Of a DNA stretch of 64,000 bases, positions 1-64,000 are shown piece by piece; position 1 is the stretch's first letter, and each line of letters begins with the position of its first letter. The stretch is from Pseudomonadota bacterium (lineage in GTDB: Bacteria > Pseudomonadota > Gammaproteobacteria > RBG-16-57-12): assembly GCA_040752855.1 (NCBI GenBank), contig JBFMHP010000001.1:45037-109036 (forward strand), written 5' to 3'. A model generated the notes under the pieces. That model did no database searches, was not told where the DNA came from, and saw only the letters and a program-made list of their open reading frames with translations. The position numbers and the translations under genes were made by a program.

Positions 1-1
1 A

Positions 2-589
2 ATTTCGATCCGCGCCGTGCGCCTCGACAGCGGGGATCTGCATGCGCACGCCGTGCGGGTGCGGAAGATCCTCGATGATGGCGGCTGCGGTGAGATCAAG
101 ATCTTCGCCAGCGGCAACCTCGATGAATACGTCCTGGCCGAATTACTGGCGAAGGGCGCGCCGATCGACGGCTTCGGCGTCGGCACCCGGCTGGATACCT
201 CCGCCGATGTGCCCTACCTCGATTGCGCCTACAAACTCCAGGAATACGCCGGCATCGCCCGGCGCAAGCTCTCCGAAGGCAAGGCCACCTGGCCGGGGCG
301 TAAGCAGGTCTACCGGCGCTACGATGAGGCGGGTCGCCTGTGCGGCGATGTGCTGACTACGGCGGATGATGTGCAGGACGGCACGGCGCTGCTGCAAGCG
401 GTGATGCAAAGCGGCCGTCGCACAGGACCGCCCCTTACCCTGGACGAAAGCCGCGCCCACTGCGCCCGGCAATTGAACGCCCTGCCGCCCGCGCTGCGCC
501 GGCTCGATCCGCACCCGCCGTTTCCGGTCACTGTCTCCCCTGCCCTGCACGCGCTCGCTAGCGCGGTCGACCAGCGGCTGCGGTATTAA
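2..589 (+). CDS. pncB: Nicotinate phosphoribosyltransferase, C-terminal part (5' end lies outside the window)
   Basis: The ORF runs in frame from the window edge. It has PncB-like C-terminal motifs (GTRL region, IKIFASGNLDE). It is cut off at the 5' end. Confidence 0.65.
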   Translation: MSIRAVRLDSGDLHAHAVRVRKILDDGGCGEIKIFASGNLDEYVLAELLAKGAPIDGFGVGTRLDTSADVPYLDCAYKLQEYAGIARRKLSEGKATWPGRKQVYRRYDEAGRLCGDVLTTADDVQDGTALLQAVMQSGRRTGPPLTLDESRAHCARQLNALPPALRRLDPHPPFPVTVSPALHALASAVDQRLRY

Positions 590-732
590 CCTTCAACAGC
601 CAAGTCTTTGTATCAGCGATAATTCATTACTCAATTACTTAATTCAAAGAAGGTTATTTAAAGCCCCTTCTCCGCCCTGCCGATACCCTGAATAAGACGG
701 TCAACGCCGCGCCACTCGCGCGGTTCGAGGGC

Positions 733-1647
733 TTGGCAATGAGATACTGCATCGCACTGATCATGAGTTTCTGCTTTTGCATTCCATCGGGCATCGCCGC
801 CAGCGATGGCCAGGCCGGCTGGACAGCGTACAACACCGGCGACTACGCCACCGCGCTGAAGGAGTGGCAGCCACTGGCCGAGGCCGGCAATTCCGAATCC
901 CAATACATGCTGGGCTATATGTACATGGTGGGCCAGGGCGTGCTGTATGATTCGGCCAAATCGCTGCACTGGTTCACCCGCGCCGCCGAGACCGGCTATC
1001 CGCCCGCCCAGTTCGCCCTCGCCTCGCTCTATGAACATGGCACGGGCGTGCAACAGAGCAATGAACGGGCCATGCACTGGTATGAACAAGCCGCGCTCGC
1101 CGGTTTTTCCCAGGCCCAGTTCTATCTTGGATATCTATATACCGAAGGCCAAATGGTCCCACAGAATTACGAGATCGCGCTCAAGTGGTATCGCACCGCG
1201 GCGGACAACGGCGATCCGGCGGCGCAAAACAATCTGGGCTTGATGTATTTGAGCGGTGAGGGTGTCGATCAGGATGCCGAGCAGGCGCTGCATTGGCTGC
1301 GGGAGGCCGCCGAGCAGGATCTGCCCCAGGCCCAGCGCATGCTCGGCGAGCTGTACGCCGAGGGCAAGATCGTCAAACAGGACTACTATATCGCGGTCGA
1401 ATGGTTCTTCCGGGCCGCCCGCCAGGGCGATGTGACCGCCAAATACCATCTGGGCAAGATGTATGCGCGCGGCATCGGCGTCATGCGCAATATCGACAAC
1501 GCCAAGCGCTGGCTGAAATCGGCTGCCGATGAGGGTCTTGCGATGGCCGAGGATGAGCTGGCCGATCTCAATCGCGCCCAGGCGATCAATCGCGCCAAAT
1601 ACCCGCTGCCCAAGACCATCAGCAGCCGGTATAACGACTTCAGCTAG
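733..1647 (+). CDS. Sel1/TPR-like repeat protein with N-terminal signal peptide
   Basis: Has repeated about-36-aa Sel1 motifs (AQYxLGxMYxxGxGVxxD...A..W). Has a hydrophobic N-terminus. Confidence 0.8.
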   Translation: MAMRYCIALIMSFCFCIPSGIAASDGQAGWTAYNTGDYATALKEWQPLAEAGNSESQYMLGYMYMVGQGVLYDSAKSLHWFTRAAETGYPPAQFALASLYEHGTGVQQSNERAMHWYEQAALAGFSQAQFYLGYLYTEGQMVPQNYEIALKWYRTAADNGDPAAQNNLGLMYLSGEGVDQDAEQALHWLREAAEQDLPQAQRMLGELYAEGKIVKQDYYIAVEWFFRAARQGDVTAKYHLGKMYARGIGVMRNIDNAKRWLKSAADEGLAMAEDELADLNRAQAINRAKYPLPKTISSRYNDFS

Positions 1648-2992
1648 CCAGACGCTTCGCCAGCAACCCCATCTTCACCTCGGACGTCGGCACTGCGATG
1701 CGCACGACGTGGCCGCCGCCCGGCACTTCCTGCACCGGATTGCCCGCCTTGTCCTCGATGTGCGAGAGCACGAAGCGCTGGTTGCCGCCCGGCAGCACGA
1801 GTTCGATCTCATCGCCCACGGCGAATTTGTTCTTGGCCAGGATCTCCGCCAGTTGCTTCTCTTGATTATATCCGGTGACCTCGCCGACGAATTGCGCCTG
1901 CTCACTGCGCGAGATGCCTTCGAGATAGTTCTGATGTTCGGCGGTGTGGTGGCGCTGGTAGAAGCCATCGGTGTAGCCACGGCTGGAGAGCTGTTCCAGG
2001 GCGCCGAGCAGGGTGGGGTCGAACGGGCGGCCGGCCACGGCATCATCGATGGCGCGGCGATAGACCTGCGCAGTGCGCGCCACATAATAATGCGACTTGG
2101 TCCGCCCCTCGATCTTCAGTGAATCCACGCCGATGCGCGCCAGCCGATGCACATGTTCCACTGCGCGAAGATCCTTCGAATTCATGATGTAGGTACCGTT
2201 TTCGTCCTCCATGATCGGCATGTATTCGCCGGGGCGGTTTGGTTCCTCGATCAGGTAGACGTAATCGGCAAGCGGGTGGCGCGGCAGATCACCGCAAGAG
2301 GAGAGGACCGGTTGGTTCATCGCCTCGAAGGCCTTGAAGTCGATCTTCTGGATGTCGCCGCTCACATCGGTCTGGCCCGAGCCCAGCTTATATTCCCAGC
2401 GGCAGGCGTTGGTGCAGGTGCCTTGGTTGGGATCGCGGTGATTGAAATAGCCGGAGAGCAGACAACGGCCGGAGTAGGCGATGCACAGCGCACCGTGGAC
2501 GAAGACCTCCAGCTCCATGTCGGGGCAGCGCTGGCGGATGTCCTCGATCTCATCGAGCGAGAGTTCGCGCGAGAGGATCACCCGCGAGATGCCGACCGAC
2601 TGCCAGAACTTCACCGCCGCGTAATTCACCGCATTGGCCTGCACCGAGAGATGGATCGGCACCTCAGGCCAGCGCTCGCGCACCAGCATGATCAGACCGG
2701 GATCGGCCATGATCAGCGCATCCGGCTTGAGCGCAATCACCGGAGCGATGTCCGCCAGATAGGTATCCACCTTGCGGTTATGCGGGATGACATTGCTCGC
2801 CAAAAAGAAGTGCTTGCCCTGGGCGTGGGCCTCGTTGATGCCGATCGCGAGATTGGCCAGATCGAAATCGTTATTGCGCACGCGCAGGCTGTAGCGCGGC
2901 TGGCCGGCATACACCGCATCCGCGCCGAAGGCGAAGGCGTACCGCATATTGTTGAGGGTGCCGGCGGGGCAGAGTAATTCGGGTGCTTTCAT
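1640..2992 (-). CDS. yegQ: U32-family peptidase YegQ/TrhP (tRNA 5-hydroxyuridine formation)
   Basis: 450 aa and near-collinear with E. coli YegQ (MKAPELLCPAGTLNNMRYAFAFGADAVYAGQPRYSLR...; CRWEY; IEGRTKS motifs). Confidence 0.9.
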   Translation of the reverse strand: MKAPELLCPAGTLNNMRYAFAFGADAVYAGQPRYSLRVRNNDFDLANLAIGINEAHAQGKHFFLASNVIPHNRKVDTYLADIAPVIALKPDALIMADPGLIMLVRERWPEVPIHLSVQANAVNYAAVKFWQSVGISRVILSRELSLDEIEDIRQRCPDMELEVFVHGALCIAYSGRCLLSGYFNHRDPNQGTCTNACRWEYKLGSGQTDVSGDIQKIDFKAFEAMNQPVLSSCGDLPRHPLADYVYLIEEPNRPGEYMPIMEDENGTYIMNSKDLRAVEHVHRLARIGVDSLKIEGRTKSHYYVARTAQVYRRAIDDAVAGRPFDPTLLGALEQLSSRGYTDGFYQRHHTAEHQNYLEGISRSEQAQFVGEVTGYNQEKQLAEILAKNKFAVGDEIELVLPGGNQRFVLSHIEDKAGNPVQEVPGGGHVVRIAVPTSEVKMGLLAKRLAS

Positions 2993-3185
2993 CGGTGAGT
3001 ACTGCTTGGGTTACAGAAATGAGGCGCCATTATAACCGAGCAGGCAAGTGGGGTGTTAGCGCCCTCCTTGACGAACAGAGTTTAGTCCCTTCTACGCCAA
3101 GGACTTATGCCCCTTTAGGGCAAAGGTGAGTTAGGCAATCAAAAAATTCGGCACACACGAGGCAAGGTTCACTATGCCCCCCAGT

Positions 3186-3866
3186 TTACTTCGGCATGCC
3201 GATGGAGAGGGTTTTTAACAGTTCTAAAGCAAGGATAAAATCAGGTGTGGAGTCAAATGTTTTCGGCAACCTTGAGTCATGCACCATGATGAGTTTATTG
3301 ACCTGCTCTTTTGCAGCGCCAGTTTTCGATCTGATCACGGGGTATGTTTCGTCCCACTTGTCCTCAACTGTTATCGTTACCTTTCCCGATAGCCCACCTA
3401 GAAAATCGCGCTTTGCGGACATATCGATTCGCAGATTTCCGATGTAATACCTCTGGCCTTTCTCAGGGACACTGAAGCCGACCTGTGGCACAATGAAATA
3501 ACTTCCACTCCACTGATCACGATATTCGATTTTATTTATGACATATGTCCCGGGATCGAGCATCCATACAAAATGTCCGGTCTCAGTTATTGAGTAGTTG
3601 ATCCTTGCCCTGTCTTCAATCCGAACTAATTGTGGCGTCATATCCGATCCAAAAATTCCTTTACTAAAGGTCTTTTCTTTCCCGCCAAAAATCCACTCTA
3701 TGCGCCCCATTACGACAGATTTATTTCCCGAAGCCAGTTCTTGATGTAATTGTGTTGAGTCTTCAATCGTTTTTTCAAATGAAGCACACGACACAATGAG
3801 ACAGAAAAGCGCTATAAGAACAACTAACCGACACTGGCATGCTGCACTTACATTTCTCATCGTCAT
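3186..3866 (-). CDS. Hypothetical lipoprotein (low-GC island)
   Basis: 226-aa ORF with signal peptide and lipobox-like Cys (LIVSCASF). Low GC relative to flanks. Confidence 0.5.
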   Translation of the reverse strand: MTMRNVSAACQCRLVVLIALFCLIVSCASFEKTIEDSTQLHQELASGNKSVVMGRIEWIFGGKEKTFSKGIFGSDMTPQLVRIEDRARINYSITETGHFVWMLDPGTYVINKIEYRDQWSGSYFIVPQVGFSVPEKGQRYYIGNLRIDMSAKRDFLGGLSGKVTITVEDKWDETYPVIRSKTGAAKEQVNKLIMVHDSRLPKTFDSTPDFILALELLKTLSIGMPK

Positions 3867-3927
3867 CCTCGTTTGGTATCGCCCTGCAGTTGCGAGGCAC
3901 TGTATTCTTTAGGCCTCAATCAGAAAC

Positions 3928-4695
3928 TTAGTTTCTATGGACAGGAAGTAGCGTAACAACGCACCCGGAAAGGTCGCTTTTGCTTGGCGCCTTTGTCATT
4001 TTGGGCCATGTGGCGAGCACTGCCTCCACATTGGGTCTAACCGTTATCTTCCCAGGCTCAATCATGCCAACAAATATAAAACTAGAGTTCGTAAAATCAC
4101 TAAAAACAAGCTTAGACTCAACGACGACACCTGGCGTTTTCACATCCCGCGATATATCTTCACGCTCGACGCGCTGGACGATCTGAACTTCAAAACCATC
4201 CTGCACTATACTGAGGCCAGTCAAAAAACCCCAGCGTACCCCGCTCGCCCAAGCAGATTGAATGCGCTCACATGACGGGGTTGCCTCGGCATGATACATT
4301 CCACCTACGTTCCGAAAACCACGGCGGTTGATGGCCTCACTATATGTTTTCAACTGGATCTCTTGTGCCGCGATGAATTGTGTGGCGTTCGATTGATTAA
4401 TGGTTACAGGGCGACCATCGATTATTGTTTGAAGAGTAATATTAGGTTGTTTCTCCACCGCCCGTGACGCAAGCAGATTGAGACTGACCGCCATATAGCC
4501 AAGCGCTAGCCGCTCAGGCGAGGCATGCAGTGCCTGGTCTGGCCCGTCCACAACAGGACGTTGAGTGTGATCGGCGGCACAACTCGCCATTGTGAGGCAG
4601 ATGCACAACAGAAACAGGGCCATCATTATGGAACTTATTCCGTTGTCATTTTTCGCTGTCATCTGGTCGGCACAAGGTGGCAAAGGATCAGGCAC
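3928..4695 (-). CDS. Hypothetical secreted protein (low-GC island)
   Basis: 255-aa ORF with hydrophobic N-terminal segment. No recognisable family. Confidence 0.45.
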   Translation of the reverse strand: MPDPLPPCADQMTAKNDNGISSIMMALFLLCICLTMASCAADHTQRPVVDGPDQALHASPERLALGYMAVSLNLLASRAVEKQPNITLQTIIDGRPVTINQSNATQFIAAQEIQLKTYSEAINRRGFRNVGGMYHAEATPSCERIQSAWASGVRWGFLTGLSIVQDGFEVQIVQRVEREDISRDVKTPGVVVESKLVFSDFTNSSFIFVGMIEPGKITVRPNVEAVLATWPKMTKAPSKSDLSGCVVTLLPVHRN

Positions 4696-4820
4696 TGACT
4701 AAGCAAAGGCAGCGCAACCACTGTTATCCCCATAATTTTTAGAATAGACCGAACCATTGAGATTGCAACCACGCAAAAGAGTACACTTCTCGGAAGTGAC
4801 AGACAGAAAAAATCCAGCAC

Positions 4821-5187
4821 GGTAGGTTGGGCTGAGGAACGATGCCCAACATCACAACGGTCGCGTAAGGAAACATAAGCAATTGGGCGCAATAAGCCGT
4901 ATATTGTTTGCTTCCTGCGTCAGCTCACCTACTTGCTATTCGTGGATGGCACGGCACGGTTAACACCTGCCACTCAAGGTAGGTTGGGTTGAGCGGTCTT
5001 GCGAAGCCCGACCATTACCCTGAAGACCATATATGGGCTTCCTTCGTCAGCCCAACCTACCGTTCTACCTGGCTCAACAATCGCCGCACCATGCGCACCA
5101 CAATTCATTTGTCGTCCCGACCCCTGCAATGGTGCATGGAATGCACCCTACCTGCTGCAATGGTGCATGGAATGCACCCTACCTCCT
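4821..5187. repeat. Cluster of REP/MITE-like inverted-repeat elements (GGTAGGTTGGGCTGAGG... / ...GGTGCATGGAATGCACCCTACC), including two tandem 31-nt units at 5124-5185
   Basis: 4821-4890 is about 85% identical to 6308-6380. The ends GGTAGG and CCTACC are inverted. Contains the internal palindrome GGTGCAT-gga-ATGCACC. A nested inverted copy lies at 4978-5061. Confidence 0.7.
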
Positions 5188-5189
5188 GC

Positions 5190-5894
5190 CTAAGGCAATG
5201 TGCAGGTGCCGGTACCGCCGTCGCGAACATAATAGTCCGTGGATAGCGAGGCGTTGGCCGCCGAAATGACATTCAACCCTGCGCTGAGAAAAATGGGTGT
5301 GTGTCGGCGAGTGGCACTCAGCTGAGTCAACGGCACGTTGTTCACGGAAACGTTGAGCAAGTAAGTGCCATTATCAAACAGGTTGATGAATGGTTGAGCC
5401 AGTCCGGTCTTTGCATTGAATGCGCAACCGGGTGTCACTGTGGCGTACGATTTTAGACTTGCCGCATATTCCAGGTCGCCGCTTATGCTGTTTGCGCTGG
5501 TATCCGGGATACACATATTGGGCTGGTTGGGATATGACAACGGCGCATCAAACGTATAGCTATCGGCCGTGCGTTTGTTGAGCGCCACGTTGACCGTGTT
5601 GATACCGTTGTCGAGCCAGACATTGGTGTCTGGATTAAAAAATGTAACCGTTGCGACGGCGTTGCCATTGAGCGATACGGTGGCAGTAGCGTTTGATTTC
5701 GGGTTGTACAACCCGGCTTGAACGACCGGCGCCATGCCTGTGACCGGATTAAGCCCACATTGCACTCCGCTTGAAGCATATGTCTTGCCACTCGCCCCGA
5801 TTTGTATGCCTGTCGCCGCCAAAACCGGTGCGCTCTGTAACATCACGATCGTGAATCCCGCAGCGCTCAACAACAATGTCTGTTTGCTTTTCAT
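5190..5894 (-). CDS. Hypothetical secreted protein
   Basis: 234-aa ORF with signal peptide (MKSKQTLLLSAAGFTIVMLQSAPVLA). Ala/Asn/Thr-rich. No recognisable family. Confidence 0.5.
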   Translation of the reverse strand: MKSKQTLLLSAAGFTIVMLQSAPVLAATGIQIGASGKTYASSGVQCGLNPVTGMAPVVQAGLYNPKSNATATVSLNGNAVATVTFFNPDTNVWLDNGINTVNVALNKRTADSYTFDAPLSYPNQPNMCIPDTSANSISGDLEYAASLKSYATVTPGCAFNAKTGLAQPFINLFDNGTYLLNVSVNNVPLTQLSATRRHTPIFLSAGLNVISAANASLSTDYYVRDGGTGTCTLP

Positions 5895-6307
5895 ACAAGC
5901 GACCTGCCCTATGGTTAAGTTGATAATTGTAGTAAGTTACTTACCTGTGCTTTCGCTCCCTTTAGAGCGGTATTTGTATCACAGCAATATTTAAGTGAAG
6001 CTTAACAGCTCATCTATTTGGCAACAGAATTTATTTATTTTGAAACCAGAAAAATGGTCGAAAATGTTTGATCGATCATGGTTAAAAAATTGGGAAATTC
6101 TTGATGGTACTTGTTCCTCAGAATGGGCTTTATCCTCGAAAAAGGATTTGCACCTGTGCGGCGAAAAGTGTCCGTTAAGCTGGTGGAGGTTCAGCCTGTA
6201 GAATTAGGCACGAAACGCATCGGTAGAGAAAATTTTCGGAACATGACTGGTGCGGTTCGTTCCTCACCACACCCTACATTTGAAAGGCCCTTTTGGCCTT
6301 TCAGCGG

Positions 6308-6423
6308 GGTAGGTTGGGCTGAGGAACGAAGGCCAACATTACAACGGTTGCGGACGGAAACATAAACAATTGAGGCACGAAAATCCGTAAGCTGCAATGG
6401 TGCATGGAATGCGCCCTACCTGC
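6308..6423. repeat. Second copy of the REP/MITE-like element (GGTAGGTTGGGCTGAGG ... GGTGCATGGAATGCGCCCTACCTGC)
   Basis: About 115-bp unit with terminal inverted repeats. Homologous to the 4821-5187 cluster. Overlaps the last codons of the downstream gene. Confidence 0.7.
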
Positions 6424-7654
6424 TTCCGGGGCTCGGGAACTTCGCCACGGCCAAGGCACCGATCTTTTTGCCCATGGCCACGCCGATTTCCGTGGACGTG
6501 CGGTAGTGCACGCCGTCATAGATGCGGGCCTCCGACACCTCCCTGACGAAGTCGTCGATCTTCGTCCAACTTCGCGCCTTTCCATTGGCGGTGTCACTGG
6601 TCGTAGTTAAGACTGGCATGGGCCCGGCGCCTATCTCCTCTTGCAGTACCATGCCGACGGCGGCGGCGACGATGCAGTGTGCGCACGGGTACTCGGGATG
6701 CATCGGGGTGTCGATAAACGGCGTCCATGCTGGTTCCCGTTCGGTCGCATCGTTGCCATCGATATCGCCGTTGCGAATCGCGGTGATGGGCCGCCAGAAT
6801 TGGTAGTGGTATTTGGCGTCAAAGACGGCGATCAATGCGTCATCAATGGCCTGCCCGACCGCCGCAAACAAGCGGGCGTTCTGCGTGATCTCCCGTCCGG
6901 GCATGGTGGCGACCGAGCGCACGACGCCATAATAGATCGGGGGCAGCGTGGCTTCCCAAAAGCGCGCAATCTCGGTCTGCTCGGCCGTGCGGCGCGTACT
7001 GATTTTGCCGCCGACCGCCTTGATCTCGTTGTAGTCGCGCGCCCACACCTCACTCGTGAGCTGAGGCGGTAGAGCAGGACGGAACTGCGCAGGGTTTGAC
7101 ATCAGCCAGGGCTTGCGCTGTGGCCATTGAGTGGCCACTGGGATGGCTGTCGGTACGTAGACACCTGCGCTGGTCAGTGGTCGATATGTTTCTCCCGCAG
7201 CGGCGCCGTCATCGGCGTGCATTACCAAGATCACTTCGGCCGCCTTTTCCCCAACCGCGAGCCCTGCGGTCTTTGCCGGACCCTCGGCGATCTTCGTCAA
7301 AGCAGTGTGGAAGGCAGTGTCAACGGCCGCCTGTTGGGGCGGCACCAGTTTCACGAGCGCGGCATGGTTGGCCGCTGCGATTGCGGCCTCCACGGAAGCT
7401 CCGGGCGCCGCCTCCAGTTGCAGGTTACTGGCGGGATAGCGTTTGGTAATGGCGTTTGCAGCTTCATACACCGCCGTCTGCACGATCGCCAGTACGCGGT
7501 TGGCAGGGGGTGTTCCCAACTTCGCATCGACAATGATCTTGCCGGCCGTGATGTTCCAGTCGGTAACTACATCGGCCTGCGCGACGGAAGCGGCGACCAA
7601 TGGTGTGAGGATAACCAGCAATGCCTTCTGCAAATGCCTGTGAGCGCGCCTCAT
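6416..7654 (-). CDS. Secreted PAP2-superfamily / vanadium-haloperoxidase-like protein
   Basis: Has PAP2 signature blocks KYHYQFWRPITAIR, HPEYPCAH (PSGH-like) and ARIYDGVHYRTS. Has a signal peptide after the internal Met (MRRAHRHLQKALLVILTPLVAASVAQA). The ORF extends to 7693 but the true start is probably 7654. Confidence 0.7.
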   Translation of the reverse strand: MRRAHRHLQKALLVILTPLVAASVAQADVVTDWNITAGKIIVDAKLGTPPANRVLAIVQTAVYEAANAITKRYPASNLQLEAAPGASVEAAIAAANHAALVKLVPPQQAAVDTAFHTALTKIAEGPAKTAGLAVGEKAAEVILVMHADDGAAAGETYRPLTSAGVYVPTAIPVATQWPQRKPWLMSNPAQFRPALPPQLTSEVWARDYNEIKAVGGKISTRRTAEQTEIARFWEATLPPIYYGVVRSVATMPGREITQNARLFAAVGQAIDDALIAVFDAKYHYQFWRPITAIRNGDIDGNDATEREPAWTPFIDTPMHPEYPCAHCIVAAAVGMVLQEEIGAGPMPVLTTTSDTANGKARSWTKIDDFVREVSEARIYDGVHYRTSTEIGVAMGKKIGALAVAKFPSPGSR

Positions 7655-7748
7655 GATCGCACCTACTTTTCTCCCGCACATGGCTAAAAACAATGCGTTT
7701 GCGTAGCGGCGGCTTGGTTATTGTGCAATGACACGCAACGCAAAGGCG

Positions 7749-8183
7749 TCATTCGCGCCTGCCGCCACCCATACCGCCGCCCATGCCACCACCCGGACCC
7801 ATGCCCTTACCCATGCCTTGCGGGGGCGGTTCGTCCGGCAGCGTCACGCCTTTTTCCTGGGCGCGTTTTTTCATCTCTTCGTGGTGTTCCTTGCGGATGC
7901 GCTCGCGTTCTTCCGCGGTCTTCGCGGCGCGCATGCGTTCGCGGTGGGCCTCGCGCTCCTCCTTGGTCATCAGTTGCCAGCCGTAGATGTCCTGATCACG
8001 TAGGCGATCGCGGTCCTGATCCATCATCCGGTCACGGTCCTGATCCATCATGCGATCGCGATCCTGGTCACGGTCCATCATATGCTCCCGGTCGCGATCC
8101 CGATCCTGATCAGCGGCATAGACTGCGCCCAGCGGGGCGGTGAGGGCGAGTATTCCTGCCAGAACGAGTGTTTTCTTGAACAT
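7749..8183 (-). CDS. Periplasmic low-complexity protein with DQDRDRMMD repeats, LTxEE-type helix and Met/Gly-rich tail
   Basis: Has a signal peptide. Carries three degenerate 27-nt tandem repeats coding DRDQDRDRMMDQ. The C-terminus is GMGKGMGPGGGMGGGMGGG. Confidence 0.6.
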   Translation of the reverse strand: MFKKTLVLAGILALTAPLGAVYAADQDRDRDREHMMDRDQDRDRMMDQDRDRMMDQDRDRLRDQDIYGWQLMTKEEREAHRERMRAAKTAEERERIRKEHHEEMKKRAQEKGVTLPDEPPPQGMGKGMGPGGGMGGGMGGGRRE

Positions 8184-8350
8184 GGGCTATTTCTCCGGTG
8201 AGTGAGTAGAGAGTACCTATAACTCTGGTTGATCCCGGCGGATTTGCAACCTCAGGAAAATCAGATGTAGGCGGGTGTGCGGTAGTGGCAGGCGGGCCGA
8301 TCCGTTACAATCAGCGGATTGTTTCACTACATCTTCGAGCAACACCCCTG

Positions 8351-9121
8351 ATGAAAATCGCTTCCTGGAACGTCAATTCCCTCAAGGTCCGGCTGCCGCA
8401 GGTGCTGGATTGGCTGGCAGAGCAGCGCCCCGATATCCTCGCCATGCAGGAGACCAAGCTCACCGATGAGAATTTTCCGGCCGATGAGATCCGCGCCGCC
8501 GGCTACGAGGTGGTCTATGCTGGACAGAAGACCTACAACGGTGTGGCCATCCTGAGCCGTGTGCCGGGGAACGACACTGTGCGCGATCTGCCCGGTCTGG
8601 ATGATGATCCGCAGCGCCGCCTGCTGGGCGCGACCTACGGCGATCTGCGCGTGCTGGATGTGTACATCCCCAACGGCCAGGAGGTCGGTTCGGAAAAGTA
8701 CGACTACAAGCTCGATTGGCTGGAGAAACTGCGTGCCTATGTTGCTGCACAGTTACAGCAGTATCCGCGGCTGATCTTGCTGGGTGACTACAATATTGCC
8801 CCGGATGACCGCGACGTGCATGATCCGGAGGCCTGGCGCGAACAAATCCTGTGCAGCACGCCGGAGCGCGCGGCCTTCAAGGCCTTGATCGAGACCGGGC
8901 TGCACGACAGCTTTCGCCTGTTCCCGCAGGAAGAAAAGGTCTTCAGCTGGTGGGACTACCGCGCCGCGGGCTTTCGCCGCAACGCGGGGCTGCGCATCGA
9001 CCATGTGCTGGTGAGCGACGCGCTGAAAGACCGCTGCCGCGCTTCGTACATCGACACCGCGCCGCGCCGGCTCGAGCGGCCCTCCGACCATGCCCCGGCA
9101 GTGGCGGAGTTCGATCTGTGA
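8351..9121 (+). CDS. xthA: Exodeoxyribonuclease III
   Basis: MKIASWNVNSLKVRLPQVLDWLAEQRPDILAMQETK aligns with the E. coli XthA N-terminus. The ORF begins at 8285, but the conserved start is the internal Met at 8351. Confidence 0.9.
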   Translation: MKIASWNVNSLKVRLPQVLDWLAEQRPDILAMQETKLTDENFPADEIRAAGYEVVYAGQKTYNGVAILSRVPGNDTVRDLPGLDDDPQRRLLGATYGDLRVLDVYIPNGQEVGSEKYDYKLDWLEKLRAYVAAQLQQYPRLILLGDYNIAPDDRDVHDPEAWREQILCSTPERAAFKALIETGLHDSFRLFPQEEKVFSWWDYRAAGFRRNAGLRIDHVLVSDALKDRCRASYIDTAPRRLERPSDHAPAVAEFDL

Positions 9122-9132
9122 GTGGAGGCGGT

Positions 9133-9348
9133 ATGGTAAAGAGTATGATCGGATTAATCGGTGCGATGCTGCTGGTATCGCTGTGCGCCTGTCAGCAATC
9201 CGCGCAGCAAGAGGGCGTGGGGACGACCGGCACGGCAGGAGCAGGCGGCGTCGGGGACACATCAACCTCCACCCCGCCACCGACGCGGCCGCCAAGCGAG
9301 CAGGGCAGTCACGGCACGGCCAGCGGGAGTACGCCGGCCGGGAATTGA
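9133..9348 (+). CDS. Small putative lipoprotein (Gly/Thr/Pro-rich)
   Basis: 71 aa. MVKSMIGLIGAMLLVSLCAC looks like a signal peptide with Cys. It sits inside a longer spurious ORF. Confidence 0.35.
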   Translation: MVKSMIGLIGAMLLVSLCACQQSAQQEGVGTTGTAGAGGVGDTSTSTPPPTRPPSEQGSHGTASGSTPAGN

Positions 9349-9486
9349 GATTGATGCCGGGAACGGCTGCGCCTTATCCCGGCCTACCATGTGCTGACAG
9401 TCATACCGCGTAGGCCGGCATAAGCGCAGCGTTGCCGGCAAAAGATGTATCCAGAACGCTGCGACCATTCGGTGGTCTTATAGAGC

Positions 9487-12400
9487 ATGTCCTTGAATTC
9501 CTTCCATCCCGCCGTCAGCACCTGGTTCACGCAGACCTTCGGCGCGCCGACCGAGGTGCAGCGCCAGGCCTGGCCGGCGATCCAGCGCGGCGAGTCTACG
9601 CTGATCACCGCGCCGACCGGTTCGGGTAAGACGCTCGCGGCGTTTCTCGCCACCATCGATGCCTTAGTGCGCGAGGGGCTGGCGCGCGGTCTCAGTGATG
9701 CGACCTATGTGCTCTATGTCTCGCCACTCAAGGCACTGTCCAACGACATCCAGAAGAATCTCGAAGCGCCGCTCGCCGGCATTCGCGATGAGCTGTTCGC
9801 ACAGCAACTGCCGGATGTGGAGATCCGCGCCTGGGTGCGCACCGGCGATACCCCGCAAAGCGAGCGCACGCGCATGCGCAAGCAGCCGCCGCACATCCTA
9901 GTGACCACGCCCGAATCGCTCTTCATCCTGCTCACCTCCGCCTCGGGCCGCGAGATGCTGCAATCGGTGCGCACCGTGATCGTCGATGAAACCCACGCCC
10001 TGGCCGGCAACAAACGCGGCGCGCATCTGATGCTGTCGCTGGCGCGGCTCGATGCCTTGTGCGAAGCGGAGCAGGGTAGGGCGCCGGTGCGCGTGGGGCT
10101 CTCAGCCACGCAAAAACCGATCGAGGACATGGCGCGCTTTCTCACCGGCAAGCAAGCCGGCTGCACCATCGTCGACACGGGACACGTGCGCAAGCGCGAT
10201 CTGGCCATCGAGGTGCCGCGCTCGCCGCTCGAGGCGATCATGGCCGCCGAGGTGTGGGCCGAGGTCTATGATCGGCTGGCAGAACTCATCGCGCAGCATC
10301 GCACCACGCTGATCTTCGTCAACACGCGGCGCCTGGCCGAACGCGCGGCGCGCTTTCTCGCCGAACGGTTAGGGGAGGCCAACGTTACCGCCCATCACGG
10401 CAGTCTCGCGCGCGAACACCGGCTGGATGCCGAGCAGCGGCTCAAGGGCGGCAAGCTGCGCGCGTTGGTCGCCACCGCTTCGCTGGAGCTGGGGATCGAC
10501 ATCGGCGATGTCGATCTGGTCTGCCAGCTCGGCTCGCCGCGCAACATCGCCACGCTCTTGCAGCGTGTTGGGCGCTCAGGCCATGCCGTGGGCGCGCTGC
10601 CCAAGGGCCGGCTGTTTCCGCTCTCGCGCGATGATCTGCTCGAATGCACCGCGCTGCTCGATGCGATCCAGCGCGATGAACTCGACCGCATCCTGATGCC
10701 GCACCAACCGCTCGATGTGCTCGCCCAGCAGATCGTCGCCGAGGTGGCCGCGCGCGAATGGGAGGAGGCCGCGCTCTATCAACATGTCATCCAGGCCTGG
10801 CCGTATCGTGCCTTGAGCCGCGAGACCTACACCGAAGTAGTGCGCATGCTCGCCGAGGGCTTTTCCACCCGGCGCGGGCGGCGCAGCGCCTTTCTCTATC
10901 GCGACGCCATCCATGGCCGACTGCGCGCGCGGCCCGGGGCGCGGCTCACCGCCATCACCAACGGCGGGGCGATCCCCGATCTGTTCGACTACGACGTGGT
11001 GCTCGCCCCGGAGGGCTATTCCATCGGCAGCGTCAACGAGGACTTCGCCTTCGAGAGCCTGCCGGGCGATGTCTTTCAGCTCGGCAACACCTCCTACCGC
11101 ATCCTCAAGATCGAGCAGGGCAGGGTGCATGTGGAAGACGCTCACGGCCAGCCGCCCAACATCCCGTTCTGGATCGGCGAGGCGCCGGGACGCAGCGATG
11201 AGCTCTCGCAGGCCGTCTCGCGCCTGCGCGCGCACGTCGCCGCGCAACTGGAGCACGGCCTCGAGGCCACGCAGGCCTGGCTGCAACAGCACTATCCGCT
11301 ACCGCCGGCCGCCGCGCAGCAGCTCGCCGAATATCTCGCCGCCGCCAAGGCCGCGCTCGGCGTGGTGCCGAGCTTGGAGACCATCGTCTTCGAACGCTTC
11401 TTCGATGATGTCGGCGACATGCACTTCGTGATCCACGCCCCGTTCGGCTCGCGCATCAACCGCGCCTGGGGTCTGAGCCTGCGCAAGCGCTTCTGCCGCA
11501 AGTTCAACTTTGAATTGCAGGCCGCCGCCAGTGAAGACAACATCATCCTCTCGCTCGGGCCGACCCACAGCTTCCCGCTGGCCGAGGTCGCCGATTACCT
11601 CAAGCCCGCCACGGTGCGCGAGATCCTGATCCAGGCCCTGCTCGCCGCGCCGCTGTTCGGCACGCGCTGGCGCTGGGTGGCCAACATCGCGCTCGCGGTG
11701 CCGCGCACGCGCAACGGCAAGCGCGTGCCCGCGCAGTTCCAGCGCTCCGATGCCGAGGATCTGGTCGCCGTGGTCTTCCCCGACCAGCTCGCCTGCTTCG
11801 AGAATATCAGCGGCGACCGCGAGGTGCCGGATCACCCGCTGGTCAATCAAACCCTGCGCGATTGTCTCTACGAGGCGATGGATGTGGAGGGCTTGGAGCG
11901 GGTGCTCACGCACCTGGCAAGCGGCGAACTCAAGGTGGTGTGCTGCGACCTCACCCACCCTTCACCGCTCGCGCTGGAGATCATCAACGCCCGGCCCTAC
12001 GCCTATCTCGACGACGCCCCGGTGGAGGAGCGGCGCACGCTGTCGATCCAGCAGCGCCGTTATCTCGATCCCGAGACTGCCGCCGATCTCGGCCGCCTCG
12101 ATCCGCACGCCATCGCCCGCGTGCGTGCCGAGGCCTGGCCCGATGCGCGCACCGCCGACGAGCTGCACGACGGCCTCATCGTGCTCGGTTTCATGACCGA
12201 GGCCGAGGGACGGCGTGGACCGCTGGAGGCGGGCGAGGGCTTGGGCTTCGATTGGCAACATCTGTTTGCCACCTTGACCGATCAGTCGCGCGCCACCCTG
12301 CTCACCACACCGGCCGGCGAACGGCTGTGGGTCGCGGCCGAACGCCTGGCGCAGTTGCAGCTGCTTTTTCCCGATGCGCCGCTCGTCCCGCCAATCGAGC

Positions 12401-13917
12401 CCTTTGTCGAAGGCAATGAGGCCCCGCTACAGAAGGAAGCGGCCCTGCGCGAACTGATCCGCAGTCGCCTGGAAGGGTTGGGGCCGGTCACGGTCGCGCA
12501 ACTCGCCGCGCCGCTGGGATTGAGCACCCAGCAAATCGATTTCGCCCTGCTCGAACTGGAGCAGGAGGGCTTCGTCATCCAGGGCCAGTTCACCTTGACC
12601 ACACCGCAGACCGAATGGTGCGAGCGTCGTCTGTTGGCGCGCATCCATCGGTACACATTGAAGCAATTGCGCAGCGAGATCGAAGCGGTGCCCGCCGCCG
12701 ATTACATGCGTTTCCTGTTCCACTGGCAGCGCCTGGCCGGCGAACGTGGCGAGGGCCAGGCCGCCCTGGCGGGCGTGCTGGAACAACTCGAAGGCTACTC
12801 GATCCCCGCCGCGCTGTGGGAAGAGGAAATCCTGCCCGCACGCATTGCCGATTACAGCGCCGATCTCTTGGAGAATCTGTGTCTCTCCGGCCGCATCACG
12901 TGGCTGCGGCTCACACTGCCAAAGACGGCCGCAGGCCACAAATATTCCTATCTCCCGCAGGGCCGGGAGAGGGAAGAGGAAGTTTCAAGCGCTCCCGAAC
13001 GCAAACGCGAAGCCGCCCCCGTGCGCATCACCCCCATCGCACTGCTCGCCCGCGCCCACGCCCCGGACTGGCGCGCGCTCAATCCCGTCCCCGCGCGCGA
13101 GCAACTGCCGTTATCCTCCGCCGCGCACAAGATCCTCACCGCACTGGAGCAACGCGGCGCGCTGTTCTTCATCGATCTGGTGCAGCTCACCGGTCTGTTG
13201 CGCACCCAGGTGGAAGAGGCCCTGGCCGAACTTGTCGCCTGGGGCCTGGTCACCGCCGACAGCTACGCCGGCCTGCGGGCGCTCATCGCTCCGCAAAACC
13301 GCCGACCCGGTTTCGGCCAGTCCCGGCATCGGCGGCGCGCCACGGCGGTGAACGTCGATGACGCCGGCCGCTGGTCGCTCTTACTGCGCCACCCCGCGAC
13401 GGTCGACTATGATGCCGCCCCAATTGATGCACGCAGCGAACACCTCGCCCACATTGCGCTGACTCTGCTGCGCCGCTACGGAGTCGTGATGCGCAAGGTG
13501 CTGGAGCGCGAGGCCAACCTGCCGCCGTGGCGCGAACTGCTGTATGTGTACCGGCGTATGGAAGCGCGCGGCGAGATCCGCGGCGGGCGTTTCGTGCAAG
13601 GCCTGAGCGGCGAACAATTCGCCCTGCCCGAGGCGGTGGCCACCCTGCGCGAACAGCGCAAACGCGCAAGCAACGGCGAGATGCTGGTCATCACCGCCGT
13701 CGATCCGCTCAACCTCGCCGGCATTATCACCCCCGGCCAAAAGATCCCTGCCCAGGGCCACAACCGCATCTTGTATCGCGACGGCGTCCCCATCGCCGCC
13801 GCCATCGCCGGCGAGATCCACTACCTCGCCAAACTCCCCCCGCATCAGCAACAAGAAGCCCGCCAGATGCTCATCCGCAAGGCGCCGGGGCAGGTGCTGC
13901 GGTTTCAGGCATCGTGA
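9487..13917 (+). CDS. lhr: Large ATP-dependent helicase Lhr (DEAD/DEAH box + Lhr C-terminal domains)
   Basis: 1476 aa. N-terminus F..PT.VQ..W..I..G...[15 protein letters not shown], DExH motif VIVDETHAL, and an Lhr-like long C-terminal extension. Confidence 0.9.
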
Positions 13918-13950
13918 GCGCCCATCCGGGCTAGTCTGCCGTCTGTCTCC

Positions 13951-13977
13951 CTCACCCTATCCCTCTCCCGCCTGCGG
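13951..13977 (+). terminator. Stem-loop (CCCTCTCCC-gcctgc-GGGAGAGGG) downstream of lhr
   Basis: Perfect 9-bp stem 34 nt after the lhr stop. No clear T-tract. Confidence 0.35.
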
Positions 13978-14085
13978 GAGAGGGAACGTACTCAGCAGCC
14001 TTTTCGCATCTCGTAAAGCGTAAAGCCTTTTTGTGTAGTTTTTGGTAATTCCGTAAAATGACCGGCTTTTCCGGTCACTCCGCCA

Positions 14086-14838
14086 ATGAACAGCCTGTTG
14101 CTCGACTTCAATGCCCACCAACTCGTCCTGACGGGATTGCTTTTCGTCTGGACCGGCTTCGTGCGCAGCGGACTGGGTTTCGGTGGTGCCGCACTCGGCT
14201 TGCCGTTCATGCTATTCATCTACGATCAGCCGTTGTTCTGGCTGCCAGTGATCGGCGCGCATCTGCTGTTTTTTTCCGCACTCACCTTGCGCACGCGGCT
14301 CAACAATGTCGATTGGGAATACCTGCGCCGCGCGGCCGTGTTCATCGTGCCCGCTGCGGTGGTGGGCGTGTTTGGTCTGATCAATCTGCCGAACCACATC
14401 TTGGTGATCTTCATCTATGCCGTGACGTTGATCTACGCGGTGCTGTGGATGCTCGACCTCTCCATCAACAGCCGCAGCGGCTGGACGGATAAGTTGTTGC
14501 TGACCTTGGGCGGTTACGTCGCCGGAACCTCCCTCACCGGCGCGCCGTTGATGGTCGCGGTATTCATGCGCAACGTCGCCATCGAGCAATTGCGAAACAC
14601 GCTGTTCGTGCTCTGGTTCGTCTTGGTCAGCATCAAGATGACCACCTTTGTGACGCTGGGCGTACCGCTGCACTGGCAATCGGCGCTGCTGCTTTTGCCC
14701 GCCGCCGCCATCGGTCACGTTCTCGGCCTCAAGGCCCACGACGCCATTCTGAAGAATGACCGGCTGTTCAAACGCGTGATCGGCGGGTTGTTGGTGGTGG
14801 TCAGCGGCTTGGGGTTATGGGATGTCCTTGGGGGATAG
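14086..14838 (+). CDS. TauE/SafE (TSUP) family anion exporter
   Basis: 250-aa polytopic membrane protein. The two-repeat architecture with Gly-rich helices is typical of DUF81/TauE. Confidence 0.8.
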   Translation: MNSLLLDFNAHQLVLTGLLFVWTGFVRSGLGFGGAALGLPFMLFIYDQPLFWLPVIGAHLLFFSALTLRTRLNNVDWEYLRRAAVFIVPAAVVGVFGLINLPNHILVIFIYAVTLIYAVLWMLDLSINSRSGWTDKLLLTLGGYVAGTSLTGAPLMVAVFMRNVAIEQLRNTLFVLWFVLVSIKMTTFVTLGVPLHWQSALLLLPAAAIGHVLGLKAHDAILKNDRLFKRVIGGLLVVVSGLGLWDVLGG

Positions 14839-15002
14839 ATGTGGACCCAATGGAGAAAAAAGCGGCTGGATGCATTGGTGGCCCGTTCGTTCAAACGCCT
14901 TGGTGGTGTGCTGCCGCAGCGAAAACCTACCTGTTACATTTGATTTTTACTTATTTATGATATATAGGTAAAGTGTACTTTACTTAATTTGCACAAATAA
15001 GC

Positions 15003-16454
15003 ATGGACATCCCAAAATCTGAATTATTTTCCGTCTTGCAAGAGTTCAATCCATGGTGGGGTGGACAAGCCATTTCCGATCTCCCGAGCTGGGAGCGTTC
15101 GGTGGTCGCTCAGGTATTCAGCTGGACACAAAACGAGGAAACCCGTCGCGCCCTGCTGCTCTCAGGCGCCCGGCAAGTGGGTAAGACCACTGTATTCCGC
15201 CAGACCATCCGGCGCCTGCTCAGCGCTGGAGTGGGCCCGACACAAATCCTTTATGCAACCTTCGACCACCCCCTGCTCAAACTCGCCGGGCTGGAGCGAA
15301 CGCTCCGCGCCTGGGAAGAGTTGTATCCGCCTGCGGGTGTTGGCACACGTTTCCTGTTTCTTGATGAGATACAGTATGTGCCGGACTGGCAGACCTGGGT
15401 GAAGCATCAAGTCGATTTTCAGAAAGGAACCCGTGTTGCGATGACGGGCTCCGCCGACCCACTGCATCAAGGCTCAAAGGAATCAGGTGTCGGTCGCTGG
15501 GAAACGCTTCCGCTGCCCACGCTATCCTTTGCCGAGTATCTTCGGCTGCGCGGTATCGAGTCCCCTGAACTTCCGCCACTGCGCTCACTGCGCCAGCTGT
15601 TCGACTGGCGAGAAGCCGACTTTGCACGCACCGCCACACTCGCCCGCCCGCTGACCGGCCATTTCCATGAATACCTGCTGCGAGGCGGATTTCCCGAACC
15701 AGCGCTATCCAACGACATTACGCGCTGTCAGCGTCTGTTGCGTGAAGACATCGTCGACAAGGTCCTCAAGCGCGACATGACCGCGCTCTACAATGTGCGC
15801 CGTGTGCTCGAAGTGGAAAAGATATTTCTTTATCTTTGCTACCACGATGGCGGCATCCTCGACATAACCACGCTCAGTCGGCAGCTGGAAGGCGTGAACC
15901 GGCAAACAGCGCTTAATTTTCTTGATCTGTTTGAATCGACCCACCTGATTTATCGCCTCAAACCCCATGGCTACGGCAAGGAAGTACTGCGCGGACGCGA
16001 CAAGGTTTATTTGGCGGATGCGGCGCTGCCGGGCGCGGTTTTACTGCTTGGGCGCAAATTGCTGGAGCAGCCGGAACGATTGGGAGCAGCGGTAGAGACC
16101 GCCTTTTTCAAGCATGTTTTCACGCGCTATTATGCGCAGACCCCGCGCTTTTCGTATTGGCAAGACAAAAAGAATCGCGATCTCGAGGTCGATCTCATTG
16201 CACAGATGGGCGACCGCGTTGTGCCTTTCGAAGTGAAATACCATGACGCGGAAGTCAACGCCAAGCGTCTCAAAGGTCTGCGACTATTCATGGAAGAGCA
16301 CGGCGTACAGGAAGGTTATGTCATCACGCAGCGCTGGGATGATTTCAGAACGCTGGAAGTCGCCTCGGCCCGCCGGGGTGGGACTGCCTCAGATTCCATT
16401 GGTCGAATCGCTGCCATCCCCGCACCACTGGCGTGTTTTTGGTTATCCGCATAA
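15003..16454 (+). CDS. AAA+ ATPase of the AAA_14/DUF4143 family
   Basis: Has Walker A (LLSGARQVGKTT) and the DUF4143-like C-terminal region. Preceded by an AT-rich promoter region. Confidence 0.75.
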   Translation: MDIPKSELFSVLQEFNPWWGGQAISDLPSWERSVVAQVFSWTQNEETRRALLLSGARQVGKTTVFRQTIRRLLSAGVGPTQILYATFDHPLLKLAGLERTLRAWEELYPPAGVGTRFLFLDEIQYVPDWQTWVKHQVDFQKGTRVAMTGSADPLHQGSKESGVGRWETLPLPTLSFAEYLRLRGIESPELPPLRSLRQLFDWREADFARTATLARPLTGHFHEYLLRGGFPEPALSNDITRCQRLLREDIVDKVLKRDMTALYNVRRVLEVEKIFLYLCYHDGGILDITTLSRQLEGVNRQTALNFLDLFESTHLIYRLKPHGYGKEVLRGRDKVYLADAALPGAVLLLGRKLLEQPERLGAAVETAFFKHVFTRYYAQTPRFSYWQDKKNRDLEVDLIAQMGDRVVPFEVKYHDAEVNAKRLKGLRLFMEEHGVQEGYVITQRWDDFRTLEVASARRGGTASDSIGRIAAIPAPLACFWLSA

Positions 16455-16475
16455 CGTTCATCGGAACATACATCT

Positions 16476-17054
16476 ATGCAACGGCTGCTCATTGTTCTCT
16501 GCGTGTTGTTAACCGCCTGTTCCGCGCACCGCGCCGGCATCCTTGAGGTCACCTCTTATCAACAGACCACGGACTATACGTGTGGTCCGTCATCTGTACG
16601 CTCACTGCTGGGCTATTGGGGCAAGAATGAAACGGAGGAACACCTCGCGCAGCAGGTGCAGGCCAGCGAGGAGTGGGGCACCGCGCCGGAGCCGATCGTC
16701 GAGTACCTCAAGCAGCAGGGATTCGATGTGACTTGGGGCACGGACGGCACCCTGGCGTTGCTACGCAAGAACATCGCGGAGAAAGTACCGGTGCTGGTCG
16801 AGTGGATCGACTGGGGCGGACACTGGGTGTTGGTGATCGGTTATGACGACCGCGGCACGCCCGCCGAAGACGATGATGAACTCGTGTTCGCCGATCCCTA
16901 CGATGCCATTGATGGCAAACAAGACGGTTACACGCGCTTCAATGCGCAGCGCTTCGATTCGATGTGGTTTGATGCGCTGTATTTCAAACGTGGCGAAGGC
17001 CTCACCAATCGGGTATGGATACGCGCGGTGCCACGCAGCGCGTTGGCGCAATAA
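16476..17054 (+). CDS. Lipoprotein with C39-like (papain-fold) peptidase domain
   Basis: Has a lipobox (LLTACS). The YQQTTDYTCGPSS motif resembles the catalytic Cys region of C39-like peptidases. Confidence 0.55.
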   Translation: MQRLLIVLCVLLTACSAHRAGILEVTSYQQTTDYTCGPSSVRSLLGYWGKNETEEHLAQQVQASEEWGTAPEPIVEYLKQQGFDVTWGTDGTLALLRKNIAEKVPVLVEWIDWGGHWVLVIGYDDRGTPAEDDDELVFADPYDAIDGKQDGYTRFNAQRFDSMWFDALYFKRGEGLTNRVWIRAVPRSALAQ

Positions 17055-17060
17055 CCCTTC

Positions 17061-17693
17061 ATGGAAACGTCTTCTTCTCGCGAACCACTCTTTCTGCTGT
17101 TATTCACGGCACTGGCGCTCAGCGTTTCCGCCGCACATCCGGCCGACACGCTGACCTGGGCTCTGGAAACCTTTCCGGTGATGATCGGCGCGCCGATTCT
17201 GATTGCCACCTATCGGCGCTTTCCATTGACCCCGCTGGTGTATCGGCTGCTCACGCTGCACGCGCTGATTCTCATCGTCGGCGGTCACTACACTTACGCA
17301 CAGGTTCCGCTCGGATTCTGGCTGCAGGAGGTGTTCGACTTCAGTCGCAATCATTACGATCGCATCGGTCATTTTGCGCAGGGATTCGTCCCGGCCATGC
17401 TGGCGCGCGAGATCCTGTTGCGCCGCTCACCGCTCAAACCAGGAAAATGGCTGTTCTTCATCGTCACCTGTATTTGCCTGGCGATCAGCGCGTTTTACGA
17501 GTTCATCGAATGGTGGACCGCGCTGCTCGAAGGTTCGGCCGCCGATGCTTTCCTCGGTACGCAGGGCGATGTGTGGGACACTCAGTGGGACATGTTTCTG
17601 GCCTTCGTCGGCGCGATGAGCAGCCAGTTGATGTTCGCCGGCGCGCATGACCGTGCCATGGCGAAACAGGTCTTCTTGAAAAGATCTGATTAA
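17061..17693 (+). CDS. DUF2238 (YjdF-like) inner-membrane protein
   Basis: Polytopic 210-aa protein with an EWWTALLEGSAADAFLGTQGDVWDTQWDM block typical of YjdF. Confidence 0.65.
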   Translation: METSSSREPLFLLLFTALALSVSAAHPADTLTWALETFPVMIGAPILIATYRRFPLTPLVYRLLTLHALILIVGGHYTYAQVPLGFWLQEVFDFSRNHYDRIGHFAQGFVPAMLAREILLRRSPLKPGKWLFFIVTCICLAISAFYEFIEWWTALLEGSAADAFLGTQGDVWDTQWDMFLAFVGAMSSQLMFAGAHDRAMAKQVFLKRSD

Positions 17694-17837
17694 TCGCTTT
17701 CTGAAAAACTTTTTCGTTACTTCTCCCTTCGCGACAACTCCGTGGAGTTGTTAGATCTCATGCTCTGTTGCGCCAGCTCCTGCTTGCTCATGGAAGAGTG
17801 GGGGCGGGAGCCGGACATGCACCCACGGAATGATCGC

Positions 17838-18257
17838 TCAAGGAACCATGCACGCTGCAGACAGAATTCCCGCGGCCAGCGATGCGAGCCCTAAAATGCT
17901 CCCGTGTGCCAGGTCGCCGCGCTCGATGCCGGTGACGAGTTCCGGGATCACCCAGCGAACCAGGAAAAACGCGGCAAGTTGCACGATCAATGCTACGCCA
18001 CCCCAAATTGCAAGATCGACCAGGCTCACACTATGAATGATGACGCCCGCGAGGGAAATGACAAAACCAAGCATGGCGCCGCCAAGACTCAGCGCCGCCG
18101 AAAGATTGCCGCTGCGGATGAGATGAACTTCGCGATAAGGGGTCAGCCGGATATAAATGGCCACAAACAACCAAGTCACCAGGAAACTCGCGATAAGATA
18201 CGCGAAGTAACTGGGAATCAATGACAGTGAATCAAGAAATGCGGCTTGCATGGTCAC
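17838..18257 (-). CDS. DUF350 (YjfL-like) membrane protein
   Basis: 139 aa with four TM helices. Overlaps the upstream GspS-like gene by 4 nt. Confidence 0.7.
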   Translation of the reverse strand: MTMQAAFLDSLSLIPSYFAYLIASFLVTWLFVAIYIRLTPYREVHLIRSGNLSAALSLGGAMLGFVISLAGVIIHSVSLVDLAIWGGVALIVQLAAFFLVRWVIPELVTGIERGDLAHGSILGLASLAAGILSAACMVP

Positions 18258-19393
18258 TCCAGTGGCATAAAGTAATGTGGAATAAATCGACTCGTATTTT
18301 GCGTAACGGGGGTTTTATCTTCGCGTATGCCGATGCCTGCCGGCTCATCACCGATCACCCATGCTCCGATGACTGGATAAAACTGAGCGTCAAACACAGG
18401 CAGCGGCGCGTAGCCTTGATAGATCCAGCCTTCCGCGCCATATTCTCCCTTGCTGACAAACTCGGCACCGGGAACGGTGATCTCGATATTGGCGCCCTCG
18501 CGTGAATAAATCGGTTTTTTGACGTAGCCAGCAGTGAATTTTTCCGGCGTGAAATAGGCGGGAAGTAGATTGGGATGCTGGGGGTAGAGCTCCCACAATA
18601 TGGGCAACAGACCTTTATTGCTAAGCAGCATCTTCCAACTGGGCTCGATCACCGCCATGGAACCGGTCAACATCTGCGGCGCGAATTCTTCGCGCACCAT
18701 CCACTCCCACGGATACAATTTGAATAATCGTTTGATGGGCCGGTTTTCCTGATCCACGAAGATGCGTTTTTCCTCCCACCAGCCGATCTTGTCGATTTCG
18801 ATAAAGGCCGTCGACCAGCCGGCTTGAACCGCGGTATCGCGCAAGTATTCGACCGTGGTGATATCCTCGTCGCTCGTTCCCACCGTCGCAAAGTACAGCG
18901 TTTCAGTGGCGGATGAACTACCAACACGCTTCCATTGTGCGATTAGTTTTTCATGGATCGAATTGAACTGATCCGCGCCGAGTTTGACATCCTGCAGCCA
19001 GAACCACTGCGCCACGCTCGCCTCAAGCAAGGCGGTCGGCGTGTCCGCATTGTATTCGAGCAACTTAGGCGGATGGATGCCGTTGTAACTGAAATCGAAT
19101 CGGCCATAGACTGACGGCTCCCGCGCCCGCCACGATTCGCGCACACGCGCCCACCACGCCTCGGGAATGGCAAGCTGCTCAAAGCGATTGTGTGTTATGA
19201 CATGCTCGACCGCGCACAGACACATCTCATGGAGTTCGGCGGTGACTGATTCCAGCAGATCGATCTCATCCGCGTCAAATTGATAACAGACGGATTCATC
19301 CCAATAAACGCCGCCGACGCTGTGAAAAACAAATCCAATTTCTTCCATTCGCCGCGCCCATGATGCACGCGGCTCGATTCTTTCGCGACGCAT
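18254..19393 (-). CDS. Glutathionylspermidine synthase-like ATP-grasp protein (YjfC/YgiC family)
   Basis: 379 aa. Has the conserved GspS-synthetase blocks (YGRFDF, EYNADTP, WMVREEF). Linked to DUF350 as in the E. coli yjf operon. Confidence 0.85.
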   Translation of the reverse strand: MRRERIEPRASWARRMEEIGFVFHSVGGVYWDESVCYQFDADEIDLLESVTAELHEMCLCAVEHVITHNRFEQLAIPEAWWARVRESWRAREPSVYGRFDFSYNGIHPPKLLEYNADTPTALLEASVAQWFWLQDVKLGADQFNSIHEKLIAQWKRVGSSSATETLYFATVGTSDEDITTVEYLRDTAVQAGWSTAFIEIDKIGWWEEKRIFVDQENRPIKRLFKLYPWEWMVREEFAPQMLTGSMAVIEPSWKMLLSNKGLLPILWELYPQHPNLLPAYFTPEKFTAGYVKKPIYSREGANIEITVPGAEFVSKGEYGAEGWIYQGYAPLPVFDAQFYPVIGAWVIGDEPAGIGIREDKTPVTQNTSRFIPHYFMPLE

Positions 19394-19394
19394 C

Positions 19395-19727
19395 CTAGCT
19401 GCCCCCTGCTACACGACCGCCGGTGCCGCCAAAACCGCCGCGCCGCACGCCTGTCGAATGCTCGCCCGGATTTTTCTTATCACCGTCGCCGTACCCGCCG
19501 CCACTACTGCTACCACGGCCACTGCTGTTGTCGGAGATGCATGGACTGTAATAATAGCCTTCATATAGCTGGCAACTGTTTACCGGCCAATCTTGGATGC
19601 AATCGTCCAGCGTACGATATTGGTATCGGTCACAGTCATCGGAATCGTCGCTCATGGAAGCAAAAAGCGCAACCGCCGAGACACCCAAGATTGCCAGCGT
19701 GATTTCTTTACTGCGTTTTTGTGACAT
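19395..19727 (-). CDS. Small secreted Cys/Gly-rich protein (yjf-like operon member)
   Basis: 110 aa with signal peptide and Gly-rich C-terminus. Translationally coupled to the GspS-like gene. Confidence 0.5.
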   Translation of the reverse strand: MSQKRSKEITLAILGVSAVALFASMSDDSDDCDRYQYRTLDDCIQDWPVNSCQLYEGYYYSPCISDNSSGRGSSSGGGYGDGDKKNPGEHSTGVRRGGFGGTGGRVAGGS

Positions 19728-19853
19728 GCCTGTCCCTAACGTTACAACTCAAGCGCTGTTTTTTGATAATCCCAACCTAACATCAAGATGTGCCGTTGCC
19801 ATTTGGCGCTCAGCGCTTGCGCCACCTACCACATCCTGTTTGTCGTATGACGT

Positions 19854-20246
19854 TCACTTATTGGGACATATCTCTTCTGTCTGAATGGAAGAACCGATCG
19901 CCGCAACACCTTTAGTCTTGTTCAGCACGGTTGTGAGCGCTCGACCATCCCTCGCAAAGCGCATGCTGACCGACAAGTTGACCTCAACCACATCCGCATC
20001 ACCCCTGCTTGCCGAGACATCGCGCGATAAAATTTCAAATTGCCGCAAATCCAGCTCTTTTGCGACTTTAATCAACTCGCCGACATGTTGTTCGACCAGG
20101 CGATTGATGTCATCGCCGATTTTTGCCGTGTCCTGATAAGTAACAAACAGGGACTCGAGTTCCTGTTGCCGACAGGTGCCTTCTGCGTGCGACGCTGAGG
20201 CCGCGAAGGTCAAGATGACTGCGGTGAGTAGTGTTTTCAGTTCCAT
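19854..20246 (-). CDS. Hypothetical secreted protein
   Basis: 130 aa with signal peptide (MELKTLLTAVILTFAASASHA). Confidence 0.5.
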   Translation of the reverse strand: MELKTLLTAVILTFAASASHAEGTCRQQELESLFVTYQDTAKIGDDINRLVEQHVGELIKVAKELDLRQFEILSRDVSASRGDADVVEVNLSVSMRFARDGRALTTVLNKTKGVAAIGSSIQTEEICPNK

Positions 20247-20361
20247 AGTGTTTTTCCGTTTGAGTTTCCGTTATTCAAGGAATTGAGATGGTACACGATC
20301 GATTGCGACTTTTGCAGGTTTCTGAATAACCACCCCGATTCAGCGTGCACACCGGTTGCGC

Positions 20362-20598
20362 TTATTCTTCCCTTTGTGTTTGCGGCGCCAACTCCCGCCG
20401 GCTCATGATGGTGCAAGTCTCATGCAATTCGCTGTAGACGATGAACGCCTCGCCGCGCGCAAGTTGCGCGATGACTTGCTCGACCTTGCGTTCGAGCGGG
20501 ATCTCGGATTCTCCGTAGTCCGTACCGTCACGGGTGACGAATTCCTCAACTAGGGCACGCAGGGTGTCGGGATTGAGCGCGGTGTGGGGGATGATCAT
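20362..20598 (-). CDS. yheU: YheU-family (UPF0270) protein
   Basis: 78 aa. MIIPHTALNPDTLRALVEEFVTRDGTDYGE...VYSELHETCTIM matches the YheU pattern. Confidence 0.7.
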   Translation of the reverse strand: MIIPHTALNPDTLRALVEEFVTRDGTDYGESEIPLERKVEQVIAQLARGEAFIVYSELHETCTIMSRRELAPQTQREE

Positions 20599-20604
20599 CG
20601 TCGC

Positions 20605-21009
20605 TTACTTGCGTCCTGGTGCCGGGATGATCGCCCGCAGGGTGATCAGCAGTTGCACATAGCCGTGGCGGTTGATGCCCGCAGGCAAGGGCAGGGCGCG
20701 CAGCAATTGCCACTCGTGCTCCTGGATCTTCAGCGCGCGCGCAAGACTGTCATCGGCCATCAGCTCGCGCAGGCCGGGGGCGAGGTAATATTCGGGCGGG
20801 GTTTCGCGAATCTCATCGCCGATCAGATGCGAGACGGAGACCCCCAGCACGCGCGCCAGGGCCTGGAGTTTTTCGGTCGAGGCGCCCTTGCCGTCGTTTT
20901 CCAGGCGCGAGATGTGTCCCTGGTCCATCCCAGCCTGCTCGGCGAGCTCACGTTGCGTAAGCCCGAGCGCCTTGCGGCAGGCCTTGAGTCGTTCTGCGAG
21001 GATATCCAT
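20605..21009 (-). CDS. XRE-family HTH transcriptional regulator
   Basis: N-terminal HTH_XRE (LGLTQRELAEQAGMDQGHISRLENDGK). Confidence 0.75.
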   Translation of the reverse strand: MDILAERLKACRKALGLTQRELAEQAGMDQGHISRLENDGKGASTEKLQALARVLGVSVSHLIGDEIRETPPEYYLAPGLRELMADDSLARALKIQEHEWQLLRALPLPAGINRHGYVQLLITLRAIIPAPGRK

Positions 21010-21110
21010 GCGGCTATCTTAGCTGTGCGCGCGCGGCCTGAAAATATGTCTTCACGTCATCATTGACTTTTTGATGTCCATATTGCATCGTTATATGTCT
21101 GATTAGCATT

Positions 21111-21443
21111 GTGTCGCAGGAGGATGACATGAGCCTTTACCAAGGCGACCGCCGCCCGGATGGCAATCGTGTGATGGCGAATGGCGCGCCGCTGAAGCCG
21201 CGGCCCGATCTGCTCGGCGGGGCATTTCAGGGCTATGACTGGGGCCGGGACTGCCTCGGCGCGCGGCACGTGGCGATCGCTATCCTGGCCGACCGCTGCG
21301 GCGATGATGCGGCGCGCCAGCACCATCTCGCCTTCCTGGAAATGGTGGTCCAGCATTTTTCCGACCACTGGAGTTTGAGCGGGGCGCAAGTCGACGCCAT
21401 CCTCAGCTACATCAAGGCGCTGGAGGCGCAAAAGCAGCGCTAG
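21111..21443 (+). CDS. Hypothetical protein, divergent from the XRE regulator
   Basis: 110-aa ORF. The start may be the internal Met at 21129. Confidence 0.4.
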   Translation: MSQEDDMSLYQGDRRPDGNRVMANGAPLKPRPDLLGGAFQGYDWGRDCLGARHVAIAILADRCGDDAARQHHLAFLEMVVQHFSDHWSLSGAQVDAILSYIKALEAQKQR

Positions 21444-21553
21444 GTGTCGATTGTCAGCGGCTTTTAATAGCCATATATATGACTATTAAGTCCATTATTT
21501 GCCATTAAAGGCTTTATTATCGGCTTTTATTTGTCTTCCTTGTCGTTTCTTTC

Positions 21554-21621
21554 ATAATAGACTAATTTATATCTATTAACCCCGTATGAACAGGTATCAC
21601 AGCCTTTTATTAGTCTATTAT
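21554..21621. promoter_or_regulatory. 13-bp inverted repeat ATAATAGACTAAT / ATTAGTCTATTAT in the AT-rich hipB upstream region
   Basis: Arms at 21554-21566 and 21609-21621. The right arm overlaps the hipB start codon. Candidate HipB auto-operator. Confidence 0.4.
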
Positions 21622-21955
21622 GAGAATGCTTTCCCTGTCGGACAAGGCCATCGCGGAGCTGCTCGGCGAGCGGATCAAGGCCCTGCGCCTGCGCCGCAAT
21701 ATCACCCAGGAAGCCCTGGCGCAGGCCACGGCCTTGTCGCTCAACACCATCAAGGCGCTGGAATCGGGCAAGGGCAAGCTCGCCACGGTGATTGCCGTCT
21801 TGCGTGAGCTGGATGCGCTGGACCAGTTGGACAACTTCATCCCGCCGCCCACCATCAGCCCGCTGCAGCTGGCCAAGAGGCAGGGCAAGCAGCGCGCGCG
21901 GGCCAGCGGTTCGCGCGCGCTGCCCGCCTCGGATGAGGATGAAGCGCCGTGGTAA
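21620..21955 (+). CDS. hipB: HipB-like XRE antitoxin
   Basis: HTH_XRE domain (IKALRLRRNITQEALAQATALSLNTIKALESGKG). Overlaps hipA by 7 nt. Confidence 0.8.
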   Translation: MRMLSLSDKAIAELLGERIKALRLRRNITQEALAQATALSLNTIKALESGKGKLATVIAVLRELDALDQLDNFIPPPTISPLQLAKRQGKQRARASGSRALPASDEDEAPW

Positions 21956-23277
21956 AGAAGGTCGATACCGCGCTCGTTTCACTGTGGGGGCACGTCGTCG
22001 GGGCGGTGTCGTGGCTGGAGGAGCGCGGCTACGCCGTGTTCGAATACGACAAGGCCTTCTTACAGAAGGGGCTGGATCTCGCGCCGCTGCACATGAGCCT
22101 GGAGCAGGCCCGTCAGGGCGATGGCATCTTCGCCTTTCCGGCGCTCAACAAAATTACCTTCCACGGACTGCCCGGGCTGCTCGCCGATGCCCTGCCGGAT
22201 AAATTCGGCAACAGCATCATCGACGCCTGGCTCGCGCGCCAGGGACGGGATGCGGCGGACTTCAGCCCCGTGGAGCGGCTCTGCTACACCGGCAAGCGCG
22301 CCATGGGCGCCCTGGAATTCGCCCCCGCGACGCTGGACCGCTACGACAGCGCCGTGCCGGTCGAGATCAGCGAACTGGTCGGGCTGGCGCAGCACGTGAT
22401 GCGCGAGCGCAAGGGCCTGGCCACCCACTTGGGCGCTTCCGAGCCGGCCAACGCCGAGGCGATCCTCGACATCCTGCGCGTGGGCACCTCGGCCGGCGGG
22501 GCGCGGCCCAAGGCGGTGATTGCGCTCGATGCAGAGGGCCACGTCCTCTCCGGTCAGACCGAGGCGCCGCCCGGCTACGACTACTGGATACTGAAATTCG
22601 ACGGCGTCACCGATCTGGAGCTGGGTGAGCCGCGCGGCTATGGGCGCATCGAATACGCCTATCATCGCATGGCCCAGGCCGCCGGCATCGAGATGAGCGA
22701 GTGCCGCCTGCTGGAGGAAAACGGCCGCGCGCATTTCATGACCAAACGGTTCGATCGCGTCGCCGGCCGCAAGCTCCACCTGCAATCGCTGTGCGGCATC
22801 GCTCACTACGACTTCAATCAGGCCGGCGCCTACGGTTACGAGCAGGTCTTCACCGTGATGCGCCGCCTGCGCTTAAGCAAGGCCGAGGCGATCCAGCAAT
22901 ACCGGCGCATGCTGTTCAACGTCATCGCGCGCAATCAGGATGATCACACCAAGAACGTCGCCTTCCTGATGGGTCCGGACGGCCGGTGGCGCCTGTCGCC
23001 CGCCTTCGATGTGATCTACTCGCACAACCCCCATGGCAAGTGGACCAACCAGCATCAGATGAGCCTCAACGGCAAACGCGATCACTTCACCCTGGACGAT
23101 CTCATCACGGTGGGCGAATCCATCAGTATCCCCAAACCGCAGGCCCTCATCGATGAAGTGATGAACGCCGTCGCACACTGGCCGGAGTTTGCCGCGCAGG
23201 CGGGTGTTGATAAAGCGCATATCGAGGAGATCGCACGCCATCACCGGCTGGGGATTAAAAAGGCCGCCGCGCATTGA
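21949..23277 (+). CDS. hipA: HipA-family serine/threonine kinase toxin
   Basis: 442 aa. Blocks GTSAGGARPK, KRFDR and DDHTKNVAFLM match the E. coli HipA nucleotide-binding and catalytic regions. Confidence 0.9.
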   Translation: MVKKVDTALVSLWGHVVGAVSWLEERGYAVFEYDKAFLQKGLDLAPLHMSLEQARQGDGIFAFPALNKITFHGLPGLLADALPDKFGNSIIDAWLARQGRDAADFSPVERLCYTGKRAMGALEFAPATLDRYDSAVPVEISELVGLAQHVMRERKGLATHLGASEPANAEAILDILRVGTSAGGARPKAVIALDAEGHVLSGQTEAPPGYDYWILKFDGVTDLELGEPRGYGRIEYAYHRMAQAAGIEMSECRLLEENGRAHFMTKRFDRVAGRKLHLQSLCGIAHYDFNQAGAYGYEQVFTVMRRLRLSKAEAIQQYRRMLFNVIARNQDDHTKNVAFLMGPDGRWRLSPAFDVIYSHNPHGKWTNQHQMSLNGKRDHFTLDDLITVGESISIPKPQALIDEVMNAVAHWPEFAAQAGVDKAHIEEIARHHRLGIKKAAAH

Positions 23278-23429
23278 TAGCGCCTGCTCGCTACAGTGCA
23301 TTGCGGGGCAAAAAATTTGTGAGTACTTCACAAAAACTTCTGCGATCTGCGCTCAATACGCTCGTCTTCAATGAAACTTTCCATGTGCTATAGTTAGCTG
23401 CCTCCGACGCGGAGTCTACACAGCGGAAG

Positions 23430-25319
23430 TTGGACATGCCCCGAAATACATCTCGCGACAATACCGATGAAATCCTGCGGCTCACCATGGAAGGCACCTC
23501 GGCCGTGGTGGGCGAGGCCTTCTTTCGGTCACTGGTGCGCCATCTGGCCGAGGCGCTGCAGGTGCGCTACGCCTTCATCTCGGAGTTCACCCAATTAAAA
23601 TCTCGAGTGCGCATACTCGCCTTCTGGCCGGATGACAAGGCACCCGACGGTTTCGAATATGACCTCGAGCACACCCCCTGCGAGCAGGTGCTGGGCGGTG
23701 AGATGCGCTTTTACCCTAGCGGCGTGCAGCAGCTCTTTCCCGAAGAAGTAGGACTGGTCGAGCTGGGCGTGGAATCCTATCTCGCCATTCCCTTGACCAA
23801 TGCCGCAGGCGAGGTCTTGGGACATCTCGCCATGATGAACGACCGCGCGATGGAGAACCATCCGCGCGACATGTCGGTGTTCAAGATCTTCGGCGCGCGC
23901 GCGGCCGCTGAATTGGAACGAAAGTGGACCGACGACGCCCTGCAGGCGAGTGAGCAGCGCCTCGCCGCCATCCTCGACTCGGCCATGGATGCCATCATCA
24001 CCATGGACGAAACCCGGCGCATCACCCTGTTCAACAACGCCGCCGAGCGGGTATTCGGTTGTGCCGCCGCCTGGGCGCTGGGTCAGCCGTTCGATCGCTT
24101 CCTATCCAAACCTTTCCGCCGCATGCTCGATGAGTATTTCACCTCGCCCAAGGATCAGGTGTGGGCGCCGGAGGGACTCACCGCGCTGCGCGCCAACGGC
24201 GAGGAATTCCAGATCGAGGCAACGCTCTCGCCCGTGCAGGTGCGCGGGGAGAGGCTCTACACCGTGATCCTGCGCGACATCAATGATCGCCGCCGCGCCG
24301 AAGAGGAACTCAACCGCCTCAAGCTGGAAAGACACTATCTGCGCGAGCAGGCCTTTGGCCGCGACGACTTCCAGAACATCCTGGGCCGGTGTCCAGCGAT
24401 GCAGAAGGTGTTCGCTGACATCCGCGAGGTGGCGCCCACCAACGCCACCGTGTTGCTCAACGGGGAAACCGGCACGGGCAAGGAGTTGATCGCCCGCGCC
24501 ATCCACGACTTGAGCCCGCGCCACGACAAGATCCTAGTCAAGATGAACTGCGCGGCCTTACCCAGCGAGCTGATTGAAAGCGAACTGCTCGGCCACGAAA
24601 AGGGCGCGTTTACCGGCGCGACCGCCCAGCGCAAAGGACGCTTCGAACTGGCCGACGGCGGCACCTTGTTTCTCGATGAGGTGGGCGAACTCTCGCTCCC
24701 CGCCCAAGCCAAGTTGCTGCGTGTATTGGAGGAGCACGAATTCGAACGTGTCGGCGGCGCCCGCACCATCCGCGTCGACGTGCGCGTGATCGCCGCGACC
24801 AATCGCAACCTGGAAGACATGGTGCGCGAAGGCAGCTTCCGCGCCGATCTCTACTACCGTCTGCATATCTTTCCCGTGCGCGTGCCGCCGCTGCGCGAGC
24901 GCAAGGCGGATATCCCCCTCCTGACCGAGCACTTCCTCGCCGGATTCGGCCGGCAACTGGCCAAGCCGCTCGGTGAGATGTCGCGCCGCTCCATGGAGCG
25001 GTTGATGATGTACGACTGGCCGGGCAACGTGCGCGAACTGCGCAATGTGCTCGAACGCGCCGCCATCCTCGCCAAGGGTCCGATCATCGACGTGGATGAT
25101 CTGATCGTCGCAAATCACCTGCCCCAGCCGCACGAATTCACTGCCACGACACTCGCGGAGGTGGAGCGCGCGCATATCAAACAGGTGTTAGAGCGCGCGC
25201 ACTGGGTCATCGAGGGTAACCAAGGCGCCGCGGTGATGTTAGGAATGAATCCCAGCACCTTGCGTTTTCGCATTCAAAAACTCGGCATCAAACGCCCGCA
25301 ATCCGAACCCGCCGCTTGA
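23430..25319 (+). CDS. Sigma-54-dependent transcriptional activator (GAF + PAS + AAA+ sigma-54 interaction + Fis-type HTH)
   Basis: Has GETGTGKE Walker A, the GAFTGA motif (EKGAFTGATAQRKG) and a C-terminal HTH. The N-terminus has GAF/PAS-like sensory regions. Confidence 0.9.
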   Translation: MDMPRNTSRDNTDEILRLTMEGTSAVVGEAFFRSLVRHLAEALQVRYAFISEFTQLKSRVRILAFWPDDKAPDGFEYDLEHTPCEQVLGGEMRFYPSGVQQLFPEEVGLVELGVESYLAIPLTNAAGEVLGHLAMMNDRAMENHPRDMSVFKIFGARAAAELERKWTDDALQASEQRLAAILDSAMDAIITMDETRRITLFNNAAERVFGCAAAWALGQPFDRFLSKPFRRMLDEYFTSPKDQVWAPEGLTALRANGEEFQIEATLSPVQVRGERLYTVILRDINDRRRAEEELNRLKLERHYLREQAFGRDDFQNILGRCPAMQKVFADIREVAPTNATVLLNGETGTGKELIARAIHDLSPRHDKILVKMNCAALPSELIESELLGHEKGAFTGATAQRKGRFELADGGTLFLDEVGELSLPAQAKLLRVLEEHEFERVGGARTIRVDVRVIAATNRNLEDMVREGSFRADLYYRLHIFPVRVPPLRERKADIPLLTEHFLAGFGRQLAKPLGEMSRRSMERLMMYDWPGNVRELRNVLERAAILAKGPIIDVDDLIVANHLPQPHEFTATTLAEVERAHIKQVLERAHWVIEGNQGAAVMLGMNPSTLRFRIQKLGIKRPQSEPAA

Positions 25320-25650
25320 GCACAGATCCTTCGTGGGATGCGGTTTAGGCTACATGCGTTGCACGGAACACAGGCGCGACTAGCGCGCAGATTAACTTGT
25401 GGTAGACGCGATTTCATCTTACTGACAGTGTCATATGGTCCCGCACTTCGGTGGACCGCTATCGACCTTAACCGCCATCTGTAAGGGTGGTTTTGAGGAG
25501 TGGTATGATCCAAAAAGCAGTCATTCCTCTAAATTTCTCAGATGCCAGCTAGAGGCGTTGTCCTACGGGATCGGTTTCCAAAAGGTAGGTGTGTCCGCAC
25601 GCTAAGAAAAAGTACGTTTTTAATATTGACTTAACTTAACTCAAGCAAGG

Positions 25651-26478
25651 CTAGGTTAGTTCTAAACTTTTTTGCCACAGCATATCAGCTAATTCTGCGT
25701 CATAAGACATTGGCGATGATTTTTCCACACGCATTTGATTGAAATATCTCCCAGATACGCCTTGAACATCTTGGGAAGTACTCAGGTATATTTGAGCTTT
25801 CGCACCGTTCTCAGGGCTTATTCGGCCCATTGGGAAAGTCCCATTTGAACTTCTATCCTCAATGCTAAATTTAGTTTTGATCACGCCTGGGTGTAGTGCA
25901 TTGATGGTTGTATCGTAGCCTTTTAAATCGCTTGCTAATTTGTATGTAAACAGAATATTGGCAAGTTTAGAGTCACAATAAGCTTTGAAACCATGATAGT
26001 TCTGTTCGTGCATGAGGTTATTTGGATCAATATTGCCGTGTGCATGAAGATCAGATGCAACCACAATGGTGCGAGATGCGGGCGTATCTTTTAACATGTC
26101 TATCAACAGGGTTGTGGTTAGAAAATACCCCAAATGATTCACCGCAAATGTCAGCTCAATGCCTGCGGCTGTTTCTACTCTTTTTTTGCTCATTAGCCCG
26201 GCATTGTTCACCAGAACATCTAGACGGTCATGTTTTCTCCTAAATTTTTCCGAAAACTCGATAATAGAAGCTTGTGAAGAAAAATCGCACATCAGCAAGT
26301 CGACATTATCATTTTTTGAATACTCTATAACTTCTCCAAGTGCTGCTTTTCCTCGCTCTTCGTCCCTTGCGACCACAACAGTGGTTCCGCCCATTTTTGC
26401 TAGCTCTTTTGCTGTTACTAATCCAATTCCGGATGTGCTTCCTGTAACTACACAAACTTTTCCTTTGACGTTATTCAT
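25651..26478 (-). CDS. SDR-family oxidoreductase (retinol-dehydrogenase-like), low-GC island
   Basis: TGSTSGIG Rossmann motif, NNAG motif and YxxxK motif (YCDSK). Confidence 0.85.
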   Translation of the reverse strand: MNNVKGKVCVVTGSTSGIGLVTAKELAKMGGTTVVVARDEERGKAALGEVIEYSKNDNVDLLMCDFSSQASIIEFSEKFRRKHDRLDVLVNNAGLMSKKRVETAAGIELTFAVNHLGYFLTTTLLIDMLKDTPASRTIVVASDLHAHGNIDPNNLMHEQNYHGFKAYCDSKLANILFTYKLASDLKGYDTTINALHPGVIKTKFSIEDRSSNGTFPMGRISPENGAKAQIYLSTSQDVQGVSGRYFNQMRVEKSSPMSYDAELADMLWQKSLELT

Positions 26479-26717
26479 GCGCGTATCCTTTAGTGCGTAT
26501 TAATTAACCTCAGCCATAGCGTCCCTGGTGACTCATATTATTTAGGTTGCTACCGGGAGTTCTGACTTTTATCGTTTGGTTAATTTAATAATTAACAGTG
26601 TTAGAAATCTGGTTTTAACCCAGTTTTTGAAGGAGGTAGAGCTGCGAGCAAGTACGAGTGAACAAAACTCTGCTGTATTTACTTTACTCGCGCTCATAAA
26701 ACTAAGGCCTTGACCCT

Positions 26718-27692
26718 TTAGTTGCAGCCGTGAGACTTGGGGAGGAATTCATTTTGAGGATCAATCAACGCCGTTCCTGATGTTGGCCAGGCCATTTGAT
26801 TGCCGCCATAAACGCCGGTCGGAGCCTTCGCCCAGGTTGCTGCCGCTGAACCGCCATATGCACCATTATCCCAGTTATAGAAAGCGGAAACATAGCTTGA
26901 GCAAGAGCTGGCACCAGCTTTACAAGCGCGAGTTAAGTCATACTTAAGCTTAATGCGTGCAAAGCCACAACCATGCTCATCGGTAACGATAATGTTAGGA
27001 AGGCCGCCAAGAGGGACAGCATACCCAGTTTCGTCGCTGGTCAATGGATTGAGCGTGCCAATGTCCCACATGGTGTAAACAGCATTCGGAAAGGCGTCTC
27101 GAATAGTGACTAGTACGTCAAACAAGCCGTTTTTGTCTTCCTTAACGCTTAGCTTACCGGAGATTTTCTCCCAGTCCCCCACCGTTGGGTTGATTGCGAA
27201 GCCTTGTTTACGATAAATAGACGGCTCTGCACCGGATTCATTAAAGGACACTGGCGTCAGTCGTTTATCTAGGCCGGTAAATCCTGGACCGAGGAAGTTG
27301 CTGCCTACTTCACCTAGAGGGATATTTACTGTGTCTAGGTCAATATAGCCACCAGGATTAAAGTAATCAAAAAAGGCGCGAGTAGTAGCAACTGGAAGGT
27401 TGCGATCTGTATAGGAAAAAATAGTACCTGAGTAATAAGAACCTTCCTGGTATACACCAATTTCATTAACCGGTGGGTAAGCATTTAGATACGGAACGGC
27501 CGGCGAAACGCCTGAGTAGTCCACTACGGCTTTTCCGTTATAATTATTGATGCCATGGACGACATAGCCTGAAATATCAACACTCTTTTGAGCGCCTGAT
27601 GAGCGCTTATCACTTGCCAAAGCATAGCTGCCAACGCCAGATGACAAAGCCAGAAAAAGTGAAGCTTTAGCGATATTTTTAATTATAGTCAT
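26718..27692 (-). CDS. Hypothetical secreted protein, low-GC island
   Basis: 324 aa with signal peptide. No recognisable family. Confidence 0.5.
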   Translation of the reverse strand: MTIIKNIAKASLFLALSSGVGSYALASDKRSSGAQKSVDISGYVVHGINNYNGKAVVDYSGVSPAVPYLNAYPPVNEIGVYQEGSYYSGTIFSYTDRNLPVATTRAFFDYFNPGGYIDLDTVNIPLGEVGSNFLGPGFTGLDKRLTPVSFNESGAEPSIYRKQGFAINPTVGDWEKISGKLSVKEDKNGLFDVLVTIRDAFPNAVYTMWDIGTLNPLTSDETGYAVPLGGLPNIIVTDEHGCGFARIKLKYDLTRACKAGASSCSSYVSAFYNWDNGAYGGSAAATWAKAPTGVYGGNQMAWPTSGTALIDPQNEFLPKSHGCN

Positions 27693-27759
27693 TGATATGT
27701 CCTTATTTAAAAATGATTCATGTGAAAAATTTGTACATTGTCTTCAAGTCCAACGACCG

Positions 27760-29634
27760 CTAGGCGATAGTTAACTCAGTATCCATTTGATTTGTAATGG
27801 TCGATGTTCTAGGTAGGAGCTCGAGTCTCGCTGAATGTTTGATACTTTTAATTCTGTCGATTGTCTGTTGAAGACTTTGCTCACTTCCATAATATTCAAA
27901 GAATTGTTGCCTAGCGCCATGCTCATAAATGAAAGGTCGGGTTTTTTGGCCATAACCAAATTCGACAATTGCATCAGTACTAGCTGGAATTAATTCATCG
28001 ATGGACTGGAATGATTGTGCCGAATACATAGGAATATTGGCCATATCCAGAATTAAATTTCGCACCTCATCTTTTGATGAGGCGATACCAGTACCATTAT
28101 TTGCCACAATCGGGATATCTGGCTCTAAAAATAAGATGTTTTCATCGACTATAAAGTTACTAATGTCGATTCTTGCTGCTGCAAGCTTTGGCGAGTGTAC
28201 GATTTCAATCGTTGGGCGCTTAAACTCTTTAACATTAATCGTATTTTTAAATGATTTGTTAATAAAAGCCATAACTTCATTGAAAATGCTATGATGTATA
28301 TATACATGGACTTCTTGCTTTTCCAAAGTAAGCGTTTGCCAACGGAAAACATCAATCCGTTCAGGGAACATACGCTGAATGTCTTTCAAATCGTGAATAA
28401 TCGAGCGTCCATCCAGGCTGACTATATGCCAAGTTCCAACGCTATTTGCATGTGCATATTTGTAAATACTACCCAAGGTGTAATTGGCAACTTTGATCCC
28501 GTCTTCCAGAGATAATGCATTGCTAGCAATAGCAGCTGCTATCATGCCATAACTTTCTCCACCGACACTATTAATTAAGAAATCACTGGATGAAGTTTTT
28601 AAGTGCTCAAACAGGGCAAGATTATACACTGTCATGGATGAGCCAATGTTATTCCATTTTTTGGCGACATCGTCATTCGATAACTCTTCTTCGAAGAAGA
28701 ATCGCGATACGTAATCGGTTCCTTGTTCCTGATTATGCTGACTTAATATTTCAGCTGAATCTTCGAATACTGAGCGTACTTTATTATTTCCTTTTTCGTA
28801 TAGATCTCTGGAAATATTGGTGTAAGAACGACGGCTGTTCATTCCAGGAAAATAGGCATGTAATGCAATTTTTTTTGTTTCTGGTATCCAGATAGGGTGA
28901 GTATTTAAATCAAGGCGATTTTTTTGAATGGCTATGTTTCTATCAATCACTGATGGGCTAATATTTTTACCTCGTTGACTCAAAGACAAATCAATCAATG
29001 CATGATATAATGTGGTAAAGCTTTCATCTGATTTATCCCAGTTTTCAACATGGTTTTCTATTAATCGCTTAACTAATGACTTGTCGTTGTTACTATCATG
29101 CTCTAACAGACGCTCAACCATTCCCATTTGGCTCAATGCTGTCAAGGTATAAGCAATTCTCATAAAACCAGACCGGTAAAACAAATTGGTCGGTTTATGT
29201 CCATTTTCGAAATCGTAAGTTGTTGATATATTTTCAATAAGCTTGTCAGCGAGCGAATCAGGTAAGGCATTCACAAGATTTAGTTTATGAGAAATATCCA
29301 CGCAGTACGTGTATGCCATATAATCTAATTCACTTTCATCAGCGCTAATTAACTTGTCAATGATGCTGAGCAGATACTCCTGGGTATTTTGGGTGAATCT
29401 ATGGGTTAGCCCTAAATTATCCAGAGTAGATAAACAATAGTGACTAAAAATTGCTTTCAAATTGATCGGTAACGTGTCGATAAGCTCGCCAGAGACTTTA
29501 ACCCAGTCTCGTTTGTATTCGAGGTACTTAAGCTCATCAAGAACGCCAATGCAGTTAACCATTAATAATATCGAGAAAACATATTCGTTGGGACGCTGCT
29601 CAACTCTTGCTCGATCTTCCAAGCTTGCATCCAT
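27760..29634 (-). CDS. Large protein with C-terminal FabD-like (malonyl-CoA:ACP transacylase-type) GxSxG acyltransferase domain. Likely the 3' part of a gene interrupted by an in-frame TGA.
   Basis: The SVGGESYGMIAAAIASNALSLEDGIKV block parallels the FabD GHSLGEYSALVAAGALSFEDALKLV block. It is in the same reading frame as the upstream 29755-30327 ORF. Confidence 0.55.
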   Translation of the reverse strand: MDASLEDRARVEQRPNEYVFSILLMVNCIGVLDELKYLEYKRDWVKVSGELIDTLPINLKAIFSHYCLSTLDNLGLTHRFTQNTQEYLLSIIDKLISADESELDYMAYTYCVDISHKLNLVNALPDSLADKLIENISTTYDFENGHKPTNLFYRSGFMRIAYTLTALSQMGMVERLLEHDSNNDKSLVKRLIENHVENWDKSDESFTTLYHALIDLSLSQRGKNISPSVIDRNIAIQKNRLDLNTHPIWIPETKKIALHAYFPGMNSRRSYTNISRDLYEKGNNKVRSVFEDSAEILSQHNQEQGTDYVSRFFFEEELSNDDVAKKWNNIGSSMTVYNLALFEHLKTSSSDFLINSVGGESYGMIAAAIASNALSLEDGIKVANYTLGSIYKYAHANSVGTWHIVSLDGRSIIHDLKDIQRMFPERIDVFRWQTLTLEKQEVHVYIHHSIFNEVMAFINKSFKNTINVKEFKRPTIEIVHSPKLAAARIDISNFIVDENILFLEPDIPIVANNGTGIASSKDEVRNLILDMANIPMYSAQSFQSIDELIPASTDAIVEFGYGQKTRPFIYEHGARQQFFEYYGSEQSLQQTIDRIKSIKHSARLELLPRTSTITNQMDTELTIA

Positions 29635-29754
29635 ATAAGATACAAGAGCGTTTAGCCGATGGTTTTCTGGTTTGGTGGCGTAATCTGATAAGCCAATTAT
29701 GCCCAGAACGGTTAAGAAGGCTGCGATTCCTCTTCCTTTGTGCCAAACGTCTTC

Positions 29755-30327
29755 TCAGCCTGTAGCTACGTTGAAGGCCTGATCAACGTAGTCGATATTG
29801 CCTTTGGTTAGTTTGTCTACCAAACCAATATGAGCAATGCCTAAGAATAGATTTCCGTAGGCCTGAAGCGCGATGTAGCATTCCTTTTCGTTTGAGGTAG
29901 GCAAGCACCCAAGCTGATTTAGCGCATCGTCAACTAGATCAATTTCCTTATTCATCCACAAGTGAGGGTCTAAGCCTAGCTTTCCGAAAGATTCAAATAA
30001 AACTGAACTTGCTGAAACGTACAAATTCGGATTATCTATTTTCTTTAATGATTCAATGATCGTTTCGATTCTTGGGTGTAATTCTTTTCGCTGGAAAAAT
30101 AGTATTTCTGGGTTATTGAAATCCAATATAAAATCACATAATTCCTTAAAGAACTGATTGTATGGATTTGATGTTACGATTGATTCGTCTAATACCCCGA
30201 ATATTTCCTTTATATAGTTGGATTCGATGGGGTCAAAGTTTTTTGTGTTTGCGCCAAGTCCCCGCCCTTTAACTAAAGTAGTCCATGGACCCTGCAAAGC
30301 TCTAGATTCATTTGTAATATTCAACAT
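29755..30327 (-). CDS. N-terminal segment (190 aa) in frame with the downstream acyltransferase-domain ORF. Separated from it by a single TGA at 29755-29757.
   Basis: Same frame as 27760-29634. The 40 codons after the stop read as protein-like (EDVWHKGRGIAAFLTVLGIIGLSDYATKPENHRLNALVSY-M...). Confidence 0.45.
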   Translation of the reverse strand: MLNITNESRALQGPWTTLVKGRGLGANTKNFDPIESNYIKEIFGVLDESIVTSNPYNQFFKELCDFILDFNNPEILFFQRKELHPRIETIIESLKKIDNPNLYVSASSVLFESFGKLGLDPHLWMNKEIDLVDDALNQLGCLPTSNEKECYIALQAYGNLFLGIAHIGLVDKLTKGNIDYVDQAFNVATG

Positions 30328-30331
30328 GATT

Positions 30332-31747
30332 TTAAGCCGCCTGCCTAGAGTCTGAAAACGGAACTGAAACGCCGTAGAATGTTAATGTTTTCCCTTCTAA
30401 CATTCTCAGTGCTAGGTTTAACCACTTTATTCCTTCTGCATAAATTGCCACTGGTCGGCGTTGATGCGTGTAACTGTCAACCATTATTCCGTCTTCATTT
30501 TTGTGAAAGTGAAATGGCGGCATTGCTGTAAAGTGTGTTCCCATTACAAATGCAAATCGAATTATCCAATTCGGATCATTCTTATTCATATCTGATTTGG
30601 GATTATCTAAGTCCCAGGCGTCATACATCACTGATTTGAAATGGCTTTCAATTCCCTCATATGATAATGAGTAGGAGTGATTGTCATGAGGGATAACTTC
30701 AATACTCATTCCGTCATGATTTTTATTTATCTTTAGGTCAAATAGTTCACTATGAATAACGTCATACTGGCCTAAAGAGTTATGCCATGGTTTATTGTCA
30801 TACATAGGATCATCAGACCCTGAATCTTCTCCATTTTCATGGAACCCAATTGCCCTTGGATCTAAAAATTTGATTCCAATGTCTTCAGCAGTAAAGCTAT
30901 AGTCTTTGGCTTTGATGAATCCAAGTAATGCATCCGGATTGGAAATTTTAATGTTTTCAGTATTGGTATCACCCATTACTAGGGTGTGGCGCAGTGGCTC
31001 CAGAATTTGCAAGTAATTCGGGTTACTTCTAAATTTCCTTAGTAGCGCCTTGATATTAAGTAGCTTAATGCCATCAATATAGATATTCTCCGTATTCAAT
31101 AGAGAATCTGAAAATACGCTTGATGAGGTTTCTCTAGATAACTCTAAACGCTTTTCTATTTTACGGAAATATGACTGCTCTAATGTTGGTCCAGAAGGTT
31201 TTCGGACTCGATTGCTGTGAATAATGCCATTTAGTGTGCGGTATATGACGACGTATATCCGAGCAACCGCTTCAACAGGAGGCTTGTGCTTGCGAATAAA
31301 CTCGCTGACCTCATCACCACCAATAAATGACATCTCGTAAATTAGCTCGTTTACTAATTCAGGTGTTCCGTCATTTGTTGCGGAAGCTCCGTTAGTTGAT
31401 TTTGGTACTTTTCTCTCAATTATACTGTCGACATATGGGAAGTACGGTTTTACAGTTTCAGGTAGGTTTTTAAGGTAGTGCGCCTGCTGTTTTGCCTTTT
31501 TGTAAGGAGCTAGCATTACATCTGTGCCGTCCCTATCCCATTTTGCGGTGATCAAATTTTCACTTAATATTTTCCGAACGATAGCAGCTGAATTGCCCGG
31601 TTTCTTTAAGAAAATTGTTAAGGACTCACTTCCGCCAATACCAAACCCTACGATTTTCTCTCCTGGGTTCATGTATTGACTGATAACGTCATCGTTCATT
31701 GGGATGTCTTTCTTGACGCCCGTATCGCTTGGTATTTCATTTTCCAT
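30332..31747 (-). CDS. Protein-kinase-like fold phosphotransferase (APH/ChoK-like), low-GC island
   Basis: Has a Gly-rich loop (GFGIGGSES), a Lys block (AAIVRKIL), a catalytic-loop-like LVMGDTNTENIKI and FLDPRA (D-x-G-like). 471 aa. Confidence 0.5.
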   Translation of the reverse strand: MENEIPSDTGVKKDIPMNDDVISQYMNPGEKIVGFGIGGSESLTIFLKKPGNSAAIVRKILSENLITAKWDRDGTDVMLAPYKKAKQQAHYLKNLPETVKPYFPYVDSIIERKVPKSTNGASATNDGTPELVNELIYEMSFIGGDEVSEFIRKHKPPVEAVARIYVVIYRTLNGIIHSNRVRKPSGPTLEQSYFRKIEKRLELSRETSSSVFSDSLLNTENIYIDGIKLLNIKALLRKFRSNPNYLQILEPLRHTLVMGDTNTENIKISNPDALLGFIKAKDYSFTAEDIGIKFLDPRAIGFHENGEDSGSDDPMYDNKPWHNSLGQYDVIHSELFDLKINKNHDGMSIEVIPHDNHSYSLSYEGIESHFKSVMYDAWDLDNPKSDMNKNDPNWIIRFAFVMGTHFTAMPPFHFHKNEDGIMVDSYTHQRRPVAIYAEGIKWLNLALRMLEGKTLTFYGVSVPFSDSRQAA

Positions 31748-31953
31748 GCTGCACCTCCTTGTGGTTTATCGAGTATTTTTATGCCTTTAAAGACTTATTG
31801 TTTATGCTGTTGAGTTAATTGTTTTTTTATTGCTTTTTTGCTAGCGAAGAGGCTTACTCCTCGGCTATATTCTTTGGGTTTGCTCGCCGCTATAAAGATT
31901 AACCCGACGATGCTGTGCGCGGGCTAACCCTGAAGCGTCGATTGTTATTCTTC

Positions 31954-32913
31954 TTAAATTTCAATAACAATCTTTCCTCGGGTGTGGCCTGACTCGCTCT
32001 TCTCGTGGGCTTTGGCGATATCGTCTAGGCGGAAAACGCTGTCAACTTCAACGGTAATATCTCCAGAGTCAATTAGCTCAGAAATTTCCGATAATTGGTC
32101 TGAGTTGGCTTGAACAAAGCAAAAGTTAGCGCTTACTTCATGCTTGGCTGCAAGCTCTTTGTTTGGAATTTCTGCGATTGAAATCAGGCAACCACCTCTC
32201 TTTAAAGTTGCCCAGGATTTTTCTAAGACTTCGCCACCCATGGTGTCGAATACGATGTCGAAATCTGCCAATTTAGAGAAATCTTGCTGGGTGTAGTCGA
32301 CTACTTCATCGGCACCTAGACCCTTCAAAAACTCAATATTTCGACTAGATGCGGTGGTGTAAACGGTAGCGCCTGCTTGTTTGGCAAGCTGGATTGCTGC
32401 AATGCCTACGCCACCAGCTCCAGCATGAATCAGGACACGATCGCCTTGTTTCATATGGCCGATATCGTTCAAGGCTTGCCATGCTGTTAGTGTGACTAGC
32501 GGTACAGCTGCTGATTTTTGCCAGCTTAGTGTTTTAGGTTTGGCCGCGATTTTATCTGCCGATACAGTGATGTACTCAGCATACGCGCCATTTTTTGAAA
32601 GGTCCGAGTGAGCGTACACGGCATCGCCAACACGCCATTTTTCGACATTCTTACCAACAGCGGCAACTTCGCCCGCAAAATCCCAGCCTAAAGTTAGAGG
32701 AAGTGCATGAGGAATAATTTCAACCAAGTAACCTTCGCGAATTTTCCAATCGACAGGATTTACTCCCGCAGCATGAACTTTGATCAAAACCTCACTTTCA
32801 GCTGGTTTTGGTATCGCAACGCTTTCCAATTTCATTTGTTCTGCGCCTCCGTAGTTGTGAATTCGTACGGCTCTCATTTGGCCTTCATTCATAGTGTTCA
32901 TTGCATTCTCCAT
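31954..32913 (-). CDS. Zn-dependent/MDR-family NADPH:quinone oxidoreductase
   Basis: MRAVRIHNYGG...LIKVHAAGVNPVDWKIREG plus a GAGGVG NAD(P)-binding motif. The true start is probably the internal Met (MRAV, about 32877). Confidence 0.85.
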   Translation of the reverse strand: MENAMNTMNEGQMRAVRIHNYGGAEQMKLESVAIPKPAESEVLIKVHAAGVNPVDWKIREGYLVEIIPHALPLTLGWDFAGEVAAVGKNVEKWRVGDAVYAHSDLSKNGAYAEYITVSADKIAAKPKTLSWQKSAAVPLVTLTAWQALNDIGHMKQGDRVLIHAGAGGVGIAAIQLAKQAGATVYTTASSRNIEFLKGLGADEVVDYTQQDFSKLADFDIVFDTMGGEVLEKSWATLKRGGCLISIAEIPNKELAAKHEVSANFCFVQANSDQLSEISELIDSGDITVEVDSVFRLDDIAKAHEKSESGHTRGKIVIEI

Positions 32914-33009
32914 TTACGCCGTAACTGGCGACTTGATTAATTTATCCAACTAAAAGCGCGTGCTTTATTTACATCGTGGGAGAAGTTTAAACAGGAAAAT
33001 GCCGCTTGA

Positions 33010-33023
33010 TTAGACATCTCTAA
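33010..33023. promoter_or_regulatory. Candidate LysR box (TTAGA-N4-TCTAA dyad) in the divergent QOR/LysR intergenic region
   Basis: An imperfect T-N11-A-type dyad about 85 bp upstream of the LysR start. Confidence 0.3.
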
Positions 33024-33105
33024 CGCACTAGACTGTTTCCATATACTCAACAATGGACGTTTGTGTGCCTCTCTATTTCGTTACACAGTAGGTGTTTGGT
33101 TATCA

Positions 33106-34023
33106 ATGAACAGCAAACGATTAGATAGTTTGCCGACTTTGGTTCTGTTTGCGCGCATTGTTCAATATGGCAGTTTGAGTGCGGCAGCACATCACTCTGG
33201 CTTGAGTCGTTCTGCTGTGAGTAAGCAATTGTGTGCACTAGAAGAAAAACTCGGCATTCGCTTGCTGCAGCGCAGTACTCGCAGTGTTAAGTTGACTGAG
33301 GCTGGAAAGCAGGTTTTGGGCGAGGCTATGCTGGTACAGGAAGCTTTTAATAGGGTTGAAACCTTATCGGAAGAGCTGCAAGGCCAAGTACGTGGCCACC
33401 TAAAAGTTTCTTGTTCAGCAGGTATTGGTCGTGTTCACTTAGTGCCTTTGGTCAAACAATTCCGTGCACTCTATCCGAAAGTACATGTGCAATTATTACT
33501 GGAGGATAGATTTGTTGATTTAATCGATGAGCAAATCGATGTGGCAATTCGTGTCGGCCATCTTCCTGACTCCTCGTTAATAGCATTGCGACTTGGAGAA
33601 ATGACCTGGGTGGTTTGCGCAAGTCCAGAGTACTTAAGTAAAAACGGTACCCCAAAAACCCCAACAGACCTACTTCAACATGATTGTCTTCACTATCGAA
33701 ATAGTCAAAGTGCTTTTGACAATTGGTTGTTTATGGGGCCAAATGGCGAGGAGAGAATTTCAATTAATGGCTCCCTCTCAATTAATGATTCAACAGCTTT
33801 AGTTCAGGCAGCTGAAGATGGTCAAGGAATTGTTTGGATTGATAAAAATTCAGTCGGTGATGCGTTTGAAACCGGTCGCCTTGTTCAGGTTTTGCAAGAC
33901 TACTCCCTGGGGATTGGCTACCCTATTTATGCGTTATATCCAGCGCGACACCATCTTCCTGCAAAGACGCGAAAATTTGTTGATTTTTTAACCGAACATT
34001 TCTCACCAAGTATACAGCGTTAA
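33106..34023 (+). CDS. LysR-family transcriptional regulator
   Basis: N-terminal HTH (LPTLVLFARIVQYGSLSAAAHHSGLSRSAVSKQL) and LysR substrate-binding domain. Divergent from the quinone oxidoreductase. The ORF begins at 33061 but the conserved start is MNSKRLDSL. Confidence 0.85.
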   Translation: MNSKRLDSLPTLVLFARIVQYGSLSAAAHHSGLSRSAVSKQLCALEEKLGIRLLQRSTRSVKLTEAGKQVLGEAMLVQEAFNRVETLSEELQGQVRGHLKVSCSAGIGRVHLVPLVKQFRALYPKVHVQLLLEDRFVDLIDEQIDVAIRVGHLPDSSLIALRLGEMTWVVCASPEYLSKNGTPKTPTDLLQHDCLHYRNSQSAFDNWLFMGPNGEERISINGSLSINDSTALVQAAEDGQGIVWIDKNSVGDAFETGRLVQVLQDYSLGIGYPIYALYPARHHLPAKTRKFVDFLTEHFSPSIQR

Positions 34024-34309
34024 ATAGGAAATATATTTTCTTTAATATCAATTGGCTGCAATGGAATAGTTGAACATAATAAGAAAATCGACGCAAGAAA
34101 GTGGGATGGCAGGTGAAATGGTTACCCCATGAGATCCTCGTTTGTATTACTAATCAATGGCGGCTCTGTCTATTTGGGAGACCTTCCTGGAGTTACATTC
34201 TGATGTCCGCTTTTGAGGAGGTTCAAGAGTACTTGGTTTTTTCGATAACGGCGGCTATCAGGATAAACCTGCCATCTTAATGGGATGGCCAACTGACTGT
34301 TTATTAGTC

Positions 34310-35010
34310 GAGAACAGCCTTCCGCAGCTTGATTAATATGGGCACTGTTTGTTAGATGAAGTCACGACAGCCATCGTCTTAACTCCTTAAGCATTCACCC
34401 AATCCGTAATCCTTTGCGACATCCGCAACATGTCGCGGCGTTGAGCGTTGCCTCAACGCCCCCTCACGCATCGAGCAGCCTGCCAATCCTTTGAAACAAA
34501 TAACGATATTCGCATTTCTCCATAATTGGCACGGAGAATGCGAAGGCTCAGATACGCCGTGAATGTTCGAGTTTTAACAGCGGGCACAACAAATCGCCCC
34601 GATTTGTTGTTCGACACGAAGAGTATCGCCATGAGACACGCGTTGACCATGACCACCCTATTACAGGAAAACCAAATCTTCTGTGGTACCGGAGGAGTAA
34701 GCACCGCCAATCGCGCATACCGCTTTGTGCCGGCATTCCAGGATACCGCCACTGGCCGAAACTACGTTTCACGATTCGCCGACGGACGCGCCGCACCCTG
34801 TCATCTGCTGGAGGGGTTGCCGGATGAGTTGGTGGTTGAGCGTTCCGAACGGGGCGCTGTTACTAGAATCAAGGATTCAGTCGTCTCGGGCTTTCTTCGT
34901 GGAGGGCGTTTCTATACACGCGCGGAGGCGGCCCAGATCGTGGCCATCTAGCCTGGATTTCTTTGCGTCCTGCAATCGGTTCTATCGCTCAAAGCAAAAT
35001 TCAGAATTTT
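34310..35010 (+). repeat. Copy 1 of the segmental duplication. Contains the full small gene X and its downstream region.
   Basis: 34310-34380 matches 39132-39200, and 34826-35010 matches 39205-39395 (about 85% identity). Copy 2 lacks about 440 bp in between. Confidence 0.75.
34631..34951 (+). CDS. Hypothetical small protein 'gene X' (106 aa; an alternative start at 34526 gives 141 aa)
   Basis: ORF with an RBS-like GAAGAG upstream. Its 3' 40 codons are duplicated at 39205-39324 with mostly conservative substitutions. Confidence 0.4.
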   Translation: MRHALTMTTLLQENQIFCGTGGVSTANRAYRFVPAFQDTATGRNYVSRFADGRAAPCHLLEGLPDELVVERSERGAVTRIKDSVVSGFLRGGRFYTRAEAAQIVAI

Positions 35011-35169
35011 TGTTCCTATTGAATACTATCGCCGCTTCATAACACCGCTTCGACCCAACCTTCTTTCGCACAATACGCTCGGTAAGATCAACGGATGCTG
35101 AACTTCAATGGCTCTTCTGCAAATACCTCGCTTGCATTGGAGTATACCAGCCGCAACCCGCTGTGGTCT

Positions 35170-35187
35170 GCCACAAATACTTGTGGC
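35170..35187. promoter_or_regulatory. Perfect palindrome GCCACAA-atac-TTGTGGC (candidate enhancer/UAS site)
   Basis: Conserved as GGCCACAA-atgc-TTGTGGCC at 40845-40864. About 105 bp upstream of the -24 element in both copies. Confidence 0.5.
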
Positions 35188-35275
35188 CTGACCGACCGCA
35201 GTCGTCACTCCAAGATCTGCTCACGAGACACATATCCTGCTGATCTGAAATCCATTTATTGCGCAGAACGCATGT

Positions 35276-35290
35276 TGGCGCAGCGCTTGC
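35276..35290 (+). promoter_or_regulatory. Sigma-54 (RpoN) -24/-12 promoter TGGCGC-N5-TTGC
   Basis: GG and GC are 12 nt apart. The consensus is TGGCAC-N5-TTGCW. About 80 nt upstream of the CCP-like start. Confidence 0.6.
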
Positions 35291-35383
35291 CATGCGGTAC
35301 ACGTGCACAAACTCTTCGACTGAAGACAGCGGCACGAAGTTAAGTCTCAACTCACTACTTCAATTCAACTAAGGAGATTGATC

Positions 35384-37591
35384 ATGCGCACAGTCACCAA
35401 CATGAGAAACAATCCGAAGTTTCGATCTGCAAGGTTAATTGAACGACAAGGACGTTCAGGGGTACCTCGGCATCGGTCTTTGGCCAAGACTGTCGGCGCG
35501 CTGGCCGTTGCCCTGTTGTGTGGTACTGCTACGGCCGCTGTCGATGATCGCGATTCTGGTCTCGGCGCCCCGCAGTTGCGTCAATTCGTCGATCAGCAAG
35601 TCGGCGGAATCCAGAAGTTGATGGTTCCAGCAAAGAATGAAGACCTGCCACAGCCACTGGGCACGGACGGAAAGCCGGACCCGCGTTTCAAGACCACCGA
35701 GGCGAAGCGTTATCTCGGCAAACAGCTTTTCCATGACCCGGACCGGATGGTCAGGATCGATCCCGCGTTCGGCGGCCTCCCGGAAACGGCACGGACCGCC
35801 TCTTGCGGTACTTGTCACCTGGGCGAGGCGGCCTCCAAAGCCGGCACCCTGTTCAACTTCGCCGTGGGTGGCGAGGGACGCGGCTACACCGACGCGAAGG
35901 GGAACTTCATTGCACGCAGGCGCCCCGACCTTGCCATTCTCCCGATGCTGCGACAGACGCCCTTGTTTCCCGGTGACGCGCTGGTGGATGAGCTACCCAC
36001 CCTCCAGGACGTCTACCGCGACAAGAACACGGGAGAAATCGTTGCCGGCAGCCCCGCCTTGCAGCGCAAGCTCGATCGTAGTGTTTTTGATCTGATCGCA
36101 ACCGGCCGGCTCGACGCCTTAGACAGCGTCGGGCGCAACGCGCCGAGCGTGCTCGGCGCCGCCTTCAACAACCGTCTGTTGCAGGGCGGCTTCGCAGGCG
36201 AGCCCGACTCCGCACCCGGGGGCTTGAACCCGTTCGGGTTTGTGGCGCAAGAAAGCGTGGCACTCTTGCTGCTCGACGCTCACCGGCTGCTCGAAAAACA
36301 GGCCAGCGAACTCGAGAAATTCGCTACATTCCGGCTATTGTTCCGCCAGGCGTTCCCCGAGGAAGCCGCCCAGGCGCCCGGCTGCGTGCCCGAGTCTCCG
36401 CCTGCTCAAGGTGCTTGTGACGCCCTGATCAACGACATGACCGCCTTGCGGGCGACGGCGACGTTCATGCGAACCGTGGTCACTCGCAACACGCCGTGGG
36501 ACAAGTTCTTGGCTGGAGACAACAGCGCGCTCACAGATAAACAGCGGCGCGGGGCCAAGCTCTTTTTCACCAAGGCGGAGGATGGCGGCGCGGGTTGCTT
36601 TACTTGCCACAGCGGACCGATGCTCAACAAGCAGCCTAACGACCCCGATGTGGCGGGTATGGGTCAGTTCGTGGAAGAAAACTTCTTCAACCTCGGGCTC
36701 GCCGATCATCCGTTGCAGGCGCTGAATCGCACGGTGAGAGGGCCAGGTTTCCGCGACGATGGAAGAAGGGAAATCACCGGCAAAGACAGCGATGCCTTCA
36801 AGTTCCGCGTGTTGACCTTGCGGCAGTTGAAGGATGGCCGTTTCTTCTTCCACAACGGCTCGTTCACGAGCGTCAGGGACGTGGTGCAGTACTTCAACGC
36901 CGGTGTCCCACAGGACGCAGTGGCCGCCGCCGCGGGTACGCTGACACCGCGCTTCACCAATCCCCGCGGAGCCGGCTCGCTCCCCGGGCTAGGCTTGAGC
37001 GAGCGTCAAGTGGATGATCTCACCGACTTCCTCGAGAACGCGCTCTACGATCCAGCGTTCGTGAAGTTCGATCCGAACTCGACCACGGACACGTTCGAGC
37101 TCAACGCGCGCGACACGACCTACTCGAAGTACCGTCCGGATCTGGTGGCGGCCGGCAACACTGACGGCCACCCGATGATTGACGGCCGATCTGTGAGCGG
37201 AAAGCCGCAGAATAACGACGACCCGCTGTCTCGACGCGACATGGGAATGGAGTTCCTGGACGTGACCGCCCAGGCGGTCATCGCACTGGCCGAGTCGAAC
37301 ACCCGACGCGGAGGTCTTCAGCAGGAAGATGTCTACAAGATCACCAACAACAGTACCTCGATCATAGACACCCACCTGCTCGTGATCGCCCGCGGTCTGT
37401 CGCCGAACGTCCGGCTGGAAAACCGCAGTGGAGTCAGCAAAGCCGGCGATCCGTATCTGCGTGTGTTCTTGCCCGATGGCGTCCTGATGCCTGGCCAGAG
37501 CATCGACGTGACGTTGGTCTTCCAGAAGCCGCTCAAGGCGCCGCCGGCGCAATACTCGCTCACGCTGCTGTCGGGACAGGGCAACCCGTGA
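35384..37591 (+). CDS. Di-haem cytochrome c peroxidase / MauG-family protein with long C-terminal beta-rich extension (737 aa)
   Basis: Two CxxCH haem motifs (SCGTCHLGE and GCFTCHSGP) in CCP-like context. Start set at 35384 (AAGGAG-N7-ATG). The ORF begins at 35378. Confidence 0.75.
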   Translation: MRTVTNMRNNPKFRSARLIERQGRSGVPRHRSLAKTVGALAVALLCGTATAAVDDRDSGLGAPQLRQFVDQQVGGIQKLMVPAKNEDLPQPLGTDGKPDPRFKTTEAKRYLGKQLFHDPDRMVRIDPAFGGLPETARTASCGTCHLGEAASKAGTLFNFAVGGEGRGYTDAKGNFIARRRPDLAILPMLRQTPLFPGDALVDELPTLQDVYRDKNTGEIVAGSPALQRKLDRSVFDLIATGRLDALDSVGRNAPSVLGAAFNNRLLQGGFAGEPDSAPGGLNPFGFVAQESVALLLLDAHRLLEKQASELEKFATFRLLFRQAFPEEAAQAPGCVPESPPAQGACDALINDMTALRATATFMRTVVTRNTPWDKFLAGDNSALTDKQRRGAKLFFTKAEDGGAGCFTCHSGPMLNKQPNDPDVAGMGQFVEENFFNLGLADHPLQALNRTVRGPGFRDDGRREITGKDSDAFKFRVLTLRQLKDGRFFFHNGSFTSVRDVVQYFNAGVPQDAVAAAAGTLTPRFTNPRGAGSLPGLGLSERQVDDLTDFLENALYDPAFVKFDPNSTTDTFELNARDTTYSKYRPDLVAAGNTDGHPMIDGRSVSGKPQNNDDPLSRRDMGMEFLDVTAQAVIALAESNTRRGGLQQEDVYKITNNSTSIIDTHLLVIARGLSPNVRLENRSGVSKAGDPYLRVFLPDGVLMPGQSIDVTLVFQKPLKAPPAQYSLTLLSGQGNP

Positions 37592-37611
37592 CAGGTGCTT
37601 GAGAGTAACGC

Positions 37612-37642
37612 CCGCCAACCCGGAGCCCGCCTTCGCGCGGGC
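37612..37642 (+). terminator. GC-rich hairpin (CCGGAGCCCGC-cttc-GCGGGCTCCGG) after the CCP-like gene
   Basis: 11-bp perfect stem 20 nt after the stop. Weak T-tract. Confidence 0.4.
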
Positions 37643-38166
37643 TCCGGGGATTAAAGAAAGCCTTTATCTACTGAAACGTTCATTCTGAATTTCTGCAAAC
37701 AGGAAGATGAAGCAACAGAACAATCTCGCTGGTGACGAAGATTTGATCAACTGCGCCAGCGGCGAAACTAATTAAAGGGCTTTGGCCCCTAAAGTCAGGA
37801 TGGCGCTCACTTGGGCGCGAACTTTGGATTGCCGAAAACAACGGGTTATCGATCGCACTAAGACGTTGTCGGCGATCTTGACGGTGGATATTTGTGCTTT
37901 CGCGGTGACCAATTGCCAGACAAATTGAGGATACCCACCAGTCTATTTATTGTGTCTCCTTAGTTTATTGCGTCGTTCTCAGGTTGTTTATTGCGATTTT
38001 TTTGGTAGTTGGCTTGTTAATGATTGCAGAACGCTCGAGCGGCATGGGCCGACTATACTAAGTTCTCTACACACAGCGCGCTATCGGACGATTTCTTCGC
38101 CGCACCGCGGCACATTACCAGGCAGGCAGTTGTCGGAGTCCCTCAATCATGAAGGAGACATATATC

Positions 38167-39006
38167 ATGCACACGATAAGCGGAAGGTTCGGCTTCAGGC
38201 CAATCACTATTGTGTCGTCTATTTTGTGTTTGTTGGTCGTCTTTCTGATCCCTTTGGGTGGCCCTGGCTTAGCGGCCGCTGCCCCGGAAAGTTGGACAGG
38301 ACACCGAGGTAAAATTCCTTTCAGCAAAGCCAAGATGATCATCGAGTTCAATTCCACCGCTAACGAGGGCGTGGGTGATGTGGGTGTCCAGGTGTTACTC
38401 GACGGAGAACCCTGGCAGTCGCTTAAGATCGAAGACCCTGACGAGCGTACGATTCTGAATATCAGGGCCAACAGTAGCTTGAGGAAGCAAGGGCTTACCG
38501 AACTGTTTTTCGAGAGTTCCGAGCCGTCATTGGATGAGACTCCGCTCGCGGATTTTCTGGCCCGTTTTCCAGAGGGAAATTACGAGTTCGAGGGAAGAAC
38601 GATCGACGGACAGCAGATTGAAGGAGTGGCGACATTCACACATATCATTCCAGCTGGGCCGGTTATTGTCTCGCCAGAGGAGGGTGATACAGTGGACGTT
38701 ACTGAGCCCCTGAGTATCCGTTGGGAGACGGTGACTAGTAAGGTCGAAGGTTCTGGCGAAGGCGACCTTGAAATTGTCGGCTACGAGGTGATCGTCGAAC
38801 GAACGGATAATGACGAACTCGGCGCTGCCCCGCGCACATTTGACATCAAGCTCGCGGCCACTTCGGCGCCAGTCCAAAGCGCAACGGTTCCGCCGGAATT
38901 TCTCGAACCAGGCCGCGAGTACAAGTTTGAGGTATTGGCGATCGAGAAAGGTGGCAATCAGACTATCTCGGAGGGTGGACCCTTCATGACCAACGCGACG
39001 CCCTAA
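38167..39006 (+). CDS. Secreted hypothetical protein with two beta-sandwich-like halves, downstream of the CCP-like gene
   Basis: GAAGGAG RBS 7 nt before ATG 38167. Has a signal peptide (ITIVSSILCLLVVFLIPLGGPGLAAAAP). The mature part has no Cys. Confidence 0.55.
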   Translation: MHTISGRFGFRPITIVSSILCLLVVFLIPLGGPGLAAAAPESWTGHRGKIPFSKAKMIIEFNSTANEGVGDVGVQVLLDGEPWQSLKIEDPDERTILNIRANSSLRKQGLTELFFESSEPSLDETPLADFLARFPEGNYEFEGRTIDGQQIEGVATFTHIIPAGPVIVSPEEGDTVDVTEPLSIRWETVTSKVEGSGEGDLEIVGYEVIVERTDNDELGAAPRTFDIKLAATSAPVQSATVPPEFLEPGREYKFEVLAIEKGGNQTISEGGPFMTNATP

Positions 39007-39131
39007 AATGCCGTAATACTTGCTCCGCCCGATCGTGCCCCTTTTAGCCTTGGCGGGCAACGACAACCGGGGGTACGAAGCGCATCAAGCGAGAAAAATT
39101 TTGTGAACGCAATACATTTGAATCCGCAGCT

Positions 39132-39395
39132 GAGAACAGCCTTCCGCAGCTTAATTAATTTGTCAGCTGAAATTACGACAGCCAATGTCTTAAATTCTTT
39201 CGGTGGTTGAGCGTTCCGAACGGGGTGCTGTTACCAGAATCAGGGATTCAGTCATCTCGGAATTTCTTCGTGGAGGGCGTTTTTATACACGCACGGAGGC
39301 GGCCCGGATCGTGGCCGTCTAGCCCGCATTTCTTTATGTCCTGCAATCAGCTTTACCGCTCAAAGCAAGATTCAGAATTTTGGTTCCAATTAAAC
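39132..39395 (+). repeat. Copy 2 of the segmental duplication (deletion derivative of 34310-35010)
   Basis: Collinear with copy 1 except for an internal about-440-bp deletion that removes the gene X promoter and 5' two-thirds. Confidence 0.75.
39205..39324 (+). pseudogene. 3' remnant of gene X (encodes VVERSERGAVTRIRDSVISEFLRGGRFYTRTEAARIVAV*)
   Basis: In-frame homolog of the last 40 codons of 34631-34951. The N-terminal part is absent. Confidence 0.6.
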
Positions 39396-39459
39396 AGCAA
39401 AAGTAATAATGGGCCATGCGACATCAGTGCAAACCACTACGCGGTACCCCGCTCTAAAA

Positions 39460-40689
39460 TTACCGCCACAGCGCGCTCACCGGCAGCGCAACATACTGGT
39501 CGCCAAACGGTATCACCTGATCACCGCCATAGAGCACCACGCCTCGGATAAATTTATCGCCCGCAGCCTGCGCCAGGGTTTCGAGGCCGGTGAGGTCTTT
39601 GCGGGTAAGCGATGCGGTGGCCTTGACCTCGACGCCGACTACGCGGCCGCGGGCGTCTTCGATGACCACATCGACTTCCCGGCCGGTGGTGGAACGGAAA
39701 TGGTAGAGCGATACGCGCTCTTGGGCCCAGCTCGCTTGTTTGCGCAGCTCGGCGACGACAAAGGATTCCAGCAGATGTCCCAGCAGTGTTGCGTCCTCGG
39801 CTAGGCGCTGAGAGGTCTGGCCTGTGAGATAGGCGGCCAGCCCGCTGTCGATGAGGTGGATCTTGGGTGATTTAACGAGCCGCTTGCCCAGGTTGGTAGA
39901 CCATGCCGGCAGCGGTTGGAACAGGAAGGTCATCTCTAGCAGGCTCAAGTAGCGCTTGAGAGTGGTGTGGGCGATGGCGGAGGCGCGCGACAGCTCGGAC
40001 ATGTTGAGCAACCCACCGGAACGCGCAGCGAGCAGGGCCAGGAGGCGTGGCATGTCGGTGAGTCCTTCGATGTGCGCCAGATCGCGGACGTCGCGTTGGA
40101 GGATGGCGGTGATGTAGGCGCCGAACCAAGCCTGGCGTCGGCCTGTATCTTCACGGGCGACGGCTTCCGGGTAGCCGCCGCCAATGATTTGGCTGAGGAT
40201 ATCAATACCGGTCTTTTCCGTATTCGAAAAATCGGGCAACCGCGGAGCAAAAACCGTATCGATGAACCGCTCAACGCGATCAGCAAGCTCTCCCTGGGAC
40301 AGGGGCCACAAGGGTATAGCCTCCATGCGGCCCGCCAGCGACTCGGACAATTGCGGCAGTAGCAGCACATTGGCCGAGCCAGTGAGCAGGAATCGCCCCG
40401 GGCGCCGGTCGGCATCCACTAGTATCTTGATGGCTGGAAACAGCCCCGGCGCCTTCTGCACTTCATCCACCACCACCATGCCCGGCAGGTTACGCAGGAA
40501 GCCATGCGGATCACCCACCGCGGCCGCCAGAGTCGTAGCGTCATCAAGTGTCACGTAGCGCCCCGCTCTCTGAGCGGCGATTTCTTGGGCCAGGGTGCTT
40601 TTGCCGGTCTGGCGGGCACCGTTGAGCAACACCACGGGGGTATCGCGGAGCACGGATTGGAGGTAAGGTTCGATATTTCGCCTGAACAT
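39460..40689 (-). CDS. AAA+ ATPase of the AAA_14/DUF4143 family (paralog of 15003-16454)
   Basis: Walker A LLNGARQTGKST. Same family architecture. Located as a 1.4-kb insertion inside duplication copy 2. Confidence 0.75.
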   Translation of the reverse strand: MFRRNIEPYLQSVLRDTPVVLLNGARQTGKSTLAQEIAAQRAGRYVTLDDATTLAAAVGDPHGFLRNLPGMVVVDEVQKAPGLFPAIKILVDADRRPGRFLLTGSANVLLLPQLSESLAGRMEAIPLWPLSQGELADRVERFIDTVFAPRLPDFSNTEKTGIDILSQIIGGGYPEAVAREDTGRRQAWFGAYITAILQRDVRDLAHIEGLTDMPRLLALLAARSGGLLNMSELSRASAIAHTTLKRYLSLLEMTFLFQPLPAWSTNLGKRLVKSPKIHLIDSGLAAYLTGQTSQRLAEDATLLGHLLESFVVAELRKQASWAQERVSLYHFRSTTGREVDVVIEDARGRVVGVEVKATASLTRKDLTGLETLAQAAGDKFIRGVVLYGGDQVIPFGDQYVALPVSALWR

Positions 40690-40820
40690 GGTGAAATATT
40701 AGCCATCACGTGGTGAATTTTCAACCACGCGACGTTGCCAAACCAGAAAAACCTGGTGCCCACTGAAAATATATCCACCCGCCTGCGGTAGTTCTAGGGA
40801 CAGAACTAATTCGAATTTAT

Positions 40821-41071
40821 CGCCAACCGCAACCCGTTGTGGCCGGCCACAAATGCTTGTGGCCTGACCGTCCGCAATCGCCATTCAAGGTCTCCTCGCA
40901 AGACTAATATCCTGTTGATATTAAATCAATTTATTACTCAGGACGCATGTTGGCACAGCGCTTGCCATTAGGTACACGTGCACAACGTTTTCGTCTGAAG
41001 ACAGCGGCACGAAATCAAGTCTCAAGTCACTACTGCAATTCAACTTAAGGAGATAAAACATGCGTACCAAA
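40821..41071 (+). promoter_or_regulatory. Leader copy 2 upstream of bufA (UAS palindrome 40845-40864 plus sigma-54 promoter)
   Basis: Homologous to 35147-35395. Confidence 0.75.
40951..40965 (+). promoter_or_regulatory. Sigma-54 -24/-12 promoter TGGCAC-agcgc-TTGC (exact consensus)
   Basis: TGGCAC-N5-TTGC with GG-to-GC spacing of 12 nt. About 95 nt upstream of the bufA ATG. Confidence 0.65.
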
Positions 41072-41329
41072 ACAGTCGTCACCTCAGCATTGGCCACCGT
41101 CGTAGTTCTGGGCATCGTGGCCACGGCCTCGGCGCAACCGGCCGCGAAACCGAAGTATGACTTCGAAAAGTGCTATGGCGTGGTAAAGGCTGGCAAGAAC
41201 GATTGCCAGACGGCCAACAGCTCCTGCGCCGGGACCTCGAAGATGGACGCCAACCCGACCGCCTGGATCTATGTGCCCAAGGGGACGTGCGATCGCATCG
41301 TCGGTGCCAGCACCCAACCCAAGGCATGA
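41060..41329 (+). CDS. bufA: DUF2282-type secreted Cys-containing precursor peptide (bufferin BufA-like)
   Basis: 89 aa. Has a Sec signal peptide (MRTKTVVTSALATVVVLGIVATASA). The mature region carries 4 Cys (EKCYG, NDCQT, SSCAG, GTCDR). Immediately precedes the DUF692 gene. Confidence 0.75.
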   Translation: MRTKTVVTSALATVVVLGIVATASAQPAAKPKYDFEKCYGVVKAGKNDCQTANSSCAGTSKMDANPTAWIYVPKGTCDRIVGASTQPKA

Positions 41330-42213
41330 GGATGCAGAGCATGATTCCTTCCGCGAACAATCATTTCGCAGTGGGACCGATTCCGGCGCAAGCCGGAATC
41401 GGATTGCGGGCCGAGCACTATCATGAGGTGGTGGAGACCAAGCCCGCGATCGCCTGGTTCGAGGCGCACAGCGAGAACTACTTCGGTGCCGGCGGCCGTC
41501 CACTGTATTTTCTGGAGCGCGTCCGCGCCGATTATCCGGTGAGTCTGCACGGTGTGGGACTCTCATTGGGCTCCGCCGATGCACTGAACCTGCGCCATCT
41601 CGAGAAGCTGCGGGACTTGATTCAGCGCATCGAGCCCGGGCTGGTTTCCGAGCATCTCTCGTGGGGCTCGGTGGGCGGGCGCTATCTCAACGATCTGCTG
41701 CCGCTGCCCTATACCGATGAGACCTTGCGCCATCTGATCGAGCGCGTGCAACAGGTGCAGGAGTTTCTCGGGCGGCAGATCCTCATCGAGAACATTTCCT
41801 GCTATCTGGAATATGAAGACACCACGCTCGCCGAGCCGCAATTTCTCGCGGAGCTGGCGCGGCGCAGCGGCTGCGCGCTGCTGCTTGATGTCAACAACGT
41901 GTATGTCAACGCCGTCAATCACCGCTTCGATCCCTTTGGCTATGTGGCGGCGATCCCCGCGGATCTGGTGCAGGAGATCCATCTCGCTGGCCACACCCGC
42001 CGGCAGCTTGAAGACGGCGCGATCCTCATCGACACGCACGATCAGCTCGTCACCCCTGCGGTGTGGGAACTCTATCGCGCCGCGGTCGCGCGCCTGGGCC
42101 GCATCCCGACCTTGATCGAATGGGACAGCGATCTACCCGCGCTGGAGGTATTGCTCGCCGAGGCGGCGCACGCCGAGCAGGTGATGGAGGTGGGCTATGC
42201 CGACGTTGCATGA
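41326..42213 (+). CDS. bufB: DUF692 / MNIO (multinuclear non-haem iron-dependent oxidative) enzyme, BufB/MbnB/TglH-like
   Basis: TIM-barrel xylose-isomerase-like pattern (GIGLRAEHY, FEAHSENYF, LHGVGLSLGS, HLSWGS, IENIS, IHLAGH). ATGA start/stop overlap with bufA. Confidence 0.85.
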   Translation: MRMQSMIPSANNHFAVGPIPAQAGIGLRAEHYHEVVETKPAIAWFEAHSENYFGAGGRPLYFLERVRADYPVSLHGVGLSLGSADALNLRHLEKLRDLIQRIEPGLVSEHLSWGSVGGRYLNDLLPLPYTDETLRHLIERVQQVQEFLGRQILIENISCYLEYEDTTLAEPQFLAELARRSGCALLLDVNNVYVNAVNHRFDPFGYVAAIPADLVQEIHLAGHTRRQLEDGAILIDTHDQLVTPAVWELYRAAVARLGRIPTLIEWDSDLPALEVLLAEAAHAEQVMEVGYADVA

Positions 42214-42982
42214 GTTGCAGCAGGGTTTCACTGCCGCGGTGTTCGATGCAAACCGCATCGATGTCTGTCGCCACATCCGTGACAACGGCTTGTCCGCCGC
42301 GCGGCGCCTGCAGATCTATCGTCATGATGTCTTCACCAAGTTCACCGAGGCCCTGGCCGCGGTCTATCCGGTGGTGCAGCGCCTGGTCGGCGCAGCGTTT
42401 TTCGAACAAACCGCCCGGGAGTACATCGTGCACCATCCCGCGCGGTGTGGCGACGTGCAGGCCTTCGGCGACCAATTCGCCGATTTTCTCGCCGCGCTGC
42501 CGCAGGTCTCGGGGTTGCCCTATCTGCCTGATGTGGCGCGCCTGGAATGGGCCTACCACGAGGTCTTTCATGCGGCCGACGCGCCGCCGCTCGACCCGAA
42601 CGCGCTCGCCGCGCTGCCGACTGAAGTGCACGGGGCGCTGCGTTTCATGCTGCATCCCGCCGCGCGGCTGCTGCGCTCGAACTATCCCGTATTGCGCATC
42701 TGGCAGGTGAATCAATCCGAGGCTGACCCCGCCGAGGTGGTGCGCCTCGATGAAGGAGGCGTGCGACTGCTGGTGATTCGGCGCGGGCTGGACATCGAGT
42801 TCGAGACGCTGAGCGAGGGCGCCTTCGCCCTGCTCGATGCCCTCGCGCACGGAGGCACCTTGGCGTTCGCGTGCGAGTGGGCGATCGCTGCGCAGCCGGA
42901 TCTCTCGCTCGTGCATTGCCTGAGCGGACACATTCAACGGGCGACCCTGGTGGGATTTCGCCTCGACTCAACTGCTAACTAG
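42197..42982 (+). CDS. bufC: DUF2063 partner protein (BufC/MbnC/TglI-like)
   Basis: 261 aa. Overlaps bufB by 17 nt. The N-terminus LQQGFTAAV...RLQIYRHDVF is typical of DUF2063. Confidence 0.8.
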   Translation: MPTLHELQQGFTAAVFDANRIDVCRHIRDNGLSAARRLQIYRHDVFTKFTEALAAVYPVVQRLVGAAFFEQTAREYIVHHPARCGDVQAFGDQFADFLAALPQVSGLPYLPDVARLEWAYHEVFHAADAPPLDPNALAALPTEVHGALRFMLHPAARLLRSNYPVLRIWQVNQSEADPAEVVRLDEGGVRLLVIRRGLDIEFETLSEGAFALLDALAHGGTLAFACEWAIAAQPDLSLVHCLSGHIQRATLVGFRLDSTAN

Positions 42983-42992
42983 GAGGTGCCTC

Positions 42993-43475
42993 ATGGCCAC
43001 CATCGCACACGTTCCAAGCAAACCCGTCCAATTCTCGCTGCTGCGCTCGGCCAAGGCATTCATCCGCGGTCTGGACTTCTTGAGCCCGGTGGGCGATCTC
43101 ATCGTGCGCCTGTATCTGGCGCAGGTGTTCTTTCAGGCGGGTCTCACCAAGATCCAGAGCTGGGACAGCACCGTCGCCCTGTTTACCTACGAATACCAGG
43201 TGCCCTTCCTGCCGCCGGAAATCGCGGCCTATATGGGCACCTTTACCGAGCTATTTTTCCCGGTGTTGCTCGCCGTGGGGCTGGCGGGACGCTTCAGCGC
43301 GGCGGTGTTGTTCATCTTCAACATCATCGCGGTCGTCTCCTACCCCGGTCTGATGGAGGCGGGCGTCGAGCAACACAAGGTGTGGGGCATCCTGCTGCTC
43401 ATGCCCTTGTTACACGGCCCCGGCCGGCTGTCGCTGGATTACTTCATCGCCAAGCGATTCTTTGGCGGTGTCTGA
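42993..43475 (+). CDS. bufD: DoxX-family membrane protein (BufD-like)
   Basis: 160 aa with 4 TM helices. Has the DoxX pattern (RLYLAQVFFQAGLTKI...GRLSLD). Confidence 0.8.
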   Translation: MATIAHVPSKPVQFSLLRSAKAFIRGLDFLSPVGDLIVRLYLAQVFFQAGLTKIQSWDSTVALFTYEYQVPFLPPEIAAYMGTFTELFFPVLLAVGLAGRFSAAVLFIFNIIAVVSYPGLMEAGVEQHKVWGILLLMPLLHGPGRLSLDYFIAKRFFGGV

Positions 43476-43508
43476 GTCTGTCAGCAAACACTTTTGAGGA
43501 GATCAACC

Positions 43509-44330
43509 ATGAGTATGTCGCGGCAAATGAATTCGGTATTGGAGGGACAACGCGCCCTGATCACCGGCGCCAACTCCGGCATCGGTGCCGGCATCGCAGT
43601 GGCGCTGGCGGCGGCCGGCGCGCGGGTGGCGGTGAACTTCGTGCGCAGCGCGGAGGACGCCGAACGGGTGGTGGAACACATCCGCGCCCAAGGCGGCGAG
43701 GCCATCGCCGTGAAGACCGATGTGAGTCAAGAGGATCAGGTCGAGGCCATGTTCGACCAGGTGGTGGAGGCCTTCGGCGGGTTGGACATCCTGATCAACA
43801 ACGCGGGGCTGCAAAAGGATGCGCCGTTGGTCGACATGAGCCTCTCCGACTGGGAGGTAGTGATGCGCGTGAATCTCACCGGGCAGTTCCTGTGCGCGCG
43901 GCGCGCGGCACGCGAGTTCATCCGTCAGGGCGTCGATGCGAAGCGTTCGCCGGCCGCGGGCAAGATCATCTGCATCTCCTCGGTGCATGACGTCATCCCC
44001 TGGGCGGGTCATGCCAACTACGCGGCCTCCAAGGGCGGGGTGATGATGCTGATGAAGACCCTGGCGCAGGAGCTCGCCGCGCACAAGATCCGCGTCAACA
44101 GCATCTCGCCCGGGGCGATCAAGACCCCCATCAACCACACCGCCTGGGCCACGCCCGAGAAGGAGGCCGAGCTGCTGGAGCTTATCCCCTACGGGCGGGT
44201 GGGCGAGACCGCCGACATCGGGCGCGCCGCGGTGTGGCTCGCCTCGGACGAATCCGACTACGTGAGCGGTGCGACCCTGTATGTCGACGGCGGGATGACG
44301 CTCTACCCCTCGTTCCGCTATGGAGGCTGA
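43509..44330 (+). CDS. SDR-family oxidoreductase (glucose-1-dehydrogenase / 3-oxoacyl-ACP-reductase-like)
   Basis: TGANSGIG, NNAG, S...Y..SK motifs. GAGGAG RBS before ATG 43509. Confidence 0.85.
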   Translation: MSMSRQMNSVLEGQRALITGANSGIGAGIAVALAAAGARVAVNFVRSAEDAERVVEHIRAQGGEAIAVKTDVSQEDQVEAMFDQVVEAFGGLDILINNAGLQKDAPLVDMSLSDWEVVMRVNLTGQFLCARRAAREFIRQGVDAKRSPAAGKIICISSVHDVIPWAGHANYAASKGGVMMLMKTLAQELAAHKIRVNSISPGAIKTPINHTAWATPEKEAELLELIPYGRVGETADIGRAAVWLASDESDYVSGATLYVDGGMTLYPSFRYGG

Positions 44331-45366
44331 GATGCGCGCGCGACTGCACCACGTCCTTGGTCTTGCCACCGGACTGGCACTGCTCCTCGCAGGCGCGGCG
44401 GCGGCCGAGGCGCCAACCGGCAGCGCCAGCGACTCACGGGGGGATCGCACCGGACTGCCCGAGGGCGAGCAACCGTGGTGGCCGAGCCGCTATGGGGCCG
44501 ACGACCAGCTCGGCACGCTGAACGAGATCACGCCCGCGGTGGTGCGCGCCGCCGCAGCCCTGGTCAAACAGGGCCGGGTGGTGGACCTCGGCCGCGTCCT
44601 GGACGCGGACACGCCCAAGTTTCCCGGCCGTTATTGGCACCAGAGCATCGAGGTCTCGCCCCACTTCACCAACCTGCGCCGCCCCGACCGTCATGGCAAG
44701 GGCTGGGGCAGGAACGAGATCAACTGGATCACCGAGATCCAAGCCGGGACCTTCCAGGTCGGCACCCAGCTCGATTCCATCGGGCATATCCAGATCGGCG
44801 ACCGTTTCTATAACGGCTGGACCGCCCGCGACGTGGTCGAGCCCTGGGGCCTGAACCGTTTCGGCATGGAGGGCGTGCCGCCGATCGTCACGCGCGGCGT
44901 GCTGATCGACATCGCCGCCTACAAGGGCGTGGCGCGACTGCCCAAGGGCTATGTCATCACCGTGGCGGACATGGAGGGTGCCCTCAAGCGCCAGGGCATC
45001 GACATTCGCGCCGGGGATGCGGTGCTGATCCACACCGGCTGGGGCGGTCTGTGGGGCAAGGACAACGCAGCGTTTCTCGATGGCGAGCCGGGGCCGGGCC
45101 TGGCGGTGGTCCAGTGGCTCTACGACCGGCACATCGCCCTCACCGGGGCCGATACCTGGAGCTACGGGCCGGTACCCGGCGAGGACCCCGAGCGGCCGTT
45201 TCTGGTGCCCCAGACCATGTACGTCAAGCTGGGCCTGTTCGGCCTGGAGAATCTCGCCACCGAAGAACTCGCCGCGCGCGGCATCCATGAGTTTCTGTTC
45301 ACGGTCACCCACGCCAAGACGCGCGGTTCCACCGCCGCGGTCATCGCCCCGGCGGCGCTTTATTGA
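44320..45366 (+). CDS. Cyclase-family protein (kynurenine-formamidase-like) with signal peptide
   Basis: PF04199-like metal-binding region (VGTQLDSIGHIQIGDRFYNGW). N-terminal LGLATGLALLLAGAAAA. Confidence 0.7.
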   Translation: MEAEMRARLHHVLGLATGLALLLAGAAAAEAPTGSASDSRGDRTGLPEGEQPWWPSRYGADDQLGTLNEITPAVVRAAAALVKQGRVVDLGRVLDADTPKFPGRYWHQSIEVSPHFTNLRRPDRHGKGWGRNEINWITEIQAGTFQVGTQLDSIGHIQIGDRFYNGWTARDVVEPWGLNRFGMEGVPPIVTRGVLIDIAAYKGVARLPKGYVITVADMEGALKRQGIDIRAGDAVLIHTGWGGLWGKDNAAFLDGEPGPGLAVVQWLYDRHIALTGADTWSYGPVPGEDPERPFLVPQTMYVKLGLFGLENLATEELAARGIHEFLFTVTHAKTRGSTAAVIAPAALY

Positions 45367-45378
45367 GGAGGACGCGAT

Positions 45379-46815
45379 ATGGACCGCCCATATGACTATC
45401 TCATCGTCGGTTCCGGCGCCGGGGGCTCGGCGGCGGCCTACCGGCTGGCCCTGAGCGGCAAGCGCGTGCTGCTGCTGGAGAAGGGCGAACGACTGCCGCG
45501 CGATGGCAGCACGCTCGATCCCGACACCGTGCTGCGCCAGGGCACGTTCAAGAATCACGAGGCCTGGGAGGACGGCGGCGGCAAGACGGTCTTCCCGCAG
45601 GAATACTACAACGTCGGCGGCAAGACCAAATGGTATGGCGCAGCCCTGCTGCGCTTCGCGCCGCACGAATTCGGCGCCGAGGCAGATTACGGCTGCCTGC
45701 CCTGGCCCATCGAATATCAGGATCTCGAACCCTATTACACCGAGGCCGAGCAGTTGTTGGGCACGCGCCACTTCCCGATCGAACCCCAGTTCGGGCGCAT
45801 TGTCGCGCGGCTCACCAATGGTCCCGGCTGGCAATCCCAGCCGATGCCGCTCGGCCTGATGCTGGATATCGCGGCGGATGCAGGCGAGGCCAGTCACTTC
45901 GACGGCTTCGCCTCGGTCAAGGGACTCAAGTTCGATGCCGAGCAGGCCTTTCTCGGGCGCATCACCGCGCCTAACTTCACCCTGGTCACCGGCAAGGCGG
46001 TCAGCGAATTGCTGGCGCACCCGGACGGGCGGCGCATCCAGGGCGTGGCCTGCGCCGACGGCAGCCGCTACCAGGCCGAGGTGGTGCTGCTCGCCGCCGG
46101 CGCGCTGCATTCACCGCGTCTGTTGCAGCACTACGTGGAGCGCGCGGGCCTCACCGCGGCCCTGCCCGGCGCGGGCCTGATCGGGCGGTACTACAAGTGC
46201 CACCTCAACACCGCCTTGCTCGCTTTCTCACGCCACCGCAAGACCGATCTGCTGTGCAAGACGGCGTTGCTGCGTCATGCGGACTTCCCGCACAGCAGCG
46301 TGCAACCGCTGGGCGGCGCGCTGGAGGGGGACATCCTGTCGGGCGAGCTCTCCCCCTGGGTGCCGCACCGCCTGTGCGCCGGCCTGGGCCATCATGCCTA
46401 CGGCTTTTTCCTCACCACCGAGGACGCCAGCGCCGCGGATAACCGTGTGGTGAGCGAAGGCAACGGCACCCTGCACCCGCGCCTCGACTATCAGCGCCGC
46501 CGCATCCCCAAAGCCGCGGCGGAACATCGCGCCTTCGTGGGCCGCTTCCGTCGCGCCCTGTTGCGCAGCGGCTTCGTGAGCTTCGCCCGCGCCATGCCGC
46601 TCGAGGCTACGGCGCATGCCTGCGGCACCCTGGTGACCGGCGCCGATCCCGCCCGCTCCGTGGTGGATCGTAACGGCCGGGTGCACGGCCTGGAGAATCT
46701 GTACGTGGTGGACGGCAGCGTGCTGGCGCGCTCCAGTCGCGTCAATCCCTCACTCACCATCTATGCCTGGGCGCTGCGCACCGCCGCAGGCCTCGAACCG
46801 GGAGGACACGCATGA
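45379..46815 (+). CDS. GMC-family FAD-dependent oxidoreductase
   Basis: N-terminal YDYLIVGSGAGGSAAAYRL FAD-binding motif. C-terminal GMC signature region (DGSVL...NPSLTIYA). Confidence 0.85.
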   Translation: MDRPYDYLIVGSGAGGSAAAYRLALSGKRVLLLEKGERLPRDGSTLDPDTVLRQGTFKNHEAWEDGGGKTVFPQEYYNVGGKTKWYGAALLRFAPHEFGAEADYGCLPWPIEYQDLEPYYTEAEQLLGTRHFPIEPQFGRIVARLTNGPGWQSQPMPLGLMLDIAADAGEASHFDGFASVKGLKFDAEQAFLGRITAPNFTLVTGKAVSELLAHPDGRRIQGVACADGSRYQAEVVLLAAGALHSPRLLQHYVERAGLTAALPGAGLIGRYYKCHLNTALLAFSRHRKTDLLCKTALLRHADFPHSSVQPLGGALEGDILSGELSPWVPHRLCAGLGHHAYGFFLTTEDASAADNRVVSEGNGTLHPRLDYQRRRIPKAAAEHRAFVGRFRRALLRSGFVSFARAMPLEATAHACGTLVTGADPARSVVDRNGRVHGLENLYVVDGSVLARSSRVNPSLTIYAWALRTAAGLEPGGHA

Positions 46816-48887
46816 ACGCCTCACTGCCCGACTTCATCCGTTTTGGCCGCGAGATCTGCGGCGACCTCGCCCAGGCTGAACGGCGCGAGTGGTGGCTCGC
46901 CAACGGGCTGGGGGCGTATGCCGCCGGCACCGTGGCGGGCACCCTCACGCGCCGCTACCACGGTCTGCTGATCGCGCCGCTCGCGCCCCCGCTCGGACGC
47001 TTCCTGGTGCTGGCCAAGGCCGATGCCACGCTGCACAATGGCGCGCGGCGCTTGCCTCTCTACACCAACCGCTGGGGCGGGGAGGTGGTCGATCCCGCCG
47101 GGCATGTGCACATCGAATCCTTCCGGCTCGAGGGCCGCATGCCGGTGTGGCGCTATGCCGTGGACGGACTCACGCTGGAGCAGCGCATCTGGCTGGAACC
47201 GGGATCGCACACCAGTTACGTCGCCTGGCGCGTGGAAGCCGCGCCAAACGCGCCGGAGCGCGCGCTGCGGCTCAGTGTGAAGCTCCTGGTCAACGCCCGC
47301 GATCACCACGGCAGCAGCCAGCCCTGGGGCTTCAATCCGGTCATCGAAAACGATACCAACACGCTGCGCGTGATCCACCCCAACTGGTTCACCCTGCATC
47401 TCCACGCTCGGGGCGGGGTCCTCGCGAGCGATCACAGCTGGTACGAGAACTTCGATTTACCCGTGGAACGCGAGCGCGGCCTACCCGAGCGCGACACTCA
47501 TCTCTGCGTCGGCACGGCCCAACTCGACCTCACGCCGGGCGAGTGGGTGGGGGTGGTGGCGAGTCTCCAGCCCCAGCCTTCCCTGTATCTCGACGAGGCG
47601 ATGCGCCGCTTCGCCGCGCATGACCGGGGACAGCTGCGCCGCATGCAGGTCACCGTCCCCGAGTTCCACGCGGCCCCGGACTGGATCCAACAGCTGGCGC
47701 TTGCCGCCGACAGCTTTTTATTCGCGCGTCCGCTGCCCGACCTCCCCGAGGGGGAATCGGTGATCGCCGGTTACCCCTGGTTCGGCGACTGGGGGCGCGA
47801 CACCATGATCGCCCTGCCGGGCCTGACCTTGGCCACCGGCCGCCACGACAGCGCGCGGCGCATCCTGGAGACCTTCGCCCGCTTCGTCGACCGGGGCATG
47901 CTGCCGAACGTCTTCCCCGGCGCGGGTGAGCACGCCGACTACAACACCGTCGACGCGGCCTTGTGGTATGTCGAGGCATGGCGCGCCTATGTCGAGGCGA
48001 GCGGGGATCTGGCCAGCCTGCGCCGGGTGTTTCCGGTACTCGCCGACATCATCCGCTGGCATGTCGCGGGCACCCGCTACGGCATCGGCATGGACACCGC
48101 CGACGGGCTGCTGCGCGCCGGCGAGCCCGGGGTGCAGCTCACCTGGATGGACGCCAAGGTCGGCGACTGGGTGGTCACGCCGCGCATCGGCAAGCCGGTG
48201 GAGATCAGCGCGCTGTGGTTCAACGCCTTGCAGATCATGGCGGGTTTCGCCCGCCAGCTCGGCGAGGCCACCGAGGACTATCAGGCGCTCGCCGAGCAGG
48301 TCCGCCAAGGCATGCAGCGCTTCATCACCCCCGGGCGCCACGGTCTGTTCGACGTGCTCGACGGCCCTGCTGGCAATGACGCCAGCGTGCGCCCGAACCA
48401 GATCTTCGCGGTGAGTCTGCCGCACAGCGCGCTCGAACCTGCGATGCAGCGGGCGGTGGTCACGCAATGCGCCGAACAGCTGCTCACCTCCTACGGCCTG
48501 CGGTCTCTCGCCCCGGATCACCCGGACTTCCGCCCCCATTACCAGGGAGGGGTGGGAGAGCGCGATGGGGGCTATCACCAAGGCCCGGTCTGGGGCTGGC
48601 TGCTGGGGCATTTCGCCTTGGCGGAGTATCGGGTCTCGGGCGATGCACATGCGGCGCAACGGCGGCTTGAACCGATCCGCAATCATCTGCTCGACGCCGG
48701 CCTGGGCACCGTGAGCGAGATCTTCGACGGCGCCCCGCCGCATACCCCGCGCGGTGCCCCGGCCCAGGCCTGGTCGGTGGCAGCGGTGTTGGAGGCCTGG
48801 TGGCGCCTGGAGCGCGCCCGGCGCGCCGCGGCGGACCGGCCGCAGCTTGCGCGGGTGCGGCGGGATGCAGTGGTCGCAGAAACTTAG
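46812..48887 (+). CDS. Glycogen-debranching-enzyme-like amylo-alpha-1,6-glucosidase (GDE_N + GDE_C)
   Basis: N-terminal EWWLANGLGAYAAGTVAGTLTRRYHGLL matches the GDE N-domain. The C-terminal half is (alpha/alpha)6-like. Confidence 0.8.
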   Translation: MNASLPDFIRFGREICGDLAQAERREWWLANGLGAYAAGTVAGTLTRRYHGLLIAPLAPPLGRFLVLAKADATLHNGARRLPLYTNRWGGEVVDPAGHVHIESFRLEGRMPVWRYAVDGLTLEQRIWLEPGSHTSYVAWRVEAAPNAPERALRLSVKLLVNARDHHGSSQPWGFNPVIENDTNTLRVIHPNWFTLHLHARGGVLASDHSWYENFDLPVERERGLPERDTHLCVGTAQLDLTPGEWVGVVASLQPQPSLYLDEAMRRFAAHDRGQLRRMQVTVPEFHAAPDWIQQLALAADSFLFARPLPDLPEGESVIAGYPWFGDWGRDTMIALPGLTLATGRHDSARRILETFARFVDRGMLPNVFPGAGEHADYNTVDAALWYVEAWRAYVEASGDLASLRRVFPVLADIIRWHVAGTRYGIGMDTADGLLRAGEPGVQLTWMDAKVGDWVVTPRIGKPVEISALWFNALQIMAGFARQLGEATEDYQALAEQVRQGMQRFITPGRHGLFDVLDGPAGNDASVRPNQIFAVSLPHSALEPAMQRAVVTQCAEQLLTSYGLRSLAPDHPDFRPHYQGGVGERDGGYHQGPVWGWLLGHFALAEYRVSGDAHAAQRRLEPIRNHLLDAGLGTVSEIFDGAPPHTPRGAPAQAWSVAAVLEAWWRLERARRAAADRPQLARVRRDAVVAET

Positions 48888-48941
48888 GGTGGGTTCAGCC
48901 CCACACACTCATCACTCACTTCGGTTGAGGAGGACTCAACA

Positions 48942-51665
48942 ATGGACATCAAACTCAATGCAGAACGCCAGCGCCTGGAGCAACAGCGCGCCGGGCGCGA
49001 AAACTGGCGCCTCTGGGGCCCGTATCTTTCGGAGCGCGCCTGGGGCACGGTGCGTGAGGACTACAGTCCCCACGGCACCGCCTGGGAAGACTTCGATCAC
49101 GACCAGGCGCGTTCGCGCGCCTACCGCTGGAACGAGGACGGCCTGGGCGGCATCTGCGACGAGCAGCAGCGGCTCTGCCTGGCGCTGGCGCTGTGGAACG
49201 GGCGCGACCCGATCCTGAAAGAACGCGCCTTCGGTCTCACTGGCAACCAAGGCAACCACGGCGAAGACGTGAAGGAGTATTACTTCTATGTCGACGCCAC
49301 CCCCTCCCACAGCTACCTGCGCTACCGCTACCTCTACCCACAGGCCGAGTATCCCTATGCCTGGCTGGTCCGCGAAAATGCCCGGCGCGGCCGGCACGAG
49401 CCCCCGTTCAACTTGCTCGACACCGGCGTGTTTCAACACGACCGCTACTGGGATGTCGAGGTCGCCTACGCCAAGGCTGGACCCGACGAGATCCACGTCC
49501 GTATCCAGACCGTCAACCGCGCCCCCGAGGCGGCGACGCTCCACCTGCTGCCGACACTGTGGTTTCGCAACACCTGGTCCTGGGAGGAGGAGCGCGAGCC
49601 GCGTCCGCTGCTCCAGGCCACGCCCGCGCCGGACGGCGCCGCCTGGGCACTGGAGGCCCGGCACCCGACGCTGGGCAACTACTACCTCTACGGGCGCAAC
49701 CAGGCGCAGCCGCTCTACACCGAAAACGAATCCAACACCGAGCGGCTGTGGGGCCAGCCCAATCACACGCCCTATGTGAAGGATGCCTTTCACCGCCTGG
49801 TCGTCGCCGGTGAGACCGGGGCCATCAATCCTGCCGCAGAAGGCACCAAGTTCGCCGCCTGGCACCGTCTCAACGTCGCCAGCGGGGAGTCGGCCCGCAT
49901 CGAGCTGGTACTCAGCGCCGCGCCGCTCAAGCAGCCCTTTGTCCGCAGCGAGGCGGTGTTCAGCGCACGCGCCTCCGAGGCCGATGGTTTCTATCGTGAC
50001 TTGTTGCCCGAGGCCGGCACCGAAGACCACCGCATCATGCGCCAGGCGCTTGCCGGCATGATCTGGAGCAAGCAGTTTTTCCACTACGACGTGGAGCGCT
50101 GGCTGAATGGCGACCAGTTCCCCCCGCCCGACGGCCACCGCCGCGGGCGCAACCGGCAATGGCGCCATCTCAAGGCCGCCGACATCATCTCCATGCCCGA
50201 CGCCTGGGAGTACCCGTGGTTCGCCGCCTGGGACCTCGCCTACCACTGCGCGGCGCTCTCTCTGGTGGATGTGGACTTCGCCAAGGACCAGCTCGAGCTG
50301 CTGCTCAAGGAGTATTACCTGCATCCCAACGGACAGATACCGGCCTATGAGTGGGCGTTCGGCGACGTCAATCCGCCGGTGCACGCCATGGCCACTCTCA
50401 AGGCGTTTCGCGCCGAGCGCGTGCAGCGCGGGGTGGGCGATATGGATTTTCTGCACCGGGTCTTCAACAAACTGCTGCTCAACTACGCCTGGTGGATCAA
50501 CCGCAAGGACATCGACGGGCACAACGTCTTCGAAGGCGGCTTCCTGGGGCTGGACAACATCTCGGTGATCGACCGCTCTCAGCCCCTGCCGCCGGGATTT
50601 GCCCTCAAACAGGCGGACGCCACCGGCTGGATGGCGATGTTCGCCCTCAACATGACCATAATGGCGCTGGAGCTCGCCGCCACCGATCCGGATTTCGAGG
50701 ACATCGCGATCCAGACCTACCAACAGTTCCTGTCCATCGCCAACAGCATCGGCGGGCACACCGACAGCGGCATCTCGCTGTGGGATGCCGAGGCCGGCTT
50801 CTTCAAGGACGTGCTGATCACCCCCGACGGACAACGGCATCACATCGACGTCTACTCCTGGGTCGGGCTGATCCCGCTGTTTGCCTGCGAGATCGTCGAT
50901 CAACGCCTGCTGCGCGCCGCCCCGCGCTTTCGCGCGATGCTGCGCACGCACGCGGAAGGGGTCTTTCAGGGCAACTATGTCTGCGCTTGTCCGGAGTTCG
51001 AGAACGAGCGCGGCGAACACCTGCTGGCGCTCGCCGACCACACCAAGCTCCCAGCCATCCTGGAGCACCTGCTCAATGAGGACGAGTTCCTGTCGCGTTT
51101 TGGGGTGCGCAGCGTGAGCCGCCGCCACAGCACGCACCAGGAACTCGGCGTGCTGCCGGGCCTCGGCCGCGCCATGATTGAGTACCTGCCGGGCGAATCC
51201 AACAGCGGGCTGTTCGGCGGCAACTCCAACTGGCGCGGCCCGATCTGGATGCCATGCAACTACACCCTGATCCAGGCACTGGAGAAATACCACCGCTACC
51301 TCGGCGATGCCTTCACCGTGCCGGTGCCGTTCCTCGGCGGGCGCGCGCTCACACTCAAGGAGATCGCGGCGCTGCTCTCCGAGCGTCTGGTGGACATCTT
51401 CCGGCGCAACGAGCAGGGCCTGATCCCGGCCTTCCCGCCGGACAGCCCGTTCCAGCGCAATCCCTACTGGCAGGATCTGCTGCTCTTCAACGAGTACTTC
51501 CACGGCGAGACCGGCCAGGGGCTGGGCGCCGCGCATCAGACCGGCTGGACCGGCCTGGTCGCCAATCTGGTGTTCCGCCGCTATCGTCAGGACATCCCGG
51601 AATTCTGGCGCGAGCACCGCGAGGAGAGGCGGGAGGCGCGGCGCGCCGTCCCGGTGCCGGCATGA
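48942..51665 (+). CDS. GH63-like glycoside hydrolase (mannosyl-oligosaccharide-glucosidase / MGH-like)
   Basis: 907 aa. Conserved blocks PDAWEYPWFAAWDLAYH and NSNWRGPIWMPCNY are typical of bacterial GH63 (alpha/alpha)6 glucosidases. Confidence 0.65.
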   Translation: MDIKLNAERQRLEQQRAGRENWRLWGPYLSERAWGTVREDYSPHGTAWEDFDHDQARSRAYRWNEDGLGGICDEQQRLCLALALWNGRDPILKERAFGLTGNQGNHGEDVKEYYFYVDATPSHSYLRYRYLYPQAEYPYAWLVRENARRGRHEPPFNLLDTGVFQHDRYWDVEVAYAKAGPDEIHVRIQTVNRAPEAATLHLLPTLWFRNTWSWEEEREPRPLLQATPAPDGAAWALEARHPTLGNYYLYGRNQAQPLYTENESNTERLWGQPNHTPYVKDAFHRLVVAGETGAINPAAEGTKFAAWHRLNVASGESARIELVLSAAPLKQPFVRSEAVFSARASEADGFYRDLLPEAGTEDHRIMRQALAGMIWSKQFFHYDVERWLNGDQFPPPDGHRRGRNRQWRHLKAADIISMPDAWEYPWFAAWDLAYHCAALSLVDVDFAKDQLELLLKEYYLHPNGQIPAYEWAFGDVNPPVHAMATLKAFRAERVQRGVGDMDFLHRVFNKLLLNYAWWINRKDIDGHNVFEGGFLGLDNISVIDRSQPLPPGFALKQADATGWMAMFALNMTIMALELAATDPDFEDIAIQTYQQFLSIANSIGGHTDSGISLWDAEAGFFKDVLITPDGQRHHIDVYSWVGLIPLFACEIVDQRLLRAAPRFRAMLRTHAEGVFQGNYVCACPEFENERGEHLLALADHTKLPAILEHLLNEDEFLSRFGVRSVSRRHSTHQELGVLPGLGRAMIEYLPGESNSGLFGGNSNWRGPIWMPCNYTLIQALEKYHRYLGDAFTVPVPFLGGRALTLKEIAALLSERLVDIFRRNEQGLIPAFPPDSPFQRNPYWQDLLLFNEYFHGETGQGLGAAHQTGWTGLVANLVFRRYRQDIPEFWREHREERREARRAVPVPA

Positions 51666-53884
51666 ACGGGCGGGGTGATTCAGCGCTGCAAGCGGTGTTG
51701 GCGCGCCCGGCCCTGGAGCGCCGGCTGGTCCCGGCCCTGCGCCTCGTGCTGGACCTGCTGCGCACGGTAGAGCGCAGCGCCGGTCCGATCCTCGACCTGG
51801 TGATCCGCTTTGCCCTCGCCCAGACCTTCTTCATCTCCGGCCTGCTTAAGCTGGGCAACTGGGAGGTGGCGCTGCAGCTCGCCCGCGAGGAGTATCCGGT
51901 CACCTGGCTCGACCCGGTGACGGCGGCGTATACCGGGGTGGGCATCGAACTCCTGTGCCCGATCCTGCTGCTCTTCGGGCTGGCCACACGGGTTGCGGCG
52001 CTGCCCATGTTGATCCTCGCCTTGGTGATCCAGTTCAACTACCGGGCGCTGGATACCCACCTCCTCTGGGCCGCGTTGCTCGGTTGGTATGTAGTGCGCG
52101 GGGCGGGAGCCCTGTCGCTCGATGCCTTACTCAGTCGCGGTCTGCGCCGATCCGCGCTGCCGCTGGCGGGCGCCGTGCTCAAAGTCACCGAGGCAATGAC
52201 GCGCTGGCTCAGCGACCCTTATCTCCTGTTGCTGCGCCTGTGGCTCGCGGCGGGGCTGGCGCTCCCGCTGCTCGCGTCCTCTGGAGCAGGGAACTGGCTG
52301 CCGTTCGCAAGCTTCGCCACGCTGCCCGTCGGCGCGGCTGTGCCGTTGGCGGTGCTGCTCACCCTGGGGCTGGCCAGTCGCGCGGCAGCGGTGGTGTTGA
52401 TGGTCTTGGTCGCTGGAAGTGCAATGATGGGCGGGGTCACGTTGCCCGCGCCGGGTTGGCTGACCTTGCTGCTCGCGCTGCTGGCGATCGTCGGTCCTGG
52501 TGCGCTCTCGCTCGATGCCGCGCTGGTGCGTCTGCTGCAAGGCAGCTTCCCGGAACTCGCCGGCCGGCCCGCCTTTGATCTCGCCGGGCTGCCGCGGGTA
52601 GTGATCGTAGGCGCAGGCTTTGGCGGCCTCGCCTGCGCCGCCGCCCTGCGCCGGGTGCGCGCCTCCGTGACCCTCATCGACCGCCACAACTACCACCTGT
52701 TCCAGCCCTTGCTCTATCAGGTCGCCACCACCGCGCTTTCGCCCATCGACATCGCCCTGCCGATCCGCGGCCTGTTCCGCGAACACTTCAACACCCGGGT
52801 GCTGCTCGGCGAGGTGAGCGGGGTGGACACCGCGCGGCGCGAGGTGATCCTCGGCGAGCAGCGCATCCCCTACGACTACCTGGTGCTCGCTACCGGCGCC
52901 TCGCACAGCTACTTCGGCCGCGACGAGTGGGCCGCCCACGCCCCCGGACTGAAGCAGGTGGAGGACGCCACCGAGGTACGCCGGCGTCTGCTGCTTGCCT
53001 TCGAGCGCGCCGAGGCCGCCGAGGACGAGGAGGAACGACGGGCCCTGCTCACCTTTCTCATCGTCGGCGGCGGCCCGACCGGCGTGGAACTGGCCGGGGC
53101 CATCGCCGAGCTGGCGCGCTTCGGCATGGAGCGTGACTTCCGCCGCATCGATCCCACGGCGGCGCGGATCATCCTGGTCCAGGCCGGCCCACGCCTGCTG
53201 CCCGCCCTGCCCGAGGCGCTTTCGCACAAGGCCACGGTGGCCCTGCAACGGCTCGGGGTCGAGGTGCTCACCGACAGCCGCGTCGAGTCCATAGATGGGC
53301 AAGGGGTACGCGTGAACGGCCAAGCCATCCCCGCGCGCACCGTGTTGTGGGCGGCGGGGGTGGTCGCCTCCCCGGCCGCGCGCTGGCTGGGGGCCGAGGC
53401 CGACAAGGCCGGCCGACTCAAGGTGACGCCCAACCTCTCGGTGCCGGGCCGGCCCGATGTCTTCGCCATCGGCGACACCGCCTACGCCGAGGCCTGGCAG
53501 GGCCAAGCCGTGCCCGGTCTGGCACCGGCGGCCAAGCAGGGTGGGGTCTATGTGGCGCGCGTCATCCGGGCCCGCATCGAGGGCTGCGATGCGCCGCCGC
53601 CGTTCACCTACCGCCACCTCGGCAGTCTCGCTACCATCGGGCGCAAGGCTGCGGTCGCCGACTTCGGCTGGGTGCGCCTGAGCGGGGCGCCGGCCTGGTG
53701 GTTGTGGGGGGTGGTGCACATCGCCTTTCTCGCCGGGCTGCGCAACCGCGTCTCCATCCTGTTCGACTGGATTTGGTCCTACCTCACCTTCCGCAGCGGC
53801 GCGCGCCTGATCACCGGCGAATCCGCCACCTCGAACACCCCCACCGCCGAGACGCTATCCGAGAGGAGGCAATACCATGGCTGA
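51662..53884 (+). CDS. Fusion protein: tandem DoxX-like membrane domains + type-II NADH dehydrogenase (NDH-2) FAD/NAD oxidoreductase
   Basis: Two DoxX-like 4-TM modules (residues about 1-300). Then RVVIVGAGFGGL, HLFQPLLYQVAT, LIVGGGPTGVELAG and FAIGDTA NDH-2 motifs. Start set at ATG 51662, which overlaps the upstream stop. Confidence 0.7.
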   Translation: MNGRGDSALQAVLARPALERRLVPALRLVLDLLRTVERSAGPILDLVIRFALAQTFFISGLLKLGNWEVALQLAREEYPVTWLDPVTAAYTGVGIELLCPILLLFGLATRVAALPMLILALVIQFNYRALDTHLLWAALLGWYVVRGAGALSLDALLSRGLRRSALPLAGAVLKVTEAMTRWLSDPYLLLLRLWLAAGLALPLLASSGAGNWLPFASFATLPVGAAVPLAVLLTLGLASRAAAVVLMVLVAGSAMMGGVTLPAPGWLTLLLALLAIVGPGALSLDAALVRLLQGSFPELAGRPAFDLAGLPRVVIVGAGFGGLACAAALRRVRASVTLIDRHNYHLFQPLLYQVATTALSPIDIALPIRGLFREHFNTRVLLGEVSGVDTARREVILGEQRIPYDYLVLATGASHSYFGRDEWAAHAPGLKQVEDATEVRRRLLLAFERAEAAEDEEERRALLTFLIVGGGPTGVELAGAIAELARFGMERDFRRIDPTAARIILVQAGPRLLPALPEALSHKATVALQRLGVEVLTDSRVESIDGQGVRVNGQAIPARTVLWAAGVVASPAARWLGAEADKAGRLKVTPNLSVPGRPDVFAIGDTAYAEAWQGQAVPGLAPAAKQGGVYVARVIRARIEGCDAPPPFTYRHLGSLATIGRKAAVADFGWVRLSGAPAWWLWGVVHIAFLAGLRNRVSILFDWIWSYLTFRSGARLITGESATSNTPTAETLSERRQYHG

Positions 53885-55085
53885 CACCTCTACCCTCGAT
53901 CACACGGCCCGCCGCATTGCCGTGGCCCTCGTCTACCTCAGCGGTTTTCTGCAGGGCCTGACCCTGGTGAGCTTTCCGGCGAGCGGGGCGCTGCTCAAAC
54001 AAACCCTCGGCCTCAGTGACGCGCAATACGGCGCGATCTTCCTGCCGCAGGTGGGCCTGGCCATCCTCGGGGCCTTGCTCGGGGCGAGCCTCGCCCGGGG
54101 CATCGGCCTCAAGGCCCTGCTGGTGCTCGCCCTGCTCGCCAACGGCCTCTCCCAGCTGGCGCTCGCCGCGAGTCTCACGGTGATGGCGGGGCTCGGGTTT
54201 ACGCTCATCCTCGCCGCCACCGGGGCATTGGGGTTCGGGTTCGGACTGGCCGGCGCGCCGATCAACACCTATCCACCGCTGCTGTTCCCGCGCCAGCCGC
54301 ACGCGGCCGTGGTGGCCCTGCACACGCTGCTCGGCATGGGGCTGGCCACCGGCCCGCTCGCGGCCGGCGCCTTCATGGACGCCGGCGTATTCACCGCCTA
54401 TCCGCTGCTGAGCGCCGCGCTGTGTGGCGTATTGGCCGTGTTAACCTTGCTGGCGCGCCTGCCCATCGAGGCCGAGACGGGCGCCGCATCGAGGCCGGGG
54501 CCTTTACCGCTCGCCGCGCCGGGATTTTGGGGCTTCGCCCTGGTCGCCGTGCTCTACGCCTTCGCCGAGGGCACCTTCTCCAATTGGGTGGTCATCTACC
54601 TCAACGAGACCAAGGGCCTCCCGCAGGCCGTCGCCACCTTGGCGCTCTCGGCCTTCTGGGCCGCGCTGGTGGTCGGCCGGCTGACGGTCTCCGCCCTGGT
54701 CGTGCGCGTGGCACCGGAGCGCATCTGGCTGATCTTGCCGCTGCTCATGATCGCGGCCTTTCTCCTGCTGCCGTATGCCGACAGCCCCGCGCTTGGCATC
54801 ATGCTGTTTGCCCTCGCAGGACTGGGATGCTCGGCCTTCTTTCCGCTCACCATCACGCTCGCCGCGCATCGCTTCCCGCATCACGTAGCAGCGGTGTCGT
54901 CCATGATGATCGCTGCGCTGATGATCGGGGTGGGCGCGGGATCGTTTGCCATCGGCGCACTGCGCGCCCAGTTGCCACTGGAGTCCTTGTATCAACTTTC
55001 GGCTATTTATCCGGCCCTGGTGCTGGCGATCGCCGCGGCCCTGGTGCTGGCCCGCTCCTATGCCTGGAGGACTCATGCCGGATGA
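53877..55085 (+). CDS. MFS transporter
   Basis: 402 aa and 12 predicted TM helices. Overlaps the upstream gene by 8 nt. Confidence 0.85.
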   Translation: MADTSTLDHTARRIAVALVYLSGFLQGLTLVSFPASGALLKQTLGLSDAQYGAIFLPQVGLAILGALLGASLARGIGLKALLVLALLANGLSQLALAASLTVMAGLGFTLILAATGALGFGFGLAGAPINTYPPLLFPRQPHAAVVALHTLLGMGLATGPLAAGAFMDAGVFTAYPLLSAALCGVLAVLTLLARLPIEAETGAASRPGPLPLAAPGFWGFALVAVLYAFAEGTFSNWVVIYLNETKGLPQAVATLALSAFWAALVVGRLTVSALVVRVAPERIWLILPLLMIAAFLLLPYADSPALGIMLFALAGLGCSAFFPLTITLAAHRFPHHVAAVSSMMIAALMIGVGAGSFAIGALRAQLPLESLYQLSAIYPALVLAIAAALVLARSYAWRTHAG

Positions 55086-55480
55086 AGTCTCACACCATGC
55101 CGGGATCGGCGATCCAGCCTTCGTGCACGCGCGGTTCGACAGGCGTGAATGCGCCGCCGTAATGCTGCCACCCCACGCGCCTTGGACGGCGCACAACATC
55201 GCATCGAGTAGATCGACTAGATCATCGTCGATCAGCGCGGCATTGAATTCTGTTCTCTTGAAATCTCGCGGTAATACTGACCAGCGCAGTGGCTCATCAG
55301 TGCGCAGAGGGGTTCTGTTCGTCGCCTACTCCGATCTTCCGCTTTGTGACGTCTGCTTGAGGCTTTTTCTTTGGATGGAGTAGCAATCCAGACGCTCTAC
55401 TCACAATGTTAGAGGACGATATTGATTTATCGCACCTGACGTCGCGCTCATTTACGTGAGTCGGTCTTGCGCCAAACCAT

Positions 55481-55927
55481 CTATTCAGAAAGATATGCCC
55501 GAACCAACTTGCAGGAATTCCCACGGTATTCGAATACCAGTTCACCGACTCTGAACTCATTGTTGTCCTTGTCAACTCCAGCAGCTATTTCCTTCGTTTT
55601 GTCCACCAAGTCACGCATCGTATATGTAATGAGCGCATCTCCTTCGTAGCTGGCCATCGGTTGATCGAGAATCTTGGTCAATGTTGCATCAAACTGATCA
55701 CGACTGATCTTTTGAACTGGGACGCCATCTACCGCGCCATGCACTGCCAGCGGGAATTGTGTCATATCGCGCAGTTTTTGCTGATCGCCCGACAGAACGG
55801 CTTGGCGAAAATTGGTCCAACAAAGTTGTGGCGACAAGTCGGCTTCCCGAGCCGAGCACGCACCTGTAAGACCCAGTACTACTATTACAGCAAGATATCT
55901 TTGAATCATTCCCACGATTGGCACCAC
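55481..55927 (-). CDS. Hypothetical lipoprotein (low-GC patch)
   Basis: 148 aa. Signal peptide with Cys (VLGLTGACSA). Confidence 0.45.
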   Translation of the reverse strand: MVPIVGMIQRYLAVIVVLGLTGACSAREADLSPQLCWTNFRQAVLSGDQQKLRDMTQFPLAVHGAVDGVPVQKISRDQFDATLTKILDQPMASYEGDALITYTMRDLVDKTKEIAAGVDKDNNEFRVGELVFEYRGNSCKLVRAYLSE

Positions 55928-55942
55928 CTGCGGTTACAATAT

Positions 55943-56680
55943 TTATTCTTTTGGCCAGCGATAGCCCCGCAACATCCAGGAACTCTTGGGAAAGAATGAA
56001 ACCTTTACTTTGTCCGACTGGTTCCCTCCCAATAATACATAGTGAGTCGCTGTCTCTTGGACTAAAAAGCCTACGTGATTTCCAGAAGATGACAAGGCTG
56101 AATTTGCTGCCTTGGCATTGTATATGACGGTAATCGCACCACCGATCGGACCGCAGGACTTGCCCCACTGCATCCAGCTGATCGCCCTCGCCGCGCTGGT
56201 CCCTGCTACGTTGGCTTGGAGCAGCACCCAATTGACAAAAGAGGAACACCACGGCGTCTCGTCGTCGCTCGCCTTTAAAGTGGTTGTGGCATGATAGGCA
56301 AGGATTTTGGGATTGTGCTTCTTCCCAGGGATTTCTGTTTGATCAATCTCCCTTTTAGCATACTCCATCCAAGGCGCTGAATCGGTCGCCACAACTTGAG
56401 GAGAGGGTTTCGGCGCAGTGGCGACGCTAGTGAGCGCCTCCCAGGTCTTCGGACCAACTACACCATCGACACCGAGATTTTTCGCGATCTGAAATTGCTT
56501 AACCGCAGCATCGGTGCGTTTTCCAAAGTCACCATCTTCACTGAGCTTAGGAGTGATCTTCAACTTCTCGTTCAACAACTTCTGCAGTTGTTTTACCTCA
56601 TCGCCCTTGCTGCCAAGCTTTAGCACGCTTCCCATAACCCCTCCATAAAATTGACGTTTGTATCCCTTGCTTCGGATCAA
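55943..56680 (-). CDS. Peptidoglycan-binding-domain protein with C-terminal TIGR02594-type (CHAP/NlpC-like) hydrolase domain
   Basis: PG_binding_1 motif (LKLGSKGDEVKQLQKLLN...DGDFGKRTDAAVKQFQ). C-terminal conserved Cys/His region. Often phage-associated. Confidence 0.55.
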   Translation of the reverse strand: MIRSKGYKRQFYGGVMGSVLKLGSKGDEVKQLQKLLNEKLKITPKLSEDGDFGKRTDAAVKQFQIAKNLGVDGVVGPKTWEALTSVATAPKPSPQVVATDSAPWMEYAKREIDQTEIPGKKHNPKILAYHATTTLKASDDETPWCSSFVNWVLLQANVAGTSAARAISWMQWGKSCGPIGGAITVIYNAKAANSALSSSGNHVGFLVQETATHYVLLGGNQSDKVKVSFFPKSSWMLRGYRWPKE

Positions 56681-57754
56681 TACCTAATATCTCTGCCATA
56701 TACCATTGTCACAGGCATACCGAAAGCAGCGCATGCCTTGCAAAAGCACGGTTGGCGCTCCGCTATATCAGTGCTATCACTCAACGGATCAGCGATTGAT
56801 GCAATATTCTTCAAAATGTCACCGAAAACGGGCCAGCGTTCAATGTGTTGTGCTCAAAGTATAAGCCGAACGATCACTCGTTTCCAGATGTGATCCATCG
56901 GGCGTATGAAGTAGACCTTATGGATATTCAACTCGCCGCTCGATGCCAGCCAATACAACCTTCATCTACGCAAATTTTTGACGGCCGGAATATCCCGGAC
57001 TGCCATGGATAGGCGATGTGTTTGATGTCACCGATTTAGCAATCATAGTGAATGCAAGGATGTGCTTAGCAGGTCAAGGCACGAATCAGCTTTTCGTAGC
57101 ACAGTGATTTAGCTGGGACCTCAGTCTGTTCCCATGCTCCGCTAGGATCTGGTTTATGTCACGCTCCGGAATTGCTCTATCGGCTTCACAAGGATGCAAC
57201 CTAAAGGTTGGGAAATTGATGACCCCCGCCATTTCCGATTGCAACAATTGTGCTTAGTTAATCTCCGAATCGTTTCATCCTGGAATTTTCAGAGCAATCC
57301 GCGTTCCGCACAGAACCTCTAATAAATCAGGGGTTCATTATTTCTACTCCCCAATACGGATTACTCGAGCGCTGGGTGAGCCACATCGGATGGGGCTGTT
57401 CGAGACCTCCCCTGTCAACAAGCGGGTGCCCGTCGTCTAGCATCTAAAGCAGATTTTTTCTGCTTTGCTAATATTTGTTTGCCATGATGGAGTTGATCGC
57501 AACTTCGGAAGTTTCTTTTATACGAGAAATGGTATGCACGGTGGCACGCCGCAGTGTGTCGAGTACCGACAGCCTGAACTGCTGAACTTACTCTGAAAAA
57601 TGGCGCTGTACGCTGCCCCCTCCGTGGGGTCTAGATTCTCGAATCCCTATTCAATATCTATTTTGTCTTACGGTCACGAGCCGACATCGCGCATCGATGT
57701 TCCAACCCGACAATAAGGCCGCATCTTATTTGCTTAACAAGCAACCCACGACGG

Positions 57755-58594
57755 GTGCTTTATAACCAAGCAGGACTCCTTAGAATGCTCGATCAATTAC
57801 ATGCTTTCTTGCGCCACGGCGCAAAGACTGTTGTGCAAAGGAGGACACGCATGTTCACAGAGAAATGTATGGTTGTCCCTGCCAATCCAACTACGGGCCG
57901 GCGCAGTGGGATGTGGCAGAGTCCCAGCACCGAGGATGGTTGCGAGCGAAAAATTTGCGTGCTGGTCGTCAACAAGCGGCCGCTGGTCTGCAATGCGTTA
58001 GCGGCCTTGATTGGTTTGCAGGAAGATTTTGACCCGGTGGAGACTGCCATCAACTGTGCTGAGTGCTGCCGTAAGGCCTTAATATGCAGTCCAAACGTGT
58101 TAGTTTGTGACCTCGAAACGGGTGACAATAGGAGTGCAGAATCGCTGGGACTGTTCAGGGAGAGATTTCCGACGATACCTGCGATTGTGCTGCATGAACA
58201 ACTGGAGAATTGGCGGGTCATGGGGGCCGTGCGTCTGGGCGCGCAAGGCTATCTGACTCCGGAGGCGAAGCCTATGGAATTATTTAAGGCGATTCGTCTG
58301 GTCGTAGACGGCGGTACATACTTTGAGCCAAGGGTCCAGGCGCTAATCACAGCGTCCGCGGCGGGGGGACTGAGGCATCACCGGGCAACCAGTCCGTATG
58401 CCTTGTCAGATCGGGAACTGAACGTGCTGAAACGTGTGGCCGAGGGTGACAGCAATCAGCGGATCGCCGAGGTCTTGTGTGTCAGCAGGAGCACCGTGAA
58501 GCACTACGTAAGCACGCTTCTGGTAAAGCTCGAAGCTGCTAATCGCACCGTTGCGGTGAGAAAGGCCATTGATCTTGGACTGCTCGAGACGTAG
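57755..58594 (+). CDS. LuxR/NarL-family response regulator (receiver-like domain + LuxR HTH)
   Basis: C-terminal LSDRELNVLKRVAEGDSNQRIAEVLCVSRSTVKHYVSTLLVKL is a LuxR HTH. The true start is probably an internal Met (about 57851-57905). Confidence 0.7.
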   Translation: MLYNQAGLLRMLDQLHAFLRHGAKTVVQRRTRMFTEKCMVVPANPTTGRRSGMWQSPSTEDGCERKICVLVVNKRPLVCNALAALIGLQEDFDPVETAINCAECCRKALICSPNVLVCDLETGDNRSAESLGLFRERFPTIPAIVLHEQLENWRVMGAVRLGAQGYLTPEAKPMELFKAIRLVVDGGTYFEPRVQALITASAAGGLRHHRATSPYALSDRELNVLKRVAEGDSNQRIAEVLCVSRSTVKHYVSTLLVKLEAANRTVAVRKAIDLGLLET

Positions 58595-58633
58595 CTGATT
58601 TCGTCCGGCGCACAGGCAAAATGCCACACACCG

Positions 58634-61600
58634 TTACGACGCCGTCTCGGCAACACACGCCTCCAACCCCTTGCGTAACACCGCAGCGATCTGGGGCGCG
58701 GGCAGGGGCTGGCTAACATAGAAGCCCTGCACTTCGTCACAGCGCTGCGATTGCAGGAATTGCAGCTGTTCCGGTGTCTCCACGCCTTCGGCGATGACAC
58801 GACGGCCGATGCCGTGCGCCATGGCGATCACGGCGCTGGCAATGGCGGCATCGTCACGATCGGCCGGAATGCCGCGCACGAAGGACTGGTCAATTTTGAG
58901 TTGATCAATGGGAAAACGCTTGAGATAGCTCAGCGACGAATAGCCGGTGCCGAAGTCGTCGATAGCCAGTTCGATACCGAGCGCCTTTAACTTGGTCATG
59001 GTCGAGATCGCGCCTTCGACATCGCGCATGATCATGCCTTCGGTAAGTTCGAGGCAAAGCATGTCACCGGCGACTCCCGACCGGCGCAACGCATCCGATA
59101 CTCCGCCGACGATATCCCCGGTGATGAACTGACGCGGCGAAAGATTGATGGCGATACGCACATCGCTCGCCGCGTCCAGCCCCCACTGCTTGATATCCTG
59201 ACAGGCCGCCTGCAGCGTCCACTCGCCGATCTGAGCAATCAAGCCGGTTTCTTCGGCAAGCGTGATGAACTGCTGCGGCGGCACCACGCCCAGTTTGGGA
59301 TGACGCCAGCGCAACAACGCCTCCAGCCCGATCACGCGGCTGTCGCGCAAACGCACCTGGGGCTGATAATGTAACTCGAACTCATCGCGTTCCAGCGCGT
59401 GGCGCAGATTGCGCTCCAGCGCCAAGCGCTGCAACGTGCGCACGTTCATTTCCTGCGCATAGAATTTGAAATTGTTGCCGCCCTCCTCTTTGGCGCGATA
59501 CATAGCGCGGTCGGCGTTCTTCAATAGCGTCTCGCCGTTGCTGCCGTCGCGGGGATAAAGACTGATGCCGATGCTGCCGCCGAGCCAGAACTCGTGTTTG
59601 TCGATGACAAACGGCTCCGCCAGCGCCCGCAGTACTCTTTGCGCCACGGCGATGGCGCGCTCTTCCTTGCGCAGATCCTCGAGCACGATAACAAACTCGT
59701 CACCGCCCAAACGCACGATGGTGTCGCTCTGACGCTCGATCGCGGTGAGACGCTCGCCGACCGCCTTGAGCAGGGCGTCACCGGTGCTGTGCCCCAACGC
59801 GTCATTGACGTGCTTGAAACGATCAAGATCGATGAACAGCACCGCCACCAGCGCGCCGGTGCGGTTGGCCTCGGTGATGGCCTGCTTGAGGCGGTCCTGC
59901 AGCAAGACGCGGTTGGGCAACCCGGTCAGCGCGTCGTGACTCGCCTGATATTCCATGGCGCGCGCCAGGCGCCGCACGTTGGAGATGTCGCTGACCACCA
60001 GCACTACCCCTAGCAGCTTGTCGTCCTGCGTGCGAATCGGCGCAACGGAGGCGCGGATGGCGCATTTGTCGCCGTCGCGGCGCACTAGCAAGCTGTCCAC
60101 GCTAAAACACGCCGGGCGTCCCGTAGCCATGCACTCTTGAATGGGAAACTGCAAAGGCGCGCCGGTGGCCTCGTCGATGACCGTAACCACCTCTTCGAGC
60201 GGGCGGTCTTGCGCCTCCTCCTGTGAATAACCGGTGAGCGTCTGCGCCGCGGGGTTGAGATACTCGATAACGCCCGCCGGGTTCGTTGCGATGACCGCCT
60301 CATCCACGGAGCGCAATGTTATCAATGCGCGCTCTTTTTCTTCTTGGACGCTCTGTTCCGCCGCGCGATGAGCGGCTTCACGCACCAAGGTCACGTCGGC
60401 GAGACTGATCACCAGCCCCGCCTCGGTGTCGGCACCGCTGTAGGGGGCGACTTGCACCCACAAGTCACGGTCGTTGGCGCACAGTGAAAACTGATGCGTC
60501 TCTTGGCGCAACAACGCCGCCTGGACCGCCTGCTCCCAACGCTCACCCGGTGGCGCCGCTAAACCGTCGAATACCCGGCTGAGGGGCTCGCCTTGCATCG
60601 TACAATCGGCAGCGAGGCCCAGATACAGCCGGGCGCGCGCATTGGCAAACTGTATCTGCCCCAGCGCATCGGCGATCACCACCCCGCCTGCCATGTGAGC
60701 CAGGCTTTCGCTGATAAAACCTTGCATGGCGCGCAAGCGCGCCGCCTCGTCCTCCACTTGTTTGATGCGATCTTGGACCAGCGCCACCGTGGTCACCGGC
60801 GCCGCGGCCGGCACGGGCGCATTGGCGCAGCGGCGTAAGAATTCAGTGAGCAGGCGCTGCTGTGCTGCGTCGGGAGGAACCGCGCCATCCCAGCTCAAAC
60901 CCAGTTGCCACACCGCACCGCCCAAACGCAGCGCGGTCCAGGCGGTGCCACGTTCCACCAACCAGTTCTCGGCATTCGGGACATGCGCTGGCTTGACGGG
61001 GTCGCGGCCCCAGCGAACGATTGGCGTGCCGGCAGCGTTCAGTACCGTGCACCCGCTCAACGGTAGGATACGCGCCAGAAATGCCGGCCCTTCATCTCTT
61101 GGTGATGATGTACTAGCCAGCACGCCCGGGTTGGCACGCAGGCGCTGCAACTCGCGGCGCAGATAGCCCTGCGCGTGCTCCATCTGGCGCCAACTCCACA
61201 GCGGATAACTCAGCGCCAGCGTCATCAGCGCCGCGGCCGGCGCGAACCACAGCAGACCGAAGCGAAACAGCAACGCGCTTACGCCCGCAGTCAGCAACAT
61301 GAGCGCGCATGCCACCATCGGCGACCAGCGGGGCACAGTCCGCGGAAAAATCAGCACCGGCAATAGCACCAACATAAGCGTCACCACGGCGGTCCACGTT
61401 TTTGTCAAAGGCGTCACCAGCGCGCCGCGTTGCAGACGATCAAGCAGATTGGCGTTGAACTCAACGCCCGCCATGGTTTGTGGATGCGCGCCACCCGGCG
61501 TGTGCAAGACATCGGATAGCCCGCTTACCGTCGTGCCCACCAACACATAACGCCCGTGCAGACGCCCTAGCGGCACATCGCGCTGCAGCACGTCGAGATA

Positions 61601-62350
61601 GGAAACGCGTGGAAAATGCCCGGGCGGGCCAGCGAAAGGTATCCAGATCCGATGATCGCGGACCCAGGCGTAAGGTGAGGCATCGCTCAAGTTGGGATGG
61701 CGCTCGCCCGCAGGCAGTGACCGCACCGGCCCGGCGGTTTGCAGAATCGCCGCGGCAAATGCGGGCCAATGCGGCGTGCCCAGCCCGGCCTTGAGGTAAA
61801 CGCCACGCACGACGCCGTCGGCGTCGGGCTCCACATCGACGTGACCCAAGCCGGCCGCGCTTTCCGCCAGCGGAGGAAACGGCAAGGTTTCCACCAGTTG
61901 CCCGTTGGCCGACAAGCGCTCCTGGACCACCGGCAACACCACGCGACCGCTATCGCGCACCGCGCGCGCCAACAGCGCATCGCCCTCCGGGTCCTGCACG
62001 TCTGGCTCGGCAAACAGGATATCCAGCGCGATCACCTTGGCACCGGCCTCGGTGAGACGTTCGATCAACTCCGCGTGTACGCGTCGGGACCAAGGCCAAC
62101 GCCCCAAGGACTCCAGGCTCTCCTCATCGATCGCCACAATGACCACCTCGTCGCCCGAGGGCGGCGACCACAGCGAGACATTCCAATCGTAGAGCCAGCG
62201 ATCCCAGCGCCACAGCACATCGGAAAAAATCAGTAACAGCGCAATGCCCGCCAACACCGCAGCAAACAGCGCTCGTTCGGACAACGTCAATCGCGCAAGC
62301 TTCACAGCGCCACCACCAAACCGATCACAATCAGCAACACCGTCGGCCAA
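58634..62350 (-). CDS. CHASE2 sensor - PAS - GGDEF - EAL c-di-GMP turnover protein
   Basis: N-terminal CHASE2 (IVAIDEESL..RWPWSRRVHAELIERL). GGDEF motif (RLGGDEF). EAL motif (EALLRW). The start is possibly the GTG at 62305. Confidence 0.85.
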   Translation of the reverse strand: MADGVADCDRFGGGAVKLARLTLSERALFAAVLAGIALLLIFSDVLWRWDRWLYDWNVSLWSPPSGDEVVIVAIDEESLESLGRWPWSRRVHAELIERLTEAGAKVIALDILFAEPDVQDPEGDALLARAVRDSGRVVLPVVQERLSANGQLVETLPFPPLAESAAGLGHVDVEPDADGVVRGVYLKAGLGTPHWPAFAAAILQTAGPVRSLPAGERHPNLSDASPYAWVRDHRIWIPFAGPPGHFPRVSYLDVLQRDVPLGRLHGRYVLVGTTVSGLSDVLHTPGGAHPQTMAGVEFNANLLDRLQRGALVTPLTKTWTAVVTLMLVLLPVLIFPRTVPRWSPMVACALMLLTAGVSALLFRFGLLWFAPAAALMTLALSYPLWSWRQMEHAQGYLRRELQRLRANPGVLASTSSPRDEGPAFLARILPLSGCTVLNAAGTPIVRWGRDPVKPAHVPNAENWLVERGTAWTALRLGGAVWQLGLSWDGAVPPDAAQQRLLTEFLRRCANAPVPAAAPVTTVALVQDRIKQVEDEAARLRAMQGFISESLAHMAGGVVIADALGQIQFANARARLYLGLAADCTMQGEPLSRVFDGLAAPPGERWEQAVQAALLRQETHQFSLCANDRDLWVQVAPYSGADTEAGLVISLADVTLVREAAHRAAEQSVQEEKERALITLRSVDEAVIATNPAGVIEYLNPAAQTLTGYSQEEAQDRPLEEVVTVIDEATGAPLQFPIQECMATGRPACFSVDSLLVRRDGDKCAIRASVAPIRTQDDKLLGVVLVVSDISNVRRLARAMEYQASHDALTGLPNRVLLQDRLKQAITEANRTGALVAVLFIDLDRFKHVNDALGHSTGDALLKAVGERLTAIERQSDTIVRLGGDEFVIVLEDLRKEERAIAVAQRVLRALAEPFVIDKHEFWLGGSIGISLYPRDGSNGETLLKNADRAMYRAKEEGGNNFKFYAQEMNVRTLQRLALERNLRHALERDEFELHYQPQVRLRDSRVIGLEALLRWRHPKLGVVPPQQFITLAEETGLIAQIGEWTLQAACQDIKQWGLDAASDVRIAINLSPRQFITGDIVGGVSDALRRSGVAGDMLCLELTEGMIMRDVEGAISTMTKLKALGIELAIDDFGTGYSSLSYLKRFPIDQLKIDQSFVRGIPADRDDAAIASAVIAMAHGIGRRVIAEGVETPEQLQFLQSQRCDEVQGFYVSQPLPAPQIAAVLRKGLEACVAETAS

Positions 62351-63408
62351 TTTGCCAAGGATTTCTTGACCTTGAAGTCGTGCTCCGCATCATGCCCTTC
62401 CAACCCATCGGCGGCGATGCCGCGCACCTTCAGGCGATACTTGCCGCTCGGTAGTTCCGGGCTCGTCAACTCAGGCGCCGCCAGCACCTGATCATAGACG
62501 ACGATCGCGGGCTGCGCGGCGGGACTGATTTGCATGCGATAGGCGCTCGCCTGCGCCAGACGAGGAATCGTGAACTTGAACGGCGTCTCTTTGATGCGAT
62601 CGGGCAACGCCGACACATCCGGCGCGGGCAGCAGCGGGCGCGGCGGCTGCGGCGCCGCACCGACCGCGGTCATGTTTCCCACCCCGGCGCGCAATAGTGC
62701 CTGCGCGCCGTCGGCCGTCAGCCCGACTTTGCCCTCGACGACCTCGGCACGCGTCACCTTGGTCTGCTGGTCGACCGCGATACGGAATTGCGTTCCGCGC
62801 ACCGCCGACACCGCGGCCGGCGTCCAGATTTCGAACCGGCCCGCCGGTTCCCTGATCGGTTTGACGTCGCTCTCCGCACGCCCGCGCAGCAGGCGCGCGC
62901 GGGTATCCACCATGCCTGTCTTGCCGTAGGCGCGTAAGGTATCGAACTCCAGGCGGCTGTTGGCGCGCAACACCATGTGCGAACCGTCGGCGAACAACAG
63001 GGTAACCGTGGCGTTCGGCCCGGTCTGCACCGCGTCGCCTGCCCGCAGCTCCATGCCTTGAGTCAGCGACGCAAGGCGCGCCTCATTGTCGAGTTGCGCC
63101 TCGCCCTCCACATGCAACACGCGCACCGGCGCGGGCTGCACCCTGAGCCAGTGCACCGGGACACGCAGCCGCGTGCCGGGCTGCAGGCGCTTGGGATCCT
63201 CGACGCCGTTGAGTGACTGCAGTGCCTCGACCAGATCGAAATCCTGCAAATACTCGCCGCTTACGTCCCACAGGGTGTCACCGGGACGCACGGTGTAAAT
63301 CCAATCGCTCGCAGACGCAGGCTTATCGAAGATAAACGGCGCGAGCACACACGTCAGCGCAACGGTCAGCCACGCGCGGATGATATCTATTCTCTGTTGA
63401 AAACCCAT
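62302..63408 (-). CDS. FecR-domain protein with N-terminal LysM domain (CHASE2 partner)
   Basis: LysM (YTVRPGDTLWDVSGEYL). FecR-like beta region. C-terminal TM anchor. The ORF extends to 63480 but the likely start is MGFQQRIDII. Confidence 0.7.
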   Translation of the reverse strand: MGFQQRIDIIRAWLTVALTCVLAPFIFDKPASASDWIYTVRPGDTLWDVSGEYLQDFDLVEALQSLNGVEDPKRLQPGTRLRVPVHWLRVQPAPVRVLHVEGEAQLDNEARLASLTQGMELRAGDAVQTGPNATVTLLFADGSHMVLRANSRLEFDTLRAYGKTGMVDTRARLLRGRAESDVKPIREPAGRFEIWTPAAVSAVRGTQFRIAVDQQTKVTRAEVVEGKVGLTADGAQALLRAGVGNMTAVGAAPQPPRPLLPAPDVSALPDRIKETPFKFTIPRLAQASAYRMQISPAAQPAIVVYDQVLAAPELTSPELPSGKYRLKVRGIAADGLEGHDAEHDFKVKKSLANWPTVLLIVIGLVVAL

Positions 63409-64000
63409 CGTCCGTGGTTCCTGATTGTAAGGCTCTTCCGCTAACAACGGCGCACCAGCGCGCCCCTCCCCGGCGGCCAACTATCGCCGCTTTGTTGAAG
63501 ACCCGGGCCCTGGAAAATTGATGACATCGCGCGACCAAAATTCCACGGCGCCGAGCAGTGATTATTCTTGAACACAGAGACGGCCGAGTATGCCGTCGAT
63601 GCTACTGGCGAAAATTAAATTTGACGTGAATCGGTTCGCAAAAACGGATCTTGTCGCGCTATCCGCGGCGAGATTGGGCGCATGACGGCTGAGACGGCCG
63701 TTGAGCTGCGCGACCGACTGGTATTCGTGTTCCTCCGTCCATTCGACACTTGAGCCAGCTTTCGTGCGGAGGGCATATGACCTTTAGTCTCTGTACCGTA
63801 CGTCATTGCGCCCAGCATGGCACAATGCTGGGCGCATACTCTTTCAAGTTATTGACCCGTACTAAGGTCATCTCCTAGGAGTCTGCCATATCGATGGGTT
63901 CGCAGCGAACTAAGGCGGGTAAAGTCGGATTAGGTGAGATCGTCCGCTACCCTTGAGGGTTGCGCACTTTCATTGTTTACATGCAAGCGCATGTACAACA

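Follow-up and report, generated by a model that had tools for sequence, protein, structure and literature searches.

Bufferins are small exported proteins that bind copper and carry cysteines converted by enzymes into thiooxazoles. Bufferin 1 of Caulobacter vibrioides is encoded by buf1ABCD (CCNA_03363-03366; Leprevost et al. 2024, PMC11626156). In the chemistry described for this family, CysII and CysIII of the precursor lose 4.03 Da each and a disulfide forms between CysI and CysIV, giving a total shift of -10 Da. In the model system, modification of BufA1 requires both BufB and BufC, these two suffice for it, and the DoxX protein is dispensable (PMC11626156). The gig (gold-induced genes) operons have since been identified as bufferin clusters (PMC5413113; cited in PMC11626156). 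Captophorins with EGKCG repeats have also been described, namely oxazolin (HvfABC), fontiphorin (FonABC), and gonophorin (PMC13097082, PMC11252979). Herein, we analyzed a bufABCD locus within a 64-kb stretch of DNA (the window). The locus is very probably a Buf1-type (DUF2282) bufferin cluster that appears to head a longer sigma-54-driven operon, with chemistry expected to follow the Caulobacter model.

The bufABCD genes and their products

The ORF coordinates of the window placed four co-directional, translationally coupled ORFs at 41060-43475, and the original prediction of these genes proved correct to the base.

41060-41329, + strand: bufA, 89-aa DUF2282 (Buf1-type) bufferin precursor
41326-42213, + strand: bufB, 295-aa MNIO (DUF692) bufferin maturase
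42197-42982, + strand: bufC, 261-aa DUF2063/RRE-type MNIO partner protein (PME1)
42993-43475, + strand: bufD, 160-aa DoxX membrane protein

The TGA of bufA and the ATG of bufB share an ATGA overlap and bufB overlaps bufC by 17 nt, both as predicted, while 10 nt separate bufC from bufD. Shine-Dalgarno sequences were present for bufA (AAGGAG), bufC (GGAGG), and bufD (AGGAGG). Such overlaps and ribosome-binding sites are in keeping with a coupled operon.

Profile matches far above chance bore out the four family names given in the original prediction, with strong matches for DUF692 and DUF2063, and every element of its bufABCD architecture held up. The scores were 85.7 bits for Pfam DUF2282 on BufA (cut-off 22.4), 358.3 bits for the MbnB_TglH_ChrH profile on BufB (cut-off 25), 88.7 bits for Pfam DUF2063 on residues 6-98 of BufC (cut-off 27.2), and 66.4 bits for Pfam DoxX on BufD (cut-off 23.6). 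Among the NCBIfam models, the MNIO_BufB equivalog scored 394.4 bits on BufB, over its cut-off of 310; HvfC scored 60.6 bits across residues 26-220 of BufC (under the cut-off of 142) and the HvfX family 66.5 bits on BufD (under the cut-off of 80). On BufB, the HvfB model reached 245.7 bits, under its cut-off of 360, and the MbnB model only 63 bits (cut-off 325). All buf ORFs were full length relative to the profiles and homologues. Among the 80 genome loci whose BufB was most similar, bufA-B-C-D was the commonest arrangement, and bufD followed bufC in most related loci.

BufA starts with MRTK, followed by a hydrophobic core in which the Kyte-Doolittle value peaks at 2.85, and this N-terminal signal sequence is its only hydrophobic stretch. 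The predicted signal peptide comprises codons 1-25 (41060-41134) and ends with ASA before QP, the cleavage site being read by the -3/-1 rule only. If cleavage occurs after A-S-A at residue 25, the 64-aa core corresponds to 41135-41326. Cysteines are located at residues 38, 49, 56, and 77 (core positions 13, 24, 31, and 52), with a CysII-CysIII spacing of 7 residues. The signal-like N-terminus and the cysteine count agree with the predicted 89-aa exported peptide with four Cys in a mature part of about 64 aa. All four cysteines were invariant across 121 aligned sequences, in the motifs EKCYG, NDCQT, SCAG, and GxC. There were 3856 BufA homologues; among the matches listed, all carried PF10048, and one homologue was named by NCBI 'BufA1 family periplasmic bufferin-type metallophore'. 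Compared with the 120 best homologues, BufA departs from two 98%-conserved residues (Q65 to N and D67 to T). The AF2 model of BufA, of only moderate confidence (pLDDT 66), contained strands at residues 35-39 and 69-73 as well as a short helix at residues 77-79, and this predicted arrangement agrees with the fold described for BufA1 (PMC11626156).

The best PDB match of BufB was 3BWW, an HvfB homologue (E 5e-44), and TglH was matched with an E of 1.4e-17. All nine iron ligands of MbnB have counterparts in BufB: H75, H110, E155, D188, N191, H219, D236, and H238 align with MbnB H54, H90, E133, D163, N166, H192, D208, and H210, respectively, and E265 was paired with MbnB E239 by motif position. 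For BufC, a sequence-level search of the PDB found no match. With its AF2 model (pLDDT 89.2, pTM 0.85), the only Foldseek PDB matches with an E below 1e-3 were TglI (8HCI_A and 8HI7_A) and NGO1945 (3DEE), the best being TglI, the subunit that accompanies the MNIO TglH.

Gene identities, gene order, and the conserved catalytic and substrate residues are evident in the window. The signal peptide, the four invariant cysteines, the nine MbnB-type iron ligands, and the structural matches of BufC were taken as the features that test a Buf1 type. All of them were found here, so the locus belongs to the family published in 2024-2026 and is not of an uncharacterised kind. In this respect the original prediction, which spoke of an uncharacterised RiPP locus in a mostly hypothetical family, has to be revised: bufferins have been characterised experimentally (PMC11626156, PMC12452194, PMC13097082), and NCBI holds an equivalog model for BufB.

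A putative sigma-54 promoter upstream of bufA

Three candidate regulatory elements were located upstream of bufA.

40837-40864, + strand: candidate enhancer (UAS) TTGTGGCC/GGCCACAA-atgc-TTGTGGCC, from inverted repeats I1 and I5
40924-40936, + strand: AT-rich AATCAATTTATTA between the UAS and the promoter, read from the sequence, fitting the IHF consensus WATCAANNNNTTR
40951-40966, + strand: putative sigma-54 (RpoN) type -24/-12 promoter TGGCACagcgcTTGCc, 109 nt 5' of the bufA ATG

The exact motif TGGCAC-N5-TTGC had a single match on both strands of the window. By itself, a lone exact match per 64 kb is not remarkable, and matches with up to one mismatch occurred in the window at the chance rate (background with one mismatch allowed, 0.039 per kb per strand). 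The exact motif was also present 78-109 nt 5' of bufA in at least 17 other loci (L001, L021, L052, L060, L062, L067, L090, L098, L102, L108, L109, L112, L116, L122, L123, L128, and L136), and at -259 from bufA in L002. The promoter at 40951-40966 probably drives the buf locus.

The candidate UAS consists of an inverted repeat and a third half-site, 87-114 nt 5' of the -24 element. A similar YGYGG..CCRCR-N4-7-YGYGG was found at a comparable distance in L001, L052, L060, L062, L067, L090, L098, L102, L109, L112, L116, and L128, the conserved position of this architecture being -80 to -115. A sigma-54 activator may bind the repeat at 40837-40864. There is weak evidence for an IHF site at 40924-40936, where the AT-rich stretch is partly conserved in L001 and in a second copy of the region at 35 kb. 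The + strand 5' of bufA showed no sigma-70-like site, and rpoN is absent from the 64-kb window. The ORFs scanned contained no copper sensor, ECF sigma/NrsF, or classical copper-resistance gene, so copper responsiveness is unsupported here.

Three features elsewhere in the window relate to this regulatory region.

23430-25319, + strand: GAF-PAS-AAA+(GAFTGA)-HTH_8 sigma-54 enhancer-binding protein (bEBP), from its Pfam architecture
35147-35390, + strand: paralogous copy of the whole buf regulatory region, from repeat search families D2 and D3 and alignment
35384-37591: MauG-like di-haem peroxidase-family gene (Pfam CCP_MauG, 43.6 bits)

The bEBP, about 16 kb from the buf promoter, is a candidate activator of that promoter, and no other protein of the window carries GAFTGA. 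It shares 54% identity over the full length with the bEBP of L052, which lies 3.6 kb 5' of bufA, and relatives with at least 50% identity adjoin the cluster in 15 of the 34 metagenomic loci described below. The paralogous copy, before the MauG-like gene, is 85-86% identical to the buf regulatory region over about 240 nt. It holds the UAS, with its arrangement retained at 35161-35188, the sigma-54 element TGGCGCagcgcTTGCc at 35276, the 5' UTR, the RBS, and the ATG. In the Competibacteraceae-like loci L081 and L084, the sigma-54 promoter lies 3' of buf, before the SDR module, and a bEBP gene stands between buf and that module; this placement confines sigma-54 control of buf to some lineages.

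The gene run downstream of bufD

The predicted genes at 41060-43475 were confirmed, but the predicted end of the locus at 43475 was not, since the tight gene run continues to 55085.

43509-44330, + strand: glucose-1-dehydrogenase-like SDR (Pfam adh_short_C2, 226.9 bits)
44332-45366, + strand: Cyclase-family (PF04199) protein (Pfam Cyclase, 93.1 bits)
45379-46815, + strand: GMC-family FAD oxidoreductase (Pfam GMC_oxred_C and GMC_oxred_N)
46812-48887, + strand: archaeal-type glycogen debranching enzyme (Pfam GDE_C, 387 bits; GDE_N, 215 bits)
48942-51665, + strand: GH63/MGH1-like glycoside hydrolase, 907 aa (Pfam MGH1-like_GH, 85 bits)
51662-53884, + strand: DoxX::NDH-2 fusion, 740 aa (Pfam DoxX, Pyr_redox_2, and NDH2_C)
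53877-55085, + strand: MFS transporter (Pfam MFS_1, 85 bits)

The SDR gene starts 33 nt 3' of bufD with the ribosome-binding site GAGGAG, and its product exceeded the cut-off of the glucose 1-dehydrogenase subfamily model NF005559 (NCBIfam; 242.6 bits, cut-off 215). The cyclase has a signal-peptide-like N-terminus and an alternative start at 44320. The debranching-enzyme gene overlaps the GMC gene by ATGA, and its product scored 354 bits with TIGR01561 (NCBIfam), slightly under the cut-off of 364. The DoxX::NDH-2 gene overlaps the GH63-like gene by ATGA and the MFS gene, which ends the co-directional run, by 8 nt; its DoxX domain is paralogous to BufD (37% identity). From bufA through the MFS gene the largest gap was 54 nt. 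No terminator-like site was found in these gaps, and no promoter-like site in the 33-nt bufD-SDR gap.

We retrieved 34 metagenomic loci with the cyclase as the sole query, independent of the buf genes. The buf genes adjoined this downstream module in 29 of them, with bufD directly before the SDR or cyclase gene in 21 of these 29. In many loci the SDR gene was directly 3' of bufD and the GH63-like gene was kept downstream, and the order of the GMC gene after the cyclase gene was conserved. It appears that bufABCD is the promoter-proximal part of an 11-gene sigma-54-driven unit ending at 55085. A longer conserved sigma-54-controlled operon headed by buf was not found described in the bufferin literature searched.

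Alternative explanations and proposed pathway

With gene identities unchanged, the bufferin might be part of a sigma-54-controlled redox/carbohydrate-oxidation module (SDR, periplasmic cyclase-family hydrolase, GMC oxidoreductase, two alpha-glucan hydrolases, DoxX::NDH-2, and MFS) and not primarily a copper-stress buffer. It might then handle metal or reactive species made or needed by the module, answering the signal of the GAF-PAS activator. We regard this as unlikely. The linkage in 29 of the 34 loci extends across Beta- and Gammaproteobacteria and outlasts internal buf rearrangement (A-B-C-D vs B-C-A-D), the 11 genes in the window are tightly spaced behind one promoter, the module has its own DoxX domain, fused to NDH-2, and no copper regulator was found nearby. 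However, the module occurs in only about 10 of the 80 genome loci, which means that bufferins do not need it, and copper binding is shared by all family members characterised so far (PMC11626156, PMC13097082). The seven extra proteins, whose joint function is guessed from family names only, include no obvious cuproenzyme or metal transporter, and adjacency could stem from block inheritance or transfer instead of shared function.

It is improbable that the transcription unit comprises bufABCD alone, as in C. vibrioides, with the later genes as mere neighbours that carry expression signals of their own and the sigma-54-like motif not a working promoter. Published surveys take the four genes as the core and found further conserved genes only very rarely (PMC12452194), but unrelated genes were counted there within 10 bp only, so an SDR gene at 33 nt would be missed. 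A lone exact motif could well arise by chance in 64 kb, and the Competibacteraceae-like loci part buf from the SDR module by the bEBP gene, with the promoter after buf. Against this stand the recurrence of the motif 5' of bufA, compared with a background of 0.039 per kb, the lack of a detectable + strand sigma-70-like site, and a bufD-SDR gap with neither terminator-like nor promoter-like site. It is hardly credible that the DUF2282 protein stays unmodified, as a small periplasmic or membrane protein rich in Cys, with DUF692 and DUF2063 acting on something else. The old Pfam title 'predicted integral membrane protein', the JGI annotations 'uncharacterized membrane protein', and DUF2282 genes without an MNIO gene (PMC12452194) would favor it, whereas the signal sequence is the sole hydrophobic stretch, bufA is translationally coupled to bufB, substrate cysteines and catalytic residues are all conserved, and BufB with BufC suffices for BufA1 modification (PMC11626156).

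For the preferred reading, a Buf1-type cluster at the head of a longer operon, we propose a pathway after the C. vibrioides model in which induction, modification, cleavage, and copper binding follow by homology. Transcription would begin at the sigma-54 promoter 40951-40966, with a GAF-PAS enhancer-binding protein as its activator through the repeat at 40837-40864, and would read through past bufD into the seven further genes, ending at 55085. BufA would be translated as the 89-aa precursor. In the cytoplasm, the iron enzyme BufB, with its partner BufC (DUF2063 and a peptide-binding domain), would use O2 to turn the central cysteines Cys49 and Cys56 (core 24 and 31) into 5-thiooxazoles. Sec would export the modified BufA, signal peptidase would cut after Ala25, and a disulfide would link Cys38 and Cys77. 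The 64-aa periplasmic product would bind Cu(I)/Cu(II) via the thiooxazoles, buffering excess copper. BufD (DoxX) may be an accessory membrane protein not required for modification.

Comparison with known systems

The four gene families and their order are those of C. vibrioides buf1ABCD. In both loci the DUF2282 precursor has a Sec-type signal peptide, conserves four cysteines with an Ala after CysIII, and is predicted to fold into two strands and a short helix. The mature part is 64 aa here and 68 aa in bufferin 1, and the CysII-CysIII spacing is 7 instead of 8. In C. vibrioides, buf1 is part of the copper regulon under ECF SigF/NrsF, whereas a sigma-54 promoter and the GAF-PAS activator family are predicted here. 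Unlike in C. vibrioides, seven further genes follow bufD with no apparent break. The gig operons of Cupriavidus metallidurans and Legionella pneumophila have the same DUF2282-DUF692-DUF2063-DoxX layout (PMC5413113); they are known from gold or copper induction, and the promoter type predicted here differs.

The captophorins with EGKCG repeats use the same pair of an MNIO and a DUF2063/RRE partner (PME1), often with DoxX, and their product is likewise a 5-thiooxazole copper-binding peptide (PMC13097082, PMC11252979). The likeness extends to the HvfB homologue 3BWW as the best match of BufB and to the NGO1945/3DEE match of the BufC fold. However, the precursor here is a folded DUF2282 domain with four cysteines in place of EGKCG repeats, and BufB passes the BufB model and fails the HvfB cut-off. 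In TglHI of the 3-thiaglutamate pathway (PDB 8HCI/8HI7), TglI is the best structural match of BufC and TglH matches BufB, but the chemistry is beta-carbon excision of a C-terminal Cys, and substrate and genomic context differ too. In methanobactin biosynthesis (MbnABC), an MNIO with the same iron-ligand set also converts Cys in a ribosomal peptide to a ligand for copper. There, the partner is MbnC and not a DUF2063 protein, the short precursor consists of leader and core and lacks a Sec signal, the product is an oxazolone/thioamide, and the role is copper acquisition, as opposed to buffering by bufferins.

A four-gene Buf1 bufferin cluster

The bufferin cluster at 41060-43475 consists of four co-directional, coupled genes:

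41060-41329, + strand: bufA, DUF2282 precursor of 89 aa, with a Shine-Dalgarno sequence upstream
41326-42213, + strand: bufB, MNIO (DUF692) enzyme, whose ATG overlaps the bufA stop codon as ATGA
42197-42982, + strand: bufC, DUF2063 partner, overlapping bufB by 17 nt, with a Shine-Dalgarno sequence upstream
42993-43475, + strand: bufD, DoxX protein, 10 nt after bufC, with a Shine-Dalgarno sequence upstream

The original prediction had proposed a bufferin-type RiPP operon here, and the ORF coordinates reproduced its coupled genes exactly, with both the ATGA and the 17 nt overlap. The four family identities that it had named were borne out by Pfam, which assigned DUF2282 (PF10048) to BufA at 85.7 bits (cut-off 22.4), MbnB_TglH_ChrH to BufB at 358.3 bits, DUF2063 to residues 6-98 of BufC at 88.7 bits, and DoxX to BufD at 66.4 bits. 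BufB also scored 394.4 bits on the NCBIfam equivalog MNIO_BufB ('MNIO family bufferin maturase'), above the cut-off of 310, and was below the cut-offs of the NCBI curated HvfB, MbnB, ApyH and ChrH models.

The defining features of a Buf1 cluster were drawn from three papers (PMC11626156, PMC12452194, PMC13097082) and each was checked in turn. All the sequence-testable features of a Buf1 (DUF2282) bufferin cluster were present at the locus, and the four-gene pattern was confirmed not to be a chance pattern. The interpretation as a bufferin cluster is supported, and the locus is a further member of a known family. Its earlier description as an uncharacterised RiPP locus did not hold; the family is already experimentally characterised, so the core finding is ordinary. 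It adds one member to a characterised family of thousands and alone changes little. No second buf cluster was found when the window was searched for one.

The closest genome locus was L001, on a MAG contig labelled 'uncultured Chromatiales', whose BufB was 91% identical and which was colinear with the window from 40909 to 48213 at 88.6% nucleotide identity. The next relatives were Competibacteraceae, at about 65%. The exact BufA sequence had no match in the assembly index.

The precursor, the maturase and its partner proteins

The length of BufA is inside the 80-120 residue range of DUF2282 precursors. There were 3856 BufA homologues in the database, and PF10048 was found on all of those among the matches listed. 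The N-terminus of BufA begins with MRTK (two basic residues), followed by a hydrophobic core of ~18 residues (Kyte-Doolittle up to 2.85) and then A-S-A↓Q-P; the homologues retain the Ala-rich c-region and then an invariant Pro27. By inspection and by rule, this is a predicted Sec signal peptide with a signal-peptidase I site, in line with the cleavable signal of the original prediction. Cleavage at this position would leave a 64-aa core with Cys at core positions 13, 24, 31, and 52. The Cys conservation that the original prediction required also stood, as C38, C49, C56, and C77, in the motifs EKCYG, KAGKNDCQT, SCAGTS, and W.Y.P.G.C, were 100% conserved in the 121 aligned sequences (BufA and its 120 best homologues) and in a second alignment.

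The AlphaFold (AF2) model of BufA was of moderate confidence (pLDDT 66), with low confidence at residues 1-26, and contained a short helix (77-79) as well as two strands (35-39 and 69-73). The modelled layout is the same as that reported for BufA1, in which CysI on strand 1 is bonded to CysIV on the short helix (PMC11626156). The CysII-CysIII spacing was 7 residues in BufA, compared with 8 in C. vibrioides. At two sites, BufA and its closest relatives, P0001 and L001, carried N65 and T67, whereas Q and D stood there in 98% of the 120 best homologues. Residues 65-67 (window 41252-41260) directly precede the second beta-strand; in the published model, that strand faces the thiooxazole loop.

For BufB, the closest solved relative was 3BWW (an HvfB homologue, E 5e-44), followed by TglH and MbnB. 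The iron ligands of MbnB are H54, H90, E133, D163, N166, H192, D208, H210, and E239 (PMC9060507). In the alignment, MbnB H54, H90, E133, D163, N166, H192, D208, and H210 corresponded to BufB H75, H110, E155, D188, N191, H219, D236, and H238, respectively, and E265 in the LIEWD motif, assigned by motif, is the probable equivalent of E239. BufB is thus predicted to be a BufB-type MNIO with intact multinuclear iron-site residues.

A PDB search with the BufC sequence returned no match. The two-domain AF2 model of BufC, built from 62 homologues (pLDDT 89.2, pTM 0.85), matched only three chains in the PDB with E below 1e-3, two of TglI and one of NGO1945 (3DEE); this link was obtained because a structure model was used, whereas the sequence search alone gave nothing. 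TglH, an MNIO enzyme, has TglI as its partner subunit. NGO1945 is a DUF2063 partner cited as the PME1 prototype (PMC13097082). On the HvfC equivalog, BufC reached 60.6 bits, under the cut-off of 142. On these grounds, BufC fits an MNIO partner protein in which DUF2063 forms the N-terminal domain and an RRE-like domain the C-terminal one. As for BufD, DoxX genes are frequent in Buf1 clusters and dispensable for modification (PMC11626156), and their role was left open by the bufferin papers.

A candidate sigma-54 promoter, enhancer and activator

ECF sigma and NrsF genes are associated with published Buf1 clusters as a common, not a defining, feature (PMC11626156, PMC12452194). No match to Sigma70_r2/r4 or NrsF was found among the ORFs scanned, which took in part of the window's small ORFs. 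The neighbours of buf were genes for an AAA_14/DUF4143 ATPase and a fn3-like protein upstream and for a short-chain dehydrogenase-like protein (SDR) downstream. A sigma-70 promoter scan gave no + strand site upstream of bufA, and the following elements were considered for sigma-54 control:

40951-40966, + strand: putative sigma-54 -24/-12 promoter, TGGCACAGCGCTTGCC, 109 nt before the bufA ATG
40837-40864, + strand: candidate enhancer (UAS), an inverted repeat and a third half-site, TTGTGGCC GGCCACAA atgc TTGTGGCC, at -87 to -114 from the promoter
23430-25319, + strand: GAFTGA activator (sigma-54 enhancer-binding protein, bEBP) with GAF-PAS-AAA+-HTH_8 architecture, the sole one in the window

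The TGGCAC-N5-TTGC element at 40951-40966, with GG at -24 and GC at -12, was the sole exact match on both strands of the 64-kb window. Taken alone, this single match is not significant; with up to one mismatch, the motif occurred 7 times in the window against 7.1 expected, which is the chance rate, and its background with one mismatch allowed was 0.039 per kb per strand. The case for a sigma-54 promoter is made instead by position and cross-locus conservation. The element was conserved in the alignment of the upstream regions of the window and L001, and the exact motif was located 78-109 nt upstream of bufA in the related loci L001, L021, L052, L060, L062, and L067; it recurred also in eleven metagenomic loci (at least 17 related loci in all). 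In loci with flanks that show no alignment elsewhere, a similar YGYGG/CCRCR arrangement was present equally far from the promoter.

In L052, an activator gene located 3.6 kb upstream of bufA encodes a protein that shares 54% identity with the bEBP along the full length, and in L062 the activator gene ends 300 nt before bufA. In 15 of 34 metagenomic loci, an orthologue with at least 50% identity was encoded next to buf or to the SDR module. In the window, the bEBP gene is 16 kb from buf, between the gene of a HipA-like toxin kinase (21949-23277), which is unconnected to buf, and an opposite-strand SDR gene. rpoN was not identified in the 64-kb window; its presence in the genome is implied indirectly by the bEBP. 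We consider sigma-54 control of the buf operon quite probable from these sequence features.

A riboswitch or structured leader was not supported, with no Rfam match in the whole window or in a permissive scan of 40700-41150, and with the 87-nt leader folding no better than shuffled sequence (z = -0.77).

A duplicated regulatory region and a variable island upstream

The ~240-nt buf regulatory region was present twice, at 35147-35390 and 40823-41065, with 85-86% identity. The duplicated stretch comprises the UAS, an AT-rich segment, the -24/-12 element, the leader, the RBS, and ATGCG, and the homology ends a few bases past the ATG. The promoter of the second copy (35147-35390) reads TGGCGCAGCGCTTGCC. 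Two genes are of concern here:

35384-37591, + strand: MauG-like di-haem cytochrome c peroxidase-family gene, behind the second regulatory copy
39460-40689, - strand: AAA_14/DUF4143 ATPase gene, interrupting the 560-nt duplicated unit in the buf copy

The sharing of one enhancer architecture by two promoters speaks for a small regulon controlled by a single activator, and the arrangement suggests that the MauG-like gene is its second member. When the MauG-like gene, a 106-aa ORF, and the fn3 protein were checked as conserved neighbours, the MauG-like gene was found in L118 alone, where a 66%-identical gene was inside the cluster.

A 193-nt direct repeat (34831-35023 and 39202-39394, 89% identity) extends the duplication, so that the duplicated unit was about 560 nt. 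This repeat covers the 3' end of a small ORF (~106 aa, ATG at 34632) and sequence beyond it, and its second copy is a gene fragment. Approximately 105 nt upstream of this ATG, at 34527-34541, there is a near-consensus sigma-54 element, TGGCACGGAGAATGC, with correct GG/GC spacing and one mismatch, which may be a third promoter or a chance occurrence.

The AAA_14/DUF4143 gene was internally deleted in L001, in which only its two ends were present (L001 2927-3022 and 3024-3109), and it may be mobile or dispensable. A paralogue with 26% identity is encoded at 15003-16454. The segment of ~37500-41000 had a G+C content of 0.50-0.55, compared with 0.60-0.72 in the flanks, and includes the gene of the secreted fn3-like protein (38149-39006). 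L001 lacks this segment and carries other genes of low similarity in its place; the segment forms a variable island just upstream of the buf promoter.

A conserved seven-gene module after bufD

Seven further + strand genes (the SDR-to-MFS module, 43509-55085) follow bufD:

43509-44330, + strand: glucose-1-dehydrogenase-like SDR, 33-nt gap after bufD
44332-45366, + strand: cyclase-family protein with a signal-peptide-like N-terminus, 1-nt gap (11-nt overlap if the start is 44320)
45379-46815, + strand: GMC oxidoreductase, 12-nt gap
46812-48887, + strand: archaeal-type debranching enzyme (GDE), ATGA overlap
48942-51665, + strand: GH63-like hydrolase, 54-nt gap
51662-53884, + strand: DoxX::NDH-2 fusion, ATGA overlap
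53877-55085, + strand: MFS transporter, 8-nt overlap

In the run from bufA to the MFS gene, no intergenic gap contained a terminator-like site, and no + strand sigma-70-like site was found. Of the 80 genome loci that BufB retrieved, 9 had the same genes after bufD, among them Betaproteobacteria that have the buf order B-C-A-D and nonetheless retain the bufD-SDR junction. As an independent test, metagenomes were scanned with the cyclase alone, which gave 34 loci with at least 3.5 kb upstream. bufA, bufB, or bufC was within 8 kb in 29 of these, and bufD was followed by the SDR or cyclase gene within 400 nt in 21, both counts being upper estimates of independent cases owing to near-duplicates among the 34 loci.

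In some related loci the arrangement was different: buf was absent in L082, L083, L117, and L118 and was upstream of the activator gene in L081 and L084/85. All of these had a sigma-54 promoter 670-800 nt before the SDR gene, ahead of a small unrelated ORF. The promoter is thus kept before the SDR gene where buf is absent or elsewhere, and therefore the putative promoter and the candidate activator would belong primarily to the SDR-to-MFS module; buf holds the promoter-proximal position in the lineage of the window. Between promoter and SDR gene, L084 encodes a Cys-free small secreted protein without a Pfam match (6562-6876), and L118 has a 222-aa ORF (6334-7002) with a weak CMD-family match (22.8 bits, cut-off 23).

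The DoxX domain of the DoxX::NDH-2 fusion was 37% identical to BufD. Its fusion partner is a flavoprotein resembling type II NADH dehydrogenase, and this may hint that the DoxX of bufferin clusters works with a quinone-linked flavoenzyme. Going by family names, our guess is that the module breaks down alpha-glucans or glucosides and oxidizes glucose, feeding the quinone pool.

A tentative and rather doubtful extension of these results is that in uncultured Gamma- and Betaproteobacteria a Buf1 sub-lineage was recruited as the head of a ~14-kb supra-operon that is conserved and depends on both sigma-54 and a GAF-PAS activator. Its proposed order would be buf, SDR, periplasmic cyclase-family hydrolase, GMC oxidoreductase, two alpha-glucan hydrolases, DoxX::NDH-2, and MFS. 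Were this so, the bufferin and DoxX would cooperate with a quinone-linked system of carbohydrate oxidation, the operon would answer to a signal other than ECF-sensed copper stress, and the DoxX::NDH-2 fusion would be a Rosetta-stone clue to the unexplained role of BufD.

Other genes in the window

Four consecutive ORFs on the - strand at 26718-31747 (324, 624, 190, and 471 aa) and four further ORFs at 3186-7693 (226, 255, 234, and 425 aa) had no Pfam match at the thresholds used. The window also encodes a Lhr-type large helicase (9487-13917), a glutathionylspermidine synthase-like protein (18254-19393), and a CHASE2-PAS-GGDEF-EAL signalling protein (58634-62350), all unconnected to buf.

Proposed pathway and comparison with known systems

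In C. vibrioides, BufB and BufC together are necessary and sufficient for modification; CysII and CysIII each lose 4.03 Da and CysI and CysIV form a disulfide, giving -10 Da in total (PMC11626156). By analogy with this model, BufB and BufC would turn Cys49 and Cys56 into 5-thiooxazoles in the cytoplasm, the modified BufA would be exported by Sec and cut after Ala25 by signal peptidase, and the resulting periplasmic product of 64 aa would then bind Cu(I)/Cu(II) as a chelator. For the core, the monoisotopic masses predicted are 6765.26 Da unmodified and 6755.18 Da modified. Among the ORFs scanned there was neither a regulator nor a resistance gene related to copper, which speaks neither for nor against a copper role.

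Two other MNIO systems were weighed and rejected for the cluster. A methanobactin (MbnABC) cluster would share the MNIO enzyme; BufB scored 63.2 bits on the MbnB equivalog against a cut-off of 325, its partner is a DUF2063 protein in place of MbnC, and the precursor is a DUF2282 protein with a predicted signal peptide in place of a short MbnA. For an oxazolin or EGKCG captophorin (HvfABC) cluster, BufB scored 245.7 bits on the HvfB model, below the cut-off of 360, and BufA is without the EGKCG repeat.

The bufferin reading of the locus is retained, and its surroundings were compared with the published record. The terms sigma-54, RpoN, enhancer, GMC, and dehydrogenase were all absent from the landscape paper (PMC12452194), and a literature search in one library for papers that link DUF2282, DUF692, or bufferin with RpoN or sigma-54, enhancer-binding proteins, GMC oxidoreductase, or glycogen debranching yielded the known bufferin papers and nothing else. 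In the published survey, an unrelated gene was counted only if it lay within 10 bp, and the share of other conserved genes was reported as extremely low (PMC12452194); with this limit, the seven-gene module would have been missed. We found no report of the putative sigma-54 wiring, the seven-gene extension, or the duplicated promoter, all inferred from sequence comparison; they are of modest added interest. The locus offers leads on a non-copper signal inducing bufferins in environmental proteobacteria, and on the role of DoxX. Buf clusters of this kind are physically joined to a conserved module of seven redox and carbohydrate genes, and it seems that the control of some bufferin clusters runs through sigma-54 and a GAF-PAS activator, not through the published ECF SigF/NrsF circuit.
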